Below are positions 1 through 64,000 of a stretch of 64,000 nucleotides of DNA, piece by piece (positions within the stretch are counted from its first letter, which is position 1; the number at the start of each line of letters is the position of its first letter). This stretch comes from Lama guanicoe. Its lineage: Eukaryota. The notes beneath the pieces were generated by a model. It saw only the letters and a program-made list of their open reading frames with translations. It was not told where the DNA came from and did no database searches. Both the position numbers and the translations under genes were made by a program. The stretch lies in assembly GCA_013239625.1 (NCBI GenBank), contig MU053594.1, forward strand, positions 962,536-1,026,535, in the 5' to 3' direction.

Positions 1-375
1 CAAGAGAAACACAAGTGGACCACATCCGCCTGCCGATGCTCGACAGCCTCGGAGCTGGTTGCCCCTGGGACAGGTCTCCTGCCCATTCAAGCAGGCCATG
101 GTCAGGAGGGAGCATTTGTGGTCCAGGGCACGCGGTTCGGGTCAGAGGAGCTGTAGGAAGACCACATCCTGTGGTCTAGATCACTGTCCCAAATGCTCTT
201 CCAGAAGACCCTTCCTCAGAATGTGGTGGATAAAATACAGTAAGACATCTTTGAAAATCTTCTCTCATCACTACCCCCTACCTCCATCCCAATGGTGCAA
301 TGAAAATGGTTCTGAGCAAGACTTTCCATAACTGTGGTGCCCTCCTCAGTCTCAGGCCCTGGAAAGGACCCGGGA

Positions 376-830
376 GTGGGTGGAGTCATGACTCTTCAAA
401 AGACGAGGCATATTCCAACCCCTAGAATCTGTGAATAAGACTGTATTTTGAAAAAGAGTCTTGGCAGATTAACTCAAGGATTTTGAGATGAGATCATCCT
501 GAATTTAGGATGGGCCCTAAATCTACCGACCAGTGTCCTTTTAAGAAGAGCAGAGGGAGACCTGAGACACTAAGGCCACACAGAGGCCATGTGAAGACAG
601 ACGCAAAGACTGGACTTCCGCAGCCCCAAGCCAAAGAACTACTGGAACCATTAGAATAAGCTGGAAGAGGCAAGGAAGGAGTCTCCCCGAGAGCCTTCAG
701 AGGCATCAAAGCCCTGCCCACACCTTGGTTTCAGACTTCTGGCCTCCAGAATTGGGAGAGAATACATTTCTGTTGTTTTAAGCCACTGAGATTGTGGTAA
801 TTGTTTTGACGGCTCTAAGAAACCACTGCA
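376..830 (+). mobile_element. MaLR LTR, MLT1 family (MLT1C/D-like) solo LTR
   Basis: Typical MLT1 segments: 'gagatgagatcatcctgaatttaggatgggccctaaatc', 'agctggaagaggcaaggaagga', 'tttcagacttctggcctccagaa...atacatttctgttgttttaagccac'. Ends approximate. Confidence 0.85.
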
Positions 831-1329
831 GACTCTAAAAGAAACCCATTCAGGAAGTGCTCCCTGAGCACCTACGACATGCAGAGCCCTGAGCCAGGCA
901 GGGCACTACGAGCTGGTCGGATGAGATGAAGGAAAATGGATCCAACGCACAAATTTGGCACGTGGGCTGCATGGGGTCCAACTTCACGTCAGTGTGTGGT
1001 CAGAACACAAGAAAAAACTGGCTCAAGACCAGATGTACATAATACAGCAGGCTGAGACCATGGCTAGATCCCGGGGGGCAGGTATATATCACACTCGGAG
1101 AACAAGTGCCCCACCTAAGTTAAATACTTCCCGTGTGCCTAGGAGAAGCAAAGCGCTCGGCTAAGCCCTACACAGAGAAGAACCTCTTGGGTTGATTGTT
1201 CTTCCTCCCTTCTCTGCCCAGCAGATGTCTCTCCATCAGGATCAGACACCGTCTCCCTAATGAAACCTTTGCTGGCTGACTCCCTAGGAAAACAAGCAAT
1301 TTCGTCCTCTGTACATCACATCCGTCTCT

Positions 1330-1470
1330 TCATCCCTTTGCTGCAGCACCAATTATGGTGCATTTGCCATCATTTGCTTACAAAGCTGCCTCCTCCACCA
1401 AACTACAGGCTCCTAGAAAGAAGGGCCTGTGTCGAGATGCTTAGTATATTTTTTGAATGGATGAGTCAGT
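1330..1470 (+). mobile_element. L2 LINE 3' end fragment
   Basis: 'ctcctccaccaaactacaggctcctagaaagaagggcctgtgtc...tatatttttgaatggatga' resembles the L2 3' terminus. Confidence 0.5.
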
Positions 1471-2694
1471 TATTTATTCATGATTCAGGGTCATGTGCTG
1501 AAATATGCAAAATAATTACATGTTAAAATATTTTCAGGTCAGATACTTAAGAGTTGTCATAGTCACGGTCAGAATGAATCACTTTTTTTTTAAATAAAAG
1601 TAGCTTTATTCAGAGAGATACAAATTCCGTAGACAGAGTGCAAGCTGTCTCAGAAGGTAAGGGAGCAAGAGAGGCCAGAATGAATCATATTTTTGTATCA
1701 AAATAGAAACCTTCTCTATTCTTTTCTGCTCATGGAAGTTCAGTGCCAACACTTTGGTATAAGTCAAGAGTATAAATACAGATCTATAAATAGAGAAGCC
1801 TGGACATGATGTAGCAGAAGGCAATAAAATAATTTATCAGTTTCAGCACAAGTGAATAGAATTCTTTGAAATGCTAGAAACAAAGTTGCTATCCTTTTTC
1901 TATGGAAAGAAAAATGCGCATATAAATGTTTCACTTTACTTTGTATTCACATGGAGGGACTATTTTAGATCAGACAGCAGTCTAAGCGGTCTGGTATTAG
2001 GAGAAATGGTTTGGAATTGAGAATTTAACCAGAAGGAAAAAAAAATCACTTAACTATTTGCTTTTTAATGTCTACTTCAAGGAAACACCCATTTACCTGT
2101 ACAGAAATGGAGAACCCATTCCTTGTGCTCCTTCACATATTATTTTTCCTCTAAGGGCAACTAAGTGGTATGTTGCTACAGGCCTGTTTCTAAGGAAACA
2201 GGTGGGAGAGTGAACCGGCAATTGTCACAACTTACAGAACCAAAACTGGAGCCCGGTGGAGGATGGGCCAACGTGTTGTTCCAAGGAAGGGAGCCAAATC
2301 TGTAAATTGCTTACTGCAAATGGTCCCTCCTTCTCCCCTCGGGGCCAGGAGTCCCTCTGCAGTGGCATCTGACACAGGACCCTGAGTTTGATGCTGCCCT
2401 ACTCCCATCCATGCCAGAGCCCCAGCCTCACCAGACACGTCAGCTCCAAAGAGGACTACGAACCTTTGCCCTTTGAACATCAGACCTTTTCCTTTGAGTC
2501 AACAATAACATTTTGATTGTTCTAGGTATTTCTTTTAGCATATTGAATCCCTTTTTTTTTCTCATTTTAGCTTCTTTTTTCCTTAATGAAGAGTCAGAGA
2601 GGATGGATGCAAGGAAAACAGTTACGAATACAGACCCCAGTCCAACAATGATGATAAGAATTTAAACAGCATTTTGAAATTTACATTTGCTATT

Positions 2695-2850
2695 CCTGAC
2701 AATCTCACAAGCAAGCAAAACAGTGATTACCCCTCCCTTTTATGTAGGAGAAACTAAGTTTCTAAGAGATCGAATGGCTTAGTCAAGTAGTCACCTGGCT
2801 GCTGCGTAGGCTTGATGCCAGATAAAGGTGTTCTTATCGGTTCCCCATGA
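2695..2850 (-). mobile_element. MIR SINE fragment
   Basis: 'attacccctccctttatgtaggagaaactaagtttctaagagatcgaatggctt' is a degenerate reverse MIR core. Confidence 0.6.
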
Positions 2851-3284
2851 TGTTTCCTTTAGTCCAAGTTGATTTGACAAAGACCCGCCAGGACCTTACA
2901 AAGTTATCCCCATTGAGCCCTATTCACTCTCATTTGTAGAGGTAGCCAGGGGAAGTCGAGAGCCATACTGTGAGGAGTCCTCCCTAGGGACTCCAGAACA
3001 ACTCATCTCAACTCCGCCTTCGCCCCTCGACCACAGAAATCCACAGCTAAGTTCCAAAGACGGCTGATGAATTCGACTGAGTGGGACGGTGGCCAGTGAC
3101 TGAGTCAGCGTTCAGATCCACGTGCTCTGGCAAGTGAACAAGTGAGTTTGCTCCTGTCCAATGGCATCACCTCTAGCAAAGCGTGAGGGGATGCTCTGCA
3201 CAGGAAGGGCTTACAGGTGCAAACAGAGAGGGAGCCAGAGTACAGAGGGGGTGAGAAATTCAGCAAGCTGCTTTCTTCTTAGAC

Positions 3285-3490
3285 ATGCATTATCCTGCAC
3301 AGTAGCCATTAGGCACAGGTGGCTCCTTGATTTCCATCTGAATTCATTAAAAATAAACACTCAGCTCCTCAGCCACACTACCCATACTTCAAGTGCTCAA
3401 CAGCCACCTGGGACAAGTCGCTACCATACTGGGCAGCACAGATAAAGAAAACCTCCCTCCCTGCAGGAAGTTCCCCGTTGCACAGGGCTG
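3285..3490 (-). mobile_element. MER3 (hAT-Charlie) non-autonomous DNA transposon
   Basis: 'gtagccattaggcacaggtggct...cttcaagtgctcaacagccac...gctaccatactgggcagcacagata...ttgcacagggctg' matches the reverse complement of the MER3 consensus. Confidence 0.8.
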
Positions 3491-5431
3491 TCCTAGGCTG
3501 TTTTCCTTTCCATAGTGGGACCCGAGATTTTTACTTCAGGCGTAACTCAGAAAGAACTCGGGTTACCTTAGCTAGATGCCACGGAGGAGGGCAACCTGAA
3601 GAAATGACTGCTTCCCCGGCTGCACAGCTACACCACAGCCAGCGTCCCACGTTATACAAATCCAGGGTACCACTCACATCACAATGTTCGTGAGTCACGT
3701 CCCGGAGCATCGTTGAGGGTTTGTCCTGCGTCACCACTGCCTATGGCAACCCTGATCCCCCCCAAATTTATGATTTCTTCTTCAAGTGTTTTATGTCATG
3801 CCCTCAGCACTCAGGAAAAACAAGGACCTTATACACAAGCACAAAAGAAACCTGGAGGAAAGGACAGAGCAGCAGCATCAACAAACGTTTTTAAGATAAT
3901 GTATCTGCGTGAAGGTGCTCTCCTGTAAAATGCTATTATTACTTCTGCACTGGCATGTTTTTCCTTCCAAATCTCATTACAAGTGCTTCTCTAACACTCA
4001 CTATTTACTCAACAGCAGAAATCAACTCCCACTCAGAAAACAGCTAGGCATCGCCACTTCAAAACCCATAAATATCAGATGTAGGTATTTTATAGGAATA
4101 TTTTCAAAATTCAAATTACAGGTGAATGTTTCTGGTTTCTGTAACTTTCTTCCCTCTGGTGTTGCAAATTGATCAGAAGAAAAAAAAGAATGACAAGTAT
4201 GGTCTCCACTTCCAAACCTCCCCACAAACACCGCCCCAACACTACCATCCACCTTGGGTGTTCTGGACTGTGCTATGTATATTTAAATGTTTTGTAAAAG
4301 ACTCTTTTCTCATTAGCTTAAATTGGAATAAAATGCTTCCATATGGCTCCAGGGCATTTAAAAAGCCAGCAAAACTTTTAAAATAACAAAATTAACATAA
4401 AATAACCTTATAATTAAAAAATTGAGGAACACCATCCAATAAAGTCTAATGCCATGCTAAAAATACTCCTAGAGTGCCAGAAGGTGGGGTGACAGCTAGA
4501 AAGGTGTAAAGAAAGACACATCTCGATAGAGGCATTCCTGTGATTTGTGAGAAATGATAATGTTTTTTAAGGTAAATTTTCAAAGATAACTTCTTGACAC
4601 ACAGCTCCCTCTTTTTCACCTTCTTTATTTTGGTGAATACATCTTTCCACTTGGACTTGGCGTAAGGGAGCTGCGTTTTTGTTTTTTTTTTAAAGGGTCT
4701 TTTTTCCTTCTATAGAGATGTATTTATATTCAGCTGGAGAAAAAAAAATAATAAAAAACAAGGCAAGAAACACTGGAAAGCACTTAGAAACCGTGACTAT
4801 TGGTCTAAAACCTACAGAAGAAATTTTCTTTTAGTAAGACAAGAAAGAAAGATGACTCCAGTGACATAGCAACCAATTTGGGAGGTGTCTGAAGTGAAGC
4901 ATGCATACTGAGTCAGAAAACATGTAAATCAAGACACAAATTATTACAATAAATGTGCATTAAGTGAGGGTGGTCCTCAACTGTTCTCCCTCCATGGTTA
5001 GATGATGTATGTGAAATCTACGTGATTACCAAACATGATAGATAATTCAACAACACAGATCCCGATTAGGCTTTTTTGAGCATCATTTACCCCGATCCCC
5101 ACTACGAAGTCTCCATGAGATGCTTCGCTTTCCCTGTTCAGGATGCTGACATTGCCACATGGATAGGTCAGCAATGAAAAGTAAACATTGATTGAATTCA
5201 CCTATAATATGCTTACCTGAGGCTAATATTTCATTGATTAATTTTTAAGTTTAAATATGGCAATGCCCTTTGCCTTCCCCAAAATGAATACCCCTAATTC
5301 ACTCTCCAGTTTTCGTCTTTATCAATAAGCCTGATCAAAAGCCATTGGTCCAAACAAAATTAATGCAACCATTGGTCCAAATAACAAAACCCAATAAAAC
5401 TACTAGTGGTAATAATTTCTGAAAAAAGGTT

Positions 5432-5673
5432 TCTTTTTAAATTGAGTTATAGTCAGTTTACAATGTTGTGTCAATTTCCAGTGTAGAGCACAATTTTTCA
5501 GTTATACATGAACATATATTCAATGCACCATTTTTTTCGCTGTGAGCTACCACAAGATCTTGTACAGATTTCCCTGTGCTATACAGTATAATCTTGTTTA
5601 TCTATTCTACATATGCCTGTCAGTATCTACAAATTTCAAACTCCCAGTCTGTCCCTTCCCACCCCTCTCCCCC
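5432..5673 (-). mobile_element. 5'-truncated lineage-specific L1 3' end with TSD
   Basis: T-rich tail followed by 'ttgagttatagtcagtttacaatgttgtgtcaatttccagtgtagagcac...tttccctgtgctatacagta' (artiodactyl-type L1 3'UTR). CTGAAAAAAG is repeated at 5419-5428 and 5674-5683. Confidence 0.85.
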
Positions 5674-6439
5674 CTGAAAAAAGTTAGTAATTCTCAATTA
5701 TCAGTGATGATTTTTAATGACAATTAACCAATTACTGATAAACAGCTGCCAAAAAACTGGAAGTCTCCAAAGACTTTTTTAATTTGGTAAGAGTTACAAA
5801 TGAAAACTGTCCTGCAGTTTGCTCACTGCTAGCGAAGTATTCCATCCAGGCCAGCCAGAAAAAGATCCAGCTTCTCACTAAGATTCCTATCAGCAGTAAC
5901 AAATCCCAAAGCAATACTTGGAAAAGTTGCTCAAATGAAAAGCCCCAGGGAATGTCGTGTTATTCATTCAGCAAACATTTACAGCAAATTCCGATGGCTA
6001 CATCCTGAGTTTTGGTTCCCCTGGGAGCCTTTTCACCTCTGTAATCCTAAATTGGTCTACTGCGATATCTAACTGTGGTCCATTATCAGCCCTCCTCTCT
6101 TCCAGTCGCCTGTTCCAGCCATACCAACTCTTGCCATCTGTCAGGACTATACTTCTCTTCCTGTCCCTTTTCTCCCAATCAATCATCCTCCTAGACTTCA
6201 GTATCCCCCCATTTAGGGCTCACTCCCCCTCCAACCTAATTCCTCACCCCCCATCCTCACACTTCACACACACTCCCACAGTAGGTCCAATCCAACCATT
6301 CATGGATGCCCCTCCAGCTGAGGGCTTGTCAAGTGCTGCAGGAGAAGATGAAACTATGCAGGTTGAACCAATGACAAATCTGTGAATTCCAATTTCAGCA
6401 AACTCCCCAAAACATTTTTTTGTGAGGGAGGCATCCAGG

Positions 6440-8255
6440 CAGCTCCCTTTCCCATTTGCCCACATTTTTACCACCTGCTCAAGCACCCAGATCCTCCCTT
6501 TGCTCCCCTGCCCATCAGCAAATGACCTCTTCTCTTCCATTACGGTCCAAATAGAAGCCACTGAGGAATAGATTTTATCAGTTCTCAGGCTCTCCTCCTA
6601 CCTACCTCCAAATTTATTTGTATTCCTATCAATCCTTCTTACAGTTCCTCCAATTACAAAGAAACAGCCATACCTTTTATTTGACGCTTCCTTCTCTTGC
6701 TGTGCCCTCGATCTCCTTCTGCCTCCCTCTGGGATCCTGCCCATCAGCCACTCTTCTCTCCTCTACCTCTAACCCTTCCCTGCCCGGTTCCCTCAGGTCC
6801 ACTAACACGTTCAAGTTCCCTCTAAAAGAAGTAACAGCTCTCCCTCAACCCATGCCCTTCTCCGGCTCCCTGCTTCTTCTCCTTCTCGGCAAACTTCCTG
6901 AAGGAATGACATTTCTCCATCCTTCGTTTAGTAACAAATGTTCAGCAATCTGGCTTTTTCCTCCACCACTTCACTTGGTAGGACATCACTTTTTTTTCTA
7001 TTCGCCTTAACCTCTGTCTAGTTATTCTCAGCATTCATTCCTTCTGGTGTAACACTGACGTTCCCTAGGGTTCCACCAAGCATAACCACACCATTTATCA
7101 TCCAAACCAGGACAGTCTACAGCGTGAAAGGCAGCACGCTGGCCCTTTGCTCACCCAGGCTCCAACCTTCTCATTGTCTCACTCATATCCAGCCTGGACC
7201 ACCTTCCCTCCCCCCATGACTCCCCTTTTCCTCAAGAGGATGATAAGCCCTGTATCCACATATCCAAGCCTGAGCCTTTGGGAGAGCCAGAACCATATTT
7301 GCATTTTTTAAACTGGAGACACCCTCCTGAATCCCCACAGACACTTCAGACACAACAGACCCTCACAGAACACACTGCTCTCCTCTCCGGCCACTGCATG
7401 TTCTGTCTCAGTCAGCGGCATTACTGTTCCTCCCATCATCACAGCCAGATGCCTCAGAGTCATCTCTGATGTCCCTTCTCCATCCTTATGACCAAAATGG
7501 TTCAACAGTGAACCATTACCACATTCTGTCAATTCTTGTCTTGATCATCTCTTAAACTTCTTCTCATCTCTCATCTCCAAGGCCACTGCCTTGTAAATCC
7601 CTCTTCATCTGCTTAGAACAATGTTCCTTGACTTTTTAAAAACCCACATATACCCCTTCTTCTGAAACAGAAATGCACCTCATCCTGCACCCCACCCAGT
7701 CCTCCTGACTCATCTCCTCTGTCTGATCTCCTTGGATCTACTTTGGTTCCTTCTGGGTCCTTCTCCATTCTGCTTCCAGTTATCTGCCTTAAGAGATCTA
7801 ACCATCATGTCATAAATTCCTAAAACTTCTAAAATCTTGAAAAACTCCTTGTCCCATCAGAGGCTTTATCATGATCTGCTCTTGTCTACACATTCTGCCA
7901 CTCCTGACTCACCATTCCCCACAGCCCACCACCACTCACACTAGACCAAACCACTCTAAGGTCCTAAAGCTCTTTTCTCTTGTCAGCTACATGGAGAATC
8001 TCCATCCTACCTTGAAGATTTTTCTGCTTGGGTCCGAATGCCACCCTCTCCCTAAAGACCTCTCTGTCCTTCCTCGGGACACCTGCTTCCACTGTTCTCT
8101 GATTATTCACACTCAGGGTTGCTTTCACAAGGAGACTCCACAGCTCTGGAGACAAGGGTCACTTCTCATTCATCTCTGTCTTCCTCGTGCCCAGAACATA
8201 GGAAGCACTTGCCTACTTGAGAATCAACAAATGAATGAATGAATGAATACGAATG
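6440..8255 (+). mobile_element. Long degraded L2 LINE remnant
   Basis: C/T-rich L2 ORF2-like sequence ending in the typical L2 tail 'gtgcccagaacataggaagcactt...gaatgaatgaatgaat'. The 5' boundary is uncertain. Confidence 0.7.
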
Positions 8256-8613
8256 AAGTGTCGTGTGCCAAGACATCTGCTAATACAGTACAAATATTAA
8301 TCACATAAAAATTAAGCACAATCATCATGTGAAGCTGAAACCCCCTTCTCTCCAGAAGCGAGCCATACAGAAAGCCTTCTTGACTTATTTTGCAGAATAA
8401 GACTGCATAATATTATGTGAAGTGAATAGACAAACTCTGACTTCTAGGTCCAAATCATCAAAATCCCACATCTGCCAGGGGTAAGGTTCCTAAAACAGTG
8501 ACTAGATCCAGGTATAGAAATGAGACCCTTTTGGCAGAATGTCTAAATCACTCATAATATTTTCTGTAAGACTGAAGCACTGGCGTTTATACTAGAGGTA
8601 GAAGATTAAGGTA

Positions 8614-8751
8614 TGGGGGGGGGACAGTACAGCTCAGGGGTAAAGCGCATGCTTAGCATGCACAAAGTCCGGGGTTCAATCCCCAGTATCTCCGTTAAAA
8701 AATCAATCAATAAACCTAATTACCCACCCCCCCCCAAAAAAAACAAGCAAA
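8614..8751 (+). mobile_element. tRNA-Ala(AGC)-derived camelid SINE (Vic-1 type)
   Basis: Head 'gtacagctcaggggtaaagcgcatgcttagcatgcacaaagtccggggttcaatccccagta', tail 'taaacctaattacccacccc' and A-rich end. TSD AAGATTA(A/T)GGTA at 8602-8613 and 8752-8763. Confidence 0.9.
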
Positions 8752-8929
8752 AAGATTATGGTACATTAGATGTATCAGACTATGGAGTCAATCATAGGAA
8801 TTTATTCTTGGCCTCATGTGTAAAACTGGATGAAAGGAATGACCAATATGATTGTAGATCAGCATTTCTAAAACTGTCCTGCAGAAGTCTAGATTCTTCA
8901 AAATGTTAATAACGTGACCATCAGCGACT

Positions 8930-9140
8930 ATTTTCTAAGGACACCCCAAGGGCCAGGCACAGTGCCAAACATTTCACACACAAAATCATTTCACTTCATT
9001 TTCATAATAATTCTATGGACATCTATTATCAGTACGTCTGCCTTCAAGATGAGGAAACTACAGCTTAGTTATAGAACTTTCCCACAGTTTCACAATCCAG
9101 ATGAATATGACTTTAAAGGTAGAGTTGTTAACCACTGCTG
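8930..9140 (-). mobile_element. MIR SINE
   Basis: 'ccaggcacagtgccaaacatttcacac...caagatgaggaaactacagctt' is a reverse MIR. Confidence 0.7.
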
Positions 9141-9825
9141 CCCACGTTCAAGTGGGTTTTGGAAACCTGGTATCCTCATGCCCTCCTTGGAGGTTACAGT
9201 CTGCATGACCATTATAAGGACTCTCGCAAGTTTCCCAGCAGAGAAAAATCTTTTGACTTTAACACGACACTCCTCAAGCTTTTTTGACTCCAGGAGCCTT
9301 TTTTAATGGAGCCATTTGCAACATATCAGGGAGCACAGGTCTTGCAGAATACCACATGGCCTCAGATGGTCACCAAAGGGACTATGAACTCACCGAGGCC
9401 AGAAAGGAGAAGGGCGCTAATTGCAGCATTCGACATGGGTGACAGAGCTAGTGAGGCATTTGTGTCACAATCTCAAACGCCAGGTGACATAATGATAGTG
9501 ACAATACTCATGAGTTGAATGAAAAGTATTTCCTATTCATGCAATGAGACGCTTCGATTTGATCCATGAATCACACAGCCAATTCAAGCAGCCAATTTGC
9601 CAAAGGGACAGTGGCAGTAAAGGCTTCCCGACTGGTGCCACAACACAAAGCCTGTGCTATTTTCCAGTCCTTCCACACATCCCTCCTGTCTAGGACCCTC
9701 ACATTCTTAAAAGAAACCCTGAGCTTCCAACAAAGTAGAGTAGTCTGGGAGATGTAACAGTAAGAGGGCTGGGGACAAGTGGCTTTGTTACAAACAACCC
9801 ACTTTCAGTTCCACTATATTGCTCT

Positions 9826-9960
9826 CTTATTTATTCAAATTCCATTTACTGACCACCTACTATGCGTCAAACTCTACCTGAAGACGGAAGACAGCCTTCC
9901 CCTCAAGGAGCTCATAGCCTCCTGGGAGGAGAGCAGGATACAGAGATAAAGCGACAGACG
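9826..9960 (-). mobile_element. L2 3' end fragment
   Basis: 'ttatttattcaaattccatttactgaccacctactatgcgtca...cctcaaggagctcatagcct'. Confidence 0.65.
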
Positions 9961-10719
9961 TCATGAAGTCCTGTGCAGAAAACGTGCACCCTGCTACATG
10001 CTCTCTCGCAGCCCAGTTCTTTCTAGAAGGAAGGTGGATCCAAAAAGGCTTCACATCCTTCATCCTAAAATGAGTACATTTATAATAAAGCCTGCCTTCC
10101 AAAATCCTAAGGGAAAATGGAGGTTACAGCCATAAGAGGAAAGCTGATTAAAGGAGTATGTAATTTGAAAGTCAGCCAAGAGGTTCATGGTGGGCAAAGC
10201 ACAGAAAGCAGGAATGGAGATGCTGACAGTCTGGTTTTGATCCTGAGAGACCTTAGCAAAACCCCTGGCCTTCCCTCATCCTCCTCTGTCGTATATGGAT
10301 GCAACAGAGATAAATTAATATAATGTGACAGGCAAAGACTTAGGCAGTTAGTGAAGCAAAATAGAAAAGACAAAAAGCTGATTTAAGATGCATTATAACA
10401 ACTATAACAGAAAACAAATTTATTTCTGTATATAAATAACCTTAATAACTTAACGTGGACTTTTACAAGACTAAAATTAAATAACAGAATTACTTCTTGC
10501 CTACAGCCTTTTTTTTCCCCCACTGAACTGTTCCAAGGTATCTTTACGTGACTTTCTTTTACCAGCATTACTTATCTGACAATCCTCAGTCGAATGAATC
10601 CACGTCTACATTCTGTACTTACAGGATAAATGAGACAGACGCAGTAGGAAAATGAAGGGCCAAGAACCGACCAAATGACCTTTTCTCATGAATCACCCTA
10701 AAATACCTGCATGTTCCTT

Positions 10720-11940
10720 TTAAAATTATTATCAATAGACTTTTGAAAACAGCTTCTGATTGGGAAGACAGCAGAGTTCCCACACACCCCATCAACCTGT
10801 GCGAAGCTTCCTTATTACTGACGTCCTACACGAGTATGGTACACTTGCTACAATGAATGAACCAGTACTAACACATTATCATGAACGCCAAGTCCATCAT
10901 TTATTCAGACTTTCTAAGTGTTTTCCTAATGTCCTTTTTATGTTCCAGAATCCCATCCATACACCTAGTTGTCAGGGCTTCTCATAGCTGCCTTAGTGTC
11001 TCAGACTCGCCCTGTATTTGATGACCTTGACGGCTGTTCTGTAGGAAGCCCCCTCTACTGGAATTTTTCTGATACTTTCTTCCTGATTAGATGGGGGTTA
11101 TGGGTTTGGGCGGGAAGACCACAAGGTCAAGTGCCATTTTCATCAGTCATTTCAAGGCTACCTACTATCAAAACGATTTAGGACTGTCAACGTTGTCCTC
11201 GATCACCTGGCTAAGGCTGTATTTATCAGGTTTCTCCATTGTCAAGTTAGCCCTCTTGCCCCGTTTCCAAACTGCAGGAAAGAGGTTACCATGTGCATCC
11301 CACCTTAGGAGAGGGAACGCATGCCCTCCATCCTTTAGGGGGGATTGTCTCCATGATTTATTCTGAATTCTTCTGCACGTGAAATTTCTCTCTTCTCCCC
11401 CATATATTAATTTATTCAATCATTTACTTGCATAGTGTGAACTCATGGGTATTCATTTCATACTTTGGGTTATAATCCGACCATTTTGTATCTTTTGTTG
11501 CACACATTTGTTGCCCAGCTTTGGCCACTGGGAGCTCTTTCAGTTGGCTCCTGTGTTCCGTTGACATACCCCCATCAACGTGGTTTTCTTTTCTTTCCTT
11601 CTTTCCTTCCTTCCTTCCTTCCTTCCTTCCTTCCTTCCTTCCTTCCTTCCTTCCTTCTTTTCTTCCTTCCTCCCTCTCTCCCTTCTTTCACCTTCCTTCC
11701 TTTCTGGTACTGTGAGATGCTCCAGGCTCATGCTGTGTATTTTCTGCCCCCGTCCTAGCATCAGCCATTTCTCCAAGGACCTGGGCACTAAGATGCTCGT
11801 GGCTACTGAGGTATCATTTCTTTTAAGCCCTTTCAGGTGACAGAGCAAAGAAATACACGTGTGTTTACGAACCCATGTACATATACTTCTCTATAAATAT
11901 TTCTATATGCAACTGCCTTTATATATATTAAGTAAAACAT
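10720..11940 (-). mobile_element. Old L1 (L1MC-like) 3'UTR fragment
   Basis: 'acagcagagttcccacacacccc...acaatgaatgaaccagtactaacacattatca...ccagctttggccactgggagctctttcagttggctcctgtg...gcatcagccatttctccaaggacc' are L1MC-type 3'UTR motifs. Confidence 0.8.
11588..11702. repeat. (TTCC)n microsatellite within the L1MC fragment
   Basis: Direct reading of the sequence. Confidence 0.95.
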
Positions 11941-12119
11941 TATGTATCTTTTTTAATTCTCCAGAAAATTTCAATACTTAGAAGTTTTCTATTTAAAGTG
12001 TTTCAGAAGAAAATTCTGTCACTTATAGTTAAAATTTCCCATGGCATCCATCACTGAATGATCAGTGAGAGTTTGCTGATATGAAATACAGAGCTTGAGA
12101 TCCATCGGATAGCAGTAAG

Positions 12120-12250
12120 GCCCCATCTCCCCTCCTATAAAGTGGGGACAGCAATGACGTCAACTGAAAACAGGATCACTGCGGAATTAACCAAGATAAT
12201 CTATGTAAATATTCCAAACAGACTCCAACCCACTATAAGCATTTAATAAA
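12120..12250 (+). mobile_element. MIR fragment
   Basis: 'ctcccctcctataaagtggggacagcaatg...gaattaaccaagataatctatgtaaa'. Confidence 0.6.
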
Positions 12251-13569
12251 TGAGAACTAAAATAAAGTTCTAGTTTATGGGAAAAAAAAATTTCAAGAGC
12301 CAAAGATGTAACGGTATAATTTTTAAGTTTAGACTTCTTTATGTGTGGTTGTCTTATTCATGTTTACCATCTGACTTACAAGTAAGCATCGATTCCAATG
12401 TATTATTTTACTCCAAATATACTCTTTGGAAAGATTAAGCCAGCAATAATGTTACTAGTCATGTTGCTCCTGCCGGAAGGCACAAAGCAATTGATTTCCT
12501 AATGGACACCAGCACAATCCATCTCACGGAGTGCTAATGGGTTAAAACCAGGTGTCACAGTGAGGAAGAGAGAGCAATGAGACACAGGATTAAATTTCCC
12601 CATCTCCCCTCTCCATCAGAATGTCAATCAGCCCACTCAAGACGTGCCATTTAATAGAAAGTAGTCAGAGTTCCCAGAGAAAATCATCTCAGTTCCTAAA
12701 GCTAAATTAGAACTGTCTCAATAGTTGGAAGACCTGTCCATATAAATCTGTAATAACACGGCGAGTAACATCTTCCATCTTTTACGAGAAGATACATGAC
12801 TATCACATGGCAAAGAAACTGCATTACGAAGGGCCAGGAGGCACCCGTCACACATGGTTGGGTATGTTTCCTAAGGACTGATTTTCAACTAATGCTGATG
12901 AGCCCTTAATGCACATTCTGGTGTTCTAAACGATCACTTAGGTATTCACTTAAACTCAATCTGATTTTGTATTTCTTCTACAAGACTATTATTCTAACAG
13001 GGTCAGAATGGACTAAAGGATCATGTTTGTGGAGCACTGATCATTTGAGTTTGCATTTCAGCAAAGCAGGCTTGTGGTGTCTAAGACGTGCGTGGCTCCT
13101 GAGAACTGAGCAGAGGGTGTGAACCCTCCATCTAGGTCATGTCAACCATGCAGGCCCGCTGGGTGCCTACTCGGCCCCACGTGAACTGGGCATCTTGCAG
13201 TGATGCAGCTCTTCTGAGGAGCTCAGCATAACCAGTCTATCAGGAACGCTGAGCGGTCTCCAGAGCAGGCAGAGCAAGGACTGGGGACAACCTGTGCTGG
13301 AGGTACAATGTCAAGTTGAGACCACATGCTGATGATGGAGGCTTCTGAGCACAATGCTTGTCCAGAACGGCAGGGCCAGCCTAGTCGCAGACAGAGGACA
13401 GAGTCTACATCAGAGAATGAGGAAAGCCATCCCAGAATTAACAACAGGCCGCACACAGCGGTGTACTAGGATACGGTACGAAGCTCTGCCCTCTGCAAAC
13501 CCCTGGGAGAGCCCCTGACTGGACCATCCTGCCCTCGTGCTTCACATGGTACCCGGTAAGTTAGCTTGT

Positions 13570-14050
13570 GTTCCTTCTCTGCTTAAAATGCTACATTGGC
13601 ATCCTATCCTTCAGAGTGAAATCCAACGCCCTAGTGGCCTCTCTAGTCCCTCAGGCTGCTTCAGCTACATTTGCCTTCTCTGAGAGGCTGCGAGACTCTT
13701 CCCTACCTCTGGACCTTTGCACATGCTATTCCTGCTCTCTGAAATTTGCTTCCTCCCATTTTTTACAGGCCTGGCTCCTACTAAACTTTCCATTTTTTAC
13801 TGTCACCTTGGACAGGTCTTCCCTGATCTTTTTGTTAAGTATCAACACTCCTCCCCCTTCATTAGTCTCCAGCCCAAAACACAATTTTGTCTTTTCATGG
13901 CACTTAGCATGGTTCAAGGCCATTTGTTGACTTATTTACTTGGTTTTTGGTCTGATGCTGCCACTGTGGCATGAGATTCACAAAGAAAGGAAACCTGTTG
14001 GCTTGGTCTTTTCACTGCATATCCAGTACCTGGCACATCACAGGCATTCA
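13570..14050 (+). mobile_element. L2 3' fragment
   Basis: 'ggacctttgcacatgctattcctgctctctgaaat...ttcactgcatatccagtacctggcacatcacaggcattca'. Confidence 0.75.
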
Positions 14051-14064
14051 GGGAAGAGCACCGG

Positions 14065-14200
14065 TGTTGAAAGCACTATGCTCAGTGAAAGAAGCCAGAC
14101 ACAAAGGCCACACATTTGGTATGATTCCAGAAATGTCCAGAAAAGGCAAACTGCAGAGAGACAGAGCATGGATGAGTGGTTGCCAGGGGCTGGGGGAGGC
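14065..14200 (+). mobile_element. Old L1 (L1MB/L1ME) 3'UTR fragment
   Basis: 'atgctcagtgaaagaagccagacacaaaggccacac...aaaaggcaaactgcagagagacagag...gtggttgccaggggctgggg'. Confidence 0.8.
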
Positions 14201-15315
14201 CATTTCACCACCAATTTTTTGTCTTCCTTCATCTACTTGTGACACTTTTGATCAACACCTTGTGAACTCTTCCTTGGTCCTGGAAAAAAAAGTCAGAGTG
14301 ACTAGTAACCACAACTAAAACTGTGTCCAAGGGAAACATTGGGGAACACTGAGGAAATGAAATGCAAAAGATATAGAAGCGTCATCTTTCCAAATATTGA
14401 AATTTAAACGCAGGAATTTATAAAATAAAATTTGCAGCCCCAAACATGAGATTGACTTTTCGGACAGGCAAGAATGGGAGGCCTTCTGACTCTCCCATAG
14501 TTTGGATCCCATACACAACAACATAGCCTTTATCAAACTATGAATAATTTAAACCATGCTTATGAGCTCATAGAGGGAAGACTCTTTCTAAACCAGCTGC
14601 CAAAACTGGAATTCTTGATAAGCTGAGCCTTAAAAAGACATAGAAGATTTAAAAGAAATGTACATGCACTTTCTTAAGGACCTGGATTAGGTCTTTAAAG
14701 TGAAGACAGCTACATTATACACAAATGAATATAAATATCCAAGTTTAGTTCATAATGCCAAAAAACAGACACCGATTCTCAATTATCCCCTGGAATCAGC
14801 CACTATGGTATCATAAAACATGATGGATCAACCAGCAAGGGTACATACACATCACAGTCTTGTTAAATATCTTGTCTGAAATGCTTCTGAATTATCTTCT
14901 TAAGTGAAGCCACCAAGATCTACAGAACCTAGAGACAAGTGCTTTAAAGTCACGAAAAATTTCATCTTAAAAACAATCTTTAAAAAATCTTGAAGTAAAA
15001 TATTGTAAAAAAAAAATAGAAAAATATTTACATTTTCAACTTCAGCCAGACTGTTGTAAGAATCTCATGTTCAGTATTCAGTCTTCTCTAATATGTTCTT
15101 ACTCATCTGTTCTGTCTCCTAAGTAAACGCCCCCACTCCCTATAGAGCCCTGGTGAGGAAAGAGGTTCTGGCTAATCGTTTCTGTCCGCCCTTTGTTTCC
15201 ACTGGATTAGAAATAATGTACCATTCATTAAGTACTTGCTCTTGTGCCAAGTGCTTTACATGCATTAGCCCTAAAACCAAGCTTTTTCTCTATTTAATGG
15301 GAAGGAACCACCGGC

Positions 15316-15819
15316 TGTGGCGGAGCACACTTTACAAAGACGGCAGCAACAATATGATCTACCCCCTTGCCCTTGTGTAGTGTAGCCCTACCATCCAGAG
15401 ATGCCTTGACCAACAGAATATGGCAGAAGTGACTCTGTGCCAGTTAGAGGCGAGGCCCCTAACTGATCTGGCAGCTTCTACTTTCTGCCTCTTCTGCCTC
15501 TTGGAAACTACCTGTCACATTAGAAGTCACCATCTTGACACTGCCATGCTGTGACAGGCTCAAGCCTGAGGGATGACCAGCATGCGGAGAGGCATGCCAA
15601 CAAGCATGGAGGCATCAGAGATGGAAGTGAAGGAGCCATCTCGGAAGTCAATCCTCCAAGCCCTGCCTCCAAAGATGATGCCATGAGGATCAAGCACAAA
15701 CTACCCAGCCAAATCCTCCCTGAAGTCCCAACTTGCAAAAACATAAGCCAAATAAAATGGCTGTTTTAAGCCACTAAACTTTGGGCTTGTTTGTTACACA
15801 GCAGCGGATAACTGTAACA
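15316..15819 (+). mobile_element. MLT1 (MLT1G/H-like) MaLR solo LTR
   Basis: TG...CA termini; 'ttgaccaacagaatatggcagaagtgactctgtgccagtt' and 3' 'gttttaagccactaaactttggg...ttgttacacagcagcggataactgtaaca'. Confidence 0.85.
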
Positions 15820-15924
15820 CTCTCCCTTGGAACCCTTAACTCTGGAAGGGCCTAGGATCTAAAAAAAGACTTAAAGAGATTCCAGTTGAGCTCTCTATGT
15901 TATGATTGGCAAAGTATAACTTAG

Positions 15925-16080
15925 GCCCTTTTACTAAGAGAGCAACTGAGGCCCAGAAAGATTAAGTGGCTTGATCCCAAGAGAGCAGATAACCCACATG
16001 GTACTCATCATGTACTCATGGTACTCATATATCACACTCAGGCAAGTAGGGGAAGAAGCCTAGAACTCGGTTCTCTGGCT
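15925..16080 (-). mobile_element. MIR fragment
   Basis: 'ccttttactaagagagcaactgaggcccagaaagattaagtggcttg'. Confidence 0.6.
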
Positions 16081-16508
16081 GTTTTCTGTTTTCTGTTTTC
16101 TTGCTGTGCAGACATTCTCCTACTTACTTTTCCAAGCTGTTTGACCAGAGCATGAAATAACATTAAAGGAAATGGAGAACCAAGACTTCAAGTTTAGAAG
16201 GGGGAAAAATGGCCAATAACAGAGACAGCAGAAGACAGTTCACCAAAGCCATATTTCTAATGTATCTGAACCTCTAAGTGTGAATAATGACTCTCCCCAA
16301 ATTAGAGTGTCTTTCTTTGTTGGAGGAGCCCACTTTGCTCTCAGTAGCATCAGGCCAACAGCTGGGGAGCATCCCCACTGGGCTGGCTGCAAAAGCAGCT
16401 GTGGTGAAGCTGAGGGAGTCCGGGTGAGAGGCGAGAAGCAGCAGAAACAGGTTGGTGACTGGACTGGACTCCTCGGAGCTCCCTTCAAGGTCAAGAAGCC
16501 ACAGTTCT

Positions 16509-16603
16509 AGATGTTATGGCTGAATCACTCTGCTCCACACCAGAAACTAACACACCACCGTAAATCAGCGACACTTCAACAAAAAATAAATAGAAAAAAA
16601 GAA
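16509..16603 (+). mobile_element. Very short L1 3'-terminal insertion with TSD
   Basis: 'tgaatcactctgctccacaccagaaactaacacaccaccgtaaatcagcgacacttcaa' followed by an A-tail. ACAGTTCT at 16501-16508 and 16604-16611. Confidence 0.8.
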
Positions 16604-17089
16604 ACAGTTCTGCCCCTTCTGTACCAAACAACTACAGACGAAAGCCAACTCCAAATCTGAATTTAAAAGCATTCAATTTCAAAGGGTTTCATCCAATAAG
16701 CCAAACAAACTCCTCAACATAAGATTCTATACACTTAGGAACCCAGGAGGAGGCCAGGGCTTCATGGTGTGGCTTCTACACAAAGGAGGGACACATTCTA
16801 CCTCAGTCAAAACTCCCTCACTCCTTTTGCTCTCAGTGTCCCTCCTAGTGTCCATCCCCTCTCATGACCCTTCCCACCAGCTCCCTGGAAACCTTTCTCA
16901 TTGAAAACACACCCCTACCCACTGTACTTTACAGAACACTCTCCACATCCAGCTTTTAAAGGCAACCACGATCTTCTCTGAGAACAACACTCCTCTAGAG
17001 CCCCTCCCAAGGAAATCCACATGTTCTCCCACATCATCTGCACTACAGAACCAGAAACTGGGGCAAAGGACAGCCAGTCTTACAATGCA

Positions 17090-18235
17090 GTGAATGATGC
17101 AATCAACCGCCTATTGAATATCTTCACCCTGGGGACTCCAGAGGGGCTCTCAAACTCAACATGTCCATAATTGGACTGATTCATCTTCTTCCATGACAAA
17201 CCTGTTGTTTTGGGGGTTTTGTTTGGTTTTTTTTTTCCTTAATTTTTCTAGCTTTATTGAGATATAATTAACATATAATGCTGTATATTGCACACAAAAT
17301 GTCCAACATGTTGATTTGATATATGTGTATATTGCAAAATGGTTACCACAATAAGCTTACTTAACACATCCATCACATCACATAGGGACCTTTTTTGGTG
17401 TGTATGCAAACCTGTTATTTTGTATTCTCTATTTCAGTTGATAAGAGTCTGCCCACTCATGCTACAAATGTGGGAGTGGTCTTTGACTTCTGTCTGCTCC
17501 TCACCTCCAACCCATAATCAGTGACAAATTACAAGAGCTCCCCTCATATATATTTTTAAAACTTATCCTTCTTCTCCATTCTAACACACCCCTGGTTTAG
17601 ATACTCACAGCAGCCTAACTGGCTTGATTGCATTCTGGTCCATTCAAATTGAGACTTCCGAGTAGCCAGAGTTCTCCCTCTAAAATATGGCTGTGTCCTC
17701 ATCCTTCTGTTTACATTCTCCAGTGGTCCACTCTGCCTGGAGGATAAAGCCTGTTTCTTAACACTGTATCCTGGACCCTCTTATCCCATCCCTACCCATT
17801 TCTGCAGTACAACATGTCACCTCTTCCTTCCTCACTCTATTGCCTGTAGCGTTGAGCACACTTCATGCTGTTTCTCACCTCCCCACCTTTGCTAATCTCT
17901 CCCCCCCACCATATGGGTGCTCACCACCTCCCTCTCCTCTCTGGCACTTCACCTGGTTATCTCTCAGTCACTATTACTTATAATTCAGGTGTCCCTGCTG
18001 CTGGGAAGCCATTCCTGACATCTTCCTTCATCTTTCACCACCCGTAAGTTAGGTTTCTTGCCTCCGTGTACCTGTAAGAGACTTGGACTTCTATCACTGC
18101 ATCTCTAGCACCGCCCACAGTACTCACTACCAAGGTAATTTAAAGAGATCATGATTTACTCTTTCTTTGTTTCTCTGGCGCCTAACACCAAGCCTAGCAA
18201 TGTAGCAGATGCTCAAAAAACTTTTAATGAATGGA
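17090..18235 (+). mobile_element. L2 remnant (interrupted by an L1 fragment)
   Basis: 'ctcaaactcaacatgtcca', C/T-rich body and tail 'gcctagcaatgtagcagatgctcaaaaaacttttaatgaatggatga'. Confidence 0.75.
17212..17406 (-). mobile_element. L1 (L1MA-like) 3' end nested in L2, with TSD
   Basis: T-rich tail and 'gctttattgagatataatt...atattgcaaaatggttaccacaataagc'. TSD CAAACCTGTT(G/A)TTTT at 17197-17211 and 17407-17421. Confidence 0.85.
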
Positions 18236-18287
18236 TGATTAAATCATTACACGACTGTCTGACTAAAAGGATAGGTCTATATCCAAA

Positions 18288-18790
18288 TGTATCAGTTATC
18301 TATGGCTGTGTAACCATATTACACCAATTCAGTGGCTTTAAAAAATACACATTTATCATCTAAAGAGTTTCTGTAGGCCAGGGTTCCAAGCACAGCCTGG
18401 CTGGGTCTTCTACCCCAGGGTCTCAATTACGATGTTGGCCAGGGCCGTGGTGTCATCTGAGGCTTGACTGGGGAAGGATCTGCCATCAAGCTCACGTAGT
18501 TATTGGCAGTATCCATTTCCTTGCAGACTGCTGGCATGAGGGCCTCACTGGCACTAGAGGTCACCCTCAGTTCCTTGCCACACGAGACTTTCCAGCATGG
18601 CCAGAAAAGACAGACATTACAGTCTTATGTAATGTAATCACAGAAGTGTTATCCCATCACCCCTCCTGTATCATATTTATTAGAGACAAGCCACAGGTTC
18701 CTTCCACACTCAAGGGGAGGGGATTACACAAGGGCATGAAAGCCGGGGGGGGGGGAATTACAGGCAATCTTAGAGTCCGTCTGCCACACA
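18288..18790 (-). mobile_element. MLT1 (MLT1F-like) MaLR solo LTR
   Basis: 'tgtatcagttatctatggctgtgtaac...tcatctgaggcttgactggggaaggatctgcc...cacactcaaggggaggggattacacaagggcatga...ctgccacaca'. Confidence 0.85.
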
Positions 18791-20179
18791 AAGATACAGT
18801 TTTGAGGGAACTCACCAGAAAGGCCATGTACCTAAAACAGCAAGGAGAGGACTGAGAACAGTGAGAGCATGTTCATTACGTGAAAAGGAGTACATTAACG
18901 TGTGAAACTTACTGCATAATCCTAACTAATTTTTTTCTCTTTATGGAAATGACTTTTAGGTTACTAGAGAATTCCACAATTAATTTTTTAAAAAATTCCT
19001 GTAAAGCACAGCTCTGGGTTTGGGGGCAAATACTAAATTTAAAACATGGACAATTTTCTGCTCCTATATTCCTTTCGGCATCATTATTTTTGTAACTGGC
19101 TCTTTAGATCAGCTAGAGTCTTCTTAAATCATTTATTTTTCATCCATTTTACAGGGTGTTTGGGGCCCAGGAGGCAGAGCTTTACTTAATACATCTCAAT
19201 AATTTATAGCCAACAATACACTGAGGGAAATGTCAACCTCATAAAAACTGAAATTTGGAAAGTGAAAAATGCTCAAATTTTCCTCAGAGAAAGAGAAATT
19301 TATGAAAATCAGGCAGCTCAAGGAAGTATATTAAAACATTTCAAAATATAAAGAATGTGTTTAATGCATCAGCACTTTTTAGACGTGTCCCTACAGCCTG
19401 CACCCCATTTGTAACAAAAACAGCAGCCTCTGACTATGTCATGACTGGCCTGTCACTCCTCAGGCAAATCAGCACCAAACGTGGCCAGTGACACAGCAGT
19501 CACCTCAAGGTGGAACACTGTCTCTAGGCCTTCCTACATCCTCCCTTAAAAGGGTCCTGATCTTTTTCATAAGTGTTTTGTTTCCCCGGTGAGTGTCTCT
19601 CTGCTCCCTCTGACCCGGGGTTAATCACAACAGTTATGGAGAAGGTCCCCAATGCCGCTCAAGAGACTTTATGGATGAGGGAGAAAGAAAAACAATAAAA
19701 CGAACAACTTCTGACTTTCTACCAAAACATAAAGCCATCAGCAGTCATCAGCAAAGACCTGGGGACCAGGCTAACCTGGCCTCCAAAAAGCCAAAGAGGT
19801 CCACTTCTCTGCAGTGAAAACAGCCTCTCAGGCCTCTCTTTAGTTCTGTGATCAGGGAATAAGGAGAGAAATTTCCAGCAAACTCTGAAGCCTCTGGGTA
19901 ATTTCTGAGGTGTAGTCATGATCTCCAATTAGATTCTTAGGGTTTACCCAATCAAATACAATAGCACCCTGAGGATGCAACTGGAAAAGTAGCTTTCTTC
20001 AAGTGCAACCAGGTTGTAAACGATATGGTGAAGGTCTCAGGTAAAGGTTTTTAAATGCTGAGGCTGGGATTTGAATATTACACCCATGAACCTACCAGCC
20101 CTGGCACTCAACTGGCTGACCCTGGACTCCAGCTAAGTAACAGAAGCTTATGAAAGAGCCAAGGAACAAAAGTTATAGA

Positions 20180-20270
20180 ATCAGAACACTCCTCATTCAA
20201 TAGCTGGGTGAGTTGTTTCACGTCTCTGAGCCTCAGTTTTCTCCCCTACGAACTGCCTATTTCACAGACT
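20180..20270 (+). mobile_element. MIR core fragment
   Basis: 'tctctgagcctcagttttctc'. Confidence 0.55.
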
Positions 20271-20912
20271 TGAGTTCATCTTGGAACATCTTTGGTGAGC
20301 TCAGGGGAGGAGGAACCCGTCAGGAACTGAAGTTATCTAAAGGCAGGAGAAAGCCAGGCTCACCAACTTGACTCAGGTCGGAGGGAAGATGCGATCCTGG
20401 ATACAGCAGGGCTGCACAGATCCACCTCCAGCCTAGACCTATGGCCTTGGGCTGGCCCAGAAAGAGAAGGCCAGTGTGGAGAAACCAGAGCAGCCTTTCC
20501 CGGAGCATAAGAAAGCTGGTCTGGTGTCCTCGAGGTAAAAGCATGAAGGCCTGAGAAAGCAACAAATTCCTTTTCACAGATAACAACGTGGCCTTACTGT
20601 AACATCGGCTCCAAGCAACACAGAGTATCTAGCACGCTGGGGATGCACCCAGCGAGACTCAGCAGATACTAGCTGAGCACTTACACTGTGGTTGGAAGTA
20701 CAGAGACAGGCCCCGGCAGAGAAGGCACCAGAAGCGAAGGCATAGGTGAAGAGTGCAGAGGGGGGCTCAGAGGGAAAGACAGGAAAGGAGACATTCCCCA
20801 AGGACCCCTGACCAGGTACTTGAGGGGAGTTTTGCCAGGAATGAGATGCTACGGATACAGATCGGGACAAGAGTGTCTAGTATCTTTACTATCATTTTGA
20901 CCCTCACTGGCA

Positions 20913-21045
20913 TTTTTTTTTTGTTGGGAGGGGGGAAGTAATTAGGTTTTTATTTGTTTATTTTTTAAATGGAGGGACTAGGGATTAAACCCAAGACCCC
21001 ATGCATGTTAAACACACACTCTGCCACTGAGCTATACCCTCCCCC
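20913..21045 (-). mobile_element. tRNA-Ala-derived camelid SINE (Vic-1 type)
   Basis: Reverse of 'gggggagggtatagctcagtggcagag...', with tail 'aagtaattaggttt'. TSD TGACCCTCACTG(G/T)CA at 20898-20912 and 21046-21060. Confidence 0.9.
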
Positions 21046-21889
21046 TGACCCTCACTGTCACTATATAAAAAGGACAGGCTGGGAAGTTCGAGCCCTTTAC
21101 CATTATTATCTATAGGGGGAAACCAAAAATGTTGGACTTTTTTTTAAATAAACCCAGATTTCACAAAATTTTCTTCAAAGCAAAGCTGGAGAAAGGGAAA
21201 ATATTCCTCTGGTTATTGTGAGGCAAGAAACTGCTTCCATCATCAGACCAAGTTAAACCATGCTAACTCAATTTCCTTTTAGTGACAAGTTATGGTTTTT
21301 CCCAGCCTGCCTTCCTCATTTGCCAGGGACCCCATGTGAACCCACATCTGTGGGGGAGGGAGGAGGCTGCCATAAGGCTGCTGCTCAGATTAGGCACGAG
21401 ATGGAAATTCCAGTCACATTTCATAAAAGATGACTTCTGAGAAATTATTTCTGAGATATACCAAATCTGCTTCCCCCAGCTCAAGAATCCTTCAAAGTCC
21501 ACTTTAATGAACAGTGTTTTCAAGGAGAAGTCCTTTGTCTATTTGTTCTTTAAACAGGGAGCTCGGGTTTTCTTCCATTTGAAATTGCTTTATTGACTCG
21601 ACTTGTAGCAATTCCCTTTAGTACGTATCACCAGCAGGTCCAATGCAGCTACGGACTGGAATTCAATTACTGTCAAGTAAACAGCTTGCCACCCACACAG
21701 ATGCCATCCCCAATGAAGTTCCCCTGTTACTGAACTGAACACTTCTCTGCAAAAGGGAACAGAAAAGACTCTCTTATCAAAAGATGCACCTTGATGCTAT
21801 ATCGTACGTAGCATGGTTCCCTAAGCCATACAGACATCACACCGCTAAGGCAGGGAGGGCGTAAGGCAGCAGGCAAACTCAGAACCGTC

Positions 21890-22530
21890 TCTCGGGAGGG
21901 CAGTTTGTAATCTGTATCACTATGTAACACATCATGTAATCTGTATCACTGTGTACCGCATCATGTAATCTGTATCGCCGTGTACCGCATCATGTAATCT
22001 GTGTCTCTGTGTACCACATCATGTAATCTGTATCTCTATGTAATACATAATGTAATATGTGTTAGTATGCCTTAAAAATATTTGTACCTTGACCCAGCTT
22101 TTCCGTTTGTAGGAATATGTACTGAGAATATAAGTGAGTGTAGAAATCTTCAAGGATGCTCATTGCAATGCTGTTGATGGGTGAAAAAAAAAAGAAAGAA
22201 AGAAACTAACCCTCAGTGATAGGAATTGGTTAAATAAATTAGTCAATTAAATATTCTGCAGGCATCTTCCAACATTAAAAAATACATTAGAAAATATACA
22301 TGTAGAAATGATGCTACAGTGAGCAAACAAGCTTGCACTGCAATACAAAAAACTGTAGTTTATAAAATATATGCATCTGCACAAAAAAAAAAAACCCTGA
22401 GGAAGAGACACCAAAATGTTAATATTACTTATTTTTAGGTGGTAGTTCAATGGGTAATTTTAATTTTCCTCTTTTGTCTGAATTTATAAATTTTCGATAA
22501 TAACCATGTATTTTTTTTTAATAATAAAAA
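21890..22530 (+). mobile_element. Old L1 (L1ME-like) 3' fragment
   Basis: 'ggagggcagtttg...tttgtaccttgacccagc...caaggatgctcattgcaatgctgtt...taggaattggttaaataaatt...ggaagagacaccaaaatgttaa'. Confidence 0.7.
21906..22060. repeat. 29-bp minisatellite, about 5.3 copies
   Basis: Unit TGTAATCTGTATCACTGTGTACCGCATCA starting at 21906, 21935, 21964, 21993 and 22022, with a partial copy at 22051. Confidence 0.95.
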
Positions 22531-22784
22531 ATGAAGTATTTGGGTAAAGTTAGAATTAAAAGAGAACTGAAAATAATCAAGCCTAAGCTTTCATTTTACA
22601 TTTAGTGACGCTCTAGGTTAGGAGGATGGATCAGGCAAAAAGAAACTCTACCACCAATAAGGGAAGATAACTTCTTAAATCCCTATTCACATTAATGTTA
22701 CCTCTAAATTAAATGTGAAATTAAATGAATTACAGACTTCTCAAAATATCTCTAACTTAACATGGAACTCCCTCTAGAGGAGTT

Positions 22785-23220
22785 CTTCAGCTTTCCTGGG
22801 TCACTGAGACCACTTGAGATATCTGATTAATGCCATCATGGCAACTCCCAGAAAATGCACGTGGAGCTCTAATAAACAGAAATTTTGCATGTTGGTTCAG
22901 GGACTCACAGAGACCCAAAAGCCAGTCCATGAATTCCATTCAGCAGCGTTCTACACTGTGACGTGAAACCACACGACACGGAATAGAAAACGACAGAATA
23001 AAGAAGAAAAGGAATAACATCAAATATATCCTGCATCTATAAAGAGTCAGTAACATTTTGTGAGATTTTTGGCTCACCAAATTATTTTAAACACGTGGAT
23101 AAATCTAAAGCATATTCAATGATATAATTTATTCTTGTGTGTGTGTTGGTGTATTCCGGACTGCGATATAAGACTTACCATCGCAGGGTAGAGTTCAACA
23201 GTAGGAAAGTGACCATCCTA
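22785..23220. mobile_element. Probable hAT-Charlie-type DNA transposon relics
   Basis: 'ttcagctttcctgggtcactgagaccacttgagatatctgat...aattttgcat...ggactcacagagaccc' and an adjacent Charlie-like segment. Family not resolved. Confidence 0.45.
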
Positions 23221-23580
23221 GAAGCCCATTACTCCAGGTTAAAACAAGAAAAAAAAAAACTTGCACTATAAGGGAAAACAGCATGAGGGTGATTGAACTA
23301 AGGACCTAACTACACCCTTTGGAGGAAATCAGAGGAAAGAGTGGAGTTTCTTAAACCTCCTATAAAAAACTATCTATTGCTGTTTGGAAAAAAACAGGAG
23401 TTAAAATTTTGGGTCAGGGCCTGAGCAAGCAACAGCTTTGGATTCTTTCTGATCTATGTTCCATAAGCATTTAAATGGTTTATTTTAAATTATGATTTAT
23501 TTACTACCATTAAACATGGACATTCATTCATGTGCTACTTTGATTTCTGTGAAGGTAAATCATATCCAGCCACAGGGAAA

Positions 23581-23666
23581 CTCATTTTCTCTCTCTCTCA
23601 TTCATTCTCTGTCTCTCTCTCTCTCATTCATTCTCTGTCTCCCTCATCCCCTCTTTTCTTTTTCCC
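23581..23666. repeat. (TC)-rich pyrimidine tract with internal duplication
   Basis: 'ctctctctctcattcattctctgtct' occurs twice. Confidence 0.85.
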
Positions 23667-24483
23667 AGAACAGAGCAGCGGCTAGAAGTGGAAAATTTCC
23701 ACCGAACTGATTGACTCTGAGACGTCCAGACCAGCCACAAGGAGACAAATGTCTATTTCAGATTGTCTCCAGTTCATGCCAAATGCCTGAACCCAATGGA
23801 TCTTCCATCAGAAGGGTGGGTTCATGTTCCATTAAGACAACTGATTCAGTCAAGTTTTCTCTCACATCTGTTTCAGCACAAGCCACTGAATAGCCCTCAG
23901 ACACTCCTTGTCACCAAGACAGGCACATAGCTCTTTAGTTTTATGGGAAGCGCTCCTAATGGTTTTGGTTCACGCTCAGGGGAGTGTGGAAGAGGAAGAA
24001 ACTGGTTCCAGGTCGGGGGCCCTCCGGGAGAACCCCTGCTATTTTTCTACACTCTTTCCAAGCTTTAACGCCCAGGCCTACACCATCTGTGGCGGGAAGG
24101 TCCCAGGGAATCAAAGCCGAGGCCAAGGTCACCTTCAGCACTTTCAGTGCTTCTCTTCCCTTCCCCGGGTGCTCTCCAAAGAGTATTTGCAGCAGGGGTC
24201 ATCGCTCTACATGAACACGTGGAAGTAGAAGTAGAATTTTAGGCATTAAATTATTGGAGTGGAGATGTAATTACTATTAATGCATTACAGGTGGAATGCG
24301 CTCTCTTCAGTATTTGAAGTCATGTTACATTGGCTACTATCTGGCTCTGACCCATGAATTTCAAAGGCATTTCCAAATAAAGGAAAAGAATTTTCAGGGA
24401 AGAAATTATCTAAGGTCAGTAAGAATCAGGCCAGAGATGAATCACAAATTAGGGTGAAGGCCAGGGAGCTAGTCATAAGATCC

Positions 24484-24660
24484 TTTTTTTTTTTTAATTG
24501 AGGCAAAACTCATATTAACACAAAATTACCCATTTTAAAGTGTACAGTTCAGTGGCATCTAACACAATACTCTGCCATCACCGCCTACATCAAGTTCCAA
24601 AACGTTAGCATCAGCCCCCAAAGAAAACCCTGCACCCATTTAGCAGTCACTCCCTGACCC
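24484..24660 (-). mobile_element. L1MB-like 3' end
   Basis: Poly-T followed by 'aattgaggcaaaactcatat...ccattttaaagtgtacagttcagtggcat...cacccatttagcagtcactccc'. Confidence 0.8.
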
Positions 24661-24960
24661 CAGGATCTTGAACTCAAAAGCAGATTTGACACTGAGAGGT
24701 CTGTTCACAAAAGGTCTAAGCTGAGCATAAATGTCAGGGCAGGAACTTTTCACACCTCCGCCATCACTATCCTCAGCTCACAGGGGAGGGTCCATAAACA
24801 TTGCTGAAGGAATGCTGAATGACTGGGAACCAAGCTGAGCAGCAAACGACTTGACTTGCTACCAAGTCAATGAACTATTAACCTCTCTCTGCCCACCCCC
24901 CAGACACTGAGCTAAGCCAGGCAATCGGTTCTAGAATCTAGAGATCTGGAGGGGGCTTAA

Positions 24961-24998
24961 CTCTTACCTGCATAGGTAAAGAGTAAAGAAGGGTCAGA
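24961..24998 (-). other. Candidate recursive splice site (branch point, polypyrimidine tract, CAG|GTAAGA)
   Basis: Minus strand reads TCTGAC CCTTCTTTACTCTTTACCTATG CAG|GTAAGAG. Branch A at 24994, AG at 24969-24968, GT at 24967-24966. Confidence 0.35.
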
Positions 24999-25019
24999 TT
25001 TGAAGATAAGAGGCTTAGC

Positions 25020-25230
25020 GAGCACTTCCTAAGTGACGGAAGTTTTATTCTATCCCATTTAATCTCCCACCGGGACACCTGAAGCTTAGAGGAACAATCT
25101 GTGTGAGGTCACTCGGCTAGAGAGAAGCAGAGCTGGAGCTGGGGCCTGAGCAGTACAGCACAAAGCACTTGCCTTCTAACATTAGACTGTGGCCATTTTA
25201 CAGATGAGAAAACTAAGGCTCGGAGCAAAA
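25020..25230 (-). mobile_element. MIR fragments
   Basis: 'ccattttacagatgagaaaactaaggctcggag' and an upstream MIR-like segment. Confidence 0.65.
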
Positions 25231-25837
25231 GCAGCAGGAACCCAGGGAATCAGAGATACTACAGGCTTCAGGATACTTCAACATCAGGATGGGTGAGAAA
25301 GCTGCAACCAGATGGGTGAGTTTACATTCAAGTCCAAAAGGGAGGGTCCCCACTCTTCAGCAACGCAAACAGAGGCAAGGTTCCATTTCTGGGGATACTG
25401 CCAAGTTTGTACAGATCGTATGGTGCACCCAAAGGTATTAGCAGAAGGCAAACCTAATCTATGAAATGTGCACAAAACCCACTTACATAGTAAGTAAAGT
25501 AAAAGTTTAAGGTCACTGTCTAACCATCTACATATCAACTGTCTTAAAAGCTTTCCATGTTTCTGTTAAAAAGAATATTCTGAGAGCAGATGTCAATCAT
25601 AGCATATGGTCTTTTTTCCCTCCTCAACTTTTTAGAGCTGTCGGGCCTGTCTCAGGGAAAGTAGAGGACAGAGTGGTCAGAGTGCCTGGTGGCTGAAGTC
25701 CCAGTGATAATCCTCTGAAGGAGACACTGCTCTTTGCCCACTTTCAGACATGGAACCCGAGGCCCAGAGAGGTGTCCCGCAGCCAGCTGGCACCTTCGGG
25801 GACAGCAGCCGTGGGGACTGGTATGTATGAGAATTAG

Positions 25838-26288
25838 TGTAACCTCGCAGGACCCCGTGGGGCCTTCCCGGGACAGACCCCTCCCCCATGCCCTCCGCTG
25901 TGGCTCCTCTCTGAAGTTACCCAGATAGTATCTTGTGCATATTTCCTGAATTTTTCCATGCTAAAACCCACCACCAAATGGAAGAAATTAACTACGTGAT
26001 AATCGTGAGCACATGGCCCCCAGACCTCTGGGTGTCTAAGGACTGACCACCATCAGCCAATTAGAGAACTGTGCACAAGCTGATCACACATCCTGGGGCA
26101 CCCCTCCTCACCTGGACTCTAAAAATGCTTTGCTGAAACCCTCTGGGAAGTTTGGGGTCTTTGGGGGCACGAGCCACCCCGACCTCCTTGCTCGGCCCTG
26201 CAGTAAACCTTCCTCTGCTCCAAACTCTGATGTTTCAGTTTCTTTGGCCTTGTGGTGTGTCGGGCACACAAACTTGTGTTTGGTAACA
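25838..26288 (+). mobile_element. ERV1-like solo LTR (lineage-specific)
   Basis: TGTAAC...GTAACA termini; imperfect 4-bp TSD TTAG/TTAC; CCAAT at 26057-26061, TATA-like TCTAAAAA at 26118-26125 and poly(A)-signal variant AGTAAA at 26202-26207, in LTR order. Confidence 0.8.
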
Positions 26289-26920
26289 TTACAAGAAAGT
26301 GAATGTGGAGGTGACTTCCGGGATGCCAGGAACACTCTCCCCCATCACAGAGCCAGTGCAACAGAGAAACAGTCCCGTGACCACACTTCCGCTGGAAATT
26401 TCACCCCCACATGGTGTGGCCTGGGACACGGAGGTTCTATTATGCTGCAATTCGCCCAGTAAGGCCTTACACATTATTCCTATTTGACATTTGCCTTTCT
26501 GTATCGCTTTATCTGGGGTTATAATCTTCAGCTCTTTGAAAAGATTTTTAAGTGTGACTTGACTTTATTTCATTCTTGTTTTAAGTGTGAATTGACTCTT
26601 CAGAGTGATTTTATTACACATAGGATCAGACTGTCCTGAAGTAAATAAACACTCAATAAATAAATAAGTAGACTCTCACAGGAAAATAGGCTTCACTTTG
26701 TTCATCTATTGTAATTCAGGAAAACCATGGCACAGTGCAACTGTGAGCTCCCGTACCACGAGCCGGGCAGGGACCATGCGTTCCTATAAAAGCACCAGGA
26801 GCATAAAGTCACAAATCTCAGGTGCTCGGGGCCGCCGTCTACATGGATCGCATGAAAGTCTAATAGATACAAAGCTTAAAAGATGAACAGCCAGTAACTT
26901 TCCACGTCTGTGAACTGCTC

Positions 26921-27118
26921 TCTATCTGTCCATCTGTCTGTCTATCTACTATCTAACCATCCATCTATCCATCTGTCTATCTATCCATTCATCTATCTTT
27001 CCATCTATCTATTCATCTGCCTATCTGTCTATCAATTTATCTGTCTATCTATCCATCTGTCTGTCTGCCTATCTATCTACCTACCTATCTATCTACCTAT
27101 CTATCCATTCATCTGTCC

Positions 27119-27181
<63 letters not shown>

Positions 27182-27315
27182 CATTCATCTGTCTATCTAT
27201 CCATCCACCTATCTATTCATCTATCTATCCATCTATCTATTCATCTGCCTGTCTATCTGTCTATCAGTTTATCTGTCTGTCTATCTATCCATCTGTCTGT
27301 CTGTCTGTCTGTCAT
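26921..27315. repeat. Compound (TCTA)n/(TCCA)n/(TCTG)n microsatellite
   Basis: Direct reading; pure TCTA core at about 27120-27180. Confidence 0.95.
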
Positions 27316-27549
27316 CTGCTCTGTTGCCAACATAAAACATTTAAGACTGTGAACGGAGAACTTCCCAGCCAGGGAGGTATCTTTGGCCCTCTTATGGAAA
27401 AGCGTCAACTCCTGTTAACTGATAGCTGTCAAAGCAAAGTTCCAACTGAAGGTGACTGAGAATTGTGTGTAAACATTAAGCAGAAATGAGAGGTTCTGTG
27501 TGCCTTGGACCAACGGGGCTGTGGTCATGCCAGCGTGGGCCAGGGAGGC

Positions 27550-27770
27550 AGCGCAGGATAATGGTTTGGAGTGTGGGCTCCAGCATCTGGCTGCCTGTGT
27601 TCAAAGCCCCGCGTCTTCTCTTCCCAGCTCTGGGCTCTAAGCAAGGTACTTAACTTCCCTGTTCTTCTCTTTATTCTGCTGTGAAACAAGGTGATTTTAA
27701 TATCAACCCCCTGGACTGGATTAGGTGAGTCACCCAGCACCTGGCATTCAGTAATGTGATTATTCTGTCT
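27550..27770 (+). mobile_element. MIR SINE
   Basis: 'ctgcctgtgttcaaagcccc...agcaaggtacttaacttccctg...cccagcacctggcattcagtaa'. Confidence 0.7.
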
Positions 27771-28870
27771 GCAGATCATTTTATATCTGGTTCTTCAGTA
27801 GCACTCAAATCAGTACAGGCTAATGAGCGCTCTCCTGATAAATAACCCAACTGCGCTGTCTTTTCCATGTTACTTTCCCCAAGCGCCATCAGAAGCGATG
27901 GGGTAGGTCTTTAGAAACAAACCACGATTCATCTTTTTTTCATAACTCACCTACAGCTTTGAAGCTCTCCCCTTCTCAGCGCAGAGCTTCAGATGACAGA
28001 GCTTCTAACACTCCCAAAGCCGATCAGCAGATAGCATAACACAGTTAAAAAGCCAGTGTGAAAAAAATAATAAAACTCTTTTATTCAAAGAAAAATTTCC
28101 TTGAGGTGAGCGCCTTCACTCACGGCGAAGAGAGAAGCATATTTTTATAACACGCTGGGCCTATTTTAGCAGACAGGATGAAATAAAATAAAAGAATTTA
28201 TCCAGCCTGCATGTATCATCAGGGGAGAAGAAGAAATATTATCGCTCTCATTTAAATTCATTTGCAATATATTTTTGTATCAAGAGGTATAAATAATGCA
28301 TGATGGCATTTCAGAGCCTCAGATTCATGCTCCAGTGTGTTCTATTACCTTACATTCTCTAGTCGCAATGTGCAGGGCTGCTTCAGAGGGAAGGATGGGG
28401 AGGGAACTGCCTCTCCCAGGGCTCCTCTATGTGTCTGAGTGCACATCCTTCCTCCCACCAGGATCACCTTCCCAGCAAGTGCACTGCGATGTCCTTGGGA
28501 AAGGGTCTCATGGCCACGCGATGATTCCAGTCACTGCCATTCCCCGAAATGGCCATCTTCTCTCTGCCCAGGGGAGCCAGTACCGCAGAGGAAGTCTCCC
28601 AGGGCTGCTGTGCCTACTGGGGGAGGAAACAGACTTCCTTGCCAGCTACCGTTTCCTAAGAAAATACTTATACAATAAGCAAACTGTGATCTTCCTCTCG
28701 TGGAAACACGTATGCCTTTATTTCATACCTATTTTAAGAATACGCTGACACCAGAAACGTTTTAGCTCAAAAATTTACCACCCTGCTTGTCCCTTGTAAT
28801 AACAATGGGAAAAAGCTCACAAACACATTTTGTGGCTAAGTTCTACAAATCACATTTGACAGCCTGTGTT

Positions 28871-28902
28871 TGTGCGCACGCATGCGCGCGTGTGCGTGTG
28901 TG
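28871..28902. repeat. 32-bp perfectly alternating purine/pyrimidine tract (Z-DNA-prone)
   Basis: TGTGCGCACGCATGCGCGCGTGTGCGTGTGTG. Confidence 0.85.
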
Positions 28903-30114
28903 GAGGAAGAATCAGCAAAGGAAAACACAGCACAGTGAAACAGCTAAACACAGATTGCTCTCTCGTCTTCCCCTAAAAGTGAAGGAAAGGTTGGTGGGTC
29001 CATCTTGGTGTGTGACCATGTCCTTAAGAAGTTATTGATCCAAAGATGTTCAGACAATAGTCTCTTACAGAAGAACATGAGAAAGAGCAGGCAGAAAAGA
29101 AGGAACCAGAGAACATATTCAATCCTTGCCTGAGATTCTGGTTTGGGGGAGAAAACTGATCAGACTCGGTCGATTACTAGGGGACCCAGCAAAGCCTTGT
29201 TTCATTTAAACAGACTTTATTGACCTTGGCTGAATACTGCCAAAGCTAAATAGCATGATGACACTATCGTCATATATCGTGAAAGGTATCATTATAGCAC
29301 AAAATAGTGATGCTCAATAAACCTGAAGTGAACTCTTAAAACAGGACAAATACTCGAAATCGTCTAGATCACATTCAACTCATACAACCATCTGCAGAGC
29401 ACCTGCTGGGCGTGGGCATGATGCCAGGCACTGTGGGGGTCTGGAAGCTGTGTTCAAGGTGGACCCTGCAGGGAGGAGAGGGAGAGGGGTCCTGAACACA
29501 AGGCAGAGAGCTGAAGGGCTCACAGTGACGTGCAGACTCTGAATGTTTGCCACCAGCTGGAGAGATCACAGAGGCATCTTTAAAAAGATGGTATTCCAAA
29601 TCCACCTTCAATTAAAAGTAAGATTTCAAGAGGCACGGATAGGGGAGGGGAGAGCAGGAGTTGGAGGAGAAAGTGTTCTCCACTGGCTGTGCACAAGCAC
29701 ATCGTGCCTCTGTTTAAAACCCTGTCACCCATGGGGTGGAGTAAAGCCGCCTGTTGATCTCTCCCCTCTCCCTTCTCCGGCCTCCTCCCTACTGTACCAC
29801 ATTTATCATCCCAGGAAGGAACGGTCTGCAACTCCCTGGGGTTTCTGTTCTGCCTCTCGCCCTCATGCTTTTGCACACATCGGTTCCTCTCCCCAGAATG
29901 CCTGTCTTCCCTCTCCTCCCCTCCCAGCTCCCCACAAGCCCTGGTCTGCTCCAGAGTCCTCCTGACCCTACAGCACTGAATTCACGCTCGGGTCCCTGGG
30001 CACAAGCATCCCCATCATCTGGGTAGAGTTAGCTCTGACCTCCTGATGCCCGCTGCACCTTGACTGTACTTTCTGGTTGACTGTACACCTTGACTATATC
30101 AAGAAGCCCTGGCT

Positions 30115-30213
30115 GGGGGCACAGCGGGTGGGTATAGCTCAGTGGCAGAGTGCACGCTTAGCATGCACGAGGTCCTGGGTTCAATCCCCAGTACTTACAT
30201 TAAAAAAAAAAAA
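30115..30213 (+). mobile_element. tRNA-Ala-derived camelid SINE, short tail-less variant
   Basis: 'gggtatagctcagtggcagagtgcacgcttagcatgcacgaggtcctgggttcaatccccagtac' followed by poly-A. TSD AAG(A/C)AGCCCTGGCT at 30101-30114 and 30214-30227. Confidence 0.9.
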
Positions 30214-30717
30214 AAGCAGCCCTGGCTTCTGCGGGGTATAAAAAAAAATGAATTTCTATTTTCCCATCATTACCTTCAGCTCCGCTCTGTCAGATCCCCC
30301 TTTCCCATTGCTTAGCTACATCTGCCACAAGCTCCAGAACTTTCCTGGCAGCCCAGAGATTAAAGTCAGTCCACTCCCATCTAAAAGGCCACTTTAAAGC
30401 TCCTCCCCTTCCCTCTTTCAGTGCATGACGGGATGAGGACGCTCTCCTAGACCAGCTCCTGGGTGGGGTGTTGGCAGAGGACAGGGAGGTGGGAGGTTTG
30501 CACTCTTCCTCCCTTTCTGTCTGAACCCTTCTGATGTTTGGGTGAGGGAAGGGGAGACCAAGACACACAAGAGTCTGGGAAGGTGGGAACCGGGCATCAC
30601 CAAGGGAACAGATAGGACAGCCATCGCTCACCAGGTCACGTGACCACAGGCGGAGATGCTCCAGGTTGACCCACCTCCTGAAGGGTTCAGAGTGATATTA
30701 TTACTGTTGTTTTAAAC

Positions 30718-30736
30718 GGGGGGGGGGGGGGGGGGG
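30718..30736 (+). repeat. G19 homopolymer
   Basis: Direct reading. Confidence 0.95.
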
Positions 30737-31409
30737 AACAAATCATAAAAAATATTTTTCAAGGACACAATAAAAGGGCTTAATAAGAGGAGACTTAAAG
30801 ATGTTTATACCTTCTCTTTACATTTCCCTGTTACACTCTAATGAAGCGGTTCACAACTGGTTTGTATAAAGTAGTCAGAACAAGTCTGAAGACAGCTTTC
30901 TCCATTACGTAACCAAATGGTCAATCTGTTGTACAGTAAGTCACTCTCCCAGCTTCACGGTATACAACAGCACACGCCCCCAACGTCACAACACAAAGAA
31001 ACATCTCCCTCCAGCATTCTTGATGTAAGAAGAGTTTTTAAAAAATGCTTTAACACAACCACGATAGCACACGTAAAGGTATGTAGGGGGTTATGATGAT
31101 CATATCCAGTTCGGGAATGAAAGAGTAAGACAGCGCTGGAATCCTGCACCTAGGTTTGTTTTTCAATTGTATATAAAATGTAAAACATGTTTTATAAAAT
31201 TTTTTCAGGGATTAGTCCATAGCTGACTGAAGCCTATCTTGCCATATGTTCTGCACCAATGACTACTGTCCTTATGGCTGCGAATAGTTTAAGACAAATT
31301 TATGGAAACCATGTCATGCTATTTCCTTGAACATTTAAATTAAAAACAAAAGCTTATATATTAATTTGTGTAATATTAGGAGAATCATAGTTCAAAAAGA
31401 AAGAAAATG

Positions 31410-31545
31410 TCTTACCTGTTGTAAAATAATAATAATACAAGTAGAAATGCAACAGCCAAACCATCCAGAAATGTTATTCCAGCCAGATGATGGGGGGTGA
31501 GGAGGGAGAGGAAGAGAGAGAAAAAAAAAAGTTGTGATCAGCAAG
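31410..31545 (-). other. Candidate recursive splice site or distant-branch-point 3' splice site abutting a 5' splice site (CAG|GTAAGA)
   Basis: Minus strand: TGCTGATC, then T10-CTCTCTCTTCCTCTCCCTCCTC, then no AG until TTATTATTTTACAACAG|GTAAGA. AG at 31417-31416, GT at 31415-31414. No minus-strand AG between 31565 and 31418. Confidence 0.5.
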
Positions 31546-31734
31546 AATATAAAATATTTCATTTTCTAAACAAACAAAAATTCATAATAAAATGAGCATC
31601 AACAATCATTCTATAAAAGATGAAATAAACTCTAGGACCACCATTTTGCTGTATTTGTTAGTTTCTCAATACAAATAGAATTATCCAATATAGAAACAAA
31701 AATTCCAAACAGAAATTAGTTTTATTTATATGAC

Positions 31735-31960
31735 AGAGCAATTTGTTTTGAACTACAGGCCACAAGCCTAACCCTGCCCACCACTTGTTTTTATAAATAA
31801 AGTTTTATTGGAACACAGCCACTCCCACTTGTTTATGTATTGTCTGTGACTACGTCTGCGATACAACGGCAGAACTGAGTAGTTGCTACAGAGTGCATAG
31901 GACCCTAAAACCGTAAATATTTACAATCTGACCCACTACAGAGCACGTTTGCCGACTCCT
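31735..31960 (+). mobile_element. MER58A (hAT-Charlie)
   Basis: 'ttgtttttataaataaagttttattggaacacagccac...gcagaactgagtagttgc...aaatatttacaatctgacc...gtttgccgactcct'. Confidence 0.85.
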
Positions 31961-32034
31961 ATTTAATAAGAGTAATGATAAAACTATTCCTCTACTTTTT
32001 CCTTCTCAGACAGTTACATCCCAATCAGCCCTGA

Positions 32035-32357
32035 CATGTGCTGTCCAACATGGTAGCCACTAGCCATGTGTGACTATCACACCCTTGAAATACGGCCAAT
32101 CAAAACTGAGATGTGTAAAATACACACCAGAGCTCAAAGACTTAGTAACGGCAACAACTGAAAGTTAAAATACTATTAATAATTTTTAAAATACTGATTA
32201 CATGTTGAAATGATAATACTTTTAGTATACTGAATTAAATAAAATGTTATTAAAATTACATTAAAATCTCAGGCATTTCGCTTTTTTTTAATGTGGCTAC
32301 TAGAAACATTTTAAATACATATGAAGCTCACATTTTATTCCTATTGACAGCAGTGGC
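32035..32357 (+). mobile_element. MER33 (hAT-Charlie)
   Basis: 'gctgtccaacatggtagccactagccatgtg...aaaatacacaccaga...tttaatgtggctactagaaa...ctattgacagcagtg'. Confidence 0.85.
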
Positions 32358-34639
32358 CTAGAGTCGAGGACAAATACAAATAATGTAAAACAAACAATGT
32401 TCTGAGAACTAGGTCTTTCCAGGATCTGATCCTAAAATATCACAATGCAACTGACAATGGTGTGTAGGCTATACTCCTAGGACCGAGAAGCAATTGGTCT
32501 GCTTTTTGGTTTGCTTAGTAACTGAATTGCACAACTTGTCTGAAGAATCTGGTTCTTGAGATGGCTTAAGAAATGAGAGGTAATGTTCAGCCACTGGCTC
32601 CATACAGACCCAGCATAAGTTGTTGGGATCAAAGTGTCTGGAAGTAAAAACTTTCAGTGAAGGTCAGTTACATCCTTCAACTTCCCCTCTTAGGTAGATA
32701 AGAACAATGCAAGCTCTCACCTCCCCCAAGTTCGCTGCAGCACATAAGTAAGTAAGGGGAGGTCAGAGGGAAGAGTAGAAAAAAAATCAAGTTCATCTTA
32801 ACGCATATGTGCCAAATACAAAAAAACAAATTTGAACAATACAACCTGTCTTACATAATTCATTGTTATTGCAACTCCACACGTATCCTGCTCAACATTT
32901 ACCTCACTTAATATCCAAAGGTCATTAGATACAAATTTGTTTTTTCATCAGTGAGTTTTCCCTTTGGTCAGGCATATTATTTCCATGTTAGTCTACGTAA
33001 TACAATTAGACAAACTGATGAACATTTACACGGATGATGACTAGACACCCATCACATCCACAGTATTTGTGAAATATAACCACTTCCCAGAAGGTAAACA
33101 ACCATTCCTCCCAAGGCCACACACAGCCCATCACATGAGGCGTGGCTGTGATGGAAACAGGCTGATTTTCATCACTCGTGAAAGCAGTCTCATGACTCAA
33201 GCACCGAGTAACCGCCACGGGGCAGGCATGGCAAGAAAAGGCGGGAAGCAAACATTTACCCCCCTCAGCATCTCCATGAGGTTTTATAAATTAAGCTATT
33301 TCCAATGCAATGGAGCAATGGAGGCCAAACCCCAAAGTTTTCAGGGAATGAACTGAAGTCCAAGGTTCCCTGTGCGCTGGTTAGAGCTCCCCCAGGGCTT
33401 TCTGTTACGTTTCAACTCTCCAGTCACCAAACTGCTACAGACCCCAAGCCAGGTCGGTCCACTCTGCTGGATGGTGAGGGATACAGGGGTGGACATAAGC
33501 CAGTTCTTCTTTGCTCTAAAGATGCTTAGAATCAAAAGGAAAATCAGATGAGCACAGAAAGGAACAGGATGCAAGGCGGAGCAAGGTAGATCGGGATAAG
33601 AGAAGCAACGCGCTAGGGGCCTTCACAGACACGACCCTCCCTTCCTTTTCAGCCAGAAGAAATTCAGCGAATTCCGTGGAAAGGCTGACTCGAGATGAAG
33701 ACTGATGAAAAGGTTCTGCGGAGAGAGAAATTACCTAAAAAAGGCAAGGAGGCAGAAACACAGTGGGCACATTGGAAGAATGGTAAGGAGCACACCGTGG
33801 CTGGAACATGGATTTCGGGATCAGTGACAGAGAATTCGAGCAGCATGTTGGAACTGGGTCATGGAGAGCGTGTCCATGCTGGGCAAAGAGACCGGACTTC
33901 ATCTGGCAGGACGGGGAGAATCACGTGAGACTCGGAATCGGGAGAAAGATGAGATGGTGAAAGACAGGAGGACACGGAGCCCTGGGCTGGGCACCCCGAG
34001 GCCCCCCATCGCGGGGGAGCACTCCCACCGCAGGGGTGACGCTGGCTCTCTGGGACCAGGTTTTGTTATTTTCTCTTTCTCGAAGGTGGGCTGGAGCAGA
34101 CGATCTCTAGATCCCCACCTGCCCCAGGAATAAGTCTGCGTCCAGGAAGAGAGCTGTGTGTTGGGGAAAGACAGATACGGCATCAGTGCAGCCCCTAGGG
34201 GAGCCGAGGATCAGGAAGGAGGTGACAGGGACACACGGACATGACAGCCCCCTTCCTCGTGTGTGTCTGAAACAGAACGAGAAGGCAGCATAGAAATACT
34301 TGAAGCACTGAGAAAAGAAAATTCTATTGGGCTTATTTACTTAATATATTGGCAAAACAGAAAGGAAGGGGTCACAGAAGATTGCAAGGGTTGGAGTCTG
34401 GGTCTCACAAGACCTGCACCCTCAGCGATTCGACTGACACCAGCTGACACTTATTAATAAACTGTCGATGGGCAGACACTGTGCAGGGCAAGGGTCTCGT
34501 TGATGAGTAAGACAGGGTCCCTGTGCCGAGGCGTTTCATTCCGGCACAGGTGTGAGGCCGCTGCTGGTTTGCATTTCTGTTTCTGCTCTGGTATGACTGT
34601 TAGAGGGGAGAACAGCGGGGCACGACTGCCATCTCAGCC

Positions 34640-34880
34640 TTGGACTAGACCCCTGACAGCCGAGGGCAGAGGGCAAAGCACTCTGAATTCACAAACCCAG
34701 CTCTCTTGCCTTGTTCCCTGCATCACTTTGAGCAACTCCTGGAACCTTTCTGAGCTTCAATTGCTTCATCTGTCAAAGGCGGTTGATAACACTGTCCTTC
34801 GTGAATTATGAAGAGGATTAGATAAGCTTACATAGGTGGGAGCACTTTGTGAATCTCAAAATGCTTTACGATTGTTACCT
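34640..34880 (+). mobile_element. MIR SINE
   Basis: 'aacctttctgagcttcaattgcttcatctgtcaaagg...gaggattagataagcttacat'. Confidence 0.7.
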
Positions 34881-34899
34881 GATGTGGTGGTTCATTCTC

Positions 34900-36000
34900 A
34901 GGTGCTGGTGTGACATCCAGGTAGCCAATAAAAATACAGATATATAGATGGGGAGAGGGGTCTAGCTAAAGATAAGTCTGTATTAAGACGGTGGTTACAT
35001 TACTAACTAAAGATAAGTTTGGGTTAAGATTGCAGTTAATTAAGATTGTAGTTAAAGTCACTAGGACAGATGGAAACGCTAAGAGAAGAAGTACAGTGAA
35101 AAAAGCTGAGAGATAAACTTCAAGGGTCACCTGCCTTGATGGACTGGAGGAAGAAAAGAGTCAAGGGAAAACAGGAAAGTGTCCTAAATGGGAGCATCAG
35201 AAAAAACACTGGGCTGGGAAACCCAGGCTCTCCCACCTATTGATTATTTGGCTTTGGGCAAATTATCTAAGCCGATCGTCTTCAGAAGTACCACTGGGGC
35301 ATCAGAGATGAAGAGAAAAACACCAGAATCTTAGCCTATCTCTCTAGTGTCAATTTCCTCCAAAGATGTGAGGCTGGGAGAAGCGAGGGGGCATTCAGCA
35401 AGGTAGGATGAGAACAAGAAAAGTGAGGACTGTGCCGAAATGCAGAGAGCCCTAAGGAAAGAGAGGCTTTCAGAAGGAAAAGGTGGTCAGAAGTATCAAA
35501 GAACGTGGCAGACAAGGAGGACCAACCCTGAAACAGCTGCAGGACTGAGGGATGGAGGAGTCATCCGTGGCTTTGAAGAGAGATGTCTTCAATGTAGAGG
35601 GGACAGAGGTGGATGGCAAAGGATGAACGGAGGATGGGAGGTGAGAGCCGAGGGAACATGGGAAGGAGGAGAAGATGCAGAAGGGGACAACTGGTTCGGA
35701 CTATGGCATGGGGGAGATGCAGCGTTTTCAGGGAGCAGAGGGATAGAGCCAGAAAAGCCGGAGAGAAAGGAAAGCTGATGGGTCAGTTACTGAGGAGTGG
35801 GGCGGAGGGCCCGTGTGCAGAGTTTATCCTTATAAAGGAGAAGGGGCAGCTCTTCGGCTGAGGCTGTCAGGAGCAGAAGGGTTAAGAAAAGAGAAATTGG
35901 AAGCAGAAAAATAAAAATCAGGAAACCGTTCGTATCAGACAGATTAAAACTTCCAAACTGGAGGTGAGGTCATTTGCTGAGAGTCCAGGGCTGGAGCTCA
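34900..36000 (-). mobile_element. Degraded L2 remnant (purine-rich on +), probably with a small MIR insert
   Basis: A/G-rich sequence typical of reverse L2 ORF2, such as 'gttaaagtcactaggacagatgga...ggactggaggaaga...tgtgccgaaatgcagagag'. Boundaries uncertain. Confidence 0.5.
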
Positions 36001-37506
36001 GGGATTTGGAACGGTCTGGAAGAGCCCCGTGGGGACTCAGCTAGGGTGTCCAAGAGACAGGACCGCAAGCACTCCCTGAGAGCTGGCTTCAAACCAGAGA
36101 CCTGGCCCTGGGTCGCCCTGAGGACGGGCTGACAAGGGAGGCTCTCAGAGAGACCCGGATGTTTCAGGCAATGCAGTCACTTTCTTTAGGCTGGTTGGTC
36201 CCTGCTCAGTGCTGCATTTGGGCCCCGCTAGGTAAGAGCTTAGTCCAGGGAGAGAGGGAGGTGGGCTTCATTATTTTTCCCCTTGTAAAGCGGGAAAATA
36301 AAACTAAACAGATGATGCTGATCATAAAGTAACAGTAGGGAACTACCTATTTAGATCCAACATACTTAATAAATGCAAATACAGGGGACAAAAGCAATGT
36401 TAAATTTAGTCTAAATAATACACCAGCATGCCTCACACCCAGCCCTGCTGGTGATGCGGGTACACATACATGAATTTACCAAATAATTGTACTTTCTTCC
36501 TAGAACACCAAGACCTTTCAAAAACGATTTTAACAGCATGTTCTTAAAAGAGAACAATGCATTTCCCTACTAGGTTGAACATAATTTAGTATCTTCTTGG
36601 TGTCTCGGGGTCATCATTGTAAAATCTGTCACTAGGCTGCACTATACAACACGACAGTGCCCCCAGGAGTGCTGAGGTGTGCAGAGCCACTTGTCCACTA
36701 ATAAAGATCCTGTCCCTCGATGTCATTATAGTTCGTGACTCTACTGTTTCTTTCTCAATTGTCACGTCCCAGGGTGAGATCTGCCTCATGATGTGTTGTC
36801 CGCATAAACTTGAAAGAACTCAAGGTTCTGGAGAAAAAATATATAATCAAATTTATTAAACCAGGAACTGCTGTTTTCATTGAATTATCATGAAATGGGC
36901 TCTAGCTGAAAGGTCCAGGGTGTCTCCGTATGTTTCCTGCAAATCGAGGCAGTGGGTTTTGTGACAACTGTTTTCTTCAGTGCTTCGATATTTCACTGTG
37001 TCTCATTTTTCGTCCCTACAAATTCAAAGAATGAAGTGTCAGAAGTCTGACCCCCAGGTAACTGTAGTATTATTATACTGCCTTCTCCACTAGAAAATGC
37101 TGAAGCATCTTGATTCCAGGTTATTAACACAGTCTTCTTAACATAGACCTGAGAGTATTTTATTATAATAACCGAATATCTCCCTTGTGTTCTTAGATGT
37201 CTAAAGAGAATAGAAACTATTTTTCAGCCCTAAATTTCTCATCATAAATGGTACCACGATAGTCTAAATCAGTGGGGTTCTGGGTTTGGCTAGTCACGCT
37301 GACGCTGTCCGATAATGAATCCCTTATTTAATATTTATAAACCACAAGCTATTTGTGACTCCCTAAAGCTGCTGACAACTAAGGAAAGGGAATATTAAAA
37401 CAGTATTTCATCTTCATCTTCTGTCGCATCCTACACCATGACATGTAATAGATTGGAACTGTCACCCAGTCAAACCTCTTCCAGGTCTACAGAAACCAGG
37501 ACCATT

Positions 37507-37552
37507 AAAAAAAAAAAAAGAAGAAGAAGAGCAAGAAGAAGAAGAAAAGATA
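37507..37552. repeat. Poly-A plus (GAA)n purine tract
   Basis: Direct reading. Confidence 0.9.
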
Positions 37553-38567
37553 AAACCACAAACCTCGTAAGTACCTCCTCTGCACAAATAAATAATATTA
37601 TTCTGGGAATGTGGCTTGTTATTTACACAATGATATAAATTTTAAAAAAATAGCTTCCTTTCTTAATAAAGAGTCCTGGTAAGAACCAAGACTCCCCTCA
37701 ACTCATCCATTAATGTTTCTTTATCTTCAACACTCTAGGCTGCAACAAGGCCTTTGGGGTTTTCTGTTAAATCTAGGTCCCAAATTCACAGCCCCTCAAG
37801 AGTGAGTGAAAGTGAAAGAAAAGTCTACTCGGTCTGTAGGACAAACCACTGCCAGACAGGGGTTCTCTGCCCAAATGCCAACGTGCCGCCCACCTGCGGA
37901 TAACGGGACAGACAGGCAGCAAAAGAAGCCGACCCGAGGACACGCGGGTGAGTTCAGCAGCAGCCTGAGTACCACGACTGGATTTGAGGTTAATTTTCCT
38001 TTTCTGTCAATAGCACAGAATACAAGACAGCTCATCAATCATATAAATTAGCGTAGCCCTCAGGCCCAAGCCTCAAAGAAAGTAGGGCAAATCTAAAAGG
38101 AATCAGGATAAACTGCAAGTCAGAGCTTGAACAAAAGCAGATTATAACTCTCAGCAAGTTTTTCGCTCGTACGGCTCTTCGGTGACATCAAACAGAACAT
38201 GTCCAAAACAACAGCAACCCAGGGCCAACGCACGGGGACACCGCTGGTCACGAGACTGCAACTATCCCTGCAACAGGATCCTTGCAACAGAATTAACCTC
38301 AATTTCTTGGAGTCATTTCTTCAGTAACAACCAGGAGTGCTTGTTGCAATGCTGTGAACAGAGGTTATTCCACAAATGCTTATTGACTCAGGATAAGTGG
38401 GAGAACGAAAGTCCTTTTTACAATGGTGAAGCCCAACATGGATAAAGAAAGAATCCACGGCGTGTTTACTAACTACATTTTAGGGACAAGTTGAACGTAA
38501 GCCCATTTCTCCATCTCCACCAATCAGACTGGAGAATTATGACGTGAGATGGGGAGAAGTTAAAAAA

Positions 38568-38813
38568 TGTATGTGTATAAATATAACATATATATAAAAT
38601 ATATACACACATAATGGAGAGCATACATAATATAACCATTACAACACAGTATGTGTAATAATAGATCATATATATACTCTCCATTATATGTATATATATT
38701 ATCATTATGTATTATATATGCATTCCATTACCTGTGTATATATTACAATTGTATTATATATTATATATGCCCTCTATTACATGTGTGTATATACACATAT
38801 ATAATGGAGAGCA
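38568..38813. repeat. (TA)/(CA)-rich low-complexity region with internal direct and inverted motifs
   Basis: ATAATGGAGAG at 38611 and 38801; its reverse complement at 38677-38687. Confidence 0.85.
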
Positions 38814-40039
38814 GAGAACTGCAAATATCACATGTACAGCATTACTTTAACATCCTGACGTCTGCATCTGGGTTAAGTGTGTGTGGCATCTTACAGAGTT
38901 AACGTTTTATGAATTAAAAAAGAATTTTAATGGGTCAGTGTACACACACCACGGGCAGCCTCTCAGAGCGCACCCTTCACCACGATGTGTAAGGGAGCTG
39001 GGAAAACATAGCCCTCTATAAAGACAGCCCCTGGAGGAGAAGGGACCCGCGGGGGTACAGCTGCTTGTCTTTAGCTCACATGAGCCCCTTCGTCCTCCTG
39101 AGAATAACCACCATGTTTTTTGCAAATACAAGATAATATGCTTCCCCTTCTTCTAAGGAGAAAGTTAAACTAAGCTGGTTTCAAATGTAGGACTGAGAGC
39201 AAAAGGAAGAAACCTCTGTATCTTCAACCCAATTCTTCAGAACCTCTTCGTCCTGTCTCCACACTTGTACATCCTGAAGCCGGCAGCATCCCAATGCCAC
39301 CCTCAGGTGTTACCTTTTCTGCTGTATTTTCAAAACAACTACTATTTCTACTCCTACCATTTCAGGGTATAGAGGAGGGTAGGAATCTGCTCACCTCTGC
39401 CTCCCAAAGCAAGCCTGATAATATGACCGATCACACACCAAACAGCCTGTTTCCAATGCACAGTTCATCTCGGAGCTGCAATTACCGGTCCTAATTCTGA
39501 AGCCAGAAGCAGTGATGTGTCTGAATTCCAGGGAGATGATTGAATGGAAATCTTCACATCTGATCACCTCTCACATACAAATTACCGTGTGTGCCAATCT
39601 GGCAATTACCTCAGAAGTAATAGTAAAAGCCATGCAATCAAATTCGTTATTATGGTTGCCTTCAATTATGGCAGGCAGGAACCTATGTGCAGAAAATTTA
39701 CTGAGGGGGGGAAAATGAGCCTCTGTATCTATTTTAATTTTAAATCAAGTCATTTCATTTGGAAAACTCTTTTAATTTTGGAAAAGACTCTGTTGAAATA
39801 CCCAACTAAGTAAAAGAAAATAATCAGCTAATTCTCCTTGGCACACCAGGCAACTCTCACTGCACAGAAGAAAAAGCCTCAACCCCCCCTCTTTTCTTCC
39901 ACGATTTTCTTCCAATACAGACAGGGCTGTAAGTCCATAAGCCTTCTTCAAGGGACAAAAAGAAAGATGGCATAAAGAATATAAGAATGGCACAGAAATA
40001 TGACCATGCCCTCCTGGATGGCGTATGACAGAGAAAATG

Positions 40040-40420
40040 CCACATGTTCACCAACCTCTACTCCTTCTCTGCCTGGGCACCAAAGAAATCCATTATTTCC
40101 CAGCCTCCCCTGCAGCTAGGTGGGGCCACTGGAATGTGGATGAAAATGAGGCAGACCACATCTAGGACCTCCTTGTCCCTAAAACCTCCCTCCTGGTCCT
40201 CTACACCCTCCCTCTGTCCTGTAGGTCAGCCGACAGGATGCAGCGGATTCTGGGAAGGACTAGAGGACAGAGGACCCTGAATCCCTGGATGACTGCAGCG
40301 AGCAGAGCCTGCCCACCCCCACATCCTGTTGAGCTGCCTAAGTCCCTGTACTCTCCCTGTGTGTATTGGGGGGAGGGGCGGGGGGGCGTTATTTCGGCAG
40401 TGGGTTCAGCCCAAGTAAGC
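40040..40420 (+). mobile_element. Old MLT1 (J/K/L-like) LTR fragment
   Basis: 'atttcccagcctcccctgcagctaggtggggccac...ggaatgtggatgaaaatgagg...gaccctgaatccctggatgactgc'. Confidence 0.65.
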
Positions 40421-40526
40421 AAGTGCAAAACCACAGAATCAGTTCTACCATGGATTTCTTGCATGCAGTCAGGCAATTCGCTCAGTTTAAGCTTCAATGT
40501 TTAATTTATTTAAAAAAAGGATAACA

Positions 40527-41165
40527 GAGTGGATTCTTACTATTCGTGGAGCACAAATTCACCAATTCGCTTCCCGGATAGGCTTTACCTACAGATGTAC
40601 CCCCAAAATCCATGCTGGCGGCCCGCCCCGCGGTCAGGCCAGGACATGCGCAGAGCGTCCTGGGAAACACGCTCCCAGCAGCGGGGGAACAAGACCGCGC
40701 CCGCCTTCCCGTTTCTGCTCCCCTCCTGTAAACAAGGGTCCTTTTCACGGTCTATTTAGTGCTACATTTTTCTTCGAATTTTTGTTCTTTTTGTTGGTGA
40801 TGTTGCTGTTGAAAGCAGCCCCCAAGGTACCGCTGAGTGCTGTCTGGTGTTCCTAAGCATCCGAAGGCCCTCATGGGCTTGACAGAGAAAATCCGTGTTA
40901 CATAAGCTTCGTGCAGCCATGAGTTACTCACGCTGTTGGCTGTGACTTCAGTGGTAATGAAGCAACAGTGTATATTAAATAACGCGCCTTTAAACAGAAA
41001 CACACAAGATAAGGTTATGTACTGATCAGCAGGCAAAAGCCTTGTGACCAGAAGCTGGAAGGAACCTAACCCTGTGTTTCCTCTTAGAAGCCAGAGTCAG
41101 GGTTTGCAAATTCAGGGCTCCTGGGGACTTTACAGAACCCGACCATCGCACATAAGGAGAACTGT
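40527..41165 (+). mobile_element. MER82 (TcMar-Tigger), near full length, inserted in a MIR
   Basis: 'ctgtaaacaagggtccttttcacggtctatttagtgc...gtgttcctaagc...ctttaaacagaaacacac...ggaacctaaccctgtgtttcc'. MIR-like sequence flanks both sides (about 40470-40525 and 41165-41240). Confidence 0.85.
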
Positions 41166-44100
41166 GAGGATTATACAAGATAATGTATGCTAAGGTGTTT
41201 CATACCTTAAAGGGGTATAAAAACGTTGGCTGGTACTTCTTTTAAAATTGCAGCTGTACATCGGGCCAGTGAGATGACTTCTCTTACCCCCCATCCTTCC
41301 TCAAATCCCTAATGGGGCAAGGATTAGCTCTCCTTGCTTGGTAACTGTACTGTTCATAATAAAGCAAAGTACTACATTCAAATTAGCTTCTTTTAATATG
41401 TGGTTTTTTACATTGCTTCCAGAAATCTCTAATCGCATTTTTTTTCATTTGTCTTGCTTTATTTACCATTATTATGGTTGACTTTTTTCAAGCTCTTTAA
41501 ATCACATCTGGTACGCTAGAGACCCCTTTTTCCCAGTTCACCTCTCAGGAGCCCTGCACCCTCTTGTTCTGATCTCACTTGGCTTCTCTGCAACTCTGCT
41601 GTTATCTTGAGACTTCCCCTCACTGCTCTTCGGAGATAGATAGCTTTTTTTTGTGAATTCCTTATCTTTTCTTCTTGGTTTTCTCCCTTATTTTGCAGAA
41701 GAGCATCCCCCTACATAACTTCCAAACAACACCTGAGGTTATTACTTCTCAACCAGTCTTGGGATTATGGTCGCCTCCAATGTTGCCACCCCAACTATAT
41801 CATCACCTCAATTATTACTGCACAGATTTGATTCTATGTGCCCGAAAAACCCTGGCTTTTGTGATTTACATTAGTCACAGAAAAGATTATGTTCACAGTT
41901 TCTATGTAAAAAGGGCAGTGTTAGCTGGGTCAATTTTCAGCTCTGCTCAGGATACAGACTACAAGGATTAACAGATCACCTCCTAACATTGAAGAAGTAA
42001 ATGCATTTGCAGGTTGAATCTAAGATGTACCACTTCCTGAACTCCAGTGATATTTTTAGATCGTTTAACTAAAAGAACAGGTATCACATGTGGCTGAGAA
42101 CAAAAGGAAAAATAAAAGTGGATGTACAGTAAATAATCTGAGCAGTTGTGATGCTATTTTGTTTTATTTTATACTGAGATTTATACAGAAAAATCAAAAT
42201 GGCCAGTTGATACGATTGCCCAAATAACTCAGAAAGGAAAAAGTACCCTTATACTGCATAAAGGTTTTGATACTCAGCTGCTTAAAATGTGCATATACAC
42301 TAGTTTGATTTATTAGATAAACTTATAACACTATCGTGCCAAGCAACCGAGAAATGTAAACATGATTTGACAAAGAAATTCAAATTATATAGATACGTTT
42401 TCCCTCCAGAGATCACTTTCCAGGAATCACTTTAAGGATCTGGCTTGGTAAGAATCGAATCTACATCTCCAGGTAACTTAGAAATAAACAGTGCATCCTT
42501 CCACCACAAGAGAACGCTTTTTACAAAATTGTGATTCTAGTCCTCTGATTCAGTACTGCAAGCGGTTTCCTATTCTATTCAATATGAACCTAAAAACCCA
42601 GGTAGTCAGTTTCTATTAAGTTACATTAGCAGCACCAAGACCAGGAATGTAGAAATTCTGATTTAATTTACTTTAAGTTGAAATAAAATCTTATTAAAGA
42701 AACTCAAGTCATTCATCAAAAAGTTAGCTCATATGATTCAGGTCTTCAGTTATTTGGAGGCATCTGGTGTAATGACTTCCTAGATTAGACAGTTCGGGAT
42801 AAGACAGTTCTTACACATTCAGGTGAAAATTTACCACAGTCATTATTAAATGCTAAAAGAAGTTGTTTGAGATCAACTTTCATGTCAATGACTTATCTAC
42901 ACCAACTATTTACATGCAGCAGGAAGATCATGAGAACTAAAATCCAGATTGTCTTTAAAAGGTCGAGATGAAGTAAAAAATTAACTGAACATAGAGCAGC
43001 AGCTTTCAGACCCATGATGGAACCAACTCACTACACGGGAACAAAGCTTCACTTGCAGGGCACCACTGTTGTGTGATACTGACATCCACAGGCCAGGTAC
43101 CACCATTTAAAATTCCTACCACACCGCCTCTGTTCAGTTACTTTCAGTCATTTCCACCTACATGTTGCCTCAACATGTTTTAGGTACTTTTAACACCTCG
43201 AATTTCTTTTCTTCACTCGGAAAAATAGACACACATTTTGAATATTTTTTTTTTGAAGTAACAGTGGAAGAGGTTGTCAAATCTCAAAATTTATTTGTCC
43301 AGGAAATTAAATTTTGTTCTATTGAATTGTTCCTCTGTTCACACAGATCTCAAGAAGACCCCAGGTCCTCGGATGTAGGAGAAGGCAGTCACAGAATATA
43401 CTTCATCTTTGTGCTCCCCCGTCCACACACGGAATCATCCTTCCCCCATGGGTACTAACTACACGTGCCTAACTGAATTAAAGCAAGCTCAGGAAGTCCT
43501 TCCTATTAGAACAAAACTAGGCAGGAGGGAGCCAGTGCATCAGAACCATCATGCAGATGAAAAATGGCAGAACAATGCAGTCCAAAATATAAATGAACAA
43601 AAATAAGTCTTCTGCTACAAATGTCAGACGACACATAGCTTCTTGCTCCTGAATCGCTGACAATCTAATCAAAGTATATTCTTTTGATATCTTCAGTGAT
43701 AGCTTGGATTAATAGCTCAGAGGGGAGTTTAATGTCTGAAAATAGTCAAAGGCATTCAGAGCTAAGTCCTGTGAATGGGTGTCCTCGGGGGTGCTGTCAG
43801 TGACCCCTGAAGACTGGAGGAGGGTCCCTCCTGCAACTGACCCCTTCAGGCTTCCGACTCTGGGACCCACCCCACCTCAACTGAAAGTGCAGGTGTGATC
43901 CGAGACCAGACGTTATCCTGTGTGCCTGCCGCTAGTCACATGGCTTGGTGCGCGCTGACACAAGAAATTCTAGTCAACAAGGATCTGCTCAAGCACTGTC
44001 CCGGCAGAAAAACAGAGAATGGACCAAATCCCTCTCCTCCGGCATCTCACATAACCTCTCCAGAACAGCGCAGTTTCTACACGGTAAATCAAGCCATGTT

Positions 44101-44299
44101 CACAGTTTGTCTGCACGCACTGAATCTCTGCCTTTTGCAACAGTTTTGTTGGTATTTTATGGGGACCTATTAAAACTCTCGCTCTTGACCACTCTCCCGG
44201 CTACATCACTATCAGTATCACTAGGAATTCTCAGCAGCCCGCTCAGCCGCATTCTGCATTCCCTGTTAATAATCTTCATAACGAGCCTGCAGGGTAAAC

Positions 44300-44520
44300 G
44301 GTGCTGAGGGCGGGAGACCTTGGGGGCCCAGGGAACTGGGTGAGAGCTCAGCTCTGCCATGTACTGAATACGTGACATGGGCTAAGCTTCCTGCTCACCC
44401 CGAGCCTGCTTTTCCAACAATCAAATAGAGATTAAAAGCGTCCAGCTTAGCATGGCTGTAATATACGTTAAGTGCCATGACTAACGAGTTTTCAATACAT
44501 GATACCTATTATCATTGTTA
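44300..44520 (+). mobile_element. MIR SINE
   Basis: 'ctcagctctgccatgtactgaatacgtgacatgggctaagct...tgatacctattatcatt'. Confidence 0.6.
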
Positions 44521-45412
44521 CTAAGATCTTAAAGATGAGCAAACTCGGGCTTCAAGACGCCAAGTCACTGATGTGACCATCTGCATGGCTAGTTCCAGAG
44601 CCCGCAGGCAAATTATCTGACCACGTAAGGACATTTCACAGTGTCCAGCATCTGTTGTTGCCACTGTTAAAGCTTCACACAATATTTGTATCTACTTCTT
44701 TCAAAACAGTATACGGATTATTCCCCGCCTGCTTCCTTGAGGGTACCACTGCTGTAAGAGGATGTCTGTTGTAATGTGTCCTTTTCTATGAAGGCTCCTC
44801 CTATGTTGCCACGAGGCGCTGAAGGAAACAGGCACCTCGCCACATATAATAGACACATTCAGTTTCCTCAAAAAGCACAAGATCCTGGGGAAGTAAATTA
44901 GCCACTGGAAATCTTCACTACTGAGTTACTTCCTTGAGGTCTACTATGATTTCACGTTTAAGTCCCAGACATGAGTTCCTGCCCATCTCTCCAGTTCTTA
45001 TTGGTTGGGTAATGAGAAAGAACATGATTGCCCATCTGGTCTGATCTTTCGGCTTCATGTGCTGTATCTGGGATGTGCAGTGCTTCTCCCAGAAGGTCCT
45101 GGAGTTTTTCAAATGAATTTGCGACTCCTTTGAAATATTTCCTGTAAGTCTTAGCATCCTATGTTTTAAAAATCCTCGTAACTCATAATTCAGTGCTCTG
45201 CACTTAATAAGTGTTCTCCAGCACAGCAGGCTCTCCATAAATATTTGCTGACAGTTCAATAAGCATTAGCTGATGATGGTAACTCATTTAAAAATATATG
45301 CAAACTATGTTGAGATGCATAGCATGGGAACAGCCACATAATAACTCAAAAATGTTTCCCTAAAGCAGCCGAAACATGTTGATGGTTCTCTTACTCTATG
45401 CTTATGTCTCTC

Positions 45413-45451
45413 TGTGTGTGTGTCTGTGCGTGTGTGTGTCTGTGTGTGTGT
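45413..45451. repeat. (TG)n microsatellite, imperfect
   Basis: Direct reading. Confidence 0.9.
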
Positions 45452-45459
45452 CTCATTGC

Positions 45460-45780
45460 TGGCTCCTTTATACCATTCAAGTCTCATCTCCAATGTCAGC
45501 GGGAGCTTTCATTGACTATCCGCTCTCTGCCCACTTACTCTCTTCGCTACTGTTCCATTTTATTACGTTCATAAGACTGACTATCTGAAACCTCTCACTC
45601 ATTCATTCATTGATTTATTTACCCTTTCACTCTCTGTTTCCTCCAATCAGAGTGACAGGTCTCTGAGAGTAAGGTCCTAATTTACAAGTCACCACTGAAC
45701 CCCAGCACCTGCAAGGGTGCATGGCACATGAGAAGCTGCTAAAAAAGTAATATGTGAATGTAAGTAGAAAAGAATGAACA
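45460..45780 (+). mobile_element. L2 3' fragment
   Basis: 'tcaccactgaaccccagcacctgcaagggtgcatggcacatgagaag...aatatgtgaatg'. Confidence 0.7.
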
Positions 45781-46834
45781 AATACAGCTGTTTTTATAGT
45801 TCTCATAACCAGCTATGTCTCATAACTTAATCAAATTATAATCCCACGTGTGAATAAAAGTTGTTTCCATTTATATCTCTTATAGTCTTTACAATAATTC
45901 TATATAAACTTAGGTACTTAAACATCTCTGATGAAAAATGATTTGGGAAATACATAAATGACTCCGTTAGTTAAGCAAATTATTTAATTCCCATGGCTCG
46001 CAGACTGAGTGGTTGACTGTTTTCACGACAAAATCATTATTAACTGACTACAGCATTTTCTGGAACCACTGATGAGACAAGTTGGAATATGTTGGTAATT
46101 TACTTCCAGTGTGATTCTAAATTATTTCAACACTGATTCAAACAGCTCTCCCTAATTGTCCATATCTGGCAACGGACAGATGGTCCAGGAGAGCACAGGA
46201 TTCGAAGTGATTACTTAAGGTTTCTGAAAGTACCCACCAATTACAGCGTTTTTTGTTGTTGTTTTGTTTTTTACCATTTTTAAAGCAGCTAGTGAAGATA
46301 CCCAAGACAACCATCATAACACGATGTATTTTTAAGTGAAAAATGGCAGCGGGGGGGTAATTGTTAAGTTCTCTCCAGTAGGCATGAAGCACAGCACAAA
46401 AAGGAAATCACCCCTGGCTTCAACTGGTTAGTTTTTTTCACCATATCATAAGCCTGAAGTTTCCCAATCCCCATTTCACTGCTGCAAATGTAAAATTCAT
46501 AACGAGGTTAAAAAATATATTGTTACGTTATTTTTGCAGGCCATTTGTTAGCACATGCTGGGGTCTGGAAAAGCATCTCCTAGATACTTGTAATTATATA
46601 AAGCTTTCAACACATTTGCTGATATTAACTCTTCTAAATTCTACTAAACTTCTAGAACAGTAGAGATAAACAAACCACTCCAAGAGTCACAGAATGAAAC
46701 AAACAGCTAAGAAGAGGTAAAATAGGTAAAATAGCAAACTAGAGTGAAAAATATCCAAGGTATATGCCTGATGGCTCCAAATTTCAGCAAGAGCCAGAAG
46801 CTGAAGACAGTGGGTGAGAAGGTATTCTGGCCTT

Positions 46835-47017
46835 AAAGACACATCACCCTATTAAGAAGTACCTGAACTGGTCCTTGGAAGAGCCACATCCATCACCTCC
46901 CTCCCACCTCTTTAAGGGACTAAAAGATACATCACCTTAAGCCCTATTAAGAAGTACTTGAACTGGTCTTTGGACCATCCACATCCATCACCTCCCTCTC
47001 ACCTCTATAAGAGACTA
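46835..47017. repeat. Diverged two-copy tandem duplication (88 bp and 95 bp)
   Basis: 'ccctattaagaagtac(c/t)tgaactggtc(c/t)ttgga...ccacatccatcacctccctc(c/t)cacctct' at 46847 and 46942. Copy 2 carries an extra CCTTAAG. Confidence 0.9.
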
Positions 47018-48099
47018 CAGGTTGTTGGGGAGATTCTCCAACTTTCAGCAATTCACAGGCTTTGGGGGTGCTCTGACCATCCCCACCCACCAATCTAAAG
47101 CTGAGTAATGGATGCCCCAGGGCAACTCCTGGAGGTGAGAAAGGGGACTTTCAGGAGGAAAAACTAGACTGGTCATTTTAAATACCTGAAAGTTACTAGA
47201 GAACTAGACAATCTACTTAAGAAGTTGCTAAAAACCTGTTTGAGGTTTACAAAATGCTTTTTTTGCAGAAGATCAGACCAAGATTTTGCCCCATGCATTA
47301 AACTGAGTGTACTGACCCCCAATTAGGGGAAAATACACAGTTTACTGAATGCTAAAAGCCTTTCCTGTTTTTGGTGAGACTATTTTAAAAGAATTTCCTA
47401 TTTTGTTTTCATTTAGCATCATTAAAACAAGAACAGAGATGAAGTCCCTAATTCTGTAAAATTATTAACTTGACCTTGAATATGTGTGTATGTATTTGTA
47501 TTGATTTTGATGCACAAACACACAGAGAAAACAGAGCTCTAAAACTGTTAAACATAGATGGTTTTAAGCTATTTCTTTTTTCTTTTCTTCTAAAGGAAAA
47601 CTCCTCTGTTCATACTCCCCAAGTCCTTCAATGGGTTTTCTTCTTTCAGAATGTTTTTTTCCTGGAGATGGTCATTGAAATAAATGAAAAATGGCCAAGC
47701 CCAGCCAAGTGAATTCTTGGCTGTAACTTCCTCAAGAAGTGCTTTGTGGGTAGGCAGCTGAATGAACTGCTACGAAAGTCATGGAGTTGGCATTTAATCA
47801 TTTCCGCCTCTCTGTTCCCCAAGCCACATCTCTCCTCTTTCCTTGCATAAGAAATGTAAGTCAGCTAAGAAGGAATCAATGTTTTCATGTCCGATTTCAA
47901 TCAACTACAGAATATTTGTTTCCAACAAGAGTTTCTTCAACAAATTTTCTGGTTTTCTTCATGGAGAGAAAGCCAACCCACACCTATGGTGCCACCTTTG
48001 ATTAAAGTTCTGACAATTCTGACTTTGTATAAATAGTGGAGTTTCCAGCAGTTGTGCCAGAATCAGAACTCTTCTCCCCACATTCTCTTATCAGTAGTC

Positions 48100-48535
48100 A
48101 AAAGAATTGGGCACTGAGTGAGGCCCCTACCACTCAGCTACCAGCCTACATTATCTGGTTTCTCTTGCATTGAGTGTGGTCAGGTGACCAAGTTTCAGCC
48201 AAAGAGATACGCAGTTTCCAAGAAGCCTCCTCATGGGGGAGGGAGGATTGACCTTTTTTCGGCACTTTCTCTTTCCAACTGGCTAGAGTGCAGATGTGAT
48301 GTGATGACTGGAGCTCCAGCAGCCATCTTAGACCATGAGGTAGAAGCCCTGTAATTAGGACTGAGAGTAGAGAAATAGAACCCTGGGTCTGATAGCATGC
48401 AGATGCCATCATACCAACCCTGGACTACCTACCTCTGGGTTTATTTTATTTAAAAAAGAAAGAAACTATCTTGTTGAAGGTACTCTTCTGTTAGGCTTTT
48501 GGTCGTATGTGGCCAAACCTAATCCTAATTGATAG
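48100..48535 (+). mobile_element. Old MLT1 (J/K-like) LTR
   Basis: 'gtgaccaagtttcagccaaagagat...gactggagctccagcagccatcttagaccatgagg...ccctggactacctacctctgg...ccaaacctaatcctaattgata'. Confidence 0.75.
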
Positions 48536-50924
48536 AGCATTCAGCTTATGCTTTCCTGGCAATCTCTCTACCAAATTCTATTCTCAAAACCCATTTCTGT
48601 CCAGTTATAAAAATGGGGTCTCTAAATTCTATCAGGCAGATTTATATGAAGGCATTAGCTGAATCCCTATATTCCACATGTCTAAGTGGTAAGCACTGAA
48701 TTATCTTAGAAGGATACTGGAGATCATCTACACAGCCCCAGAAGAATCTATCCTGCCCAGAACAGAAACAGCAAAGCTGGAGACTCCAAAATCTTCCATC
48801 CTCTTCACCAGCCTAACAAACCAGCAGAACATGTGCCTCTGAGAACTACATGTGTCTGACTCTCTAAACTATGAATCAGAGAATGAGACTCACTGTCCCA
48901 AGACAATGTGTTTGCATTGAGAGTATTATCTTAAATAAAGTCAGTCAGTCAGAGGCCTGTTGGTTTAAATCAGCTCCTTCCAGTAAATCCTTCGTCTTAA
49001 TGCATCTTTTAAATTCAAGTTTCAGGTTGGTGGATTAATATCAGACTTACCTGTTACGAGTTTCTGTTAATTTCACTGGATTGACTATATAATTCCTATT
49101 ATAAAATATTTTTGCGAATCACTCTTAGCACTTCAATAATAAACTGGTTCTGCTTCAAAAAATTACCAGGCTACGTATTTCTCCATATTGCACAGAAACA
49201 ACCATTGCTACAGTGGTGGCTTGGTTTAATTCTTTACCTGTGATATTTCAGAGGTTGAGTACCATCCACTAAATGGTGTTATTATCCTGAAGGTTAACCA
49301 AGCAAAGCCAAATGGTCTATGGCAGGTTTTTAAAAGCCACAAAGATCTCTCATGATGCTCTAACCATGCAAAATGACAATTTGTAAACCTGCACAAGCCG
49401 CCAACTTATTTAGTTGCATGACAATTAGAAAATCACCATGACATTATTAGCTGCATTTTGTATAAAAGAGGCATTCTTCAAGGATTTAACTGATATAATG
49501 TATAAACAGAAAATATCTCACATTCCTAAGCATGCAAAAAAAAAAAAATCACAGAAATTCCTAAAGCTGATTGTCTCTGAGGTTTATTTTAGGAAAGGTG
49601 AAAACATACACCAATTTGTCTCTTAAAACCACTTTCCTGTACCAACAGCTATAGGACTTAAGCCCAAATGAATACCCAAAGGATGCTATCATAGCTTAGT
49701 TCTGTTTCTTATTAGAATAAGGCTTCCAAACATAACCACAGACACATTTATATAATGTCTTCTCTATCCCTGGTTAACTTCCTGGACTCCTGACCAGACA
49801 TTTCCATAAGGCCATCCTAACAAATGATGTCATTCACTGCATGCTCCTTAAGGCTGCCCGTGCATGGATGCTCTGGGCATCCCACGCTGTGGATGGACAG
49901 AGAAAGGCTGCAGCAGGCTAACCCATGACCTTCTAAAGGAGTGATGGTCTCATTCATTCAGCCAATTCATACTCTTGAACGTGAGTAAAGCCTTAGCATA
50001 ATACCTGGCGTGTGATAAACACTCAGCTCTATTACCAGGATTGCTATTATTACTACTAATTTCTTACCCTTTAAGTTAGTATTTCCTGACTGGTAGGAGC
50101 CATCAACTAAGAAAATAACCAGCAGTAATACATCACCAACTACTTGCTATGAAATAATGAATTCAAAAAAATGATGGATATAAAAATGCTTTCAAAATCC
50201 TAAGGGTGGTTTCATCAGCAGAGACAGGTCCCTTCCCGCCTTCTGGAAGCAAATTAAGTTGTGCTCTGCTTTGCATAAGTCTCTCCATAGGACTCTGTGT
50301 CCTTTGCTGGTAAAGTATCTTTACAGTTTCTAAAATAAAACTCAATATAAAAATGAAATTAAGTCCAAGGACTGGTTCAAAGATAAGGTGCACGGGATCT
50401 TTGTCATCTGAACACCCAAGTCCCGCAGTTAAGAGGGTGGGGGGAGGGAAATGTCGGCTGTCTAAGTACAGTATTCACTGGTGAACTGCGTGCTGACAGG
50501 AATCCATACAACTGAAACGGCCCTTCCTCACACTCACGTCCTCTCTCCCCGTCAACTCAGTGTCATCATCAGTCTCTTCCAAATTTTCAGATGAGGTCTG
50601 TCCAAAGATATAACACAAATGCAATGAAAATAATCATCAATCTTACGAGGATGTAGTATTGCATAAAGGCAATCAAAGCAGTGCTGAAAACTGCTCGAAT
50701 CACAGCCATGCTGTTGACGAGAGTGGGGTGAGCTAACAACCGAAAGGGTTAAAACTGACTAGGGTGATGAGAGGAGGGCAGCTTCCAAAGAGGATGACCT
50801 AACTCCCAAAAGATTTAGAGGGGCCCTTGAAGCCTGTGGCAGAAATGACCCTCTCTGATCACACTATGGAAAGTGAAAGGTGAAACACACAAAGCCAAAA
50901 GTACCTGGAGGAACATGAACAATG

Positions 50925-51280
50925 ACGGCTTAGTCTGCTCCAGCTGCAAAACAAAACAGCCCAGATAGGGGAGCTTGAACAGCAGAGGTCTACTTTCCCA
51001 CAGTTCTGGAGGCTGGGTGTCCAAGATCAAGTTGTCGGCAGCTGTGGTTTCTCCTCAGGCCTCTCTCCTTGGCTTGCTTGTGGCCTCCTCACTGTCCTCA
51101 CGTGGTGCTCTGGTGTCCCTTTCTCTTCTTATAAGGACAACAGTCCCACTGAATTAGGCTCCAACCCTTATGATCTCATTTCACATTAATCCCCTCAAAG
51201 TCCAAATATAATCTCATTGGGCTACTGTTTGTTCTTGGTTGACTGGTTGGGGATAGAGGAAACACAACTTAACAGTCCAG
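50925..51280 (-). mobile_element. MLT1A/B-like MaLR LTR
   Basis: 'cacagttctggaggctgggtgtccaagatcaag...ggcctctctccttggcttg...ttctcttcttataaggacaacagtc'. Confidence 0.85.
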
Positions 51281-52104
51281 GGCTGTGCTGACAGTTAAGG
51301 ACACACTAAGTGTCTCCCCTCCCTAAGCACGACCGAGGACCACACTTCATTTGGGGCATCCCACAGAGAAGGATTCCTCTCTCATCTTAGGGCCAGAGCA
51401 CAGAAAGGGGTAAAACACATCCTACTGCTCCTGGAAACCAGAAATGTATTCTCCCACCTTTGTTTATTATGCAAATCTGTACAAGCACTTCCCTCTGTTC
51501 TTTATAAAGGGTCCAACATGGAAAAAACAGTAACTTTTGTGATAGAAATTCTCTATCACAAAAATAATAGCTCAATAGAACCAGGCCACTTGGCATTTAT
51601 AATTAGTCTATTAAAACAGGTTTTTGGGGAGAAAGCATTTAAGACCATGACTGTTTTCAATGACTTAAAAATAAAGTCAAAACTAAGCACACACAAGCAA
51701 AGCAGTATTCTGAACGGTTAACTGAATCTGGGCCCACCATCTACGCAATCAGTCATTAACGGAGTCAAATATTTCAGGTTTATTATGCAATGGCTGATTT
51801 AAATTGAGTCAGTGGACCTGGATGAGGCCTACATGGCTAAAATAGGTGAATTACCTGGCAAATATAGGTAACCCCAACCAAGACTCCTAACATGGAATCA
51901 TCAAAAGTAGAGTCAATTGCATACAATGAGCACGGCACATACGAACATTGCCCCAGGGAAGAGCTGCCTGGAAAAGTCCATATACGTGGCCCATGATTAC
52001 ACTGTTGAGGAGTAAGTCCTCTTAAGCATGCAAGTTCCTTCCCTCTAAAGTCTCCTTTTCATTCCTCATTTTTCTTCCTAGCAAAAAAAAATTTTTTTAA
52101 CGTA

Positions 52105-52247
52105 AGAGAATGGCACGGCTACCGCACAATACTGTGAATATACTGAACACTACTGAACAGTACGCTTGAAACGATCAAGATGGTAAATTTGATGTCATAT
52201 AGGTTTTTTTTACTACAATTAAAAAATTTTAATAAAATGTAAAAAAG
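52105..52247 (+). mobile_element. Old L1 extreme 3' end
   Basis: 'gcacaatactgtgaatatactgaacactactgaacagtacgctt...atggtaaatttgatg...ttttactacaattaaaaa'. Confidence 0.75.
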
Positions 52248-52805
52248 AGAGAGAAAGGGAGAGAAAGCCATCGATTTTTGCCCTAGTCATATTTTCCGCT
52301 AAATCACAGGCCAGTAGGACAGCATAGGAGGTATAAGACCTAAATCTTGGGAATATTTCAATGTATACTTTATCTAATGGAAATTTACTCCAAATATAAT
52401 TGGTACAAACAGCAGCACATGAAAAATAGAGAATCTTTTTCTCTGTCTTGTTTTTCTTTCTTGACTTCCATGCTTTACATCTATTTGACGGAAGGGATCA
52501 GAGGGATCCTGCATCACTCAATTTCACCCTTATTCCTTGCATTAGAAATGCCAAGACCATTGTTTCTTCAAATTCTGTAATTTGGGGAAATTTTCATTTA
52601 TTGAGACAAATAGGGATGTTGGCACAATATGAGAGAAATATCCGATACAGACATTAACACATACGGTATGTCATTGCTATAAATCAAAAGGAAAAAATTA
52701 TCATATTTATTTTGTGTGTTTCCTATGCCTCTTCAGGTCCAAAGTTTCTGGTAAGAGTTCATTAATGTATCAAGGTGTCCTCAAGTTCTGGATATACGTA
52801 CACGT

Positions 52806-52806
<1 letters not shown>

Positions 52807-52844
<38 letters not shown>
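52807..52844. repeat. (CA)n microsatellite
   Basis: Direct reading. Confidence 0.95.
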
Positions 52845-52847
<3 letters not shown>

Positions 52848-54119
52848 TTCACGGCTGATTTTACTGTCAACAAAAGGGTCCAACAATCATCTTTTATTTT
52901 TTTAGACCCAAGTGAAGGATGTTTTTGTTTGTGCATCAGATCCATTGATGAAGTCACCGCAGCTCTGGGAATTGCTCACTAGCTAAATGAGCTCGCTGTG
53001 ACACCAGGGAAACACAAACCATTGTTTTTTTCCAGGAGTCACTGTAACAGACACAACCCTACCTGTTCTCATTTAAAGGCTGAAGAGAAGGAAACTCTTG
53101 GAAAATAAACTCTCAAGATCTGAAAAGCATAACAGCTTTAGGTCTGCTTTAAAAAAAACCCAACAGAACATATCTAAACATAATTAAATTTCTATTCCAG
53201 CTCATTACATATTATTATCATTTTTTTTCTTTCTTTCTTTTTCCAGTCGGTCTCATTCACCTCCTCCAGCTCTGAGGCATTTAACAACAAAGCCTCTTGA
53301 GCTCTGGTAAGAGAAGGGCCTCTCTCAAGGCCTCTGAGACAAGGTGGAGGCATTTCTTCCACCTCCGTGTGAACCGCTCAAGATGCAAAGACGGTGACCA
53401 ATGACCCTCCAAGCACATGGTCACTGAAACGGGCTGACACACTTTGAATTAAAGGAGGCTGAATGCTCCAAACCCTGATATAACTGTGTCTGGTCTGTAC
53501 TTAGATGGATTCCCTTTAACACAACAGTTCACTGGAAGCACCTTGTCCCCACAAACACCCATCACTGAAAAGCAAGCGGCAAAGAAGCAGATTCACCTGG
53601 ACACCAATTGTTTGCCGGGTGCACGCTGAGATAGTCTGTAATCTAGCCCTGCTCGCTTTCATTCATGACCCCTGTCTTCTTTCTGGCCTATTTCACATCC
53701 TTTCATTCCTCCAAGCGATTTATAAGCTTGAAGGGCTGCCTGCCCTTTCTCTCAGGGGTCCTAGCCCACACCCTCCAGAACAGTTAAAAAGGAGCTAATG
53801 ATCCCTGCTCTAGCCAAGTTCTGTTTGTTCCCGCCGGGCCATCAGCAAAGGCTCTCAGGAGATAGTCATAAACAAGCAGTTAGCACATCCTCCAAAGCTG
53901 CGGTGTCTGCCCCACGTGTCTCCTCCGCGCCCCCCTCCCCCGAAGCCCCCCCACCGAGCTCTGCACAGACATGCGTGCTCTGCCTTAAACCGCCAAGCCT
54001 AGAGGGCGAATCGCCTCTACTCACTAAGAGCTGCTTAGGTGGGGGAGGCGGGGGGGCAGCACTAGCAGAGAAGGGCAGTGTCCAGAAACAAGACCCCCCA
54101 CTCAAATTCGCGGTCGGGT

Positions 54120-54250
54120 CACTCCCTTTGTGATCCTCGTAAAGTTACGTAGCCTCTCTCAGGCCTAATTTCTTCATCTGTCAAATAGAGAATAAAAGTC
54201 CCGCTGCCCCCTACAGGTTGTCCTGGGGATTACACAGGATGGCGTGCGAA
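54120..54250 (+). mobile_element. MIR fragment
   Basis: 'gcctctctcaggcctaatttcttcatctgtcaaatagagaataa'. Confidence 0.65.
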
Positions 54251-56579
54251 GTTGTTGACTGATCACAGCAAAACCCCTATACTTACCACCTGCACAGACT
54301 CAACCACCTGAATGGGTCCATGAACAGGCTTAATAAATTGAACCTTCTATGAACACTTCCTAGAGTTCCTCCAATTAAAGCTGTTCTCAGTTTCCAATCC
54401 ATTTAAATCAAATAATTAAAACCTGGCATAGCCCCATCCCCCTGGACTGGCTCTTCTCTTAGGAAGAGCCGCTCAAAACCTGGTAACTTCAGGCTGCTGA
54501 GTCAAGGTTCTCCCATACCTCTGTCTCAAAGAAAAGCATCCATCTCTAGCTCCTCTTATGAGAAACACCCTAAGACCAAGGTACAAACTCCAAGTTTAAA
54601 TGTAATCCTTGCTCCTGGTTACCTGTCTGGGTCTATTAAATTGGGAGTGACCTCAGCCATCCTTCGTAAAGTGCCCACGACACCAGAGGGTCAGAAGGAA
54701 AATATTTTGCAATATCTAGATGTGCAAGATGTGTCAATCACGGTGTCTTCCACGCCCGCAGCTCTGGATGAATGAAGCAGCCTTAGGTGACCAGATTCTG
54801 CTCCGCCTAAACCCTACTGCCTGCCCGGAACAGGGATGGGCAGTGCCATGATGTGGCTGGTATCAGGGTCAGAAGCCTGTCTCTTTAGAGATCTGAACTA
54901 GAAAACACTGAAGGAGCGAGACGGGAAAGTTCCAGAAGAAAAACCGTGAGGCTAGAGGAGCCACAAGGAACCAGAGATGCATGGAGAACATGGCAAGGGA
55001 GGAGGAATCGGAGGCGGTGGGGACCATAGGTGGGGAAGCAGAGAGGGGACAATGGGAAGCCAGCCAGCTGGCGGCTCCTCCAGTCCCAGGGCTGCTTGGT
55101 TACGTCACGCGCAGCCTCCCTTCGAGTGAAGATGCAGAAACACCTGCTCCCGTGGGCTCCAGCTCAGAGACTCTGGATTCAGAATAGCCCCTCAGGCTCC
55201 CAACTTAGTGAGGCTCTGCGCCGGTTCCCGCACTCAGATTTCCAGGAGCTTCGGTTTTGCTGAAGCCTCGTGTGTGCGCTCGCCTGAACGCATCCCTGTC
55301 TTCCAACCCCAAGTGTCACAGAATCCCGCGGGCATTTCCCACGTGATGGAGACCCAGCCTCTCACTGCTGTGACTTATGCCTCAGACATCTCAGAGTAAG
55401 GGAGACACTAGAAAATGGACCCCAGACGACTTCCATTACCGACTTTTATAACATACAGTTTTGTATTTCATTACAACATTCCTTCTGCAGCACGTCACGC
55501 TGCTCAATAAAAAGTCCTCCTTTACGACAGCATCCATTCATCTCAAAGAAGCCAAGGGGCTGCCTGCCTGTTTTGTTCCGTGTCGGAGGTGACGCTGGGC
55601 AGACAGAAACAAGCCCCATGGGGATAACTTTACAAGCTGCCTGTCCTGCCTTAGGCCAAGGCTCCCCGCACAAACAAGACCCCCGTCTCTGTAGGAAGAG
55701 GTGGACGAGAGCCATCTGCTCGGAAAGCATGCATTTCATCTAGTGCCTGGCCTTAAGCTAGCATGTCCTTCCATCCACGGGGCTGTGTCATATTATATTT
55801 TGCACAGCTCTGTTTTATTTATTTCAGGAAATGCCAAGTACATTGCATGTTATAGCCTAAAAGTATTAGCAACTATAAGACAAGGCATATTTTAAACACA
55901 TTCTCCAGGCCTGTGTAGTGTACCATTTACGTGCAATAGTATAAATAAACAGAGTTTCAAAAATTAGAAAGGTGCAAAAAATTATACAGAAATACTCCTG
56001 CTGTGTGCTTTTTCTTGGGAGCAAAGAATCATGGGGGGACATCTAGACTTGCATTTGTCTTTAAGAAATGTAGTTTTATCTGAGACATTCAAAGGGACAA
56101 TGAGGTCAGATATTCTGTACCAAAACTTGGGGCAAAATGCCAAGCATTTAGCTTGAGAAACTGCCTCAGAATTCAGATAAATGTTTAAAACTAATTTACA
56201 AATATAGATAAAGCATGGACGTATGAAAGTCGATTTTTTGTTTGTTTCAAATAAATGGAATATATTGACGTTAACCTGGCTAATACAACACATAGCCTTG
56301 CAAACGTGTACTACTTGAGAGATTGTTTTTAGTTGCAAGAGACTAAAACCCTGACTCAAACCTGCTTAAGCCATTTAACAAAAAATCTTCCATAAGGAGA
56401 AGAACAGAGGCTGTGTAAACTGATAATGTTAACAGCAAAAACCCATCTCTCGGCTCTGTCATTCTCAGTGCTGGTTTCATCTTTAGATCTGCAGCAATAT
56501 AGATTCAGAAGTTTCAGCCAACAGACCACATGCGACAATGTTCAGAGGAAAAATATATATGATCTTTTTTTATAAATCT

Positions 56580-57520
56580 TTTCTTTTGCTTTTTAGACAA
56601 TTTTTTATTCTGAAAAATTTCAAATCTATAGAAGTTACCAAAATTATACAACCCATGTATCTTTCACTGAAACTCATCAGTTGTTAACATTATTCTATGC
56701 GGCTTTGTTTCCCTCTCCATAAATATATGCATAACTTTATTATTATTGCTGAACTGTTTAAGAGTATGTTGCAGACATCACAATCCTTTACCCCTAAATA
56801 CTGCAGCATCTCTTTCCTAAAAACTGGGCAAGTCTCATGTATAATCTGTACTGAGTTGGCTATCATTCCCCCCCAAATTCACATCCATCTGGAACCTCAG
56901 AAAGTGACCTTATTTGGAAATCGAATCCCTGCAGATGCAGTTAGTTAAGACGAGGTCATACTGGATGAGGGTGGGGCCTGAGCCCACTGACTAGTATCCT
57001 TGTACGGCCACGTGAAGACAGAGACACACAGGGAAGAGGTCATGTGCTGACAGACGTAGAGCCTGCAGTGATGCACCTGTGAGCCAGGGAAGGACAAGGA
57101 TGCCAGCAACCACCAGAAGCTAAGGAAACGCAAGGGAAGACTCTCCTCTAGAGCTTCAGAAGGAACACGGCCCTTCTGACTCCTTGCTTTCAGACTTCTG
57201 GCCCCCAGGACTATGAGAGAATACATTTCCGTTGTGTTAAGCCACCCAGTTTGCGATCCTTGGGTTACAGCAGCCCTAGGGAACTTAATACATAATCACA
57301 ATGCATTTATGAAGTTCAGGGAATTTCGCACGGATACAGTGCTAGTATCTAACAGACAATCTACATTCAAATTTCATAAATTTTCCCAAAATGTTCTTTA
57401 TAGAATTTTCTTCCCAAACCACACTCCAATCCAGGATGGCATGTTTGGCTCCCTCTCCTCCTTGGTCTCCTCCAATCTGAACCAGTTCTTTGGCCTTTCA
57501 TTGTCCTTTTACACATTGAT
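56580..57520 (-). mobile_element. Old L1 (L1MC/ME-like) 3'UTR fragment, host of a nested MLT1 LTR
   Basis: 'ttttattctgaaaaatttcaaatctatagaag...gttgcagacatcacaatcctttacccctaaatactgcagcat' resumes after the LTR with 'acaatgcatttatgaagttcagg...ccaatccaggat'. Confidence 0.8.
56847..57292 (+). mobile_element. MLT1C-like MaLR solo LTR with perfect 5-bp TSD
   Basis: TG...CA termini; 'gaacctcagaaagtgaccttatttggaaat...gcagccctagggaacttaataca'. TAATC at 56842-56846 and 57293-57297. Confidence 0.9.
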
Positions 57521-57524
57521 ATAT

Positions 57525-57650
57525 ATTTTTTTTTGAAGGGGGAGGTAATTAGGTGTATTTATTTACTTACTTTAATGGAGGTACTGGGGATTGAACCCAG
57601 GACCTCTTGCATGCTAAGCATGTGCTCTACCCCTGAGCTATACCCTCCCC
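57525..57650 (-). mobile_element. tRNA-Ala-derived camelid SINE (Vic-1 type)
   Basis: Reverse complement reads GGGGAGGGTATAGCTCAGGGGTAGAGCACATGCTTAGCATGCAAGAGGTCCTGGGTTCAATCCCCAGTACCTCC, followed by the 'cctaattacctcccc' tail. Confidence 0.9.
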
Positions 57651-59890
57651 TCAACCTGCCAATTGATGAGCACAGGCCCAAGGTGTGGTAGACCAAAGGA
57701 GATCACCAGAATCCCCATCACACACGGGGTATCTTTCTACCATTGCTCGTGCTGTGCGTGGTACCATCACCAACAACCTCTCTGTTTACCACCCTCCTCT
57801 TCATCACATCAAAATCCTTAACCCCTAGTTACAGGCTCAGATGAAGGGCTACCCCCACCGTGAATCCTGTACCTATCCTGATCATATCATTTCTCCCTCT
57901 CCTGGAATTTTAACTGTAATAGTTACTGTCTCAAGAGTTCTTACTTACTGTTCTCAATGGTTACTGTCTTCAAGAGTGACACTTAATAATGACCAGACTA
58001 GACTGTCACGCAGCATTTCCTATGTACACATCATATCCCACCAAAATCCCCCTTACAGCTAGTACTGTGTACTCAGTATGGACATTACTTGAATTCAATT
58101 AAATTAACATTTTCAGTAATTTACTATACAGTTAAATACTTGGTACTCTCACTTACTGACTTTTCCTGCTTGACTTGGGTATAGCAGCAAAAGAAAGTAA
58201 TAAAAGAGCAGATTTTTCCATCTCAGAAAAGTCAGCAATTATAAATCAGTAATTATTTCCATAAGAACAATTCTCCTTTCAGGTATACAGCTGATGCTTG
58301 CTCATTAGGAGGAAGCATCTGGGGAATAGAATATGACTCCAAGTAACAGGCAAGGTGGTTTTATTATCAGCTAGTGTATTGAAAAGCTATATGACCCTGT
58401 TATTCATCAGAATAAGGAAAATGAAGCAATTAGAGCCAAGCCTCACTAATCCGTATTTACATTATTGAAAGCCCATCTGACTGAAATAGCGAAGTCAAAT
58501 TTATACAATGTTTCTGAAGAAATGCAGCTTAATTTTTTCAAGCATAAAGAGTTATTTTTTTAAAAAAAAAACCATTCATAATGAATTGCTCAAATGAAAT
58601 CCTGCTTTAATAAATATGTAAGAAGGGGCTGTAATTAGCAGATCACAACCAGAGACATGAATCAAATACAAAACTAATTTAGTTCAGAATCAGATCTCGG
58701 AATGCTTTGACATCCTAGGTTTATTCCAGTTTCATACTTTCAGAAAATAGGAAATCGGTTCACTAGGTGGCTTGGCTTTTCCTTTTTAAATTGAATTAAT
58801 AGCTCCGTTCTGGTTCAAAATGTGGTTCAACTTCCTAAGTCAAGAAAGCTTCAGCATCGTCTTCTCAGCCTGTGCGCTGACCTCCACTCACGCCGGAAAT
58901 GGCAGAGTTTGTCATAAATAAGAGCTTTACTGTGCTTGCAGGTAAGTCATCATGCTCCCCTTCTGCTTTCATTCCCTTTAGTCCTAACAGTTGGTCCCTT
59001 TTTGATGATACACAAAAGTAAGCATCACCCTAGCCCTTTTTGAATTATCACAAATAACTGAATATTTCAACCTGGGATTAACCTTTTCATCCTCTACAAT
59101 TCCAAAGCATCTCTAGGACCTGGATCTTTTCAAATTTAACACTTGGATACACAGACTTGGAAACAAGTTCTTCCTAGTCCAGGAATGAATTTCAGTGATG
59201 AGTCCAACAGAGGGCTAAGCACTAACTCACATCCCCTTATATGTTTATTGAGACTCCTCTCCCCATTGGCTGTCGGTTACGCTTACTCTCACGTCCACCA
59301 ACAGTTGTTTAAAGCTTTCCAATTAAATAAGCCCAATGAAGACTTCCTGCCTCCAAAGATTTCAAGGTTTATTGATTGACTGAGCAGGTAAAATTTTTGC
59401 CCATGTATTAATAATTCTGTGGGTGTGGTCCTGCATGAGTCTCTGCTGTTTTAAAAAGGAAACACAAATTGAGAGGACCAGCAAGTCAATCATCAAGTCG
59501 ACCAGCTTCCTCTTTTATGAAGTTCAAGGCTCAGTGTCCCAGGCTAACTCGGGTTCTTCATGAACAGACAAAGCCTTTAGAGCAAGTTACTGTCCTGTTC
59601 TACTGTGACAGCCCCAAACTGTCCTGGAGACACCTGTCAGGACAACACAAGAGAGTCTCCAGCTTGTGCTGTCCCAGGTCTTTGGCCCAGGACTCAGCCA
59701 TGCTTCAGGCTCAGTGGGCCCACACGGACCCCAGAATCTGCTGTTTATATAAAGTCTGCAGCCTAAAACTATAGTTGAAGGAAGATCAGTAGGAATGGAT
59801 CGAAAGAACATTTCAGAGAGTAAAACCAGAATATGTTCCGGTTCTCTTTCTTCTTAACTTTTAATGTGTTGATTTAAAATCACTGTAGAG

Positions 59891-60025
59891 GGGGAGGGTA
59901 TAGCTCAAGCAGTAGAGTGCACGTTTAGCATGCGTGAGGTCCTCGGTTCAATCCCCAGTAACTCCTTTAAAAATAAATACACCTAATAACCTCCCGCAGC
60001 AAAATAATAATAATAAATAATGATT
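59891..60025 (+). mobile_element. tRNA-Ala-derived camelid SINE (Vic-1 type)
   Basis: 'ggggagggtatagctcaagcagtagagtgcacgtttagcatgcgtgaggtcctcggttcaatccccagta'. TSD ATCACT(G/A)TAGAG at 59879-59890 and 60033-60044. Confidence 0.9.
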
Positions 60026-61164
60026 TTAAAAGATCACTATAGAGAACAGAGAGAGAAATGATCTCCAGACGATGTGGTTTTAGTTTCACTGCTTGGACAG
60101 ACGATGCGCGTCTCTCTGGAACTACTGGGAAGAATGATGCTCGTTTGAATACTCTGAACTCAAAATCACAATTTTGGGGAAGTCGTCCTCCGATATTAAG
60201 TGGCTTATAACCAGCAACTTACTTAGGGGTGCATTTTCCAATTAATTTGGGGGAGGGTTATGCAGGTAATAAAATTAGACATGTGAACTGATAAGGTTTT
60301 TCAGTGGCTGAAGTGAGTCATTAACCCTCCTCTGAAAGTGTCCTGGCTAAATTCATCCCAGCTGTGTGTTTCCACCCATGCAAAATCACTTCTTTTGAGA
60401 GGTGCTTTGGAGAAACCCGCTCTGCATATACTGAGGGAAGCTCTAAGACATGGCCACATGAAACTTACTCCACACCTGTGATCATTCTTAGAGCCAGTAT
60501 CAGGGCATCATAATTCTGAAGGCCTTACTTTGAGCATAAATGAACTGATCCTCCATTGAAAAAGATCATTATCTACATTCAGAATCTGCGATGATGAAAG
60601 CATCCTGGAATGTGAGGATGGAGAAGAGGGGTTTCAGCAGCTCACAGTGACCGTAATTCATGAACTCTCAACCCCAGGTACTGTGAGATGTGTCATTATT
60701 TCACGTACTAAGAAAAAAAGGAAAGCTGTCGATTAAATTATGCCACAATGCCTTATCAGTTCAAAATTTTGTTTTGCACCTGTTAAGGCAGTCCATTGAC
60801 ACACAGGTTTTTATCATAAATCATCTTTGTACTTAAATAAAAAGGAAATTATCGGGAACATGAATTAGTTAAGTATCCCCAACACTTCACATTCAGAATC
60901 CAACTTTAAATTATGTTTTGACTCCCAACCACCCAGGTCCATGTCCTCCCCCACAATGTAACCTCTGTGCCATCGAGAGCATCGCTGATGCAGCTTCTGT
61001 AAGAGGGCCCCACTGCTGTCTCTGGGGCGTCCTTCCAAGCTGCTGACATCCATGCTATGAAACTGTGCTGCTGGTACCCTGGATGTTCATGCGTGCACAG
61101 GCTCTCTCAACTACATCACCACTGCTTCATGGCGCAAAGCAGCTGTCAGACACCAGGGACTAAG

Positions 61165-61231
61165 AGAAGCAATCCTGTTTTCAGAATTTCTAAAATGGAA
61201 ACACGTGCATCATAGAATCAATGACACGGTA
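61165..61231 (-). mobile_element. MER104/Kanga-like (TcMar-Tc2) terminal fragment
   Basis: 'tttcagaatttctaaaatggaaacacgtgcatcatagaatcaatgacacggta' resembles the MER104 terminus followed by TA. Confidence 0.55.
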
Positions 61232-61644
61232 GTTTTGTGACCTTGCACAAGTCCCTTAGCCTGGATTCCATCTGCTAATGGAAAGGAGTATTCCAGACCC
61301 GCGGGAGAGGCTTCTAGGGCTTTAAGACTGTGTGGCCTGACTTGCACTAATTTGTTTAGGCTGGTGCGTTCCAAATAATCAACAGGATGCTTTCAGACTG
61401 TGTGACAACACCTCGAGACTACAAAGAGACTCCAAATTCTCCTGCTGCCTTCGTTTGGTGCTACCTGACGAGACCAACAGTTTGCTTCTGGATGCCTTTA
61501 CCCCAACCTAGGCTGCACTTCACAGAGCTTTGCTTAAGGATATCTGCTCAATTAGCTTTTAAGAAAGTACTGCATCTAGCGGGTAAGCAGGCACCAGTGC
61601 CCATGAGGAATTGTTTATTAAGAGCAAATCCCCGTCCATCATAA

Positions 61645-61840
61645 CCAAACTGGCTTGGGTTCCAGCCACAGGTCTACTACGTACTACGTACCCGCTCTGT
61701 TGTGTTTAGACAATTATGCAAGGCCTCCGTGATGCCCTCGAAGTAATTTCTATGTAAACGGAGATCATTCCTGCCTTAGTTTACTTCAAGGAATACACAC
61801 CTGGTACAGCATCCAGCACAGAGTATACGCAATCAATGTT
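61645..61840 (+). mobile_element. MIR fragment
   Basis: 'ctggcttgggttccagccacagg...tctatgtaaacggagatcatt...cagcacagagtatacgcaatcaatgtt'. Confidence 0.55.
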
Positions 61841-63689
61841 CCCCTCAATGGTGTGAATTCTGCTGGATTCTTCCCTACAGCCTAGGCCCTAACCTGAAGC
61901 ATCAGTATTTAAAGAGTTGCCTTGATGAAGGCATTGCTTCCTAGGCAATGACCAAAGGAGAGGGAAGCCAGCTTTGAACTTCCGTATTCTTAAAAATGTT
62001 TGTCAAGTTCATGAAGATAAGCAGAATCTCCTCTTTCACAGCAGCTAATTTGTGTGGGGTCTTTTTATTTTTTCATGAATGTCATACTGTCTAAGTATCA
62101 TGGCTACAGTCCCCTGAATGTGAAAATGGTACACTGCTTAAGTCAAATTATATGATGCAAGAAATCGCCAAAGCCAGCGCCGCCCCACCAGCCATCCCAT
62201 GTAAGAGTCTGCACTGACTTTGAGCTCCTGGAGCGGCACAGAGCCAAGTTTTGGGAAAGGTATGTTTGTCTTATCACTTGATGAAGCATTTTGTCTGCTT
62301 CCGTCTGTTTCACTTTTGATGACCAAAAAAACCCACTAGTTCAGCTTTCTGCCATGTTTGCAGCCCATCAGAAGTTCTGCTCACAAGCACACAGCTACTC
62401 TCAAATCCAATTCACCATAGCACAAAAGTGACAAAGATCACGGTGTTGGTTCTTTTGTGACAACGACTTACTTACTTTTACAACTGGGAATGTCGCCTGT
62501 GGGCTTAAAAAAGGAAAAGAGAAATAGAGGTTTTAAAACCATAGAAATGTGCGAGATAATGATTAAAAGTAATAACCACCTGAAAGTACTGAGGACTGAG
62601 ACAGACATGGAATTCATTGTCCCTGAGGGTCCCCACAAGCAGCTGATAGTGACAGACTCCCCTGGCCACAATTCTTGACTCCACAGTGAACAGCTATAGT
62701 CAATCAAGAAAGCAGAGGCTGTTTCTTTAAAATATGGGTTTTATTCTGGGGAGATGCAAATGAGGCTGACTTTGATAATTCCTGTGTGTGAAAACACGTG
62801 CAAGAAGTGCAGAGAGTCATTCATCTCAGAATGACAGTTTACAAACCAATTATGCAAAGTCAGAAGGAAAACAGCCAGAATTTTTGGAAACCAAAAAGGG
62901 ACGTGTATTGGCCAGGAACAACGTGACATAAAGCTCAGTCAAGCAAACAAAGAAAAGATTGCCTTCAAGATTGGTTACAGAATCTCTTTAGAAGGAATAA
63001 CTCACATGTTGAAAGACAATCTGTTGAAGCTCTAGATTGGAGATGTGGTCAAAATAGTTTCAGGGAAAAAAATAGAAAAAAAAAACCCAACTTGAAAAAA
63101 GGCATCATTGTTGAATGGCACTGTTAAAGGACATAGTTTAATGTGCTTGAAAGAATTACCTAACTTCCATATTCAAGATGAAAGTCTATAAAATGAGCCT
63201 CCAGTTCCTATCCCAACACTGCAATCAAGCCATCACTTGTCCCCCAACCCCTCTAGACGGTGTGAGGATGGTTCCGGAGAAACTGGGTTGGTGACACCAG
63301 TAGGAATGGAGATCTGCACCAGGAGGTTCAGTGAGTGAGGTCTCTTTCTCCTAATCCCCTTCCTCCCACCCAGACCCAGGATGCCGGAGCAAAGCTTCCA
63401 CCCCCATATCCTCGGGGCAGAAGACTGACGATCCTCTCCAGGAAAAACGCAACCGCCCTGGAGACAAGCTCTACAGACGTGAGAAGTCCAGCTGTAACCT
63501 ATCACCTAGAGTGAAGCCCTTCATTCAGTAAGTCTCAGCATCCACACAGGGTCCCTGCAGGCTTGTGGTAGGCACCTCATCTGATTATGAATGGGGAGCC
63601 AGGGATCATCAGAAACTTGGGGAAAACCTCTAACACGAAAGGGAAAAGCGAAGTCTACTCACAGGAGAAAAGATGCCTGATAAATGGAG

Positions 63690-64000
63690 ATCATGTAGGA
63701 AGCAGAACAAAATGGAACAGAAACAATAATTAGAACCCCTGGAAATAAAACAGATAATACATTCATAACATAACTGGAGGGAGGGCAACACTGAGAAAGA
63801 GCTCTTAGAAACTAAAAGACACAATAGCAACAATTGAGACCAATCAGTAGTGGAGTCGGAAGAAATCTCTTCGAATGCAGAAAGGAATGACAGAAAGATA
63901 AGCAATAAATAAGAAAATATAAGAAAATTGGGAGGTGTTACCCAGGAGGCCCAAAATCTGAATAACAAGAATTTTTTTTTTAAAAAAAGGACAGAGACAG
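63690..64000 (+). mobile_element. Degraded L1/HAL1 ORF1-like remnant (runs off the window)
   Basis: A/G-rich 'gaaagagctcttagaaactaaaa...gaagaaatctct...aagaaaattgggagg...cccaggaggcccaaaatctgaataac', typical of the old L1 ORF1 coiled-coil region. Confidence 0.6.

Follow-up and report, generated by a model that had tools for sequence, protein, structure and literature searches.

A probable Lama guanicoe orthologue of the published NCAM1 intron 1 recursive splice site, with candidate branch-point signals displaced far upstream

The window analysed was a stretch of 64,000 nt of Lama guanicoe contig MU053594.1 (positions 962,536 to 1,026,535) that was intronic over its whole length (1..64000, minus strand) and formed part of intron 1 of NCAM1. 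No convincing coding ORF was seen in these 64 kb. The exons of a predicted bat isoform of the NCAM1 protein could be placed one after another on the contig's minus strand, between 1,072,389 and 777,216, and a minus-strand ORF in a CpG island (...MLQTKDLIWTLFFLGTA) matched neural cell adhesion molecule 1 proteins with an E-value of about 5e-21. Exon 1 (MLQTKDLIWTLFFLGTA) ended at contig 1,072,233 in phase 1 with the last bases ...ACTGCAG and the 75-nt exon 2 (VSLQVDIVPSQGEISVGESKFFLCQ) occupied contig 842,364-842,290; intron 1 therefore spans 229,868 nt of the minus strand, from contig 1,072,232 to 842,365. A Pfam I-set search of the genome gave no hit on the NCAM1 contig among the 150 matches listed. 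The donor that follows exon 2 appeared to be GC instead of GT (CAAG|GCAAGT, contig 842,288-842,290, minus strand), which would make NCAM1 intron 2 a GC-AG intron in this assembly. A short minus-strand ORF (MKRQHKQFCANQGRSQPR, contig 1,125,988-1,126,041) was also observed 54 kb upstream of exon 1, with 17 of its 18 residues matching the N-terminus of the predicted bat NCAM1 isoform; it may represent an alternative first exon or result from faulty annotation.

Base composition agreed with this gene structure. A CpG island of 2.8 kb lay over NCAM1 exon 1 (contig 1,070,000-1,072,800), and the plus-strand GC skew, analysed for the window plus a 100-kb flank on either side, was negative in 29 of the 34 6-kb bins downstream of the island (862 to 1,066 kb) and positive in six of the nine bins past it. 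Together, the skews and the island are the signature of a minus-strand transcription unit starting at the island. The flip in sign across the island was also compatible with divergent transcription to its right. Three matches to the Rfam tRNA model within the intron, at 57576-57647 (minus strand, 51.8 bits), 30128-30199 (plus strand, 47.9 bits), and 20971-21041 (minus strand, 33 bits), were most likely tRNA-derived SINE heads and not tRNA genes.

The feature under study was an AG|GTAAGA motif on the minus strand for which the original prediction had proposed a recursive splice site, i.e. a ratchet point in a very long minus-strand intron. NCAM1, which was among the genes that the prediction had cited as examples of recursive splicing, proved to be the host gene, with its exons on the minus strand, an intron of 229,868 nt, and a human and mouse site at a matching distance. 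The AG (31416..31417, contig 993,951) was positioned on the sense strand 78,282 nt from the exon 1 donor and 151,586 nt from exon 2; it was neither intergenic nor within a plus-strand gene and lay deep in the first intron. Its setting was that of recursive splice (RS) sites, namely the sense strand of an intron of more than 50 kb, usually the first, of a long neuronal gene. The first intron segment, of 78,282 nt, would end at this AG, and the GTAAGA immediately after it (31410..31415) would join the CAG at the end of exon 1 to read CAG|GTAAGA. The site thereby combined a 3' splice site AG with a GT that regenerates a strong 5' splice site with the upstream exon.

The letters of the minus strand, ...TTCTTGCTGATCACAAC-T10-CTCTCTCTTCCTCTCCCTCCTCACCCCCC...TTTTACAACAG|GTAAGA, were re-read and found to be exactly as originally described. 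An AG at 31566..31567 (tttgtttgtttAG) was followed by the next one only at 31417/31416, leaving the predicted 148-nt AG-exclusion zone (31418..31565) within an AG-to-AG gap of 150 nt. The predicted distant branch-point motif, CTGAT (31537..31541, A at 31538), was likewise present, its A preceding the acceptor's G by 122 nt, and lay ahead of a long pyrimidine tract composed of T10 and then CT-rich sequence (31492..31530, 39 nt with a single A at 31498). Only four yUnAy candidates occurred within the zone, comprising CTGAT at -122, the alternative TTTAT at -134 (A at 31550), a nearer CTCAC at -82, and TTTAC at -6 as the only such motif close to the AG. The best 30-nt pyrimidine window (30/30) was situated at -113..-84, and the last 20 nt before the AG, which included an (ATT)4 run, held 13 pyrimidines and not the strong proximal tract of a typical RS site. 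With a zone of at least 100 nt, a branch consensus and adjacent tract at its 5' end, and no good motif near the AG, the layout had the features of the AG-exclusion-zone class of exons. The displaced tract carried CUCUCU and UCUU motifs, and its richness in CUCUCU hints at a possible regulation by PTB-type proteins in this neuronal gene. The flagged stretch was single-copy in the 2.05-Gb assembly and no tandem repeat was found in it; the AG-free zone was partly of low complexity, owing to the pyrimidine run and (ATT)4.

Models of recursive splicing in vertebrates call for exon definition through an RS-exon that carries a 5' splice site downstream of the recursive site. At the flagged site, the regenerated donor CAG|GTAAGA scored 7.06 with a simple donor matrix and reached the 99.87th percentile of the 3707 GT on the strand, in keeping with the near-consensus 5' splice site that had been predicted. 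Downstream, the best of the 17 GT within 400 nt was TAG|GTGCAG (GT at 31149) in the 81.5th percentile, and TTG|GTGCAG (GT at 31256) was in the 64.2nd (31149..31257, minus strand). The caveat in the original prediction that only weak donors follow was upheld by these percentiles and agrees with the mouse site, for which the supplementary figures of PMC8797253 give a Down 5'ss score of only 0.28 and list 0 down-junction reads. No downstream RS-exon with a 5' splice site of its own was found at the flagged site and the exon-definition model is therefore left without its RS-exon here. An in-frame TAA (31354..31356, minus strand) formed the 21st codon counted from the junction codon, with exon 1 in phase 1, and would end the reading frame were the sequence after the site retained in the mRNA.

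The combination of motifs was rare in the window. The 150-nt gap was the longest among those between the 4761 AGs of the minus strand, where eight gaps of at least 100 nt occurred; both strands together had 18 among about 9,300 AGs, where a Markov model predicts about 1.2 per strand. AGGTAAG was found four times on the minus strand and three times on the plus strand, and 17 times in 264 kb of the contig's minus strand (about one per 15.5 kb). The longest AG-free gap in the window was a 373-nt pyrimidine-rich, low-complexity tract on the plus strand (26893-27266, with translations like SIYLSIYL), indicating that long AG-free gaps can come from simple repeats alone. Calculated from the counts in the window itself, a gap of at least 100 nt should coincide with AGGTAAG about 0.014 times per window, and when the strand was simulated 300 times with a first-order Markov model, no gap of at least 100 nt ended in AG|GTAAG; both figures are post hoc. 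They argue against the possibility that the flagged motif arose by chance, with the true orthologue of the known NCAM1 site being another nearby AGGT or having been lost in this lineage. Other points favour such a coincidence, as orthologous sites can differ in position by several kb from one species to another, the 20 nt upstream agree poorly with mouse, and a second CAG|GTAAGA lies 6.4 kb away.

Recursive splice sites have been described in NCAM1 of both human and mouse. According to the available part of a review, Sibley et al. (2015) reported recursive sites of high conservation in ANK3, CADM1, OPCML, and NCAM1 (PMC8758631). According to the supplementary tables of Zhang et al. (2018; PMC6110456), human NCAM1 intron 1 comprises 240,714 nt (chr11:112,832,386-113,073,100) and its RS site is located at hg19 chr11:112,911,647, 79,261 nt from the 5' splice site, with a 3'ss score of 6.23 and an AGGT PhastCons value of 0.9995. 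The same tables report RS junction reads from forebrain progenitors (33 total and 16 unique at 60 min, 25 and 9 at 120 min) and a saw-tooth fold change of 0.33 (p = 3e-4), and the site at 79,261 nt is the sole conserved AGGT that they list between 63,289 and 111,919 nt. A mouse study lists two Ncam1 RS sites in its S3-S5 Figs, at mm10 chr9:49,719,365 and chr9:49,642,258 (PMC8797253). The first, about 79.3 kb from the end of exon 1 and with the motif AGGTAAGG, has 83 up-junction and 0 down-junction reads and a 3'ss score of 7.31, while the second, about 156.4 kb from the end of exon 1, has 135 up-junction and 0 down-junction reads, a 3'ss score of 3.15, a Down 5'ss score of -1.44, and matches the RT-PCR primers of S5. 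In the last column of S1 in that study, the first site carries a 'Yes' and the second dashes, read as previously known versus new with some uncertainty over the columns. Among the 20 mouse sites listed there, the three with the poorest proximal tracts include both those of Ncam1 (60-65% pyrimidines versus 75-100% in 17 of the 18 others), and the 3'ss scores of 3.15 and 7.31 rank second and third lowest, with Robo2 and Hs6st2 also low-ranked (PMC8797253).

Judged from its position and core motif, the flagged motif is very probably the orthologue of this published intron 1 site. Gene, intron, and strand sense are the same in guanaco and human, and the distance from exon 1, at 78.3 kb (78,282 nt), is nearly that of the human site (79.26 kb, 79,261 nt) and of the mouse site (79.3 kb). 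Both the human and the flagged site also have AG|GT, a strong regenerated donor, and an only moderate proximal 3' splice site (6.23 in human); they differ in that use has been shown in human cells and the site described here is known from its sequence and compared by position. The core TTACAACAGGTAAG was identical to mouse TTAAAACAGGTAAG at 13 of 14 positions, with TTAAAACAG|GTAAGG in the first mouse site and TTACAACAG|GTAAGA here. The 20 nt upstream of the core differed more, with nine of 20 positions shared in an ungapped comparison, for which the mouse sequence extended over 28 nt at each site. The runner-up among the AGGTAAG sites of the region reached eight of 20 and sequence match alone therefore does not single out the flagged site; the (ATT)4 run might be an insertion behind the poor upstream match. 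An exact 25-mer around the site had 0 matches in metagenome contigs.

A site 121,748 nt from exon 1 corresponds to the human putative site at 128,583 nt. Another, which lies 167,339 nt from exon 1 and 62,529 nt from exon 2, pairs with the human putative site at 176,566 nt, whose distance from exon 2 is 64,148 nt. A chance origin of the flagged motif is countered by the collinearity of all three sites, by a distance within 1 kb of that in human and mouse, and by the lack of any conserved human AGGT listed near the position of the rival CAG|GTAAGA in the tables of PMC6110456; overall it was considered improbable. The recursive site is thus very probably one already known from human and mouse NCAM1, and the original reading of the motif is supported.

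Two further motifs in the intron deserve mention. The site at 121,748 nt (contig 950,485, minus strand, outside the window) was a textbook recursive-type AG|GTAAGT (TTTTTTCCTCCCCATTTTGCAG|GTAAGT) with a CAG|GTGAGG 65 nt upstream, and was collinear with the human putative sites at 128,531 and 128,583 nt (PhastCons 0.90 and 1.0; PMC6110456). In the supplementary tables of that study with NCAM1, these two human positions figure only among the putative sites and not among the candidate or saw-tooth sites. The other CAG|GTAAGA (24962-24969, minus strand), downstream of the flagged site, had 16/20 pyrimidines in its proximal tract, more than the flagged site, with an AG gap of 46 nt, and was single-copy in the genome. 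It is probably not a conserved site, since the human list has no conserved AGGT at that distance.

A different reading of the AG-free stretch is that of a 150-nt cassette or poison exon (31565-31416) with tttgtttgtttAG| as its acceptor and CAG|GTAAGA serving only as its donor. Its length is divisible by three, it can be read through in one frame (KMKYF...LQQ), and splice-site-like sequence is present on both flanks; against this, the frame that continues NCAM1 phase 1 contains a stop (frame 2, ...IIWLE*) and 148 nt without an AG is unlikely for an exon. The translation had no protein relatives, with none of eight candidates at E<=1 and no candidate in a search of close relatives, which is weak evidence against an exon. 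The human and mouse junction reads tabulated in PMC6110456 and PMC8797253 join exon 1 to the base after the corresponding AG, implying that the AG is used as an acceptor. The second NCAM1 recursive site also had the same AG-free layout with an upstream AG that was not a usable acceptor, and a cassette exon was regarded as highly improbable.

This second recursive site was located outside the window at contig 904,894 (minus strand, TCTTCCCTGTCAAAACCAAAAG|GTAAGGGACTGCC), 167,339 nt from exon 1, and is recognisable as the counterpart (...AAACCAAAAG|GTAAGGGACTGCC) of the second mouse Ncam1 site (...CAACCAAAAG|GTAAGGAACTGCC). The two shared 13 of 20 positions in the upstream 20-mer and an identical AGGTAAGG, and were followed by GTAAGGGACTGCC here versus the mouse primer GTAAGGAACTGCC. 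Its layout consisted of a 109-nt AG-to-AG gap, a CTAAC with its A at -112 (contig 905,006), a best pyrimidine window of 27/30 at -104..-75, and then AAAAG|GTAAGG. No usable acceptor was found at its upstream AG, and a usable downstream donor was found at neither NCAM1 recursive site. The mouse Ncam1 sites are alike in their weak proximal pyrimidine tracts and weak downstream donors, with 0 down-junction reads. Long AG-free gaps ahead of AGGT were uncommon in the 208 kb of intron 1 examined, where only three of 833 sense-strand AGGT had an upstream gap of at least 100 nt and 15 gaps of at least 109 nt were present among 15,291 sense-strand AGs; two of the three long-gap AGGT coincided in position with the two mouse RS sites. 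RNA folding of the branch-to-donor stretch revealed no excess stability at either site (z of 0.14 and -0.57) and hence no hint of structure that shortens the spacer.

From this arrangement, the balance tips slightly toward a first step that would use a branch point about 122-134 nt upstream of the AG, at CTGAT or TTTAT. The distant branch point of the original prediction accordingly stands in part: the in silico evidence for it was extended by the same layout at the second NCAM1 site, and CTCAC at -82 is a nearer candidate. The competing explanation is an RS site with an ordinary or moderately distant branch point, at CTCAC or at a closer non-consensus A, in which the AG-free stretch would be a by-product of the pyrimidine run and the (ATT)4 microsatellite. 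The partly low-complexity zone fits such an origin, as does the excess of 18 AG-free gaps of at least 100 nt in the window over the Markov expectation of about 1.2 per strand, and a distance of 20-50 nt is the rule for the branch points mapped at human RS sites (19 of 23 in Zhang et al., 2018, according to the part of PMC6110456 available). That study, however, was restricted to branch points less than 100 nt from a site, and distant ones could consequently not have appeared there. In addition, the sole near yUnAy motif, TTTAC at -6, is too close to the AG, the proximal 13/20 pyrimidines contrast with the 30/30 tract at -113..-84, and the second NCAM1 site shares the layout independently. A conventional branch point is retained as a possible but less favored explanation.

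Published lariat data gave no entry for the gene, as NCAM1 was absent from the four supplementary files of PMC10156609 and from the presumed lariat table of PMC6110456, and it was not in the supplements of PMC6224609; PMC13105047, in the part available, deals with CG-rich features and not with branch points. Hs6st2, the third mouse site with a weak tract, was also considered. Its 28-mer had no match in the genome at up to three mismatches, and its 22-mer at up to two mismatches had two matches versus one for a control pattern, with AG gaps of 36 and 12 nt. Neither 22-mer match could be tied to HS6ST2 and the extension of the layout to this gene was dropped.

Comparable signals are known from other systems. 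Exons with distant branch points and long AG-exclusion zones include alpha-tropomyosin exon 3, GABBR1 exon 23, and PTB exon 11 (Gooding et al., 2006; PMC1431707). As far as described in the available part of that work, these exons resemble the flagged site in a zone of at least 100 nt, a branch motif and long tract at its 5' end, and no good motif near the AG. They differ in being real, mostly alternative exons, whereas the flagged site is of zero length, with a predicted branch point and a donor directly after the acceptor. The Drosophila ratchet points (Hatton et al., 1998, Burnette et al., 2005, and Duff et al., 2015, via the available parts of PMC8758631 and PMC10638238) share AG|GTAAG in a very long intron, no obvious retained exon, and a somewhat more distant branch point (about A-29), for which the accessible part of PMC10638238 mentions no vertebrate case. 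In contrast, the fly tract is placed directly at the AG, whereas that of the flagged site is displaced by about 85-115 nt. The displaced-signal architecture common to both NCAM1 sites is possibly new, no description of it having been found in the available portions of the literature on recursive splicing and AG exclusion zones.

A two-step removal of intron 1 can be proposed on this basis, with transcription running from right to left through the window. In step one, the exon 1 donor CAG|GTACAT (contig 1,072,232) would be joined to the AG at 31417/31416 and a lariat of 78,282 nt would leave; use of the acceptor at this step has been shown in human and mouse and would hold here by analogy. Recognition would begin at the distal branch point and its 39-nt pyrimidine tract and proceed by scanning through the AG-free spacer to the first AG. 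In step two, the CAG joined to GTAAGA would act as a near-perfect donor to the second recursive site 89,057 nt further on or to exon 2 at 151,586 nt. With these recursive steps, the intron of 229,868 nt would leave in two or three pieces with nothing kept in the mRNA.

Since the site has been published for human and mouse NCAM1, its detection in this genome mainly confirms that sequence-only reading can find such sites. At both NCAM1 sites, a branch motif close to consensus and an extended pyrimidine tract, set 75-135 nt upstream, are followed by a spacer free of AG, and no usable donor lies downstream. Tentatively, they might represent a distinct, self-defining kind of vertebrate recursive site with branch point and tract 75-135 nt upstream, in which the distal module with U2AF and U2 would stand an exon length away from the recursive donor with U1, so that each could define the other across the AG-free spacer. 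Such self-definition, if true, would account for the weak proximal 3' splice sites without a usable downstream donor and for the 0 down-junction reads at both mouse Ncam1 sites. It would also mean that no downstream RS-exon donor is needed, giving a true zero-length exon in a vertebrate, and that pipelines scoring the last 20 nt or keeping branch points within 100 nt undercount such sites. The NCAM1 sites could in this way reveal another route to the recognition of zero-length exons.
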